A stretch of 50,716 nt of DNA from Prasinococcaceae sp. CCMP 1430 (lineage: Eukaryota > Plantae > Prasinodermophyta), in assembly GCA_013416795.1 (NCBI GenBank), contig RQSC01000028.1, forward strand, positions 887,885-938,600. Reading direction: 5' to 3'. Position numbers and translations under genes: made by a program. The notes under the pieces are model-generated. The model did not search any database, was not told where the DNA came from, and worked only from the letters and a program-made list of their open reading frames with translations. Positions within the stretch are counted from its first letter, which is position 1, and every line of letters starts with the position of its first letter. Positions 1 through 50,716 of the stretch are shown one piece after another.

Positions 1-156
1 GCCGGAACCCGCGCGGGCGCGCGGCATCCGCGCGGCGGGGCCGGCGCCCCGGCGCGAGCCGCGCTCAGTAACCGAATTCGACTCGATGTGTGTGTGTCAC
101 TCTCACGGGGTATGGTACAAGTAGCGTAGCTAGCAGCCCAGCACTCGACGCCCAGG

Positions 157-1125
157 CTACCGTCCCGGGCCGCCTTCTGTCGGGGCGGCGTCAGCGTCCA
201 TGGAGCTGCGCACCGTCATGTAGAGTCCCGACGCGTCCTTGCCGCCTCTGGAGAAGTACAGCAGCCACACGGTCTTGCCGAAGGGGATGGCGAGCGCGAA
301 AATCAGGAAGAGCATGTCGACGAGGGTGCTGAAGGAGGTGAGGCCGCTGGGCAGGTCATTGAACGCCAGCGCGTCGGCGTCGACCGTTTTGGTGGCGCCC
401 ACCAGCTGGTAGGTGGCGCCGTCCACCACGGGGAACTTGGTCCAGCAGTAGATGCAGTAGGCGATCTTGTAGGCGCAGATGGCGACGAGCGCCGCGCAGT
501 AGGCGTACGCCGAGCGCTGCGCCCAGGCGGGCATGCCGCAGCGCCTCCAGTAGCCCGTCGCGACGCCGTGCACCGTCGCCGAGACGGCCAGCGAGCAGAG
601 CGCCATCTGCAGCACGAAGAAGGGACAGGTGTGCAGGATCATGAGCCCGAGCTCCTCGCGCGCGTTGTGCGTGTCGTACTTGAGCGCGAAGATGAGCGAG
701 AAGACGATAGCGCCGGCGAGCGTGAAGCGCACGAGCGCCGAGAGCGCGGTGGCCATCCGCGGCGTCATGCGCCCCGCCGCCACGTCGGTGCGGTAGCGCA
801 GCAGCGAGGCCTGCAGGAAGTCGACGAAGAGCACCAGCTCGGCCGCCCACAGCACCGGCAGCACGTACGTCGCCGGCGCGTAGTCGAAATACACGCACAC
901 GTTGTTGTAGCCGTACATGCGCTTCAGCAGCGTCGTCTCCATGTCGACGTCGCCGGCCGCCTTGGTGAGCACCACGCCGCAGAGCACCACGCCCACGAAG
1001 CCCAGGTATGAAAACAGCCGCAGCCGCTCCTCGTTGACACGCACATGGACCGCGGCCGCCGCGGAGCCTGGGCCCCCTGCCGCCGACGGGGCCGCCGCCT
1101 CAAGGTCGCCCTGCTGCACCTTCAT
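157..1125 (-). CDS. Uncharacterised multi-pass (about 6 TM) membrane protein, 322 aa; possibly Frag1/DRAM/Sfk1-like
   Basis: Open frame from ATG 1125 with strong GC3 codon bias and six hydrophobic segments. YGYNNVCVYFD loop after TM1 and a His in TM4 (LHTCPF). Family assignment is inference; the 5' region runs into the gap. Confidence 0.75.
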   Translation of the reverse strand: MKVQQGDLEAAAPSAAGGPGSAAAAVHVRVNEERLRLFSYLGFVGVVLCGVVLTKAAGDVDMETTLLKRMYGYNNVCVYFDYAPATYVLPVLWAAELVLFVDFLQASLLRYRTDVAAGRMTPRMATALSALVRFTLAGAIVFSLIFALKYDTHNAREELGLMILHTCPFFVLQMALCSLAVSATVHGVATGYWRRCGMPAWAQRSAYAYCAALVAICAYKIAYCIYCWTKFPVVDGATYQLVGATKTVDADALAFNDLPSGLTSFSTLVDMLFLIFALAIPFGKTVWLLYFSRGGKDASGLYMTVRSSMDADAAPTEGGPGR

Positions 1126-1160
1126 GGCCGTGCGCGGGACAGGGGCGCTTGGGGGGGGGG

Positions 1161-1757
1161 NNNNNNNNNNNNNNNNNNNNNNNNNNNNNNNNNNNNNNNN
1201 NNNNNNNNNNNNNNNNNNNNNNNNNNNNNNNNNNNNNNNNNNNNNNNNNNNNNNNNNNNNNNNNNNNNNNNNNNNNNNNNNNNNNNNNNNNNNNNNNNNN
1301 NNNNNNNNNNNNNNNNNNNNNNNNNNNNNNNNNNNNNNNNNNNNNNNNNNNNNNNNNNNNNNNNNNNNNNNNNNNNNNNNNNNNNNNNNNNNNNNNNNNN
1401 NNNNNNNNNNNNNNNNNNNNNNNNNNNNNNNNNNNNNNNNNNNNNNNNNNNNNNNNNNNNNNNNNNNNNNNNNNNNNNNNNNNNNNNNNNNNNNNNNNNN
1501 NNNNNNNNNNNNNNNNNNNNNNNNNNNNNNNNNNNNNNNNNNNNNNNNNNNNNNNNNNNNNNNNNNNNNNNNNNNNNNNNNNNNNNNNNNNNNNNNNNNN
1601 NNNNNNNNNNNNNNNNNNNNNNNNNNNNNNNNNNNNNNNNNNNNNNNNNNNNNNNNNNNNNNNNNNNNNNNNNNNNNNNNNNNNNNNNNNNNNNNNNNNN
1701 NNNNNNNNNNNNNNNNNNNNNNNNNNNNNNNNNNNNNNNNNNNNNNNNNNNNNNNNN
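1161..1757. other. Assembly gap (N run)
   Basis: Run of N flanked by a poly-G tract and GC-rich sequence. Confidence 0.99.
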
Positions 1758-3374
1758 CCCACCAGCCAGCTGGCTGCAGCGCCGCCCAGCAGCGCCCAAC
1801 CCGCCCCGCCCCGCCCCGCCGCGCGGCGCGCCCCGAGATTCCGCCCGCGCGCCCGGGGGAAAAGCGCATCCCTTCGCCCCGCTTTCGGACGCCGTTGTGG
1901 ATCGGGCGCGCGATGTCGCGCGCGATCCGAAACGCGATTTTCGCAGATATTTAATTGAAGGTCCACGCCGAAATCGCAGAACCGATCCAACCGCCTGAAG
2001 CCGAACACATCAAAAACCATCACGATTTTTTTGGACCGCATGTCGCGCATCTGTCGGCGGTTTGCTCCCGCGCCCCACCCCCGCGACCGCTCGCGTCCGC
2101 TGACGATATCGCGTACGGCGCTGCGCACGTCGGATACTTTCGCTGCGTGCCGGCGCGCGGGACACGCGCGCGCGCGCGAGGGCAATGGTGGGCTGCACTG
2201 TGCCGAGTACAAGCTTGAAAAGGAGCTTCTGCCTTATTATGAGTGACAGATGTGCTGGATGTTGATGGCCATGAAGGCTGCGGTTCGATCGAGTGCTTTC
2301 CCGGTCCCCCGGCTGCCAATCGCGCGGAGTGGATGCGCGCGTTCGCATGTGACGTGTGTGTGGGGATGTTTGGGGTAAGTGAAAGTGACGTGTTATATGT
2401 AGGTCAGGATGGGAGCGCGGGTTTGACGTTGTGAGCGCGGCTGGTTCCGTCCTTCCCATCGCGCCGAATGGATGAGCATTGACATTGAAGGAGGGATAAT
2501 TGAACACATTCGGGGAAATGAGTTCACGTGTGACATGTACATACAACTTCTTGGCACGGAGCGCGCCGCTGTCTGTCTGTCGTGCGCCGCGCTGTGCTGG
2601 GGTGCTGCGCCGCGCTGTCTGTCTGTGCTGGGGTGCTGCGCCGACGAGGCCGGCGCGGGGGCGCGCGCCGCCGACAAGCAGGGGGACGAACCCATCCCAT
2701 CCCGTCCCATCCCACACATGCCGTCCGCGGCGGTACGGACGGTGCCGGGCCGACGGGTTGGGCCTGGCTGAGGGCCAGCGCGCCTTCACTGCACGAATGA
2801 AGGCCCGCCGGGAAGCCCTACTGTAGTAGTGTGTCGACCCTGACAAAGCGTTTGGCTCGTCGGGTTTTGCACGGGCGGACTGCGGCCAGCCGGGACGCGG
2901 CCACGGCAGCCGAGGAGGCCACGACGACGAGTCCTCGCATGGGGGGACGTCCGGATGTGGCGGACGGAGCCGTCGCGCGCAGGGAGAGAGCAGCGAGAGG
3001 GCGCGGGCGCACGCGCGCACGAAGGCGGCGCGGCGCGGGCGCGCGAGCAGGCAGGCGGTCGAGCGGCGAGCACACGCCAGCCTCGTCGCCAGGTCTCTAC
3101 CTAGTTATATGCACTTCCGCTTCCGGTTCCGTCCCGCGCGCGCCGGCCCCGGCCGGACGCGCGCGGCCCCGCAGGCGCGCGGCGCGTGGGCAGCCCCGTC
3201 GAGCGGCGTAACGAATGGCGCCCGGGGTGCGGGCTTACTTACATTGCGTGCGAGGCCCACGCGGCGCGTATGAGTACAGGCAGGCGGCCGGCGACGCGCA
3301 CCTCGGGCGCGAATTGCCGCGCGGCCGCGCGCACGGAGGTGCGCGCGCAGGCTGCGCCTCGACCCCTCCCCACC

Positions 3375-4715
3375 TCACTTGCCGCCGCCGAACATCGACT
3401 TGAGCATCTTGATGGCGCCGGCGTTGATGATGGGCTCGTCGTACATGTCCATCACCTTGTCGAAGTTGGGCGACTCGCGCACGCCCGCCAGGTTGGGGTC
3501 CGACCGCACCTTCTTGTAGTCCTCGAAGCCCGCGTCGAAGGCGTTCCTGAGCGCCTCGAGGCCGGGCTCGGGCTCGCCCAGCTTGCCAAAGCAGCACGCG
3601 GCGTTGTAGCAGGCGAGCTTGTACTCCAGGGTGTAGCGCGAGAAGTCGTCGCCCATGTAGTTGGGCGGCTCCGTGCCGCGCACGTCCTCGAACTTCTCCA
3701 GCGAGGCGCGGTACTCGCCCGCCCTGAACATGTCCAGCGCCTCGTTGAACATCGCGGCGCGCTCCTTCTCCAGCTCCTTCGCGCGCTGGTAGTTCTTCAG
3801 CTGCAGCTCCTTGGTGCCGTCGCCGTAGTTGCCCGAGTTACGCTCGGTCATGTGCGCGGAGGACTCCGAGAAGTCCTCGATGGCGGAGAGGTCGCCGTTG
3901 CACTTCTTGAGCTGCAGGTACACGCTGCCGTTGCGCGTCTTCATCGCGAACATGACCTGTTGACGCGCGCGCGGTGCGGTCGTTCACGAATGGAGAGCGG
4001 GGGTCGTCAGAGGCGAGGCAGCGTGGGGTGGCGGGCGTCGAGCGAACAGCGCTGACGCCCCGCGGGCGCCCACTAGGAGCACCGCGGCCGCCGCGACTCG
4101 GCGCGCCCCGGGCGAGGGCGCGCGCGTGCACTGCAGCGTGCCGGTGGCCCTCGCACGGACACGCGCGCGCGCGCGCGCGACACGCGCGCGCGGCTCGTAC
4201 CTGGCCGTAGTTCTCGGCGGGCCACACTTCCTCGCCGAAGGAAGCCGAGATCTGCACCACCTTGTCGCCGACCGCGAAGTCCTCCAGGTCGCTGCGCGGC
4301 GAGGGGATCAATTCCTGCGAGAGGCACGAGCCAGCCAGCGGTCGAGAGGCGAGCGCGAAGGTCGGGCGCGGCCATGTGCGGAGGCGTGCGAGCGTCCGGC
4401 CGTGCGCGATCAGGCGCGCGTGGAGCGGTCGCCCACCACGGTCAGCGCGCGCCCTCGCCCTCCCGCGGTCGCACGAGCTCTCGGCGCCGCGCTTGCAGCA
4501 GAAGAGAGCGCGGAGGGGTGGGGAGGGGAAGGGAGGCGCGGCTGGCCGCGGCGCAGCGCGCGCGTCGCTCACCTTGATGTAGCACCCCCCGTCGTTGCCG
4601 CGGCAGAACTTGAGCGGAATGGGCTTCTCGAACTCCACCTCGTACAGCTCCTCGTCCACCTTGACGGCGACGTCGAGCTCAGCGCGCGCCGCCGCGCGCC
4701 GCGGCGCCGCGCGGC
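3375..4715 (-). CDS. MET1: Chloroplast PDZ+TPR protein of the MET1/ZKT type; 5' end lies in the gap. Exons: (gap)-4573, 4314-4201, 3956-3375
   Basis: Spliced product reads EVEFEKPIPLKFCRGNDGGCYIK|ELIPSPRSDLEDFAVGDKVVQISASFGEEVWPAENYGQ|VMFAMKTRNGSVYLQL...YNAACCFGKLGEPEPGLEALRNAFDAGFEDYKKVRSDPNL. Both introns are phase-0 GT-AG. Confidence 0.88.
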
Positions 4716-4914
4716 NNNNNNNNNNNNNNNNNNNNNNNNNNNNNNNNNNNNNNNNNNNNNNNNNNNNNNNNNNNNNNNNNNNNNNNNNNNNNNNNNNNNN
4801 NNNNNNNNNNNNNNNNNNNNNNNNNNNNNNNNNNNNNNNNNNNNNNNNNNNNNNNNNNNNNNNNNNNNNNNNNNNNNNNNNNNNNNNNNNNNNNNNNNNN
4901 NNNNNNNNNNNNNN
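4716..4914. other. Assembly gap (N run) covering the MET1 start and transit peptide
   Basis: Run of N. Confidence 0.99.
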
Positions 4915-4939
4915 CGCGGCGCGCGCGCGCCGCGCGGCA

Positions 4940-5430
4940 CGCGCAACCTAAACCCCCCCTCCCGTCCGGCGCTCGTCACGAAGCATCCCAAACGCGAGCC
5001 TCTCGAACCCTCACGTCTAAAACCCTTATTGCCGCGCGCGCGCGCGCGCGCCGCGCGCCGCGCGCGATCCACCCCGAACGCCCGCGGTTCGGCGCCGCGA
5101 TTCGGATTCTCGCATTCGGAGTGACGTAAAAAAAAACGGAATGGAAGCGCGAAACAACGGTGTTGCCGGTGGGCACGTCGGGTGACGTGGATGGACGTGA
5201 GCGCGCGCAGCGCCCTCCCCACTTCTTCTCCAACATTTCAGGAGCTCGCAATCCGTGGTGTGTGGTCTTTCTGAATTCGATTACTGATGGGCGAAATTCC
5301 GTCGATTTACGCACCCAGGCGCGTGGCGCGCGCGCGCGCCGCGCGGCCGCCGCGCCATTTTTTTGCGGCGGTATTTGGGGGGTATTTTCAGCTGTAAATC
5401 GACCTTTATTTCGGAGGAGAAAAATCGGAT
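4940..5430. promoter_or_regulatory. AT-richer intergenic island upstream of MET1 with telo-box-like AAACCCT and GTGACGT motifs
   Basis: AAAACCCT at 5019-5026; GTGACGT near 5120 and 5182; poly-A/T runs bounded by (GC)n runs. Confidence 0.5.
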
Positions 5431-5492
5431 AAGGCCGCGAGGGCGGGGCGGCGAGGGCGGGCGGGCCGCCGTCAGGCCGCCCTCCTCTCCCT

Positions 5493-5555
5493 CTAGATGC
5501 CCTTCTTGAGCGCCTTCTCGGCCGCTGCAGTGTACATGACGAGGTTGTCCATGTC
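5493..5555 (-). CDS. Small terminal exon (DMDNLVMYTAAAEKALKKGI*) of an unresolved gene
   Basis: CAG acceptor at 5558-5556, GCTGAC branch about 50 nt upstream, almost all codons ending in G/C, TAG at 5495-5493. No phase-compatible local upstream exon was found. Confidence 0.5.
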   Translation of the reverse strand, partial: DMDNLVMYTAAAEKALKKGI

Positions 5556-6239
5556 CTGGGTCGCGCGCGAGCAAACGCGCGCGCGCGCGCGCGAACGGGC
5601 GGCGTCAGCCTGGCGCTCCCATGCGGCGCGCGGAGCACCTGCGAAGGAGCACACCGCTCGGCGCGCGGACGCCGGCGCGCAGCGCCGCCCGCGAGCAGCA
5701 CGCCATCGCCGCGGGGGGGGGAAGGAAGCGACGGGGAGTCCCTACGCGCGGTGCGGGCGAGCTCGTGCTCGCCTTGTGCCACGCTCGGCGCGGCGCCGCT
5801 GTCCGAGTCCCGCCCTGACCCCCCACCCCACCCCCTGGCCGGGCGGCGCCGCCGCCGCGCCGCGCGTGCGCGCACCACCACAGCCTGACTTTGCGGAACG
5901 CGCGGCGCTCAAGCACCTCCAGCCGCGAAACGCGCCCCATGCACAGAGCTCGCCCGTGTGTACATTAACACTACAGATACATATACATTCACGAGATAGT
6001 CCGCGGCGAGGCGGAGAAAACAAGCGGAAGCGCGCGCGCGAAATGCGCGCGCGCCCCTGCTCCGGGCGCGCGCGGCCCCGCGCCGCGCGCGCATGCGAAC
6101 GATGCAGGCGCGCCGCGGACAAGAGGCGCCCGTGGGTGATGTTGACACGAATTCGAGACCAGCGACGCGCGTGCGGCCCCCGCGGGCGCTGACTCAGCGG
6201 GGCTGTGCGCGCGCGCGCGCGCGGCCGTGTCATTTTGAG

Positions 6240-6300
6240 AACCAAAATGATACATATAAATGCATTAAACGCGAACCCTAAAACCCTAATGTCGCAGCCA
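6240..6300. promoter_or_regulatory. Telomere-like (telo-box) tandem AACCCTAAAACCCTAA in an AT-rich island
   Basis: Motif at 6274-6289, seen directly. Confidence 0.6.
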
Positions 6301-6872
6301 AAAACAACAAAAAGATTTGAGGGTCCCCCTCCACGCATTCTGACCTATCAATTCTTTTTGTTTTTGACGCTATTATCGGTGTTTTGAACGCGGGGTCGGG
6401 GCGGCACCGCCCCATCACTTTGCACGCGGGGTGTGGAGGCGGTTCGGGTGGGAAACTGACGCGACGGCCACAGACGGCGCCGTACGCAAGTCTCGATGAG
6501 TAGCGTGGTTAAAAGCTGGGCGCCCCGGCCGAGCGGCGCGCGCTGGAACGATTTTTGGCCGAGCGCGAATCCGCCTGGCGACCCGTGCGATACTTTGGGA
6601 GACCTCGGCGTCATTTCGAACGCGGGGTGCAGAAATGTTTAGGGTATAGGGTTCACGAAATGGCACTGAAAAAAAGTGTGCGGCTGTTGGCTGTTGGCAC
6701 AGAGCGCGCGCGCGCGACGCCCGGCCCGCCCCCTTCCTCGGCCCGGGACCCTCGCGCCCGCGCGACGCGAGCTGCCTCGGTGGTGGAGAGCGGGGGGTGC
6801 GGGGTGGGCGCCAGGTGAGGGATCGGGCTGCGCCCGGGCCGCGGCGCGCGGCGCGCGAGGTCGGCGGNACAG

Positions 6873-7289
6873 GAGGCATCCGCGGGGCCATCGGAGAAGG
6901 ACCCATTTAAGACTGCCGATGACGCCTTCGGCGGCTTCGGCGGCGCTGTGGGTGCCCCCCCTTCAGGTGACGCCTTTAGTGCATTCGATGCCACCATCGC
7001 GGGTGCATCGGGCGCCAGCTCTTCCCAAGGCTCCCTTGCTGCGACAAGCCAAGCCAAGGTCGACCCATTCGCCCATGCGGAGCCTGCGCCGCAAGAAGAG
7101 ACGCGCGGGCGCGCACGGTTGCGCGCGACACCGCCATCAGGGGCGCTGTGCAGCGCGAGGCGGCCGCCATTGCGACGCGTGGGGGTCGCGACAGGGCGCG
7201 GTGTGGCCACGCTGTGGCGCGGCGCCATCAGCAATGCCGGCGACGAAAAAAAGAAACAGGGTTGCTGCGCATTTAGGGTCGTACGATAG
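6873..7289 (+). CDS. 3' exon of a low-complexity protein with DPF/FGGF/DAFSAF motifs and a KKKQGCC end; upstream exons missing
   Basis: ACAG acceptor directly after the single N at 6868; frame reads EASAGPSEKDPFKTADDAFGGF...VDPF...KKKQGCCAFRVVR*. Confidence 0.5.
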   Translation, partial: EASAGPSEKDPFKTADDAFGGFGGAVGAPPSGDAFSAFDATIAGASGASSSQGSLAATSQAKVDPFAHAEPAPQEETRGRARLRATPPSGALCSARRPPLRRVGVATGRGVATLWRGAISNAGDEKKKQGCCAFRVVR

Positions 7290-7618
7290 GGTTTGAACTC
7301 CAGCCCTTCTCGGGCAGCTGTCGAGGAGTCCAGCTGTCGTGCGCCGTGTCCTGTCCGCGTGCATGTGCATGCTTCCGTCGCGCCGCTCCGTGCCCGTCTT
7401 CGAGCGCTCCCGCGCGCTCCCGCCTGTACACGAGCAGGACCTCGGAACGAGCACGCGGTGCGCAGCGCGCCCTGACCCTCCCAGAAAACGCTTGGCTCCC
7501 CGATAGGGCGCCGGGGCGTGCCAACGTTCCCACCGCAGAGCTCCTTCCTTCTGCACCGACGCGTGGCGCATTCCCATCACGTGGGACCTTCTGCACACGT
7601 ATTATCCTTTATTACTTA

Positions 7619-8565
7619 TTACCGGCGGGCGGACCTGAGAGACTTGCGCGCCGCCTTCTTCTTGGCGGCCTCGCCGACCGCGCTGGAGTACGTGCTAGCA
7701 CAGTCGTACCACGCGTCCGTCCTCGCCACCGACGCGCGCATCAACGCCTTGAGAATGCCGCGCGAGCCGCGCGTCGTGGGTGTCACCCGGTGCAGAGCGC
7801 CGCCCGCGCGCAGCACGAGCAGAGAGTTGGGCTCCATGTGCTGTGTGTGCGTTTTGCCGTCAGGTGTCACCCACTGCGTCGTCGCGTCGCTGTCGTTGCT
7901 CAGAGTGTACACGAGCTCGTACTGCGGGCGAGGAGAGTACAGCACCGTGTCGACGTGCCAGTCCATCTCTGCGCCCGGCGTGTAAAGCCGGTACTCAACT
8001 GGGAAGTCGCCATGGAACACCGGCTCGCCTGCGACAGCGCGAGCGAGAGGAGCGTCAGCCGCGCGTCTGGGCGCAAGCGATGGCGAAGCGATGCAAACGA
8101 CCTGCCACCGGTTGGCTCGGGAGGCGGCACTGGGCTGTGAAGCGCGCCCACGCGCGGTGCGAACGCACCTACGAGGTTGGAGACGAACAACAGGCTCTCC
8201 TCGCACATGAGCGCCGCGTGCGCCTCGGTTGTCGGCCCGAGGTGTCTGCCCCTTCTGCCGATCGCGACCGACCCTTTCTCCTGCTTGCACGAGGCCCGCC
8301 ACGCGGGCTCGCAGCGCTCAGCGAGCTCCTCGAACACCTGGCGCGGCAGGAAGTCGCGCACGTAGCCCACCCCACCGTTGAGCGCGAACTGCGCGCGCGT
8401 GCAGCCGCTCGGCGCGCGACCCAGCATGGCCGCGCACTCGCCTGTCATGTACGCGCGCGCGCACTGCCGCCTTGCTACCGGGCGCGCCGCCCGCCGCACA
8501 GCAGGACGGCCGCGCGCCGGGGCGCCCACCGCTGCCGTCGCCGCAGGCGCGCACGCGCACACCAT
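7619..8565 (-). CDS. 2-oxoglutarate/Fe(II)-dependent oxygenase with a probable organelle transit peptide; intron 8168-8029
   Basis: WHVD...LHRV...RGILK gives the HxD...H...R/K set. The phase-1 GT-AG intron with GCTGAC branch joins SNLV-G-EPVFH. Start ATG is uncertain. Confidence 0.8.
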
Positions 8566-9349
8566 GGGCTGCTCCAGCCGACTTCCCCAACCCCAGTTCT
8601 CCCCCCTTCCCCTCCTCCCCAACCTCCTGATCAGCCCTCACTCACTCGGCCACGCCTCGACCCTGCTCACCCGCCCCGCAGCTGGCCCTGCCCCACACGT
8701 GGGTGCCTACGGGCGCGCACAGGAGCGCGCGCGGCCGCGCTCCGCCTCCGCCGTGCTCCTCGCCCGCCGCGTNGGAGGTGCCGTGTGAGTGGTCGGATGA
8801 GTGCGCCCGCCGGCCGCCAGTCCACACAGGTCCCGACGTTACGCCAGTCGCCAGCCAGTGCCACTCAGCGCCCACTCATTGATTGCGATACGCATCGGTG
8901 ATTTCCAGTACAGTACCTAGGTACTGTACGTTCGCACGGGTAAAGGGGTTATATAGGTTTTGTGTATTTGCGCGTCGAACGCGGCTGCGCGTCCGGGAGC
9001 GGGAGATGGGGAAGACTCGCTCGTCAGTCGACGCCCATGCTGCGCCGTAGGTTGGGCGGTTGGAGCGCATCTCGAGTTCTCGACCAACAGCGTGGCTCAT
9101 GAGTCCCAAGAGCGTCGCAAAGGCCGCCCGTGGACACCCTCCCGCGTGAGCTCGAGGGACAGCTGGAGAACAGACAGGGTGTATATAGCCGGCTAGCTGA
9201 TGCACGCCGACGCGCGACGCCAGGGCGCTCTTCGTTGATGAGAGATAGAGAGAGAGACGGGTCGGTAACAAAGCGCGTGGATCATACAGAGCGCGTGTCA
9301 AATCTCTTGGGGCGCAGGGCGCGGGGCGCGGCCGGGGCCGGGGGGCGCC

Positions 9350-9802
9350 ATGCCGCCAAAGAAGCCGTACGAGCCCAAGTACCGCTCCGCGCCGTTCGCC
9401 TTCCTGATCACGCTGCTGCGCGAGGAGCGCAAGGGCAACGAGCAGCTCAGCAAGACGGAGCTCATCTCGAAGACGGACGCCTCGGGCCTGTCCGACACGC
9501 CCATCTCGGACGTGCAGGCGACGGCGCGCGGCCCCTCGGGCGGACGAGCGTACGGGCGGTTGGGGGGATTCGGCCGCGGAGGGGGCAGGGGCAGCTTTCA
9601 GCCGTCGTACTCCGGCTGGGATGCGGTCAACAAGACGCTCATTCCCAAAGGCCTTGTCGCCAAGTACTCCAACCCGGCAAAGTACGAGCTGCTCTCGCAG
9701 GGGCGCAAGCTCGCACAGGAACTCGAGAGGAAGCTGGAGGAGAGCGGCATGGGCCCGACCGGCAGTGGAGGCGCCGGTGCGTCGCTGCCGCAATCGCAGC
9801 AC

Positions 9803-9859
<57 letters not shown>

Positions 9860-12049
9860 GACTCGGTGCGCTCGCCCGCAGGCGCTCCCTTTGGATCGCT
9901 GCGGCGCCAATCCGGAGGCAGGGACGCGGGTCCCACAGTGGCATTCGGCAGCAGTGGCCTGGGCGGGCTCTACGCCGACTTCGAAGGGCCCCCCTCGATC
10001 TCTCTCAAAGCGCCGCTGGCACCCACAAACACAAACACTTTGCGCAGGGATGCGATGGGCCAGGCTGCCAGCAAGCGTGCGAAGCAACTGGCCGCGGCGG
10101 CCGCCTCGGGCGCGGCGTTGCGTCCCGCGGGCGGCGGGCTCAATGACTGCGACCAGAAGGTGCTCGACTACGTGCGGCGGCTGCCGTTGAGCGAGAAGTG
10201 CGATCCCAAGGCTGCGGCGAAGGCACTGCGCATATACAACGCCAAACAGATCGCGGGCTCGCTCAACTTCCTGGCGAGCGAGCACCTCATTTCGCCTTCC
10301 CACAGAAGCATCACGACGTCAGCCGCGGGGGAGCCGGGCGGCGTCTTCACGCTCCCGGAGCCGGAAGCCGTTGACGCTGACCCGTGGTCGCCGACCGAAG
10401 AGCGTCGAAAGCAAGAGGCGCGAACCAAGGCGGTCATCGAGCAGCGCAAAGAGCAGCGAGACCTCGACGAGGCGATCGCTCGCAGCAAGAAGACAGTGAG
10501 GCAGGAAGAGGAACGGCGCGCAAGTGGGTCTGGCGTTGGAACGCCGAATGTGTCGTGTGGGGGCAGCCAGAGCTTTCCGTGGACTCCTGGAAGCGGGCTG
10601 CTGCGCGGCGGTTGCGACCTGAGCCCCGGCGCGGATGGGACGGACACAGGGCCGAGCCCCTCACCCACCCCGCAGCTGCGCATTCGCTTCCCACAGGAGC
10701 CCCCGAAGGACGCATCCCATGTGATTGACCTCCTGTCGGACGAGAGTGACGACGAGGACGATGATGACACGCGCGAGCTGCTCGCAGCGGGTCTCGCACC
10801 TCCTGTCGCGCGAGCTCCAGTGCATGCGCCCCCGGCGGCGCCCGCCACAGTGCCCGCTGCTGTGCTTGGCGCTGCAGGATCTTCCTTGGATAGTGCACCA
10901 CCTGCACCGGCATTGGGGCATGCACCCCGCACAGTGCCAGCGCAAGAGCGTGCCGCGGTGGCGCCCGTCCAGCCGCAGCCTCTCGCTGCCCCGTTTCGCA
11001 CCATGGCGTCTCGCCCGCCGAGGCAGCACTCGCAGAGTTCGCAGGACCCTAACCCGCAGCAGATGTGTTCGCTCCAGCAGGGCTCGCAGCCACTGTGGCG
11101 GGCGCCACGCAACGAGCTGTACTCCCAAGACGAGGACGGCGATGCGCTGCCATGCAGCCACCTGCCGATTCGCGCGCCGCCGCGTCTTCTGGGGGCCGAC
11201 CGCAACGCTCGCTTCCGCGAGCACTTCGACGTGATCCTGCTCGTTGACAATCGGGAGCAATTCTCGCGCGTCAATGGCAGTCGCATAGCGGGTGACGTCC
11301 TGGCTGAGCTCAATGCGGAGGCGGGGGTCGTCGCTGAGCAGCGCTCTCTCGAGACAGGCGACGCCCTGTGGATTGCGCGGCGCAGGAGCAATCCGACGGA
11401 GGAGTACGTCCTCGACTACGTCCTCGAACGCAAGCGCGTCGACGACCTAGCCAGCAGCATCCGATCCAAGAATCGCTACGCCGAGCAGAAGTACTACATG
11501 CGCGCTTCCGGCCTGCGCAGGTGCCTGTACCTCGTTGAGGGCGATCCGGACACCCTTGGGTCGTCGTCGTCGTGTGCAGCCGTGAAGACCGCGTCCGTGC
11601 AGACGGAGGTCTTTTCAGGCTTCACCGTGGTGCGCACGATGAACTTGCACGAGACGCGCAAGTACTACGCCTGCTTCACACGCATGATCACGGAGGAGGT
11701 TGCCGGCATCTGGGAGCGCGCTATGCAGACCGGGTCTGACGGTGATGAGACGTTGGCCACCTGGTCGCAGCTCAAGGCCCGCATGAGCGAGGCGAAGACG
11801 CTGACGGTTGGCATGGTGTGGGGCCTCATGCTCGCGCAGACGCCGACGCTCACGGGCAAGGTCGCTGAGGCCATCACCGCGCTGTATCCCACGCCGAAGG
11901 CGCTCATTGCCGAGTACGAGGCGCAGCTGCGAAGCCGCGGCGAGGGGGCTGCGCGCGAGATGTTCAAGGACATGCGCGTGCCAGGTCTTGTGAAGTGCCT
12001 CGGCAAGAAGAAGAGCTCGACCATATATGACATGGTGATGGGCCGGTGA
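9350..12049 (+). CDS. MUS81: Crossover-junction endonuclease MUS81, 899 aa, intronless
   Basis: N-terminal winged-helix motif YEPKYRSAPFAFLITL; ERCC4 nuclease motifs VILLVDNRE, GDALW, ERKRVDDLASSI, RYAEQK, YLVEG; C-terminal HhH-like region. Confidence 0.93.
9809..9856 (+). repeat. (CAG)16 poly-Q tract in MUS81
   Basis: Perfect in-frame CAG run. Confidence 0.97.
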
Positions 12050-12334
12050 CCCCTACGACCTCGGCCGCCGCGGCACCGGACGCGCAGCGCAGCCGGCGCG
12101 CCCCTGCGCTCAGGGCCATTTGCAATGATGACTAATACATGTACTGTACTTTAAGTTCAGCGCAGATGCCTGCCGCGGCGACGCGCCGTGCGTCCTCGCG
12201 GGCGGAACATATGCTCGGACTCCTCCGTCGATGCGACCCTTCGGTCGGCATGCAGTCCCCAACAATGCTGTGTGGCTCGTGCGTGCGCTCACTGCGCACA
12301 CTGTGGGCACGCGCAGGGCATTAGCTCTCGGCTC

Positions 12335-13355
12335 TCACGCGGCCGCCAGGTCTTGGATGGACGCCGAGCGCTTCATGGCTGTGGCGAGGTCTTCGAGGTT
12401 GCCGTGCGACGCAGTGCGGCATTCCTCCACCGCGCGCTGCGCCGCCTGCTCACCCCCTCTGTCATCGGCGCCGCCGTCGCGCGACTGCTCTTGGTTGTCG
12501 TCAGCTGCAGCCTCGCGCGCCTCCGCGCCGGCGTCTCGCGCGCCCGTGCAGAGGTCGGCGCGGTCGAAGTCAAGCAGCGTTCCGCTTCCGGACCCGTCCT
12601 TGTCCGACACGAAAAACGTGCCCGCTGGGAACACGTCCACGTCTGCGGCTTGTTCTTCGAGGAGGTCGCGCGAGCTCGCAAAGAGCAGGCCGTCACCCAT
12701 CGTGGGGCTGCCCCAGAAGAGCTGTTCGTTGCCGTTTCTGTCGCGCGCGGCCACTGTGCGGTTCTCGCTCGAGTCGTACAGGACGAAGGCGAATCGGCCG
12801 TGCATGCCGCCCAGCAGCGCCGCTGGTGCCGCGGTCGGCTCCGCACCTGTAGACAGGACTCCGCTGCCGCCTCCGAACTGAGGATGCTCCCAATCGCACT
12901 TCCTGTACGCCTTTATCACGTCGAGTGCGTCGTGCTGCGGCGTGCGCTCGCTCTCGGGCGGGCGTTCGAAGGCCCCGCTCAAGACCACGGTGAGCGGTCC
13001 GTCGCGGGCGACCTGTGTTTGTTGTATTGCCGGCACGAGCGCGAGCGGCGCGGCCACCAGCAGAGGTCAGCCTCACTCAGCAGGGTGCCCTCGGCGACAT
13101 GCTCCTGCAGGAGCCGCGGGCAGGCGCAGGCGCAGCCGGTCGCACCTCTACCACGCCGTCGAGCCACGCCATGCCATTGGCGGGGTCCAGGAGCAGGGTC
13201 TCCACCTGGGAACGATGCCGGTGCGGGAGGCTTTCGGCGAGCGCGCCGAGCGCCTCCTCCACGGCGTCCTCCTGCGCCGAGACTGAGGCTTCGCCCACCA
13301 TCTTGCGGACTTTCGGTGAGCGCGCCACCTTGCTGCGGCCGTACACGGTCAACAT
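12335..13355 (-). CDS. DUF3700 / TSJT1 / aluminium-induced-protein family (Ntn-hydrolase-like); intron 13145-13013
   Basis: MLTVYG start; GRFAFVLYD...AARD...LFWG...FPAG motifs; phase-0 GT-AG intron with GCTGAC branch. Confidence 0.85.
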
Positions 13356-14150
13356 GGCGGAGCGCACGCGCAGCGTCTAGAGCGCACAACAGCCCAGTCG
13401 AGCGCGCGTTCGCCCTCCGCCCGCGCGAGGACGCGAGGCCCGCAACCGCCTCTCCGCGCCCGTTATTATTTTCCCTGCGTTGTCGCTGTGATACCAAGTA
13501 CACAAACTCGTTGCGCAAAGGGCCGAGCGTGAGCGACCCCCCCCCCCCCCCACTGGGAGCCACCCAGGGGGCTGGAGAGCGCGCGCCGAGGTGCGAGGCC
13601 GCGCTCTCCGAGGCGCGTGCGAGGACGGCGCGCCGCCGCCGGCGCCTCGTGCGTGCCAGCGCGCGCGCGAGAGAGAGAGAGACGCGCACGCGGCGCGCGC
13701 ATGGCGCGGGCGTCGCCGGCAGCTCGGTGGTGCGGTCGGCATGATGCGGTGTGAAGCACCGTTACGAGGCGTGTGGCTCGCCGCTCTCACCTCTCTTATC
13801 CTTCGTTGCCTACATGCGCGCCGTGCACGTTCCGGCGCATTAAGGCGTGTCGGCGGTGGGTGGTGCGGTCAGTCATCGCAGAGGCGATGCCGAGCACGGC
13901 GGGTGCGCGAATCCGTTCTCTCACTCTCCACGCGTCGTGCGCCCCGGCTCGCGAGGGACGCCGGCAAATCTTGGCCTCTCTGTAATCGACGGGAAGAACT
14001 GCGCGCGACTCCCGTCGCTCTCTCACAACCTTCGTCGCCAAGATGCGCGTCGCCCTCTCACCTCCTCCTCCCCCGCGCATGGGAGGAACTCGCTCAGACG
14101 CGGTCATCGCGAGAAGTGCTTGGCCATCTCGGACTCTCTGGCATCGATCC

Positions 14151-14975
14151 TCATTTGCCAGCGTCAACCAAGAAGATGATGTCGCAGAGCGGACCCGCCC
14201 ACTCGCCGATGCAATTGCAGATGACACCGACGTCGCCGTTTCCGAGCTGTTCCGTTGCGCAGGTGCCGCCGTTTTGGCAGCGGCACGCACAGGTGCCAGC
14301 CTCGCACGTGCCGAGGTCATCGCCGCTGCCGCATGGTAGACCGTCGTCTTCAGGCGCAGGGACGCACTCTCCGTCGTCAGGGTTGCACACGTTGCACTCG
14401 TCGCAAGTGACCGTGTCGCACACAAGCACCCCTGGGCCATCGGGAGTGATGATCTCTATGCCGCAACCGCCGGAGACACACTTGCCAGTCTCGCTGCCGC
14501 TGCCGCAAGGCACGCCGTCTTCCATCGGCTCGCATTCGCCGGTGGTAGGATTGCAGGGACCCTCGCAGTACAGAGCGTTGCACAGCACCCCCTCGCACGG
14601 GTCGACGGTCTCTACCTCAAACTCGATCTCCTTGACGCAGCTTCCAGACTCGCACTTGCCACCGTCGCTGCCGCCGCAGGGCACGCCGTCTTCGAGCAGC
14701 TCGCATTCGCCGGTCGCAATATTGCAGGGACCCTCGCAGAGGCCGTCGCACGTCACATCGCGGCACGGGTCGACGGTCTCTACCTCAAACTCGATCTCCT
14801 TGACGCAGCCTCCAGCCTCGCACTTGCCACCGTCGCTGCCGCATGGTAGACCGTCGTCGTCAAGCGCAGGGACGCACTCTCCGTCGTCAGGGTTGCACAC
14901 GTTGCACTCGTCGCAAGTGACCGTGTCGCACACAAGCACCCCTGGGCCATCGGGAGTGATGATCTCTATGCCGCA
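14151..14975 (-). CDS. Partial cysteine-rich extracellular repeat protein ending in an EGF-like domain; 5' truncated at N 14976
   Basis: Repeated modules of the form C..C..C..CNP..G.C.....DG.PC.....G.C..G.C, then CRCQNGGTC...C.C...WAGPLC. Confidence 0.85.
   Translation of the reverse strand, partial: CGIEIITPDGPGVLVCDTVTCDECNVCNPDDGECVPALDDDGLPCGSDGGKCEAGGCVKEIEFEVETVDPCRDVTCDGLCEGPCNIATGECELLEDGVPCGGSDGGKCESGSCVKEIEFEVETVDPCEGVLCNALYCEGPCNPTTGECEPMEDGVPCGSGSETGKCVSGGCGIEIITPDGPGVLVCDTVTCDECNVCNPDDGECVPAPEDDGLPCGSGDDLGTCEAGTCACRCQNGGTCATEQLGNGDVGVICNCIGEWAGPLCDIIFLVDAGK
14324..14975 (-). repeat. Near-identical coding repeats: about 142-bp copies 510 bp apart (14324-14465, 14834-14975) and 46-bp copies 168 bp apart (14596, 14764)
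   Basis: Direct comparison shows 2 mismatches in the long copies. Confidence 0.9.
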
Positions 14976-15330
14976 NCACCGCCACCACCACCACACACAC
15001 TCACACACACCCGCTCGCCCACCGGCCCCCCTCGCCCGCGCGGGGGGCCGGGTCGGTGGCGCGGATGAGTGGGGGCGCAGCGCGCTCGCGGCTTCTTTTT
15101 GCGTACCGCGGGCCGCCGCCCGCCCCGGAGAGCGCGCCCGCGCGCCCCGCGCGCCCCGCGCGCCCGCGCTGGTGCAGGCGTTGGAGCGTGACGCGCGTGG
15201 GAGAGGGCGCTTGCGCTGCGAGGGGCGACGGTGCATGCTGTTGTGCTCACACCACTCCCGTCACACACACGCACGCGCGCACACACACCACCACCACCAC
15301 CAGGCCATTCTCGGAGGCCTCGGCGGTAGC

Positions 15331-16665
15331 ATGGGCGGCATGGAGTGGATCGTCGACGACCAAGACGGGTCGGTCGACACGCCACCGGGCGGTTCGCCCG
15401 GCGGCCTCACCTCTGCCGCAGGCATTCCCATGCCGGTGACGGGCCTGGCGGTTCCCCCCACGGCGATAGGCGGCATGCCGCACCCGAACGCTGCCGTGTC
15501 GCTCCTGCCCCCCGGCATGGGGGCGATGAGCGCCGGGCTCGGCATGTCGCGCGCGTTTTCAACGGGCGACCTGCGCCGCGCCGAGCAGTACGCGTCGTAC
15601 ATGCGCGACCTCGGCGTGGGCGCGGCAGGGACCTCGTCCGCGGGTGGGCTGCTCGCGCCAGGCGCGGGCCCTGGCCTCTTCCCGGCGCTCGCCGGCGTGG
15701 GCATCGACACCATCGCCGAGGTGAGCGGAGGCGCGGCTGGCGGCAAGGACAGCGCGCGCGCGGCCGCCGCGGCCGACCCGGGCGGCGACGAGGCGGGCAC
15801 GTCAGGCGGCAGGGTGGGGAGCGCGGGACCGACCGCGGCACCGGCACCGGCGAGCACCATGGCTGGCCTGAACGCCCACGAGCGCGACCTTGTGTCGCAG
15901 CTGGGCAGCGTCCTAGGCGCGGCGGGTGGGGCGTACGGGGTTTACGCGCCCGGGGGCGTGGGCGTGGGTGCGGGGATGCCGGCCGGCGGTGAGCCGCTGG
16001 GCTTCCCTGAGATGCTCTCGCTCGACGACGACCTCAGGGTCGCCTACCACCCGTCCGCGCGTGCGACGGCGGCGATCGGCGCGAGCGCTGCCGCGATGCG
16101 GCGCTCGCAGTCGACTGGCGATCTCGCGAGGCTGAGGGCCATGCACGACGCGGGCGCCGCGGGCATCAACGCCGCCGGTGCGGATGCTCGCCTCATCGGC
16201 TCGTACACGCGCGCCGAGCGGGACGAGCGCATCCGCATCTACCGAGAGAAGCGCTACACGCGCAACTTCAACAGGCGCATCAAGTACGTCTGCCGCAAGA
16301 CGCTCGCCGACTCGCGGCCGCGCGTGCGTGGCCGCTTCGCGCGGCACGACGTCCCGCTCGAGGAGCAACAGGCGGCCGCAGGCGTCGGCAAAGATGGCAA
16401 GGCGGGGGGTGGCAAGGCCAAGGCTGCGGCGAGCAAGGCAGCCAAGACCGGGGCGGGTGCCGACTCCAAGGCCGGCGCAAGTGGAAGCAGGTCCGGCAGC
16501 AAGGGGGTAGCCAAGAGCCGCAGCGGCAGCAGGAAAAGCTCGGGTGCGGCAGCCGCTGACAAGGGCACGGCGGGCAAGCCCAAGTCGTCGAGGTCGGGCG
16601 CCAGGAAGCCCGCGGCGGCGACCATGCCCGCGCCTGCCGCGACTGCCACGCCGGTGGCAGTTTGA
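15331..16665 (+). CDS. CCT-motif (CONSTANS/CO-like/TOC1) family protein
   Basis: ERDERIRIYREKRYTRNFNRRIKYVCRKTLADSRPRVRGRFAR; RAFSTGDL and RSQSTGDL motifs. Start uncertain, since there is a possible acceptor at 15303. Confidence 0.9.
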   Translation: MGGMEWIVDDQDGSVDTPPGGSPGGLTSAAGIPMPVTGLAVPPTAIGGMPHPNAAVSLLPPGMGAMSAGLGMSRAFSTGDLRRAEQYASYMRDLGVGAAGTSSAGGLLAPGAGPGLFPALAGVGIDTIAEVSGGAAGGKDSARAAAAADPGGDEAGTSGGRVGSAGPTAAPAPASTMAGLNAHERDLVSQLGSVLGAAGGAYGVYAPGGVGVGAGMPAGGEPLGFPEMLSLDDDLRVAYHPSARATAAIGASAAAMRRSQSTGDLARLRAMHDAGAAGINAAGADARLIGSYTRAERDERIRIYREKRYTRNFNRRIKYVCRKTLADSRPRVRGRFARHDVPLEEQQAAAGVGKDGKAGGGKAKAAASKAAKTGAGADSKAGASGSRSGSKGVAKSRSGSRKSSGAAAADKGTAGKPKSSRSGARKPAAATMPAPAATATPVAV

Positions 16666-16818
16666 GCGGGTCCCGTTCCACGAAAGCCCCCCGTGTGCGC
16701 ACTAACCACCCGCGCACACACCATTGTAGCGACCAGCGACCCACATGTAGAGAGCCATCGACACACACGCACGCGCGCGCGCACGGAAGTGCTCGCGCGC
16801 ACACACGTACGAATTCGT

Positions 16819-16844
16819 ACACACACACACACACACACACACAC
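16819..16844. repeat. (AC)n microsatellite
   Basis: Seen directly. Confidence 0.95.
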
Positions 16845-17014
16845 GTGTCTTATGGCGCCACCGACTGGCCTGTGGCAAGTCCAGGCCAGCCTTTGTTCAT
16901 TAATTTTGGATTGCCAAAGCCTCGGCGGCGGGCCGCGTGTGTCTGGCGCTGTCGGCGCCGCGCCCACACCTCGCGCGCGGCGCGCGCGACAGCGTGCGGC
17001 CGCGCAGGGAAGCC

Positions 17015-18189
17015 ATGCCACCGCCGTGGCCCCGCGACGAGTCGGCGAGCCTCGACCTTGCGTCGCCGTCGCTAGGCGACGCCGAGCGCGCGCGCGCTCG
17101 GCGGAGGCATCACCAACGGCCTCGCGGTGGTGTCGGGCGGCAGCGCGGGCGCGCCGCAGCTGGTGGTGCGGGTGTTCGGCGACGGCACCGACGCTTTCAT
17201 CGACAGGGGCGCCGAGGAGGCAGCGCTCGCCGCCGCGCGCGACGCCGGCCTCGGCGCAGCCGTGCTGGGCGCCTTCAGCGGCGGCCGTTTTGAGCGCTTC
17301 CTTGAGGGCGCACGCACCGCCGAGCCGGCTGAGCTCGGCGAGGAGCCGCTCGCGAGCGCCGCGCCGCGCCTGCTGCGCGCTGTGCACGCGCTGGCGCCCG
17401 ACCTCGGGCCCGGCGGCGAGGGCGCCCCCGGGCGGCCGTCGCTTTGGAGGCGCCTCCGCCGCTGGCTCGACACTGCGGAGAGGGAGGTGGGCGCGCAGGA
17501 AGGCGCCGCGGGCGGCGCACCACCCGCATTCGACTTCGCGGCTTGGCGGGCTGAGCTGGCGTGGCTGGAGGACTTCTGCGCGCGAGTGGACTCGCCGGTG
17601 GTCTTCTGCCATAACGATGCGCTCGCGGCCAACTTCATGGTGGGCGTGCCCCCCGAGGAGGGCGGCGTGCTCGCCGCCGACGGCGCCACGCGCGTGCAGC
17701 TCATCGACTTCGAGTACGGCGGCTACAGCTACCGCGGCTTCGACCTCGGCAACCACTTCGTCGAGTATGCAGGCTTCGAGTGCGACTGGTCGCGCTACCC
17801 GGCAGAGGCGCGGCGAAGGGCCTTCTGCAAGGAGTACCTTGGCGAGGACGCGTCCGACGAGCAGGTGTCCGCGCTCGTTTTGGAGGCGTCCGCCTTCGCC
17901 CTGGCGAGTCACCAGTTCTGGGGGATTTGGGCGGCGCTCCAGTCAGTGCACTCCAAGATCGACTTCGACTACAAGTGCGAGCGCGCGAGCGCGGGCGCCG
18001 GCGCCGGCGCGTTCTGGCATTGCCGCGTAGGCTGTGTGATGCGTGCGCCTGACACGCGCGGGTGCGCGCGTACGCCACGCGTGCGCCACGCTCGCCTGCG
18101 CGCCCGCACACAGGACGTACGCCAACGAGCGCTGGGCGCAGTACCTGGTCATGAAGCCCGAGGTCGTCGCGGCGGTCGACAGCCCCTGA
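17015..18189 (+). CDS. Choline/ethanolamine kinase; intron 17975-18113; apparent frameshift near 17086-17097
   Basis: GGITN, VVRVFG, FCHND, LIDFEY, FDLGNHFVEY and FWGIWA motifs; splicing gives IDFDYK-TYANERW. ATG 17015 is out of frame with GGITN. Confidence 0.88.
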
Positions 18190-18367
18190 GCGCAGCGGCT
18201 GCCTGTGCATTTCGGGTAGTGTGGACTTCTGTATCAATAACGTGGGTTACGTCACAATTGTATAGCGGGGGGGCGCGCGGCTCCCCCCTCCCCTTTCGCC
18301 AATGTGCGAGCGGGGAGATACACGCGCTGGGCGGGAGCGGGCGGGCGGCGCGAGCGGGCAAGCTCGC

Positions 18368-20892
18368 TCACTCGTCCTCGACCTCGCCGAGCAGGTTGGC
18401 GCCCGTGTCGACCTCGGGCACGCGGTACCCCACACCTATGGTCGGCAGCGGCTCGCCCTTGAACCCGTCGAGCAGGTCGGAGCGATCGCACACGCGCACG
18501 AGCATCTCGTCGGTGAGCACCCCTGACTGGGCGAGCACCTGACCCGCGTCGGTGTCGGGCCTCAGCAAAGCGATGATGTCCTCCTTGCTCGCAGTCACGG
18601 CCCGCTTGTCGTTGTCATAGTCCTGCTTGAAGTTGCCTTTGGTGATGACGATCTTCTCCAGCTTGAGCTTGTCCTTGGCGCGCGCGAGCATCTTGCCATC
18701 CACCGAGTTGGCCGTCGCCAGCCGGTACACGTGCACGGGCTTCGTCTGGCCGATGCGATGGCACCTGTCCATGGCCTGCATGTCCTGGTGGGGGTTCCAG
18801 TCCGAGTCGTAGATGATGACCGTGTCCGCGGAGGTGAGGTTGATGCCCAGCCCGCCCGCGCGCGTCGACAGCAGGAAGACGCCGTGCTCCTTATCATTGT
18901 TGAAGCTCTCGATGCGCTCCTGGCGCGTCGCCTGCGGGACACTGCCGTCGATGCGGAAGGTGTTGTAGCCGCGCTCCTCGAGGAAGTAGCCCAACAGGTC
19001 CAGCATTTTGGTCATCTGCGAAAACATGAGCACCTTGTGGTTGCCCTTGCGCAAGTGGCTGAGCAGCCTGTCAACCAGCTGCATCTTGCCGCAGTCGTCG
19101 AGCAGCTTCTGCACTGGCGGGAAGAAGATGTCCTGCTCGAAGGGCGCGGTGATGAGGTCGGGGTGGTTGGCGTTCTTGCGGAGCTGCATGACCGTGTTGC
19201 GGAACGACGCCAGCGTCGAGCTCGTGTACATGGCCTGCTTCTGGCGCATGACCGCCTCGAGGGTCTTCTCCGTGAGCTGCTTGTTGAAGTCGGCCTGCAC
19301 GGGGGTCATGTGAGCGTACAAGATGATTTCCTTCTTCTTCGGCAGGTCTTTCGCCACCTCGGTTTTGAGCCTGCGCAGCACAAATGGCCTCATGATGTTG
19401 TGCAGCTTCTTCACCACCAGGTCGCGCTGCTCGTCGACCGAGTCCGCGTTGAAGTCGAACCAGCTCTCGAAGTCGTCCAGGCTGCCGAAGACGTCGGGCA
19501 TGATGAAGTTGAGTAGCGACCACAGCTCCTTCAGGTTGTTCTGCAGCGGCGTGCCCGACAGCAGGAGACGGTTGTCAGTGGACAGCGTCTTGAGCTCCTT
19601 GAACAGCCGGCACTCGTGGTTCTTCAGCCGGTGACCCTCATCGACGACGATGTACTTGTAGTGGAGCTTACGCAGGTACCTGATCTCGCTCAGGCACACC
19701 TCGAAGGAGGTCACGATGAGTGGGAAATTCTTGTTGTCTATCTCGTTGATCACCGTCCTCTTGCCCTCCCCGTCAGTGCCCCACACCTTCTCGGGCATCA
19801 ATCTGTCCAGCTCGTCCTTGAGCTCCTTACGCTTTTCCTTGTCGCCGTGGAAGAGCATCACGGGGAAGTCCGGGCAGAACCTCTTGACCTCCTTGACCCA
19901 GTTAGCGAGCGTTGAGAGAGGCGCCAGGATGAGAAACTTCTGCGTGATGCTCTTGGAGCGCAGGTGGGCCAGGAACGAGATGGTCTGCAGCGTCTTGCCC
20001 AGCCCCATCTGGTCCGCCAGGATGCCGTTGAGCCCGTTCTGCCACAGCGCGATCATCCACTTGACGCCCTTGAGCTGGTACTCGCGCAGTGCGCCACCCG
20101 TCAGGAGCGGCATGAGCTCTGTCTGCTCCTTCATGAGATCCTCGTCGGAGCGCGCCATCACCTTGCGCTTCTTCGTGGCACTGGCCCCTTGCACCTTGTT
20201 CTCGACGTTTGTCATCTGCTCACTCAGGAAGTCCGTGAACAGCGCCGACTGATCGAGCAGGTGGTTGAGCTCCTGGAACTTGTCCTTGCTGAGATTCTCC
20301 TGGGTGCCGCCTGCATCCCCGCCTGCGGCCATGCGCTCCGCGGCGAGCCGCTTCTCCTCTTCGGCGGCCTTTTCCATGCCAGGCACCTGCACACGGGGCG
20401 CACAGGGGAGGGGGGTGGGGGGCGAATTCGAGGAGGCTCCACCCCGTCAGAAGCTGTTCAAGAGCTACGTTGCATGCGCGCGTGGCACAGCCACGGCCGC
20501 TGCTGGCGACGACGCGCCAATCTGCACGCGCGCACGCCTAAGGGGATTGGGGGTCGGTTGTGGGAAGGAAGTGGGGATGCTGGGTGTGGGGCGTGGGGTG
20601 TGGGGTGTGGGGTGTGGGTGCACGGCACGGCGGCGGCATCTGGTGCGCCCGTGCGCGAGCCGGAGACACAAGAACAACTCGCGACAGCACACCGTCGGAC
20701 ACGCCCCGCGCGCGCCGCGCCACACGCCGCGCCACGCACATAGTCAAGGTCTTCCTCGTCCGACACCGCTCCGCCATTCTCGCCGCTGTTGTCGCTCTCG
20801 CCACCCGCCGCGCGCATCCGCCGCACGCCGCCCTTGTCCTCGGCGACACCGCCCGCGCCGGCGCCGTTGGCGAGCGCCGCCATCGCCGCCAT
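18368..20892 (-). CDS. DDM1: SNF2-family chromatin remodeller DDM1/HELLS; exons 20892-20740 and 20386-18368
   Basis: GILADQMGLGKT (the Q variant typical of DDM1), DEGHRLKN, LLSGTPLQNNL, LSTRAGGLGINL, DRCHRIGQTKPVHVYRL; phase-0 intron. Confidence 0.92.
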
Positions 20893-21169
20893 CGCTGCCG
20901 CCGCGCCTCGTTATGCGCGGAGCCCCCGCGCCTGTCTTGCCTCCCGCGCGCTCGCGCCCGCGAGGCCTCCCTCGCGACCCCGCCGCCACGCTGTCGCGTC
21001 CACAATCCAGCTGCCGACGGCGGCAGCGACGACGGCGACGGCGACGGCCGACGCGACACTCCCCCGCAACTTCCCCTCAGCAGTCCCTCCCCCCCCCTCC
21101 CTCTCCCGCCGTGGCNTCACCTCGCACCCCGCGCGCCCGCGGCGCGCGCGCCGAAATCCGCTCCCCGCC

Positions 21170-21600
21170 GCGTTTTTAGTTAAGGTTATGGTGTTTGGGG
21201 TTCAATGCGAGGGTTCGAATTAGGGTTGGCGCGCGATATGCGCCGAGGCGCGCGCGCGCGCGCGGGCGCGCGCGATTCGCGGAGCGCGCTTTCGTCGCGT
21301 TTTCGACCGCCGTTCCGCGCGTCGCGAGGTGCGAAGCGACCACGCCGCCGCGCGGATTCGCGCGCGGGCGATCGGCGCGCGCGCGCGCGCGCGTTTTCGC
21401 GCCGGGCGCGCGGGTTCCGCAACAGGGACGCCATCACGTGGGTCAGAAAGGAATCCATACAATGTCTAAAAAGTATTGAATATAAAGGAATCCACGTGTG
21501 GTCGCCACGGATGCGCGAATGAGAGCTCAAAACGAGTGCGAAGGGTGGAACCCACCTGCCTTTTTTTTTACACACTATTTATTTTTGATGGTTTTTTGGT
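21170..21600. promoter_or_regulatory. Divergent promoter island between DDM1 and SRP54 exon 1, with telo-box-like AGGGTT motifs
   Basis: AGGGTT at 21210 and TTAGGGTT at 21220-21227; AT-rich patches; TATAAA near 21481. Confidence 0.5.
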
Positions 21601-21635
21601 GGGGTCCTTTTGCTGCGGCGGCTGTTTGTTCGCCT

Positions 21636-21712
21636 GCGTGTGCGTGTGCGTGCGCGTGTGCGTGCGCGTGTGCGTGCGCGTGTGCGTGTCCTTGTGCCTG
21701 CGCGTGTGCGTG
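21636..21712 (+). repeat. Imperfect (GTGCGT/GTGCGC)n repeat just upstream of the SRP54 start codon
   Basis: Seen directly. Confidence 0.85.
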
Positions 21713-21794
21713 GGGCGGCAGAGAGCGCGCGTCTGCCGGTCGGTGCCTGCGGGGCCGCGGCGCGCGGCGTGTGCGCGCGCGTGCGCCGGCAGCC

Positions 21795-21845
21795 ATGGTG
21801 CTCAACGAGCTGGGCGACTCCATCAGCAATGCGCTGCGAAAGATG
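21795..21845 (+). CDS. SRP54: SRP54 exon 1 (MVLNELGDSISNALRKM), phase-0 donor GTGCGC at 21846
   Basis: gccATGG context; matches the canonical SRP54 N-terminus pattern MVLxxLGxxIxxALRx; these are exactly the 17 residues missing from the exon at 37311. Confidence 0.9.
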
Positions 21846-22520
21846 GTGCGCGCGCGCGCACCCTCACCCACCCCCCATCCCGTGCGCGCGCGGGCGCGCG
21901 CTCGCTGCGCCGGCGGGAGCCGGAGCGGGGGAGTCGCGCGGCCTCGCGCCGCGGGTTGGCCGCGCCATGGTCGCTTGTTGGCGACACAGGAGCACCCGCC
22001 CGCCCCGCCCCCCTTGCGGGGCGAGCGCGCCGCCGCGCCGTGTGGCACGCCTGCCAGCGCGCAGTCTCTCAAATGCGACCCCGCAGAACGAGGGCGTTCA
22101 CGTCCGCGCGCACCCGCAGGCCGCGCAGCGCCACGCGCGCCACGGGGTGGTCGGGAGGGTAGGGGGCGAGGGCTCAGGGATGGGGCAGGGCGCCAGAGCC
22201 TTTGTCGCGCGCGGCGAAGGGGGGCGGGGCGGGTGGGCAGGGGGAGTGTGAGCAGCCGACAGCCCGCGCGCCCCCGCGCCGCTGCCGCTGCTGCTACATT
22301 CGGCGGACTCTCCCGTGGGGGTTCCCCCAGCCGCGCCCGCGCGGGCCGGACCGACGCGCGCAGGTGTGCGCGCGGGGGCGGGAGGGAGTGCGAGGGGGGA
22401 CGGTGCTGTGGGTACTGCGCGCGTGCGCAGTAATGGAGGGAACGGCGTGGACGCGGGCCGTGCTGCGAGGCACGGAGTGGCGTCGCGGGGCGCGGAGTGC
22501 CACAGAGCGCGCGTGGGACG

Positions 22521-23873
22521 ATGGATGACGGAGGCGGCGGCGGCGGCGCATCGGTTGGCGGCGGCAGCGGCGGCGGCGGCAGGGCGGCGACGCGGCCGTC
22601 ACTCCTGGGAGCGGCGGTGTTCTGGGAGGGCGGCGTTCCGCTCGCGGCGGTGGGAGCGATAGCTGTCGGCGATGGCGGCGGTGGTGGGGCGCACTCGCAG
22701 TTGCAAGCGACGTGCGCGCTGCTGGCGGCGCTGCGCACGCTGTACGGGAGTCAGGGTGACGGTGGCGACGACGAACGCCCGCCGCTTGAGGCGTTTCTAG
22801 AGCTGGGCGACCGCTGCGTAGCAGTTCACGCATGCAGCTCGCACAGCGGCGTATGCATCGCAGTGGCGTGCGATAATGCAGATGAGGCGGCAGGCGGCGC
22901 GGATGAGGCCACTCGCGCCGCAGCGGTGCTCGCCGCGCGGCATGTCGCCGCGCAGCTCGACGCGCAACACGGCAATGGCACGGGCGGCAGCGGAAGGCTG
23001 AGCAAGCTCGTTTGTGCCGCGGCTGCGCGTGCACGCGCAGCGGTGGACTCGTACGACGTGCACACGGCGAGCGCGAGCGCCGACGCTAGCGCGGACGTGC
23101 ACGCACGCACTGCCGCGAATGGCTTCGGCATCGACGAGTGCACCGCGCCCGAGCTGCGCAAGTTCGCAGGCGCGGTGATGTGCGGCACAGTGTCGTGCCC
23201 GCCACACGTCGCGGGATGGCTCGCGCCGATACTGCGCGCGCGTGGAGTGCGCGCAGCCGCGCTGCTTGACGTGCGCACGGGCGGAGTGCTCGTGCGCGAG
23301 GGCGCCGATGCTAGTGGGGCGGCGCGAGCGGTGTTCGCACCCCACGCCGTCGCGCGACCGAGCCTGGTCGCGCTCGCCGCTGGTGCAGCTGAGGGCGCGG
23401 CCGGAGCGAGCGTGCACGCGGCGCGAGTGGCAGGCTTTGAGGGCTTGCACGCCGCGGCGCTTGGAGCTGGGTTGGACACAGCCTTCGTGGTTTGCTACGC
23501 CAAAGAAGGCGCGTTCGCGGCGGTGGGCGAGGCTGATGTCGGGGCGGCGCCGGCGCACATCACCGAGGCACTCCTCGCGGCGCGCGCAGCCGCAGCGGAG
23601 GACTTTGGAATGGGTTGCGTCGCCACACACCTGGATGCTGGCGATGGCGACGACAGCGAGGTTGAGGACGTGCTCGCTCACTCTCCTCTACGAGCTGAGC
23701 GCTCTGCCCCTGTAGACATGGGTGCTACCCTGGGCGACGATCTGGTTATCCCTCTCAAGACGCCTTCGGACGTGCGCGCCCGACGGCTCACGCCTGCAGC
23801 TACGGGCGAGGGCGCTGCCCGCGGCGCTGCCCTGACAGACGGACTGGCCAGCACACCTCGCATCGTCTGGTGA
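22521..23873 (+). CDS. Uncharacterised Ala/Gly-rich protein, 450 aa; N-terminal region possibly a Fuzzy-type longin domain
   Basis: Long ORF with coding codon bias. GGVPL...ATCALLAALRTLY...VAVH...VCIAVA pattern resembles a longin fold (inference). Confidence 0.6.
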   Translation: MDDGGGGGGASVGGGSGGGGRAATRPSLLGAAVFWEGGVPLAAVGAIAVGDGGGGGAHSQLQATCALLAALRTLYGSQGDGGDDERPPLEAFLELGDRCVAVHACSSHSGVCIAVACDNADEAAGGADEATRAAAVLAARHVAAQLDAQHGNGTGGSGRLSKLVCAAAARARAAVDSYDVHTASASADASADVHARTAANGFGIDECTAPELRKFAGAVMCGTVSCPPHVAGWLAPILRARGVRAAALLDVRTGGVLVREGADASGAARAVFAPHAVARPSLVALAAGAAEGAAGASVHAARVAGFEGLHAAALGAGLDTAFVVCYAKEGAFAAVGEADVGAAPAHITEALLAARAAAAEDFGMGCVATHLDAGDGDDSEVEDVLAHSPLRAERSAPVDMGATLGDDLVIPLKTPSDVRARRLTPAATGEGAARGAALTDGLASTPRIVW

Positions 23874-23928
23874 GTGGCGGCACCACGCCGATTCAGGCGC
23901 GCGTGCAGTGGCGAATAAGAAGAGAACG

Positions 23929-25911
23929 TTATTCGACGAGTTTGAGCAAAATGGCTTTGAGCATGCGCGCCTCCTGCGACACCGTGCGCACGTTGTCGGT
24001 GCCCGCCATCGAGCCCGACTGGTTGAAGTTGCAGAGGATGTTCTTGCCGTGCAGGTCGGCCGCCTCGAGGAATGCGAGCATTTCGTGCAGAGAGGCGTCG
24101 GTCAACACGATCATGTGCTTGGCGAGGTTTTCGATGACCGCCATGAAGCACCGCTTGGCATAGAACCAGGTATCCGTCTCCAGCTTCTTATTATACGGTT
24201 CCAGGCTCTTGATTATGCGCGAAATGCCGAACTCGAAGTTCCCCTTGGCGCAGTACAGCGTTCCGATCACCAGGTTGACAATGCAGAGGTGGAAGGACTG
24301 CTTGTCAGGATCTTGGTACGCCTGCCTCTCCTCCTCCCTCTCGATGCGCCGCATGAGCTCCTCGGCCTCCTCATTCTGGCTCGTCATGATATAGCTCACG
24401 CACAGGTTCGCCAGCACGATCGCCGTCACGCCCAGGAGGTCCTCGCTGTGCTTCTCCGCGATGGGCTCGTAGTAGCGGATGGCCTCCTTGAACTTCTTGT
24501 CCTGCATGAAAAAGGTGTGGGCCACGTTGAGCCGCCACGTGTCATGTTCAGAGCAGAATTCGGCGCTCTGACGGAAGACGCGCTCGACCTGCTCGTAGTT
24601 CTCCATGTCCCAGTACACGCGCGCCATGGCCATCAGCCCAGGTATGTACGCCTCGAGCGCGTCGTCGTACAAGGCGATCGACCGGCGCAGCGACTCGTTG
24701 TCTCGCTCGATGCGCGCGTCCTGGATCTGCTTGGTCAGGCGACGCAGCACGTCCACGTGGCGCTTGGCGGCGACGTCGAACTTGCGGAACGCCTCGTCGG
24801 GGCTCGTTTGCGATGCGATGGTCGCCTCGAGGTACTCGTACAGGTCGGGTGTGAGGTGCTTGGAGGTCAGGTGGGCGTTCTCGGCCATCACGTCGGCGGC
24901 CTGGTCGAAGAAGCCGTGCGAGGGCTTGCAGTAAAGCAACAGCAGGTTGCCGAAGGTCTCGGGCGGGAAGGGCGGGTTCTGCAGCAGGAAGTTGAGCTTT
25001 TGGAAGCCCGTCTGCGGGTCGTCGTCCATGTGCATGAGCGCCTGGTTGTGCAGCGTCACCGGGTCGAGCTCCTCGTCCGCTCGTGGCGGCATGTCGGCGA
25101 GCGCCTCCTTGATGGCGTCCGAGTTGCGCATCTGGTACTCGATGGCCGCCTTGAGGTTGAACGCCTCCACCAGCGCGGTCTCGCGTAGCGTCTGTGAGTT
25201 TCCTACCGACCGCACCTCGACGCCATCCCCGTACGACCCCACGCTCAGCTCGGGGTGCTCAAGCATGCCGCGCTCGATCACCTCGGACACGCTCTTCACG
25301 GCCGGGCCGTACTGCTTGAGCTTGTAGTGGCACAACGCGTCGTTGTACGCGAGCTCCGACACGCCTATCGTGCTGCCACCCGGTGTGTCGGACGCCCTCA
25401 GCCCTTCGGCAGCCTTGGCGGCCTCCTCGAAGAGCAGCCTGGCGTCGTTGAACCGCCCCTCCTTGTACGCCACGCAGCCGCGGTTGTTGACCGTGGCGAC
25501 TGGATCGACGCCCGTCTCGTGTTGCGCCTGGTCGAGAAGCGCTTTGCACGTCGCCATCTCGTCCATCTCGTACGCGATCACCGCCTGCAGCGACACATCG
25601 TGCTGCGCCTTGGCCGCGCTCTGCGCCTCGGCGTATTCGCCGGCCTTGTAGAGCGCCTGCGCATGGTGCGCACGGTACTCGGGCACGTCTGGGTACAGCC
25701 GCGCGAGCTCCGAGTAGCAGCGCGCGGCCGCCGCGAAGTCTGACCCGCCATGAAAGTGGCAGTACCCGAGCAGCGAGAGCGTCGCGCGGCTCTGCGGCCG
25801 CTCCGCGAGCCGCGGCTCGAGCAGCGCGACCGCGTCGGCGAACTTCTGGTCGGCGATGAGGCCGTACACCGTCGCCGTGAGGTGGCCGTCCGCGGCCGCG
25901 CCGACGGCCAT
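23929..25911 (-). CDS. IFT70: Intraflagellar transport protein IFT70 (TTC30/DYF-1/fleer), 660 aa
   Basis: TPR array; ETALVEAFNLKAAIEY, DMPPRADEELDPVTLHNQAL, NPPFPPETFGNLLLLYC, HLCIVNLVIGTLYCAKGNFEFGISRIIKSLEPY. Confidence 0.96.
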   Translation of the reverse strand: MAVGAAADGHLTATVYGLIADQKFADAVALLEPRLAERPQSRATLSLLGYCHFHGGSDFAAAARCYSELARLYPDVPEYRAHHAQALYKAGEYAEAQSAAKAQHDVSLQAVIAYEMDEMATCKALLDQAQHETGVDPVATVNNRGCVAYKEGRFNDARLLFEEAAKAAEGLRASDTPGGSTIGVSELAYNDALCHYKLKQYGPAVKSVSEVIERGMLEHPELSVGSYGDGVEVRSVGNSQTLRETALVEAFNLKAAIEYQMRNSDAIKEALADMPPRADEELDPVTLHNQALMHMDDDPQTGFQKLNFLLQNPPFPPETFGNLLLLYCKPSHGFFDQAADVMAENAHLTSKHLTPDLYEYLEATIASQTSPDEAFRKFDVAAKRHVDVLRRLTKQIQDARIERDNESLRRSIALYDDALEAYIPGLMAMARVYWDMENYEQVERVFRQSAEFCSEHDTWRLNVAHTFFMQDKKFKEAIRYYEPIAEKHSEDLLGVTAIVLANLCVSYIMTSQNEEAEELMRRIEREEERQAYQDPDKQSFHLCIVNLVIGTLYCAKGNFEFGISRIIKSLEPYNKKLETDTWFYAKRCFMAVIENLAKHMIVLTDASLHEMLAFLEAADLHGKNILCNFNQSGSMAGTDNVRTVSQEARMLKAILLKLVE

Positions 25912-26405
25912 CGCGCGCGCGCGGGTTGAAGTCCGAGGCGGCTGCGGCTACGGCGGGCCGCGGCCCTCCCAGCAAGCGGGGGCCTCCCACGCCGCGGGCG
26001 CGCGCGGTGTGGTGCGCGCGCGCGCTCCGCGCGCGCGCATTTGACTGCCGCATCCGCACAGCTGAAAAGCAACGCAAAAAAAAAAGGCAACGCGGATCGC
26101 CATCAAAACCCCTCCGATTTTTGAACCGTTCTCTGCGGGATTCTGCGGAAAGGCCCATCGAAATTTCCTACAGAAATCTCGAATGAAGGCTTTTGTACCT
26201 CGACACGTCCAGAACGCCAACTCGAAAATCCCGCGCGCGCTCTGTGATGGCGGTTTCCGCAGGGCGACATCCACGCCTCGAGCGCCCCTGGGCTGTGCAC
26301 CCGCTCGCGCCGAGCTCGCTGACTCGTCGGCGCTACGAGGAGAAAAAGACAGTACGTAGTATGAATACACGCAGCCGCGCGGCGCACAGGCGGCGCGCGA
26401 GGGCC

Positions 26406-27619
26406 CTACGCCGCCGAAGGCTTGACGATGAGCTTGCGCTCGATCGCCGCCCGCGTGGGCGTTTTCAGGTCCCACACAATGCCGAGCTTCTCCAGCAGGA
26501 GGAGGCTGTAGTAGGTGAAATCCACCTCAAACCAGCGCAGGCCCTGGCGTGCCGAGCTCGGGAATGCGTGGTGATTGTTGTGCCAGCCCTGTTCCAATGC
26601 ACACCGCGAGCAGGGCGAGACAAGTGAGGGTCAGCGCTTGAGGGCGTAGGGTGGGGGCGCACTCGTCTCGCAGAGGTGCAACGGGCGCACGCTTTGCCAT
26701 TCCTCGGATGTCAACTACACGTACCTCGCCGTGCGTGAGCAGCGCGAACCACCAACAGTTGCGGCTATCGTCGCCGGAGTTGAAGCGCCGCTGGCCCACG
26801 ACGTGGACCAGGCTGTTGATGCCGTAGCTCGCGTGGTTGGACAGGATCGTCGACACCACGAATCCCCACAGCAGGCCGTCGAGGCCACCCAGCGCGTAAA
26901 ACAGCGGAATCGATCCCAGAAAGAAAATGTGATGCCGATCGTCCAACCACTTCAGCTCTGCGAGCGACGACGGGCCAATGTGCGCGAGGCGCGCGCTCTC
27001 TGTCAGCTGCCGTGCGTTGGCCCAAGCGGCGCACGCGCACGGCGACATCGCTCAGGGGCAATCCCGCCATATCCTCACCTGGAAACTTGTCCTGATCGAG
27101 CCAGTCCGGCACGTAACTCTCACGGATGTGGTTGTATTCGTCGCTGCACATGAACCAGCCCATGTGCGACCACGCGAAGCCGTGGCGCGGCGAGTGCGCG
27201 TCCTCCTCGCCATCGCTGTGCTTGTGATGGTGACGGTGCATGCTCGACCACCACACGGGCCCACGCTGGCCAGCCATGCAGCACGCCGCGCCGAGGATTG
27301 CCTGAAACCAGCGGCTTGTCTTGAATGACCGGTGGGAAAAGTATCTATGGTAGCCGCACGTCACCACCCACATGCGGACGACGTAGCTGCCGACGAGCCA
27401 GGCCGCGCCATTGGCCGTGAGTGGGTGGAGCACGCACGTCGCGAGCGCGGCCGCGTGCAGAAAGCACATGAAGATGGAGGTCTCGTCGGTCTTCATGGAG
27501 CGAATGGTCTCCCAGAGGCCGTACTCGCGGTTGTGCACGGTCGCCGTCTTTAGCTGCGATGGCGTCCTCTCCGCCGCCACCGCCGCCGCCGCCGCGCCGC
27601 CGCTGCCCGCCCGCGCGCA
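26406..27619 (-). CDS. Membrane delta-9-type fatty-acid desaturase (ADS/DesC/OLE1 family); introns 27078-26958 and 26724-26589; 5' end in the gap
   Basis: His boxes HRYFSH, HRHHH and HNNHH; GFAWSHMGW; both GT-AG introns restore the frame. Confidence 0.92.
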
Positions 27620-28050
27620 NNNNNNNNNNNNNNNNNNNNNNNNNNNNNNNNNNNNNNNNNNNNNNNNNNNNNNNNNNNNNNNNNNNNNNNNNNNNNNNNN
27701 NNNNNNNNNNNNNNNNNNNNNNNNNNNNNNNNNNNNNNNNNNNNNNNNNNNNNNNNNNNNNNNNNNNNNNNNNNNNNNNNNNNNNNNNNNNNNNNNNNNN
27801 NNNNNNNNNNNNNNNNNNNNNNNNNNNNNNNNNNNNNNNNNNNNNNNNNNNNNNNNNNNNNNNNNNNNNNNNNNNNNNNNNNNNNNNNNNNNNNNNNNNN
27901 NNNNNNNNNNNNNNNNNNNNNNNNNNNNNNNNNNNNNNNNNNNNNNNNNNNNNNNNNNNNNNNNNNNNNNNNNNNNNNNNNNNNNNNNNNNNNNNNNNNN
28001 NNNNNNNNNNNNNNNNNNNNNNNNNNNNNNNNNNNNNNNNNNNNNNNNNN
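27620..28050. other. Assembly gap between the divergent desaturase and Brr2 genes
   Basis: Run of N. Confidence 0.99.
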
Positions 28051-28119
28051 CGCAGCTGCTGCCCGCGCCCGCGCCGTCCGCGGAGCCCCGCCCGTTGCAT
28101 CCGTCCGAGGGAAGGGGGG

Positions 28120-31100
28120 ATGTCGCGCGCGGCGGAGCAGCATGGCCACCGCGAGGGCCGGCGCGTCAAGCTCGACGGCGCGGGCGGCGCCGAGGCGCAC
28201 GCGCGCTTTCGACAGTACGAGTACAAGGCGGTGCGTCACGGCGCGACGCGGCGCGCGGCGCGTGGCATGCGTGCTCAGGCATGGGCGCGGGCGTACTTGG
28301 GAGGGAGGACGCGCGCAGTACTGTGCTGCGCGTCCGCGCGCACGCCTGCGATCGTGCCGGGCGCGTCTGCGCCCGCGTCTGCGCGGCGCCGCGCACGCCG
28401 TGCGCTCCTCCGTGCCCCACCTGACGCTGACGCGCGAGCGCCGCCGGCGCCCCGGCTGCCATGCAGACTGCGAGCCTCGTGCTCACGTCGGACGCGTTCA
28501 AGAACCGCGGAGCGCGCGAGCCGAGCGGCCTGCCGGAGTCGCTCGCCGGCAGGGTCGACGCGGCCTCGTTCGGCTCGCGTGCCCGGCCCGATGTGAAGGA
28601 GGTACGCACCGCAGACGCCGCCCTAAAATATGTCGCCGCTGAGCGTCCCGCAGCCCAGCGTCCATGTGCCGAACAGAACGCGCCAGCGCGGCGCTGCCAG
28701 GGCCTGCCTGATTCACGCTGACACGCGAGGGCTGCCCATTGCCGCTTCGCCACCCGCTCGCCACCTCGCTGCTCGTGGACGCGCGCGCGGGTTCGGGCCC
28801 GGGCACGCCTACTCATGCAGGGGTTCGAGGATGCCAAGGGCAAGCGCGCGGCTGCGCAGGCGGCTGGGGGGCGGCAAAAGAGGCGGCGAAGCGGCGGCGG
28901 CGGTGCTGGCGGGGTGGGGCTGGCATCTCAGTCCGTTCTCACGGTCGGCTTGGATACCATCTACCAGCCGAAGACCAAGGAGACGCGCGCGGCGTACGAG
29001 GTGCTGCTCTCGACGATCGGCTCGCAGTTCGGTGACCAGCCCGCGGACGTGCTGCGCGGTGCCGCCGACGAACTCCTGCTGGCGCTCAAGGACGAATCTA
29101 TGACCGACCCGCAGCGCCAGTCGGCCTGCTCGTCGCTACTGCCGGGGCTGGACAAGGATGGGTTCGCACGGCTCGTCGCGCTCGGGAAGCGCATCACGGA
29201 CTTCGCGCCACCCACAGAGGGCACGCAGGCGGACGATGCTGGCGGCGACGCCGGCGATCTCGACGACGACGTCGGCGTCGCGGTTGAATTCGAGGACGAG
29301 GAGGACGAGGATGAGGACAAGGAGGGTCTGCTGGCCGAGATCGAGTCAGACGAGGACGCGTCTGGCGACGACGAGGCTGAACCGGCGACTCGGCAGGCCG
29401 GCGTGGTGGGTGACATGGACGTGGGAGGGGACGGGGGCGCGGCGCAGGACGATGGCCTGCCGGTCCAGTCCATCGATGCGTACTGGCTGCAGCGCGAGCT
29501 TGAGAAGGCCTTTCCGGGCAAGCAGCCCGCCGAGTGCCAAGCGCTCTCAGAGGAGGTCCTCGGAGCCCTCGACGAGGCGGACGCGCGCGAGGCTGAGAAC
29601 AAGCTCGTGCTGCTGCTTGACTTCAGCCACTTCGACCTGGTGAAGCTTTTGCTGTCGAACCGTCTAAAGATCGTGTGGTGCACGCGCCTCGCGCGCGCGA
29701 CGTCGGAGGACGAGCGCAACGAGCTGAAGGGGCAGATGACCGCCGCGGGCGGCCCGTTGGCGGCCCTCGTCGAGGCGCTCAGTGCGACTCACACCAGCGC
29801 GAAGGATCGCCAGCGCGACCTCGAGGCGAAAATCCGCGAGGAGGCGCGCAGGCTGCGCGGGGCGCAAGGGAGCGACGCCGCACCCACGCGCGCGGGCACC
29901 TCGGGCGGTGTGTGGCACCAGGGGGCGCTCAAGCCCATCGAGCTTGACGAGCTGGCCTTTTCGCAGGGCGGGCAGCTCATGTCAAACACGCGCTGCGAGC
30001 TGCCGCAGGGCAGCTATCGCACCACCAAAAAGGGTTACGAGGAGGTGCACGTGCCCGCCCTGAAGCCCACGCCCTTTGGGGAGCAGGAGAAGCTGCGCGA
30101 GATTGCTGCCCTCCCGTCGTGGGCGCACCCAGCCTTCGAGGGCATGAAGACGCTCAACCGCGTGCAGAGCCGCGTGTGCGACTGCGCGCTTTTCTCGGGA
30201 GAGAACATGCTGGTGTCGGCACCCACCGGCGCGGGCAAGACAAATATCGCTGTGATGACTCTGCTGCACACCATTGGCTCGTATCGCAAGGAGGATGGCT
30301 CCATCAACCTGGACGGCTTCAAGTGCGTGTACATTGCGCCCATGAAGGCGCTGGTGGCAGAGATGGTCGGCAACCTTGGCCACCGCCTGGAGGCTTACGG
30401 CGTGAAGGTGCGCGAGCTTACCGGTGACTCCTCGCTCTCTGCCGCCGAGCTCAAGGAGACACAGGTCATCGTGTGCACTCCCGAGAAATTCGACATCGTC
30501 ACCCGCAAGGCCAACAACCGCGACTTTGCTACCAAGGTCAAGTTGATCATCATCGACGAGATCCATTTGCTGCACGACACGCGCGGGCCCGTGCTCGAGA
30601 ACGTGGTGGCGCGCACGATTCGCAACGTGGAGTCAACGCAGCAGATGACGCGCATCGTTGGCCTCTCCGCCACGCTTCCCAACTACAAGGACGTGGGCGC
30701 GCTCCTGCGCGTGGACGAGGAGAAGGGCCTCTTCTTCTTCGACAATAGCTACCGTCCGTGCCCGCTGCAGCTGAGCTTTGTGGGCGTGACCGTGCGAAAG
30801 CCGTTGCAGCGCTTCCAGCTAATGAACGAGATCACGTACGAGAAGGTGCTGGCTTCTGCCGGCAAGCACCAGGTGCTCGTGTTCGTGCACAGCCGCAAGG
30901 AGACGGCCAAGACGGGCAACTACCTGCGCGACACGGCGATGGAGAAGGACGACCTCCCTCGCTTTCTGAAGGAGGACGGTGCGAGCCGCGAGATCCTCAC
31001 CACCGAGGCGGAGGGCGTCGCCAACGCGGACCTGCGCGCCCTGCTGCCGCATGGCTTCGCCATCCACCACGCCGGCATGGCACGCAAGGACCGCACACTG

Positions 31101-34100
31101 GTGGAAGATCTGTTCGCAGATGGCCACGTGCAAGTGCTCGTGTCGACTGCGACGCTTGCGTGGGGTGTCAACCTTCCCGCGCACACGGTGATCATCAAGG
31201 GCACGGACGTGTACAACCCTGAGAAGGGCGCGTGGGACAACCTCGCGGGCATGGACGTCATGCAAATGTTCGGCCGTGCGGGCCGTCCGCAGTACGACAC
31301 ATTCGGCGAGGGCGTCATCATAACCGGCCACTCGAGTCTGCAGTACTACCTGTCGCTCCTCAACCAGCAGCTGCCGGTTGAGAGCCAGCTCGTGGGCAAG
31401 CTCACGGACTCTCTCAATGCCGAGGTGGTGCTCGGCACCATCTCGTCCGCGCAGGAGGCAGTCGACTGGCTCGGGTACACGTACCTGTACGTGCGCATGT
31501 TGCGCAACCCGGTGCTGTACGGCATCGGCCCGGAGGCGCTTGAGGACGACAAATACCTGGAGGCGTGGCGCGCTGCGCTCATCCACCAGGCAGCGACCAT
31601 CCTTGACCAGCGCGGCCTTGTGATGTATGACCGAAAGACGGGTGAGCTGGTGAGCACCAGCCTGGGTCGCGTGGCGAGCCACTACTACATTACGCACGGG
31701 ACCATCGCGGCTTTCTCAGACAACATGTCGGCCTGGATGGGCGACATCGAGGTCTGCCGGCTGTTCAGCCTGGCGGAAGAGTTCAAGTTTTGCGGCGTGC
31801 GTGCGGAGGAGAAGGTCGAGCTCGCACGCCTGCTCGAGCGCGTGCCCATTCCGGTCAAGGAAAGCCTAGATGAACCCTCCGCCAAGATCAACGTGCTGCT
31901 GCAGGCCCACATAAGCGGCATGTCGCTGGAGGGCCTCTCGCTGATGTCGGACATGGTGTACGTCACGCAGTCGGCCGCGCGACTCTTCCGCGCCATGTAC
32001 GAGGTCGCCCTACGGCGCGGCTGGTCGGCGCTGGCCCTGCGACTCCTGCGATTCTGCAAGATGGTGGCGCTGCGCCAGTGGTCGAGCCAGTCGCCGCTGC
32101 GGCAATTCCGCGCGCTGCCCGAGGAGGTGCTCTCCAAGCTCGAGCGAAAGGATTTGGCGTGGGAGCGCTACTACGACCTCACGAGTCAGGAGCTCGGCGA
32201 GCTTGTGCGTGCTGCCAAGCTCGGGAGGGCGCTGCACCGCCTCGTCCACCAGTTCCCGCGCCTTGAGCTCGCCGCCCACGTGCAGCCGATCACGCGCTCG
32301 ACCATGCGCATCGACCTCACCATCACGCCCGACTTCCAGTGGGAGGACAAGGTGCACGGCAGCGCGCAGTCCTTCTGGATCATGTGCGAGGACGCCGATG
32401 GCGAGAAGATTCTGCACAGCGAGTACTTCGTGTTGCGCAAGGCCTTCCGCGAGGACGACCACAACGTGTCCTTCATCGTGCCGGTCACCGATCCCACCCC
32501 GCCGCAGTACTTCGTGCGCGTTGTGTCGGACCTGTGGCTCGGCTCCGAGGCGGTGCTGCCCACCTCCTTCCGCCACCTCATCCTGCCGGAGAAGAACCCG
32601 CCGCCGACGGAGCTGCTCGACCTGCAGCCGCTTCCGGTGGGCGCGCTGCGAAACCCGTCCTTCGAGCGGATCTACGAGTCGCGCGGCCTGCGCCACTTCA
32701 ACCCGATTCAGACGCAGGTGTTCAACGCGCTGTACGGTGGCGACGACAACGTGCTGGTGGCCGCGCCTGCTGGCTCCGAGCTCATCGTGTGCGCCGAGTT
32801 CGCACTCATGCGCATGCTCATCGCTACAGGTGGCGAGGGGCGTTGCGTCTACGTGTCGCCTGTCGAGGCGCAGGTCAAGGCGCGCGCCGCGCGCTGGCAG
32901 GCCACGATTGGAGCCGCCGCGGGCGTGTCGGTGGGCGTGCTGACGGGCGAGAGCACGGCCGACGTGAAGATCCTGGATCGCTGTCGCGTCGTGTGCGCGT
33001 CGCCGGAGCACTGGGACAACCTCAGCCGCCGCTGGCGCCAGCGCAAGCACGTCCAGGCGCTGTCGCTCTTCTTGGCGGACGAGGTGCACCTGCTCGGCGC
33101 CGGCGACACTGGGCCGGCCATGGAGGTGGTCATCAGCCGCATGCGCTACATTGCCGCGCAAACGGGCAACCCCATCCGCGTGGTGTGCCTTGGTGCCAGT
33201 GTTGCCAACGGGCGCGACCTCGGCGATTGGATCGGCGCGCCACCCTCGGGCATTTTTGCATTCCCCAACGGCGCCCGTCCCGTGCCGCTGGCCATTCGCA
33301 TCGACGGCTTCGCGCCGTTGTCAGTTGACATGCGCCAGGACGCCATGGTGCGTCCCACGCTGCACGCGCTCGATGAGGAGTCCTCTGCGAGCTGGCAGGC
33401 CATCGTATTCGCGCCCACCCGCCGATACGCGCGCTCGGCCGCAACAGAGCTCGCCGCGCTGCTCGCGGGCAGCGCGCATCCCACGCGCTTCCTGCACTGC
33501 GACGAGGCCGACCTCGCTCCCTACCTGGAGCAGGTCGAGGATGCCGCGCTCAAGGGTTCGCTCGAGTTCGGCGTGGCGGTCATGCACGAGGGCCTCGCGC
33601 CCGCGGAGCGCGACGTGGTGCGCAGGCTCTTCCTGTCCGGAGCCGTGCAGGTGCTGGTGGCGTCCGCGAAGGAGGCGTGGGGTCTCGACCTCGCAGCGCG
33701 GCTAGTGGTGGTGATGGGCACGCAGACGAGCGACGCGCGTGACCCCGCGTCGGCGGACTTCCCCGTGACGGACGTGCTCGCGATGCTCGGCTGCGCGCGC
33801 ACTTCGGGCGGCGGCGGCGCGTCGGGCTGCGCGGCGCGCGTCATGTGCGCGGCGCCGCGTGTCGAGTACTACAAGAAGTTCCTGCTCGAGCCGCTGCCCG
33901 TCGAGAGCCACCTCGACCTGGTGCTCAATGACCACCTGAACGCCGAGGTCGTGTGCCGCACGGTGGAGAACAAGCAAGACGCTGTGGATTACTTGACTTG
34001 GACTTTCTTTTACCGCCGACTGCCGCGCAATCCCAACTTCTACAACCTGGCGGGCGCAGAGCACAGGCACATCTCGGAGCACCTGTCGGAGCTCATCGAG

Positions 34101-35168
34101 GTGACGCTCGGCGAGTTGGAGGCGTCGAAGTGCATCGCCATTGAGGACGACATGGACCTGAGCCCGCTCAACCTGGGCATGATCTGCGCGCACTACTACG
34201 TGCGCTACACGACCATCGAGCTGTTCGCGTCGAGCCTGGCGGCAAAGACTCGCACGAAGGGCATCCTCGAGGTGCTCGCCGCGGCCACCGAGTTCGACGA
34301 GTTGCCGTTGCGTCCGGGGGAGGACAACGTGGTGCAGCGCCTGCTCACGCACCAACCGCTTGCGCTGCCTGCGGCGGGGCTGGGCGTGTCGGGTGCCAAG
34401 GCGCACGTGCTCATGCAGACGCACATGAGCCGCACGCCGGTCAACCCCGAGCTGGCCGGCGATCGCAGCATGGTGGTTGCCGGCGCGGTCAAGCTGCTCC
34501 AGCCGATGGTGGACGTCATCAGCTCGAGCGGCTGGCTGTCGCCCGCGCTCGCGGCGATGGAGCTGAGCCAGATGATGGTGCAAGCGCTGTGGGCCAAGGA
34601 CAGCCCGCTCATGCAGCTGCCGCACATCACCCGCGAGGTGGCGAAGCGTTGCACGGATGCAGGCGTAGAGGGCGTGTTCGACCTGCTCGACATGGAGGAC
34701 GACGAGCGCAATCGCCTGCTCGACATGAGCGATGCGCAGATGGTGGACCTCGCCAACGCAGCCAACGCCTATCCGAGCGTCGAGGTGGAGTACGCCGCGC
34801 CGGAGGCGCCCGTCGCCGCCGGCGAAGCCGTCACGGTCGCCGTGCGCCTCACGCGCGAGTGCGAGGAAGACTGGGCGCCAGCGCCCGTGCACGCCCCGCA
34901 CTTCCCGCAGCCAAAGATGGAGAATTGGTGGGTGCTTGTCGGCGACGCGGCGAACAACTCGCTGCTCGCCATCAAGCGCGTCACCCTCAAGACCGCGGCA
35001 AAGGCCAAGCTCACCTTCGCCGCGCCCGAGGCCGCCGGCGCGAGCGACCTCACGCTGTTCCTCATGAGCGCAGATTTTATGGGGTGTGATCAGGAGTATG
35101 AATTCAAGCTCGAGGTGGTCGCGGCCATGGTCGAGGCCGGAGATGAGCCCCCGGCCGCCGAGGAGTGA
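28120..35168 (+). CDS. BRR2: U5 snRNP 200-kDa helicase Brr2; exons 28120-28230, 28467-28601, 28821-35168
   Basis: GGAEAHARFRQYEYKA|TASLVL N-terminus; APTGAGKT, IIDEIHLLHD, QMFGRAGRPQYD; two Sec63 units; second helicase cassette. Confidence 0.98.
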
Positions 35169-35366
35169 CCGCGCTGCGGGCGCTTGCGGACGCTCCTCTC
35201 GCCGTTGTGAAGTATAGACTAATAATTTGATTTGGCGAGGGATCGTACACACATTGCATCAACATGATCGAGCGAAGTGCGCCGTGGCTCGAACCAGCGA
35301 TTCAGAGAGTACCGAATACATGCACGCTTGCTTACATACACAAAGAGACTAGTACTGTACACACAG

Positions 35367-35370
<4 letters not shown>

Positions 35371-35404
<34 letters not shown>
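35371..35404. repeat. (AC)17 microsatellite between convergent genes
   Basis: Seen directly. Confidence 0.95.
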
Positions 35405-35407
<3 letters not shown>

Positions 35408-35424
35408 CGCTCGCGAGAGTGCTG

Positions 35425-36288
35425 CTACTGCTTAGTGCTGCGCGCCGCCGCCACAGCCGCGCGGAAGTCGTCTCCGCACGAGACGACCTCGCGCTCGAGG
35501 TAGGCGACGAGCGCGTCGCCCTCGGGTCCCTCGTCGACGGCCACGGTGAACGCCGGTGTGCGCCACCGCCTTGCGGGGAATGGCGCGTCAGCGTTGCCCG
35601 TCGGCGTGATGGTGAAGGCGCGCGGCACGAGCCTGCCCGTGTCCGCCTTGACGTGGCTGACCACCACCGAGCTTGCGGTGAGGAGGTGCGAGCGCCAACT
35701 CGACATGCCCCCAACCAACGCGCGCACGCCCTCGAACCACGCAGTGGGCGGCTCGCGCATCTGCGGGTCCACCCTCAAGCCAGAGGTGTCGACCGCGGCG
35801 GGGTGCGCGGCCTCATCGTCCTCCGACTCGTATCCTGTGCCAGACTCGTCGGTCACGAGAGTGTGTTTTGCCACTGGCCAGGGGGTCTTTTGCCGGTCCT
35901 CCAAACGCCGCTTCTTGGTGGTGGGCTTGTGCTCCCCCGCCCCTTTGCCTTCGTACAGGAGCAGGAGGAGGTCGTCGACGCTGGCCTTGGAGCCGCCGCT
36001 TGGGCGCACAACGGCGAGCACGCGGCGCTTGCCGTCGCGGACGTCTGCCGCCGAGCTCGGCTCGGCGCCGCGCGCACGCGCCACGAGCCCGCGCAGCGCC
36101 TCGGCCGCCGCGCGGCCCGCTGCGACCGACATGACGGGGTCCTTCGGCGTGCGGGTGAACAGGACGGGCGCGGCGCAGACGATCTCCACCCCGGCTTCCT
36201 CGAGCGCCTTCTCCGCGGCGCACTTGGTCGTTCGGCGCATCACCTGGCAGCGCCCGCCGTTCACGAAGGGGAAGGCGGCGACCGCCAT
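35425..36288 (-). CDS. Uncharacterised protein, 287 aa, with a putative NLS (KKRRL) and an acidic patch
   Basis: ATG in gccATGg context, GC3-biased codons, and TGTAA on the minus strand about 90 nt downstream. Confidence 0.72.
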   Translation of the reverse strand: MAVAAFPFVNGGRCQVMRRTTKCAAEKALEEAGVEIVCAAPVLFTRTPKDPVMSVAAGRAAAEALRGLVARARGAEPSSAADVRDGKRRVLAVVRPSGGSKASVDDLLLLLYEGKGAGEHKPTTKKRRLEDRQKTPWPVAKHTLVTDESGTGYESEDDEAAHPAAVDTSGLRVDPQMREPPTAWFEGVRALVGGMSSWRSHLLTASSVVVSHVKADTGRLVPRAFTITPTGNADAPFPARRWRTPAFTVAVDEGPEGDALVAYLEREVVSCGDDFRAAVAAARSTKQ

Positions 36289-36739
36289 GATGGTGGTATC
36301 GGTATCGGACGCGGCGGGCGCTGTCTATTTTTTTGTCGGCCAGCCAGATGCGGCGAGCGGCGACTCGCGCGTGCGGTGTGGCAGCGCGCGCGCGGCCGCT
36401 CCCCCCCGCCCCCGACCCAGCCCACGTTCCCGCCTCGAAAAGGGCGCTCGTCGGCGCCCCTCGTCCCTCGCCTGCCCGCGCCTCACGCCGCGGCGCTGCC
36501 GCCCACCTCGCGCGTGCGGCGCCGCCGCGCGGCGCGCGCAGACGAAAGCGGAAGCGCCGTGTCCACCCACAACGTGTATGTACATCGCGTCGATGATCTC
36601 CCGTGGGTAAATTAAATGTGACACAAAAGGATGCACGTGCGGGGCGCAAGCAGGTGTGCATGCGCGTGTGCACACACACATGCGCGCGCAGTGCCGCAGA
36701 CACACACGCTCACACCTCAGCACGAGCAGGATTCCGAGG

Positions 36740-36767
36740 CACACACACACACACACGCACACACACA

Positions 36768-36811
<44 letters not shown>

Positions 36812-36952
36812 CACGTGCACAAGCACATGCACATGCACATGCGCACACACATGCACATGCACATGAACACACACATGCACAATCACACACACACACACAT
36901 GCACACATGCACATGCACACACACACACACATGCACATGCACACACACACAT

Positions 36953-37011
<59 letters not shown>

Positions 37012-37012
37012 C

Positions 37013-37044
<32 letters not shown>

Positions 37045-37088
37045 GCCAGCGAACACACGCAAACTTCCAACGTGGCACACACACACAC
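36740..37088. repeat. About 350-bp compound alternating purine-pyrimidine tract (CA, CACATG and CACGCA units)
   Basis: Seen directly; it produces spurious His/Thr and Cys/Val ORFs. Confidence 0.97.
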
Positions 37089-37310
37089 GCCCGCACCGCG
37101 CGCCCGCGCGCGCGCTGCTACCCGGCTGACGCACACGCGCAAAAGGCGTCGCGCGCCGTCAGAGAGGGTTTACACGTACGTCACACTGAATGTAAAAGGT
37201 GCAAGTTTGTGCGGATGATGCCGGCGTGTAAAACCCTTAAAACCCTTAAAACTGGAACCTTAACCTCGGTCGCGCGGCGTGCACGCCCTGTCGCGCGCGC
37301 GGCTCCGCAG

Positions 37311-38762
37311 GGCGACTCGGCGGTGGTGGACGAGAGCGCCGTGGACCAGTGCCTGAAGGAGGTGAGCACCGCGCTGCTGCAGTCGGACGTCAACGTCAAG
37401 CTCGTCATGTCGCTGCGCGAGAACGTGAAGAAAGCGGCGCTCGCCGGCGGCGACGCGTCCAACCGCCGCAGGCTCCTGCAGCAGGCGGTGTTCAAGGAGC
37501 TGGCGGCGATGCTCAACCCGGGCGTGGAACCTTACCGCCTGGACCGACGCAAGAAGGACGGCAACGTGGTCATGTTCGTCGGTCTGCAGGGCGCGGGCAA
37601 GACGACGACGTGCACCAAGTACGCGCGCTACTACGCCAAGAAGGGCTTCAAGGTGGGGCTCGTGTGCGCGGACACGTTCCGCGCGGGCGCGTTCGACCAG
37701 CTCAAGCAGAACGCCACCAAGGCGGGCATTCCGTTTTATGGCTCCTACACTGAGACCGACCCCAGCACGATCGCGCGCGACGGCGTCGCCAAGTTCCGCG
37801 AGCTCGGTATGTCGCTCATCATCGTCGACACGTCGGGCCGCCACAAGCAGGAGGCCGCGCTCTTCGAGGAGATGGAGGGAGTGCAGCGCGCGGTGGAGCC
37901 GGACGAAGTGGTCTTCGTCATGGACTCGCACATCGGCCAGAGCGCCGCCGACCAGGCGAGCGCCTTCAAGGCCAGCGTGAACGTGGGCAGCGTGATCGTC
38001 ACCAAGATGGACGGCCACGCCAAGGGCGGCGGTGCCATCTCGGCGGTGGCCGCCACGCAGTCGCCCATCACCTTCGTGGGCGTGGGCGAGCACGTGGACG
38101 AGTTCGAGAGGTTCGAGGCCAAGGGCTTCGTCTCCAAGCTGCTGGGTATGGGCGACATGATGGGCCTCATGGACAAGGTCACCGACATCGTCGGGGCGGA
38201 CGAGGAGAAGCAGATGGCCATGGTGGACACGCTCACCTCAGGGGTGCTCACCTTCCGCATCATGAAGGAGCAGTTCTCCAACATCTCGGGCATGGGGCCA
38301 CTCTCGAGCGTGATGAGCATGATTCCGGGCATGAAGGACATCATCCCGCAGGGCGCGGACGGCCAAATGGAGGCGCGCTTCAAGCGCTTCAACGTCATCA
38401 TGGACTCGCTCTCCGAAAAGGAGATGGACGATACCAAGCCGAGCTTCGACGAGGGGCGGATACGCCGCATCGCGCGCGGCGCGGGCGTGACGGTCTCCGA
38501 CGTGCACGTTCTCATCGAGGAGTTCAAGCGGATGTCAAAGATGTTCGCCAAGATGAAGGGGTTCAAGCTGCCCAAGCACGGCGGCCCCATGTCGCAGCTC
38601 ACGCAGAACATGAACGCAAACACAATGAGCCAGATGCTGCCGCCGCAGCTGCTCAAGCAGATGGGTGGCGCGCAGGGGATGCAGCAGATGATGAAGGCCA
38701 TTTCGGGAGGCAAGCTTGGGGACCTCGGGGGGCTCGGCAATCTGGCGAGCATGCTCGGCTAG
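37311..38762 (+). CDS. SRP54: SRP54 exon 2 (rest of the N domain plus G and M domains)
   Basis: CAG acceptor at 37308-37310; GLQGAGKTTT, DTFRAGAFDQL, DTSGRH, TKMDGHAKGGGA; Met-rich M domain. Confidence 0.97.
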   Translation, partial: GDSAVVDESAVDQCLKEVSTALLQSDVNVKLVMSLRENVKKAALAGGDASNRRRLLQQAVFKELAAMLNPGVEPYRLDRRKKDGNVVMFVGLQGAGKTTTCTKYARYYAKKGFKVGLVCADTFRAGAFDQLKQNATKAGIPFYGSYTETDPSTIARDGVAKFRELGMSLIIVDTSGRHKQEAALFEEMEGVQRAVEPDEVVFVMDSHIGQSAADQASAFKASVNVGSVIVTKMDGHAKGGGAISAVAATQSPITFVGVGEHVDEFERFEAKGFVSKLLGMGDMMGLMDKVTDIVGADEEKQMAMVDTLTSGVLTFRIMKEQFSNISGMGPLSSVMSMIPGMKDIIPQGADGQMEARFKRFNVIMDSLSEKEMDDTKPSFDEGRIRRIARGAGVTVSDVHVLIEEFKRMSKMFAKMKGFKLPKHGGPMSQLTQNMNANTMSQMLPPQLLKQMGGAQGMQQMMKAISGGKLGDLGGLGNLASMLG

Positions 38763-38859
38763 GACCGGGTGTGGGCGACCGGCGCGGGGGCTTGCGCGCG
38801 CGCGGCGCGCGGCGCGCGCTGTTGTACTATAAGTTCTGACGTGTGACATGGCAACGCAT

Positions 38860-41307
38860 TTACCCCGGGGGCGCCTGCTGTACCCGCCTGATGTGGTCGG
38901 CGTGGGCCGATGGCAAGGGCCTTGCTGCGTAGAGGGACACCACACACGGCGTGTCGCCGCTGGTGCGCAACGCTTGCGCACGCGCGTTGTTTTCTCCACC
39001 AGTATCGACGGTGGAGTTCCGCTCAAGAGCACCCTGTGGCATGTTGGCTTTGTCTGCACAGTGCAGCATGTTTGCGCCGCTGCCCTCTTCGAGCGTGGCA
39101 GTCCCGCCCTCGCCGTCGTCGAGAACCAACGCGCGCTGCAGATAGCGGGCGGCCAGGGCGCCGAAGTAGCTCGAGCTCCACCAGCCGTCGTCATGTGGCA
39201 ACCGCTGCAGCATGCGACCGTACTCTGAGTTGTCGGTAGAGCGCCACAAATGCACTGTGTACGCGTGTGGCAGGTTGTCCAGAGTGCCGAGAGTCGCGTT
39301 TGGTGGGCGCCGTTCCTTGAAGAGCAGCCTCTCGACGTGGTTCCACAAGGGATAAAACATTCGAAAAGAGGGCAGCACCCTGATGGCCCCAGTGGTGATC
39401 AGATCGGGGTATCTTTCGGTGAGATTCGCCGGCAGCAGGACAGAGTGTTCATCCCACGCGAAGTCTCGACCGCTTGAGCGCATGTAGTCGTAGCTGCGCA
39501 GCCACAGGCGTAGGAAGCGCGCATCGGGTTTAGCGAGCATGGCCGCGTTGCAGAGCCCGTAGAACTCGCGATCGCGCCGTGAGATGTGGTACTTCTTGCT
39601 GTCCTGCCAGCCCATGACGAACTCGCTCGTGCGGACCGACAGTGGGAAAGGGCGCACGGAGAGGACGTCCATGTCGAGATACACGCCCCCGTAGCGTTGC
39701 AGCGCGAGCAGTCGCACGTAGTCTGCGCGGTGTGCGTGATGTGTGAGGCAGCGCCGCGCGTCGCCGCACTCGATGGGCATGCGCGGCAGGCGAACCACTC
39801 GTACGAACTCGAGTGCGCGCTGCCACCAATATGAGTCCAGGGGTACGCGCGCGCAGTGGAAGAAAATTGTCGTGCCAGGCCCGTTCACTTCAAGCGCGGA
39901 GCGCATCGCCACATATTCGATGAGCCCAAAAGTCGACGGGCCTCCGAAGGCGAGCCCGTACACGAAGTGCACGTTGGTGGGCACCTCGATGCCTGCTGCG
40001 ACCGCCGGGGCCTCCAGAGCAGCCTGCACATCGGGGGCCAGCACGTCGGAGATGGGAACGTCCCAGCCGATGCGCAACGGCGGCGCATCACTGCTGCCAC
40101 GCACTGTGGCTGGAGGATTTATTGAGCCATCAGACGCAGCTACTAGTGACGCAGTGCTGCTGCTGCGATGATTGCTGCCGTTCCCAAGGCCTACTACGGA
40201 CGGGCCGATGCCGCCACTGACATAGCTTTGCGCGGAGACGAAGTGCACGGGATCGGAAGTACTGATGCGGTCGGGCGTGGTGTAGGCCTCCTCGCTTGCG
40301 TGGTACGAGCCATCGCCCCACATGCGCCGCAGCGGCAGCGCGTGCTCGTGACGACACAACGCCGCGCCATGCAAAGTCAGGTTGCCCACCGCGCCCGCAC
40401 ATGTCATGCATGCGGGGTGCAGTTCACGGGAGCTGCGAACGGCAGCCATGCAGCCCGGGCGGCTATCTGCGATGGCCGTCATCGCCAGATGTACCTCTTC
40501 ACTGCCATGGCGCGAAAGCACGTCGCGCAGCGCGTACATCTTCGCGAGGCGTGAAAAGCGCGACGCGCGCAAGGGCCACGCCCACACCCACGGCGAATAC
40601 CATGGCAGCTCACTCGCTTCCTCCTCGCAAAGTGCGATGCCGGCGCGAATGAGCTCCGCCGGCTCGGCGGTGCAGGTGCCACTCGCGAGCTTCCAAGCCG
40701 CCAGCCACAGCCACTCGTCCCCGCACGACGCCATGCCGCGCACACGCGGCAGGCTAGTGACGCGTTGCATCTCGTAGGCCTTCCAGGCGTCGCGCACGTG
40801 GTAGCCCCAGCAGAGTTCGTCATTGAGCTCCCAGTAGGCGCTGAGCGCTGTGGCGTCCGACACGCCGCCGCCCGCCCACGTGCATCGCTCGACCGTCGTT
40901 CGCACGCGCGCCCACGTTTGCGCGTACTCGCTTGTAGCGCATACGTCGCCCGAGCACCTCACAGCACTAGTACCAGCCGCGTGGTGGATAGCACGAAAGG
41001 CGCCGACGCTGTAGTACCGCGACCCGCTCACTGCGACGAGCTGAGCGCCGAGTGAAACCAGCGCGGCCACAGCGAGCAGCAGCAACAGTGCGGCAGATGT
41101 GGCGAGCGCCGACAGGCGCAGCGCGCCGCGACAGGCAGCAGTGGCCCCCCATGCCTGTCGATTTGCGGCTATACCAAAAGGCTCACCGTTGTGCGCGCGA
41201 TCGGCAGCTCGGTGGCCGCGCCGCCGCGGAGGGGCGGCACCCACTGCGACGCCATCGCTCCCCAGGAGGCGTGACAGCCGGCCCGTGCTCCAAGCCCTCG
41301 GCAGCAT
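38860..41307 (-). CDS. Type II membrane glycosyltransferase, GT32-like (DXD), with a long uncharacterised luminal region; 815 aa
   Basis: N-terminal TM segment; VPTNVHFVYG, HRADYVRLLALQRYGGVYLDMDV, LCNAAM, WDEHSV, HLW. Confidence 0.88.
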   Translation of the reverse strand: MLPRAWSTGRLSRLLGSDGVAVGAAPPRRRGHRAADRAHNGEPFGIAANRQAWGATAACRGALRLSALATSAALLLLLAVAALVSLGAQLVAVSGSRYYSVGAFRAIHHAAGTSAVRCSGDVCATSEYAQTWARVRTTVERCTWAGGGVSDATALSAYWELNDELCWGYHVRDAWKAYEMQRVTSLPRVRGMASCGDEWLWLAAWKLASGTCTAEPAELIRAGIALCEEEASELPWYSPWVWAWPLRASRFSRLAKMYALRDVLSRHGSEEVHLAMTAIADSRPGCMAAVRSSRELHPACMTCAGAVGNLTLHGAALCRHEHALPLRRMWGDGSYHASEEAYTTPDRISTSDPVHFVSAQSYVSGGIGPSVVGLGNGSNHRSSSTASLVAASDGSINPPATVRGSSDAPPLRIGWDVPISDVLAPDVQAALEAPAVAAGIEVPTNVHFVYGLAFGGPSTFGLIEYVAMRSALEVNGPGTTIFFHCARVPLDSYWWQRALEFVRVVRLPRMPIECGDARRCLTHHAHRADYVRLLALQRYGGVYLDMDVLSVRPFPLSVRTSEFVMGWQDSKKYHISRRDREFYGLCNAAMLAKPDARFLRLWLRSYDYMRSSGRDFAWDEHSVLLPANLTERYPDLITTGAIRVLPSFRMFYPLWNHVERLLFKERRPPNATLGTLDNLPHAYTVHLWRSTDNSEYGRMLQRLPHDDGWWSSSYFGALAARYLQRALVLDDGEGGTATLEEGSGANMLHCADKANMPQGALERNSTVDTGGENNARAQALRTSGDTPCVVSLYAARPLPSAHADHIRRVQQAPPG

Positions 41308-41840
41308 CGCGCAGGAGGCGGATCAGGGGCGCCCAAATCGAGAGAATCGCCGCTGCGCGGGGCCCCCGCGAACACCTGATGCAGGACCAAACCGAAGGCG
41401 CCCCCGCGGCCCCGCCAATTCTCTCACTTTGCCCCCTTCCGCCCCGCCTCGCCCTCGCCAGCGCGCTGCGCAGCACGCGGGCGTGCCCGCCCACGCCGTC
41501 ACGCAGCCCCGCGCCCCAGCACACTCATCCACACTCACACTGTGCACATCACCACCCACCCCTCGCCCCGCGCCCCACTCCGCTGCGCGGCCGCGACCGC
41601 TGTGGCGCCCCGCCGCGCTGCTGCGCCTCGCAGCGCGCGCCCCCGCAAAAAAAAAAGCCGATGTGATGTCATCACGACACGCCAAGTATTTATTCGATCC
41701 GCGCGTGCGCTGGAAGATTCCAATCCAAATCGGCGGCGGAGAAATACAGCAGATGTGGGATTCACTACATGCTGTACACACACACTCTGCGGCCGGTGCG
41801 GCGCGCGCGCGCTCACGTGACGTCCGCCACCTCGCCCCTC

Positions 41841-43586
41841 TCAGACCGACTCCTCGCCGTTGTCCTCCTCCCCGTTGTCCTCCCCGCCGTCCTCTTCGTC
41901 CTCGTCTGCCCTGCCATCCCCTATGCGCGTCCAGCAAGCCGCGAGGACCGTAATGGCCACCACCGTGAGGCCAAGCGTCACCGTAAACGCGCCGCGCGGC
42001 CCGCTGTGGAAGTACGCCGGCCCGAATGCCGCCGCGCCCACGATGCGCGCGATGTTGTTCGTGGCGACCAGCGCGGCGAGCGCGGTGCCCTTGCTGCCCG
42101 CGCCGCAGCTGCGCGTGGCAGTGGTCGTCACAAGCGTGGAGCTCGCCGCGAAGCCCATCGCGAACACCAACATCGCCACTGCGAACTGGCCCACTGGCAG
42201 GCGCGGCTGGTGGGCGCACCAGCCGCCCACACACTGCGCCGAGGGCCGGTCCCTGCCCCACGGCAGCACCATCGCCTGCCCCACCGCCATGATCACTGCC
42301 GCGCCCGCGAGCGCCGCCTTGGCGCCCACCGCGTTGGCGGCGCGCGCCGCCACGAAGAACGTCGGCACGCTGACCACGGCAAAGACGGTGAGCAGCGCGC
42401 CGAAGGCTGTTGCCGCGCGGTGCTGGTCCCAGCCGTTCTCATCCATGAGCAGCGGCACGCTCACCGTTTCAATGAGACACAGCACGCATTGCGCGACGGC
42501 GCCCACCGCCATGCACGCAATCACGCCTACAGGCAGCGCCTGCGGCGCCGCGGGCCGCACGCGCGAGCGAATCGCGTCCACATCCGCGTCCGCATCCGTG
42601 TCCGCGCTCAGCAGCGGCGTGCTCGCCTCGTCGCCGGCTGCCCCGCCGCTCACGTGCATGACAAGCGCCATGGCGGCCTGCCCGACCGAGCCCGCCAGCA
42701 CCATCCACCCCGGCAGGGTGGCGAAGTCGACGAAGAGCGCGCCAAAGATGGTGTACGACCTGCGGTGCAGCGCGCCCGCGCACGCCGCGGCGAGCGCGGG
42801 CCCGAGCACGAGGCCCACCGCCTGGGAGGCGTCAAGCGTCGCGAGGCCTGCGGGGAGCGCGCGCGCACCCGCAGGCACGCTATCTGTGACCCACACGCGT
42901 CCGGCAGTGACCGTCAAGCCCATGCCGATACCCGACGCGAAGCGCGCGGCCACTAGTAGCACCTCGACCGCGCGCCCGCGGGCGCACAGCGGCGCGAGCG
43001 CCCACGCAGCTCCGCCCGCGCCTAGCGGCAGCGTCGCGCAGAGCAACGCGCGCGTCGCCGAGCCGGGCCGGCCGTCGAGGACGCGCCGGCAGACGAAGAG
43101 GGCCGCGAAGAGCGCACCTGCAGGATGCGCGCCGACGACGAGGCCGAGCGCCCCCCGGCTGCCACCCAGCTCGTGCAGCAGCGGCCACGTGGCGGGCATC
43201 TGCACGCCGAACGAGAGCGTTGCCACCACGAATTGCGCGGCGACGAGCCGCAGCTCGCGCGCGGGCACGCGCGCGGCGGTGGTAAGCTGCACGGGCGAGC
43301 GCGGGCGATGGGTTGGGGTTCGGGGGGGTTGCGTCACGCAGGTCAGCACGCGCTCGAGGCGGTGCATACGCGCGCCGCGCAGCAGCGCATGGCGCAGCAC
43401 CGTCGCGCACAGGCGCCGCGCGGCGGGCCGGAAGGCGACGCGGTTCGCCGCCATGCGTGCGCCTCCGAAGGACGGAGATGGCGCGGGTCCCTCGCGCGCA
43501 AGCGACGGCAGGGGAACAAGGGTGCGCGTCCCAGGCGTGGGCGAGGCGCATGAGAGCGCCACTACACCTGCCTCCGCACCCCCCAT
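41841..43586 (-). CDS. Major facilitator superfamily transporter (MFSD8/SPX-MFS-like); 5' exon structure uncertain
   Basis: About 12 hydrophobic segments; ARFASGIG (MFS motif B) and NNIARIVG. A CTGAC near 43345 and an acceptor near 43288 suggest a 5' intron. Confidence 0.82.
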   Translation of the reverse strand: MGGAEAGVVALSCASPTPGTRTLVPLPSLAREGPAPSPSFGGARMAANRVAFRPAARRLCATVLRHALLRGARMHRLERVLTCVTQPPRTPTHRPRSPVQLTTAARVPARELRLVAAQFVVATLSFGVQMPATWPLLHELGGSRGALGLVVGAHPAGALFAALFVCRRVLDGRPGSATRALLCATLPLGAGGAAWALAPLCARGRAVEVLLVAARFASGIGMGLTVTAGRVWVTDSVPAGARALPAGLATLDASQAVGLVLGPALAAACAGALHRRSYTIFGALFVDFATLPGWMVLAGSVGQAAMALVMHVSGGAAGDEASTPLLSADTDADADVDAIRSRVRPAAPQALPVGVIACMAVGAVAQCVLCLIETVSVPLLMDENGWDQHRAATAFGALLTVFAVVSVPTFFVAARAANAVGAKAALAGAAVIMAVGQAMVLPWGRDRPSAQCVGGWCAHQPRLPVGQFAVAMLVFAMGFAASSTLVTTTATRSCGAGSKGTALAALVATNNIARIVGAAAFGPAYFHSGPRGAFTVTLGLTVVAITVLAACWTRIGDGRADEDEEDGGEDNGEEDNGEESV

Positions 43587-44672
43587 CCCCTCACCCCCTC
43601 ACCCCACCCCTTCACAAAAATGCCTCGCGGCACCGCGCTCGAGCGCAGCTACGCCACGGGGGACGGCGGGCCCGTGCCCTCGCGAGAGGGCGGCGGCGCG
43701 GGCGGCTGTAGCTCGCGGCGAAAGAAGGGGGCGAGGGGAGTCCATCCGTCGCCAGCGGCGCCTGCGGCGGCGCCAGCGGCGGCTCGCCCCCACACCCACC
43801 CGCGCCGGCCGTGCCGTCCGTCATTTTTCTTTTGTTTGCTTGGCGGCGGCGCCCAAAACCCTCGCACAGCCCACCCGCGCCTGCTGCGCGGGCGCGCGGC
43901 GCGCGCGGACGCGCCTGCTGCGCGGGCGCGCGGCGCGCGCGCGCGCGGCGCTCGCCCACAGCTTCACACCCCTCCCCCACCCCTTCCACTCTCCCTCCGC
44001 GCCGCGAGCGCACCTGCATCGCCGCCATGGCCGGCATTCCCTCTCTCGCGGCGCGCGCGCACAGTGGCGCGCGCGGGCGCGAGCGCGCGCACCCCACCGG
44101 CCCCGCCGCGCATGCGTTTCGGCCTACGCGTCCGACACCCCGGCATCGCCCAGCCACACCCTAGTAATCCGAGCGTGAACGCCCATTCCCCACTGTTCAC
44201 TCCGACGATCCCGGGGCATCGACGCCCGCTTGCCCCGGTGCGCCCCCTGGCGGCGCGGGCCCGCTCGGTGAGCGCCACGTCGCGGCGCGCGGCCACCACC
44301 GCGTTTTTTTGTTTTTTTTTTTGGAGAGGCGGCTCTCCTCCGGACGAACTCCTTCGTCTCTTCTGCCCCTTTTTTTTTTTTTTTAGTCTACGTTTTGCCT
44401 CCCTTCCGTTCCTCCGCGGCGACGCGGCGCGACGCCATTTTTGGAAACCCTCATTCGCCGCATGTCGGTACAGTACCCCAAATGTGAAGAGCAAAACCTC
44501 ATCCTGGCCGGCCGGCCGGCGCGCAGCCGGCCGGCCGCGGGCGGGGCACAGCGTACTAAAACACCGACCAACGCTCGCGCCTCGCAGCCTCGGCCTGGTC
44601 GGGCCGGTGTTGGGTGTCGCGGGTGAGGCCAAGGCCCGACCGACGCAGGCAGGGCCGGCGCGCCGAGCAGTG

Positions 44673-45058
44673 ATGACGGTCTCGCGAGTGCAAACTGGGA
44701 ACGCGAGAGCGGAGCGTGCATACGCGCTCATGGGCAAGGCCGTCGCGGATTCGAATGCGCCCGCGCAGGAGAGGGCGCTCGCGGCGCTCGTGGCGCTGCT
44801 CGGCGCGGGCGGTGCCGACGCCGCAGCGCAGCTCGCGGACTGCGCGCCAACACTCGTCGCCAAGGCCTTCGGCGGGCGGCCCAAGTCGTCGGCGCTCGCG
44901 GTTGAGGCGTGCGTGCTCATGGCCGGCGGCGGCCAGGTGGAGGGCGTGCTCGCGGCTCTAGAGAAGGGCTACAAGCACAAGGTTGGCAAGGTGGTGCTGG
45001 CGGCCGTGGGCGCGGCGAGGCAGTGCGTCGCCGCGGCGGGCGCCGCCGCGCTGCCGGA
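44673..45058 (+). other. 5' fragment of a TOG-domain microtubule polymerase (MOR1/XMAP215 TOG1); rest of the gene absent
   Basis: KAVADSNAPAQERALAAL...LVAKAFGGRPK...LEKGYKHKVGKVVLAAV matches the TOG1 pattern; similarity ends abruptly at about 45058. Confidence 0.75.
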
Positions 45059-45064
45059 GAGCAC

Positions 45065-45190
45065 CTCGACCTTGCCCGTGTTGCCGTCCTTGTCGACGGT
45101 CTTCTTGTTGCCCGCGCCGAGCGCCTCGACGAAGCCCAGCTCCGGCGGGGTGTACTTGATCACAGCGGCCTCCGCAGGCGGCGCCGCGCT
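45065..45190 (-). CDS. Isolated coding exon (…PPAEAAVIKYTPPELGFVEALGAGNKKTVDKDGNTGKVE) ending at a putative GTGCTC donor
   Basis: Strong GC3 codon bias; AxA-like site (AEA|AV); GT at 45064-45063. Confidence 0.5.
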
Positions 45191-45888
45191 GGCGGCGCAG
45201 CGGCGGCGCCATCGCGCGCACCCCCACGCCCACAGACGCCCGCACACCCACGCTACCGCCCGCCGCGGCCGCCGCGCCACGACGGCCGGCCACTCGGCGG
45301 CCAGACACACGTGTGGCACCGCAAGCACGCGCGCGCGTGCAACACCCGCCCCCCTCTCGCCCCCTCCCGCCCGGCCCTGTCCATCCCTTGACGTCGCTCG
45401 CCGCGCGCGCGGCGCATATTCCGCCTCGCCGACCAAATCCAAATTCCGACTCCTACACGTGGAGGCACATGCGGCGGAAGCAACAAATCCGTCATCTTGA
45501 ACGTCCGGCGGCGCCCAAAAAATCGAATGTACAGCAAATCCCGATCCAGTTTCGACTATGGCAGGATCAAAAGCTTGATGAAGCTGCAGCCAGGGAGAGC
45601 TCGAGAGCTCGAGAGCCGCGAAATATAAACCCTTTATCTTTTACCCCAAACAAGAAAAGGCACTCGGTCCAGGTGTTCCCCGTGCCCAAGGGGGGGGCGC
45701 TCGTTCGCTCCGGTGGCACTGCCGGGCGGGTTGCGGGGGGGAGGGGCGGCCGACTGGCGGTGGGTGTGCGGGCCGAAGGGGGACGCGCCACACGCGCACG
45801 GGCGAGCGGCGCCTTCGGCGGCGAGGGAAGGGGAGGGAGAGGGGGGGAAGGGTGGGTGGGTGAGTGCGTGGGCAGGTTCGAGCACGCA

Positions 45889-46358
45889 ATGCAGCCAGAG
45901 GTACGCATACGCAGCCGGCACCGCGCTGCCGCGGCGTCGGACGGCCCGCGCCCGCGCGGCGAGCGTCGCGCGCCTGCGTGCCGAACGCCTACACTCGGCG
46001 CTGGCGCCGCTCACGCCGAGCGGAGAGGCGCATGGCATGCCCGATCGCCTGCCATCCCCTGACCCTTGACTCCACGCCTGCGCTGTGCCCATGTGCGTCC
46101 CAACGCTACCACGCGGGACGGCGCGCGAAACTGCCGTCCCGCCTGCCGCTGCAGGGCGGCCCTCCCGCCATCCAGGAGGTGCTCCCGAAGGCTGGCCTTG
46201 TGTACTCAGAAAAGGGGAACCTAGGGGAGACGCTGTGCAAGCCCAAGCTCATGCCGCTCAAGAGCGTCACGCTCGCGCGCCTCGAGGAGATGGAGAAGAA
46301 GGCCGCCGAGGTGCTCGAGCAACAACAGCAGGAGGGCATGATGGGGCAGTACCAGTAG
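45889..46358 (+). CDS. BBIP1: BBSome-interacting protein BBIP1/BBIP10 (BBS18); exons 45889-45900 (MQPE) and 46155-46358
   Basis: EVLPKAG...LCKPKLMPLKSVTLARLEEM signature; phase-0 GTACGC...CAG intron. Confidence 0.9.
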
Positions 46359-46626
46359 GGCGGAGCGCGCGCAGGCTCGGCCGGTAGGCCTAAGGTCCAA
46401 GCGGCGCCCCCGCTCATGCATGAATGAATTAATGTACACACAATTTATTATACGTACAACACCCTCTCCCCGCTGTCGTGCCCCATGATCACCATGCAGG
46501 AGCGCGGCGCGGGCATGCACAGCGTTGGCGCGCGCCACAGGCTCGTATCAGCCGACATGCTCGGATCGCGCGGAAGACTACGCATGCGCGCGCGCGCGCG
46601 ATCGCCCCAGCCTGCGGCTCTGCCAA

Positions 46627-48347
46627 TCACTGTGTGAACACGAGCCTGCGCGCTGTCGAGCCCGCGTCATCCTCCTCGGCCACGCTCCTGCGCGGCCTCG
46701 TCGCACCGCTCTCACAGACCAAGACGGGTCCCATGGCCTCAGCGGAGCTTTCCTCGTCGGCGTAGGCGTCCTGCGCGGCGCCCTCGCGCAACGTGCGCCC
46801 GTAGAGAGCCCTCGGGTCGGGCGTAAGCCCCGCATCCTCCTCCGCGCGCTGTCTGGCGAGCGTCGCGGCACCATAGCTTGGCGTGAACCCGAGCGTCCAG
46901 CCGACCGCCGCCACGCACACGCCTCCGCAGATTGCGAGCACCCCCTGAAGCCCCACGCCGTCCTGAAGCCTGGGAAAGATAGATGTGCCGAGCACCGCGC
47001 CTGCCTTGCCAGTCGCTGCGCTTATACCGTGGGCCGTCGCCCGTATCGACGTCGGGAACACTTCAGCGGGAATGACATAGGTGGTCATGCCAGGACCCAG
47101 CGCGTCGAAGCACACCTGCACGCCGTAGAGCACCAGCAGCAGCACCGGCATGCGCTGCAGCGGCTCCCAGAGCCCCACGAGGAGGAAGAACATGACTGCC
47201 ATACCGCAGAAGCCAAGGAGCTGGCAGCCACGTCGCCCAAGGCGCGACTCGACGAGCGCCACTCCGATCCAGTAGCCCGGGAGCGTGAGTAGCGCAATGT
47301 ACAGCACGCCCAACGCGCGCCCGCGGTCGTCGTCACGCAGGCCAAGCAGCGTGTCGAAATCGGCGGTGTACAGCCCGAGCCCGTAATCCACAGCGTCGTA
47401 AAGCAGCCACGACCCAGCGGTGCCCAGCAGCGGACGCCAGTGGAACAGCAGCGTCGCCCATCGTGACGAGCGCGAAACGTCACTCGCGTCAGCGGGTGGG
47501 CTGCTTGGGCCCAAGGGGATGGCCAGGTACTCGGAGCTGCTTTCGAACAGCCCCGTGCTCTCGTCGGCGCCATCCTGTCTCCTCCCGCCTCCGCTACGCC
47601 GTTTCCTTACCGCCTCGAAGGCCTCGGTCTCATGCATTATGCGCCACCTGAGGATCACGCCCACGGCGCTCAGCGCTCCTCCCAGGCCAAATGCCGTTCG
47701 CCAAACGCGCTCGCGGCTGAGTCCCGACGAGAGCAGCACCAGCACAGCAATCGGCGCCGCAACGCTGCCCATGCCCATGTTGGCGTACACGAGCGCGAGC
47801 GCGCGCCCGCTGTGCTGCCCGCTTGGGTACGCCTCGGCAGTGTGCGCTGCGCTCAGCGGATACTCGCCACCGATGCCGAAGCCAAGCAAGAAACGCCACA
47901 GCGATAGCGCCGTGTAGATGGAGAGCGACGACGAGTCTCGCGCGAGCGCCGCGCCCAGCGATGCGGTCGCTGTGATGGTCGCCGTAAGAATGAAGATGGT
48001 GCGTCGGCCCAGCGCGTCGGCCGCCACGCCGAAGCAGAGCTGGCCCGCCACTGAACCCAGCAGCGCGGCCGAAGTGAGCGCCGCTCGCTGCGCATCTGTC
48101 GCCGGGTAGTCGTCCTCGAGGAGCGCGCGACACAGGTTGACAACCTGGAAGTCATACAAGTCTAGACAGGTGGTGTGTCTTGCGTGTCAGCGTCGTCGCG
48201 CGACCGCGAGCTCGCGCGGCCGCGCGCGCGCGCACGCGCGCATTCTCGCGCGCGCTCGCGGGGGCGCAAGCACTCACCCGCGAACAGCCCGATGCCCGCG
48301 ACGGCGCTGCGTTGCCACGCGGGCACGCGGCGACCATCCCAGGCCAT
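46627..48347 (-). CDS. PHT1/PHO84-type H+/phosphate symporter (MFS); intron 48277-48162
   Basis: AGIGLFA-DLYD, ADALGRR, RFLLGFGIGGEYPLSA, SWLLYD, GPGMTTYVIPAEVFPTSIRATAHGISAATGK. Confidence 0.9.
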
Positions 48348-48638
48348 GGAGCGGGGCCGCACACGCCGTCGTGATTTGGAAGGGCAGGCAGAGAGCTGCC
48401 TGACCCAGCTCGTGAGCACCTGCGTATCCAAAGGGATCCGCATGGACTCGCGCCTGCAGTACAGGTGTGGCGCGAGGGCCCTCCACGTCCACGTGGTGCA
48501 GNCGGGGCGGAGGCGGAGGCGCTCCCCGTGGCGCGGCGGCGAGCTAACGCACTGCGGGTGCCGCCAAGGGCGGCTGTTGGGGGCGCCGGCGAGGGCGAGC
48601 GGGCGGCGCCGCCCTCTGCTGCGCCGCGCCTCGCTGGG

Positions 48639-49319
48639 ATGTCGCGCGCGGGGACTACTGGAGCGGAGGGCTCGCCCGCCCCGCCCCTGCCGCCCATCTC
48701 CGCGGAGCTTTTCACCCTCACATACGGCGCGCTCGTGCGGCAGCTCCTGGACGATCTCGGCGATGCGGGTGAGGTGAATGCAGCGCTCGAGCGCATGGGG
48801 CGCTCGATGGGCCTGCGGGCCGTGGACGAGTTCCTGGCGAAGACCGCGGCGCCCAGGTGTACGACATTCAAGCAGGCGGCAGAGGCGGTGGCGGGGCCCG
48901 CCTTCAAGATGTTTTTGGGCGTCCGCGCGACCGTGTGCGGCTGGAACAGTGACGCGACTCAGTGCTCGTTGGTGCTCGAGGACAACCCTCTGGCCGACCT
49001 CGTTGAGCTCCCCGAGGACTGCGCGGGACTGTCGTACTGCGAGGCGCTGTGCGGCGCGGTTGCTGGCGCGCTCGAGGCGGTCAACGTGCACGTGCGTTGC
49101 GAGTGGGCCCGCGATGCGCTTCGCGGGGACGACGCTTTCGAGATGAGGCTCACGCTCGTCCGCATAGGGGAGGAGGAGTTCCCCTACAGAGATGGTATGC
49201 ATGCGCGCGCGTGCTCGCGCGTTCGAGTGTCACAGCGCGTGCGTGTCTCGCGTTTCCACATCTGCGCGCCAGCTCTCGCTGACGGGCTGTCTCTGCTCGC
49301 AAACCGTCGTGCAGACTGA
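48639..49319 (+). CDS. BET3: TRAPP subunit BET3/TRAPPC3; probable intron 49195-49314 with a 5-nt terminal coding exon
   Basis: AELFTLTYGALVRQLL, MG..MG.R.VDEFLAK, FKMFLG, NPL.D.VELP, EEFPYRD. Confidence 0.95.
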   Translation: MSRAGTTGAEGSPAPPLPPISAELFTLTYGALVRQLLDDLGDAGEVNAALERMGRSMGLRAVDEFLAKTAAPRCTTFKQAAEAVAGPAFKMFLGVRATVCGWNSDATQCSLVLEDNPLADLVELPEDCAGLSYCEALCGAVAGALEAVNVHVRCEWARDALRGDDAFEMRLTLVRIGEEEFPYRDGMHARACSRVRVSQRVRVSRFHICAPALADGLSLLANRRAD

Positions 49320-49606
49320 GTGGGCACCGCGCACGCGTCAGGCGTCACTGGTACGCGACGCCGGGGCCGAACGGAGCGGCTTTCGCGCGCATGCGTGCGC
49401 TTGCGCGGCGCGCAGCGCGTTGCCGGTGCGGTGAAGTGCCGCGGCGCTGCTCGCGCCGCTCGGCCAGTGTTCACCTCCAACCGCTCTCGACATTACGAAT
49501 TTGTAAAGCTTGGCGTGCGCCCGCCGGCAGCCGCGCGCGCGAGCTTGCTCGCTCGCTCGCACGCGCCCGCGCTCACTCGCTCTGCGACATCGTCTCCTGC
49601 TGTGCC

Positions 49607-50330
49607 TCAGAAGCCCAGCTTCAGCCACTGAGGGCCCCCCTTTCCGCTCTTTGTCTTTCTGAACAGCTTGCCGACCGGATTGTTGAACTTGGCGATGAGT
49701 TGCTCGATGGCGTCGCGACCGAGCGGCTGCAGGTCCTCGTCGGCGAGCGCGGCGTCGAATTCCTCGAAGCCGTTCTCCATGGCGCCCTCGAGCGTCTCCA
49801 GGCCGCGCTTGGCATCGCCCATCTGCGCGTGGCAGCACGCGGCGTTGTAAAGCGCGCTCTGCACTTCACCATCGCTCGCGCAGCGGTACTCGCGCGGCGA
49901 CGACGCGAAGCGGGCCACGGCCGATCCCGGCAGCTCAAGTGCGGCCTCGAAGAGCGTCAGCGCGTTGGCGTAGTCGCCACGCTCGTACAGCTCGATGCCT
50001 GCCTCGATAGCGGCGCCCGTGGTGGTAGGACCCTCGCCGCCGGCGCCTCCCGCGGCTGCAGCGGCGCCAGCGGCGGTTGCGGCCTTTCTGGCGCGGCGCG
50101 CCTCCACCGGCGCCGTCGTGTCGCTTCCGAGCTCGAGGAATTCGCCCGAGCTGGACGCAGCGGGTGCCGCCGCCGCGCGGCCGCCTGGCATGGGGGGCTT
50201 GGGGGCAGCCTTGCCGCTGGGCATGGGGGGCTTGGGAGCAGCCGCGGCGCTGATGGCGGCGGGCGCCGCGGGCGCGCACGCACACGCGCGGGCCACCCGC
50301 CGCGCCAGCGCCGCGCCGCGCTGGCCCTGT
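49607..50330 (-). CDS. TPR protein with a MET1-like C-terminal domain and an Ala/Pro-rich N-terminal region; start unresolved
   Basis: GIELYERGDYANAL...ALYNAACCHAQMG...GFEEFDAALADEDLQPL; duplicated KPPMP unit. Confidence 0.78.
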
Positions 50331-50716
50331 GACCGAGGCGCGCGCGCACGCACGGCGGGAGGCCGTCCGGGGGGACGAGTTAGGGGTAGGGGGAACGAAT
50401 AGGGTTTAATGTGCAGGGAATACGCGGACTCGACCGCGCGCGCGCCCGCCGCCGGCGCCTTCCTTTTCCCCCAGAATTTTCGGTGTTTTGTGTGCGAAAC
50501 GAAAACGCCGAGTTTCTCTGCGCCGCCCTCGGCGGCGGAGGAGGTGCTGTACGCTCGCGCGAGCGCGGGCGCGCTCAGGCGGGCGGGGCGCTGGGGGCGC
50601 GCACGGGACAAGCGGGCGCGGGGGACGTGCCACAAGGGCGCGCGGCGGCGCTGGCGAAAGGTCACGGGCGAGCGGGCGCGGCGGGGCCATCGGGCGGGCG
50701 CGGGGCTCGGAGCGCC

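Follow-up and report, generated by a model that had tools for sequence, protein, structure and literature searches.

Misplaced assembly blocks as the probable cause of a 15.5-kb split in SRP54 of Prasinoderma coloniale

The SRP54 exons and their mRNA

We analyzed a stretch of 50,716 nt (the window) from contig RQSC01000028.1, in which SRP54 lies in two pieces on the same strand with five other genes between them. Exon 1 comprises 17 codons (translation MVLNELGDSISNALRKM) with the donor GTGCGC directly 3', and exon 2 is immediately preceded by CAG and stays open until a stop codon at 38760-38762. A sequence check bore out both exons as they had been given in a preliminary description of this DNA, and recomputation returned the same spacing of 15,465 nt. 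Of these statements, other data contradict just one, the physical distance between the exons, and all such data come from outside the window. The joined exons encode a 500-aa protein identical to the EukProt model PRCOL_00004683-RA (P0122) of Prasinoderma coloniale. This protein contains an SRP54_N domain (PF02881, residues 6-81), which covers the helical bundle of the N domain together with the N-terminal helix that exon 1 encodes, followed by the SRP54 GTPase domain (PF00448, E = 1e-73) and the M domain (SRP_SPB, PF02978, E = 1e-25). The M17/G18 joint aligns with six homologues without an indel, and the 500-aa SRP54 protein model is correct.

The exon1/exon2 joint, proposed earlier as an RNA check, is present in RNA contigs of the same strain with 100% identity to the window, and one of them (X1) carries 111 nt upstream of the joint. 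It had also been suggested that the mRNA might start at an in-frame ATG at 37215, but such a start finds no support in the sole spliced RNA contig, whose 5' end holds exon 1. An exon-exon joint in mature mRNA is what a trans-spliced split gene would leave, but it does not discriminate, since a short cis intron yields the same mRNA. The joint is as expected of such an intron, and the preliminary description had found no resolved intron here above about 360 nt. A CTGAC branch site is indeed absent after the exon 1 donor (21846-22600); a single CTGAC occurs at 37126, 185 nt upstream of the acceptor, inside a tail that no other sequence supports.

Table 1. Positions of SRP54, the intervening blocks and the breakpoints within the window
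Feature	Position	Strand	Evidence or remark
Block B: SRP54 promoter region, 5' UTR, exon 1, first 86 nt of intron	21117..21931	+	Colinear with L001, L012, L013, L014
Minimal SRP54 mRNA 5' UTR	21724..21794	+	Transcript contig L015 begins at 21724
SRP54 exon 1	21795..21845	+	17 codons, donor GTGCGC; RNA joins it to 37311
Left breakpoint, single base 'A'	21932		Base-level comparison with L001 and L016: fits neither neighbor's natural continuation
12 initial codons (MARPTRGARPRD) of a conserved secreted, possibly oxygenase-like gene	21933..21968	-	Remainder of gene not in window
Block C1: ORF 22497-23873 (+), TTC30/IFT70, acyl-CoA-type desaturase (-)	21933..27619		Colinear with L016-L019, L033, 96-99% identity
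Assembly gap, divergent desaturase/Brr2 promoter region	27620..28050		Crossed by no contig
Block C2: Brr2, 287-aa ORF, (CA)n-rich microsatellite (about 36740-37040)	28051..37040		Ten metagenome/Logan contigs colinear from 28051
230-nt AT-richer tail, telomere-like/telo-box-like repeats	37041..37270		Matched in none of the loci compared
Intron end, last 40 nt, acceptor CAG	37271..37310	+	Tara scaffolds and X17/X18 contigs start matching at 37271
SRP54 exon 2	37311..38762	+	483 codons + stop, 1,452 nt; RNA contig X1 spans 37310-38780

The intervening block and its boundaries

Most genes named earlier between the exons were recovered. TTC30/IFT70 lies at 23929-25911 (-), supported by Pfam and homologues, and is followed by an FA_desaturase fragment (-) that extends into the assembly gap. 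Brr2 (+) spans 28120-35168 with at least three exons, its ATG at 28120 and its stop at 35168, the N-terminus being assigned from the 2197-aa protein P0380. The unknown minus-strand gene is a conserved 287-aa ORF (35425-36288). The label 'Fuzzy-like' for 22497-23873 (+) found no support in Pfam.

The N gap at 27620-28050 is located at neither breakpoint, as had been noted. The desaturase start codon is placed inside it because the minus-strand ORF is still open at the left gap edge, and the Brr2 ATG is 70 nt to its right. None of 15 metagenome contigs bridges the gap, which has extremely GC-rich simple repeats on its flanks, and continuity across it is unproven. A contig from a relative (L032), compared in order to bridge the gap, carries IFT70 among other neighbors and is not syntenic. 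At the far end of the block, seven of the ten contigs colinear with C2 stop in the microsatellite, one stops earlier (35423), and two run on into differing sequence absent from the window. Across the tail, the organism's DNA and RNA contigs leave 37177-37253 at zero depth, and the RNA contigs do the same for 37100-37253, although such a hole alone is no proof.

Comparison with other DNA placed the left breakpoint at 21931|21932 and the right one at 37270|37271. Neither has an N, and only outside data can bring the error to light. Block B (815 nt) is limited on its left by a single N at 21116, to the left of which scaffold L012 diverges from the window, and on its right by a breakpoint. By eye, the block ends show none of the terminal inverted repeats or duplications that mark mobile elements, only telomere-like short repeats. 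We considered a simple swap that sets block B straight after 37270 and rejected it: in L012, block B is preceded by 134 nt that match neither 37041-37270 nor any other window sequence.

The left junction also affects a second gene. Scaffolds L016 and L033 match the window rightwards from 21933, while leftwards they continue into 3.3 kb foreign to the window; a conserved gene is thereby broken off in the window after its first 12 codons. Among the cluster variants listed for this truncated gene, 14 of 15, drawn from many contigs, go on with GGAGG...AALAALL, which is encoded in those 3.3 kb. The breakpoints cut genes that are whole elsewhere, interrupting the SRP54 intron on one side and decapitating the conserved gene on the other.

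Scaffolds and window also disagree at other block boundaries: at the N at 21116, at extra sequence in 43279-45177, and at extra sequence in 48367-48501 together with an N. At 48.5-50.7 kb, blocks are swapped relative to the scaffolds, and a one-base 'A' spacer at 50278 resembles that at 21932. As a separate observation, the EukProt numbering lists SRP54 as PRCOL_00004683, BBIP10 as 4684 and TRAPP as 4686. Such close numbers could hint at the absence of five intervening genes, but the intermediate glycosyltransferase and MFS genes are likewise unaccounted for, and the numbering is not strictly positional.

Independent DNA across the SRP54 intron

Four metagenome scaffolds of Tara Oceans (L001, L012, L013 and L014; four samples in all), 98-99% identical to the window, jump from window position 21931/21949 to 37271. 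In L001, positions 1-283 correspond to window 21649-21931 and positions 368-4778 to window 37271-41683, and the 84 nt in between are missing from the window. This linking sequence is 88% G+C. All four scaffolds carry a contiguous SRP54 intron, as would not be expected of a trans-spliced gene; it is 208-210 nt long, with GT-AG ends and a CTGAC branch site. Two 570-aa read-through ORFs (P0125 and P0127) have the same short-intron arrangement, and none of the nine members of the SRP54 protein cluster has the window-type upstream extension; the contig matched for P0121 holds only a C-terminal fragment. In a relative whose SRP54 is 80% identical (L002 and L003), exon 1 is found 627 nt upstream of exon 2.

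Two genomic runs labeled as the same organism (X17 and X18), identified as DNA from their contigs of up to 142 kb, each contain a contig of 6,466 nt, at depths of 38 and 16, with 0 mismatches to 37271-39400. Precisely at 37271, this contig parts from the window and continues in a 356-nt overhang unlike it; the contig traverses 37271 without break or branch at a depth equal to that of the other contigs compared in these runs. The identical breakpoint and fitting length suggest that the overhang is the Tara-type intron. X17 and X18 probably share the strain of the window. Supported by 0 mismatches in 2.1 kb, we can guess that they represent CCMP1413, the strain of the mutation-accumulation study (PMC11884799).

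Both junctions of a giant host intron should recur in independent DNA of the organism. Instead, the right junction is contradicted by X17/X18 and by the four scaffolds, and the left junction is contradicted from both sides by metagenome scaffolds 96-99% identical to the window. Metagenome scaffolds may themselves be chimeric, and L022 and L027 differ beyond the microsatellite. An exact-pattern scan of JGI metagenome contigs left the window-type left junction unmatched, a negative without weight because the intron-end/exon-2 pattern shared by both forms was likewise unmatched, the locus being missing from that collection.

Origin of the split and comparison with known systems

We conclude, with a probability of roughly 0.9, that the 15.5-kb split of SRP54 reflects misplaced blocks in a scaffolded assembly rather than trans-splicing or a giant intron. 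SRP54 of Prasinoderma coloniale would then be an ordinary two-exon gene spliced in cis, in which a GT-AG intron of phase 0, ~210 nt long and containing CTGAC, separates a first coding exon of 51 nt from an exon 2 of 1,452 nt. The 815-nt piece 21117-21931 would have been set 15.3 kb from its true neighbor (37271 onward), and the 84 nt that would join both pieces in nature would have been left unassembled. The sequence 21933-37270 (15.3 kb) would be real genome sequence, whose natural left neighbor would be another stretch of 3.3 kb. Small contigs, broken at extreme-GC or simple-repeat stretches, were presumably misordered during scaffolding or gap closing. Of the three readings offered in the preliminary description, the exon pair and splice joint common to them stand, whereas its ranking of a misjoin as least likely, on the grounds that two breaks are needed, does not: both breaks exist. 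A 210-nt intron gives both the mRNA joint and the gene model PRCOL_00004683, so both are equally accounted for, and neither cis-splicing of a giant intron nor spliceosomal trans-splicing is needed.

The other readings would have to explain the same DNA contigs. A mixed culture or two gene copies, in which an intact short-intron SRP54 supplies the mRNA while a rearranged form was assembled (the two residing, say, on duplicated chromosomes or in different subclones), appears quite unlikely. It would suit the lack of N at the window junctions and the duplication of chromosome 18 in the CCMP1413 ancestor described in the mutation-accumulation paper (PMC11884799), but the X17/X18 contig crosses 37271 unbranched at a depth like that of other contigs, these runs have no contigs over 37177-37253, and the rearranged copy would also bear the decapitated gene. 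It is very improbable that, in the sequenced culture, a recent strain-specific rearrangement truly placed the five-gene, 15.3-kb block in the SRP54 intron, with the mRNA made by removal of a 15.5-kb intron or by trans-splicing. The version in which the assembly is right and the transcript is spliced in cis over 15.5 kb is likewise hardly credible. The exons do share strand and scaffold, the mRNA joint is 100% identical to the window, and the annotated PRCOL_00004683 consists of exon 1 plus exon 2. However, DNA contigs labeled as the same organism leave the window at 37271. The window also lacks the 84 nt that hold the natural branch site and has no CTGAC after the donor, transcription would need to pass through Brr2 and other gene ends, and a second conserved gene would be destroyed by this very junction. 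Trans-splicing, in which the spliceosome would join SRP54 pre-mRNAs from two separate transcription units, has a negligible chance of being correct; its sole support is the 15.5-kb separation in the assembly together with the mRNA joint, and it needs a correct assembly, which the scaffolds and X17/X18 contigs contradict.

The main value of our misassembly reading is quality control. As a representative of a deep lineage of green plants (PMC7455551), Prasinoderma coloniale supplies gene structures to comparative work. The assembly would hold misplaced blocks of sub-kilobase to multi-kilobase size that truncate genes and give a false impression of split genes and giant introns, and cases of 'split' genes or 'out-of-order exons' in it call for an independent DNA check before a biological reading. 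Were the block really in the intron, production of this essential mRNA would involve either trans-splicing or the removal of an intron that carries genes, and this in a compact genome where the other introns measure a few hundred bases.

The Tara Prasinoderma scaffolds and the relative (L002/L003) agree with SRP54 as reconstructed here in the exon 1 peptide (MVLNELGDSIS.ALR.M), in an intron after codon 17 in phase 0, in its GT-AG ends and CTGAC branch site, and in the convergent glycosyltransferase downstream. They differ in what fills the intron: in the window, the middle 84 nt of the Tara-type intron are replaced by 15,339 nt, while the relative's intron measures 627 nt compared with 210 nt. 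Split protein-coding genes whose transcripts undergo spliceosomal trans-splicing are known from Giardia. SRP54 resembles those genes in that its coding pieces, far apart in the assembly, meet in the mRNA at canonical splice-site motifs, but here independent DNA has both pieces adjacent, making a trans reaction unnecessary. Another parallel comes from the misplaced small contigs of scaffolded, gap-closed short-read assemblies, with which the locus shares a sub-kilobase block between an N and a one-base spacer, ends at extreme-GC or simple repeats, swapped neighboring blocks and genes cut at the joins; it differs from them in that the joins at 21932 and 37270/37271 are without N.

Exons, protein and transcript of SRP54

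The two exons of SRP54 lie 15,465 nt apart in the window, and their coordinates in the preliminary description are correct, with the expected translation and splice motifs found in place (see table). No CTGAC is present in the window sequence within 750 nt after the exon 1 donor. The preliminary description also held that joining the exons gives a full-length SRP54 without indels, and an alignment with six homologues agrees, the exon joint being indel-free. The joined product is identical to the EukProt model PRCOL_00004683-RA (P0122) of Prasinoderma coloniale, 500 aa in length, which establishes the window as DNA of this alga, and the SRP54_N (residues 6-81), SRP54 GTPase and SRP_SPB domains are all present.

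Exons 1 and 2 are joined in mRNA, since two transcript contigs link them. In a 1,582-nt contig from the RNA run X1, which covers 37310-38780, the final 30 letters of a loose 111-nt 5' end are the end of exon 1. In the JGI transcript contig L015, 100% identical to the window, the first 123 nt correspond to 21724-21846 and the remainder to 37310-41440. The junction that the preliminary description had proposed to look for is thus seen in both contigs, which we do not count as independent because one culture may underlie them. The 5' UTR of the mRNA is at least 71 nt long. A start at the in-frame ATG at 37215, raised earlier, is unsupported: RNA contig depth is zero across 37100-37253, a hole that by itself proves nothing. 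Only 98 nt separate the end of SRP54 from that of a convergent glycosyltransferase gene (38762-38860), and L015, a single transcript contig, spans the two genes, pointing to an overlap of their 3' ends or to read-through.

Features of the SRP54 region, in window coordinates
Feature	Position	Strand	Details
SRP54 exon 1	21795-21845	+	Translates to MVLNELGDSISNALRKM, then donor GTGCGC
TTC30/IFT70	23929-25911	-	Named homologues listed, about 56-63% identical, are tetratricopeptide repeat protein 30
Acyl-CoA-type fatty-acid desaturase	26400-27619	-	HRxxSH and HRxHHxxSD histidine boxes in translation
N gap	27620-28050		Between desaturase 5' end (-) and Brr2 ATG
Brr2	ATG 28120	+	At least three exons
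Conserved ORF	between Brr2 and SRP54 exon 2		287 aa
SRP54 exon 2	37311-38762	+	Acceptor CAG 37308-37310; open frame to stop 38760-38762

The SRP54 intron in other DNA

P0001, the closest database protein (100% identical over exon 2), led us to the Tara scaffold L001, where exon 1 occupies positions 147-197 and exon 2 begins at 408. By BLAST, L001 1-283 corresponds to window 21649-21931 (98.2% identity) and L001 368-4778 to window 37271-41683 (99.1% identity), and the same jump from 21931 to the 37271 region is found in L012, L013 and L014, scaffolds from three other Tara samples. The intron of the Tara scaffolds is 208-210 nt long, with GT-AG ends and a CTGAC some 60 nt before its acceptor; at 210 nt (L001:198-407; L012:880-1089) it is a multiple of three. 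The window lacks 84 nt of this natural intron (88% G+C), and a search for this middle part throughout the window did not find it. In several populations the intron is in frame and stop-free, so that ORF callers give read-through products of 570 aa (P0125, P0127).

Two runs dated 2024, X17 and X18, share their organism label with the RNA runs; with contigs of up to 142 kb, they are genomic. A 6,466-nt contig in each matches 37271-39400 without mismatch and continues for 356 nt unlike the window, leaving it at exactly the Tara breakpoint, 37271. In length, this overhang is compatible with the missing 84 nt plus the block at 21117-21931 back to its GT-rich microsatellite. The contig has zero mismatches to the window, whereas the Tara scaffolds diverge from it by 0.7-1.7%, which suggests that X17 and X18 are from the same strain as the window. 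CCMP1413 mutation-accumulation lines have been resequenced with Illumina and ONT (2025 paper, PMC11884799), and the runs, whose identities are coded, likely stem from that study.

The intervening block and other joins

Among the genes reported between the exons, IFT70, the desaturase and Brr2 are upheld as real genes, whereas a Pfam search gave no support for the 'Fuzzy-like' identity of the ORF at 22497-23873. The desaturase ORF extends, unclosed, to the edge of the N gap, inside which its start codon lies. On the left, scaffolds L016 and L033, from two samples, agree with the window to the right, beginning at 21933, and are preceded by 3.3 kb absent from it. A conserved gene begins MARPTRGARPRD at 21968-21933 (-) and runs on into this sequence; the window cuts it after codon 12 and proceeds with SRP54 intron sequence in reverse complement. 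The N-terminus of its product resembles a signal peptide, and inspection by eye shows oxygenase-like motifs; a Pfam search gave no match, and of the 15 variants listed for the protein's cluster, 14 cross the window's left junction point. Base 21932 ('A') fits neither neighbour's continuation.

On the right, seven of the ten contigs covering Brr2 end inside a (CA)n-rich microsatellite (about 36740-37040) and one more ends earlier, at 35423. The other two, L022 and L027, pass through it into differing sequences, both absent from the window; at least one is chimeric, or populations differ. Past the microsatellite (L022:8958-11909 and L027:8779-11141), one leads to a TPR-containing ORF pre-labelled RMD1-3 and the other to an ankyrin-repeat gene. 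The 230 nt at 37041-37270, matched in none of the contigs compared, include an island richer in AT whose repeats resemble telomeres or telo-boxes; X17/X18 depth is zero across 37177-37253, again no proof by itself. Short degenerate repeats of this plant-telomere-like or telo-box-like kind, TTAGGGTT / AACCCTTAAAACCC, lie at 21173-21230 and 37221-37262, oppositely oriented, each close to a block end and in an AT-richer island of a genome with 68% G+C.

Elsewhere, 43279-45177 (1.9 kb) is extra in the window, L012, L013 and L014 going directly from 43278 to 45178; it splits an MFS transporter gene (-) in its 5' region and is probably another misplaced piece. Compared with L012, 48367-48501 (135 nt) plus an N is extra, and blocks 48503-50277 and 50279-50716 stand in reversed order around a lone 'A' (50278); a 9-nt overlap (CGCACACGC) places 50279 directly after 48366. 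The single N at 21116 marks a join, to the right of which L012 matches the window and to the left of which it differs completely; the gene truly next to SRP54 on its upstream side may therefore be another than the SNF2-family gene at 18368-20392. In the genome paper (PMC7455551), the PacBio assembly has 22 chromosomes; the window's genome comprises at least 118 pieces, with several N runs within the window, which is thus probably from a more fragmented, scaffolded assembly.

Explanations for the exon separation

Of the giant intron, trans-splicing and misjoin offered in the preliminary description, the misjoin is favoured over the other two, as the Tara scaffolds depart from the window at 21931 and 37271, X17/X18 at 37271 and L016/L033 at 21933. 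Misplaced blocks in the assembly best explain the 15.5-kb separation (probability about 0.9), and SRP54 is an ordinary two-exon gene with an intron of about 210 nt, spliced in cis. It is unlikely that the culture carries both forms of SRP54; the X17/X18 contig is unbranched across 37271, at a depth equal to that of the other contigs compared. A real rearrangement specific to the strain, with a giant SRP54 intron, is slightly more improbable still, and trans-splicing of SRP54 is very hard to credit. The N gap leaves the choice of misplaced blocks unchanged because neither breakpoint is at it; its flanks are simple repeats of extreme G+C content, where all metagenome contigs stop, none crossing 27620-28050, and a relative's contig is non-syntenic there. 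A relative whose SRP54 is 80% identical has the same exon 1, with exon 2 following about 627 nt downstream.
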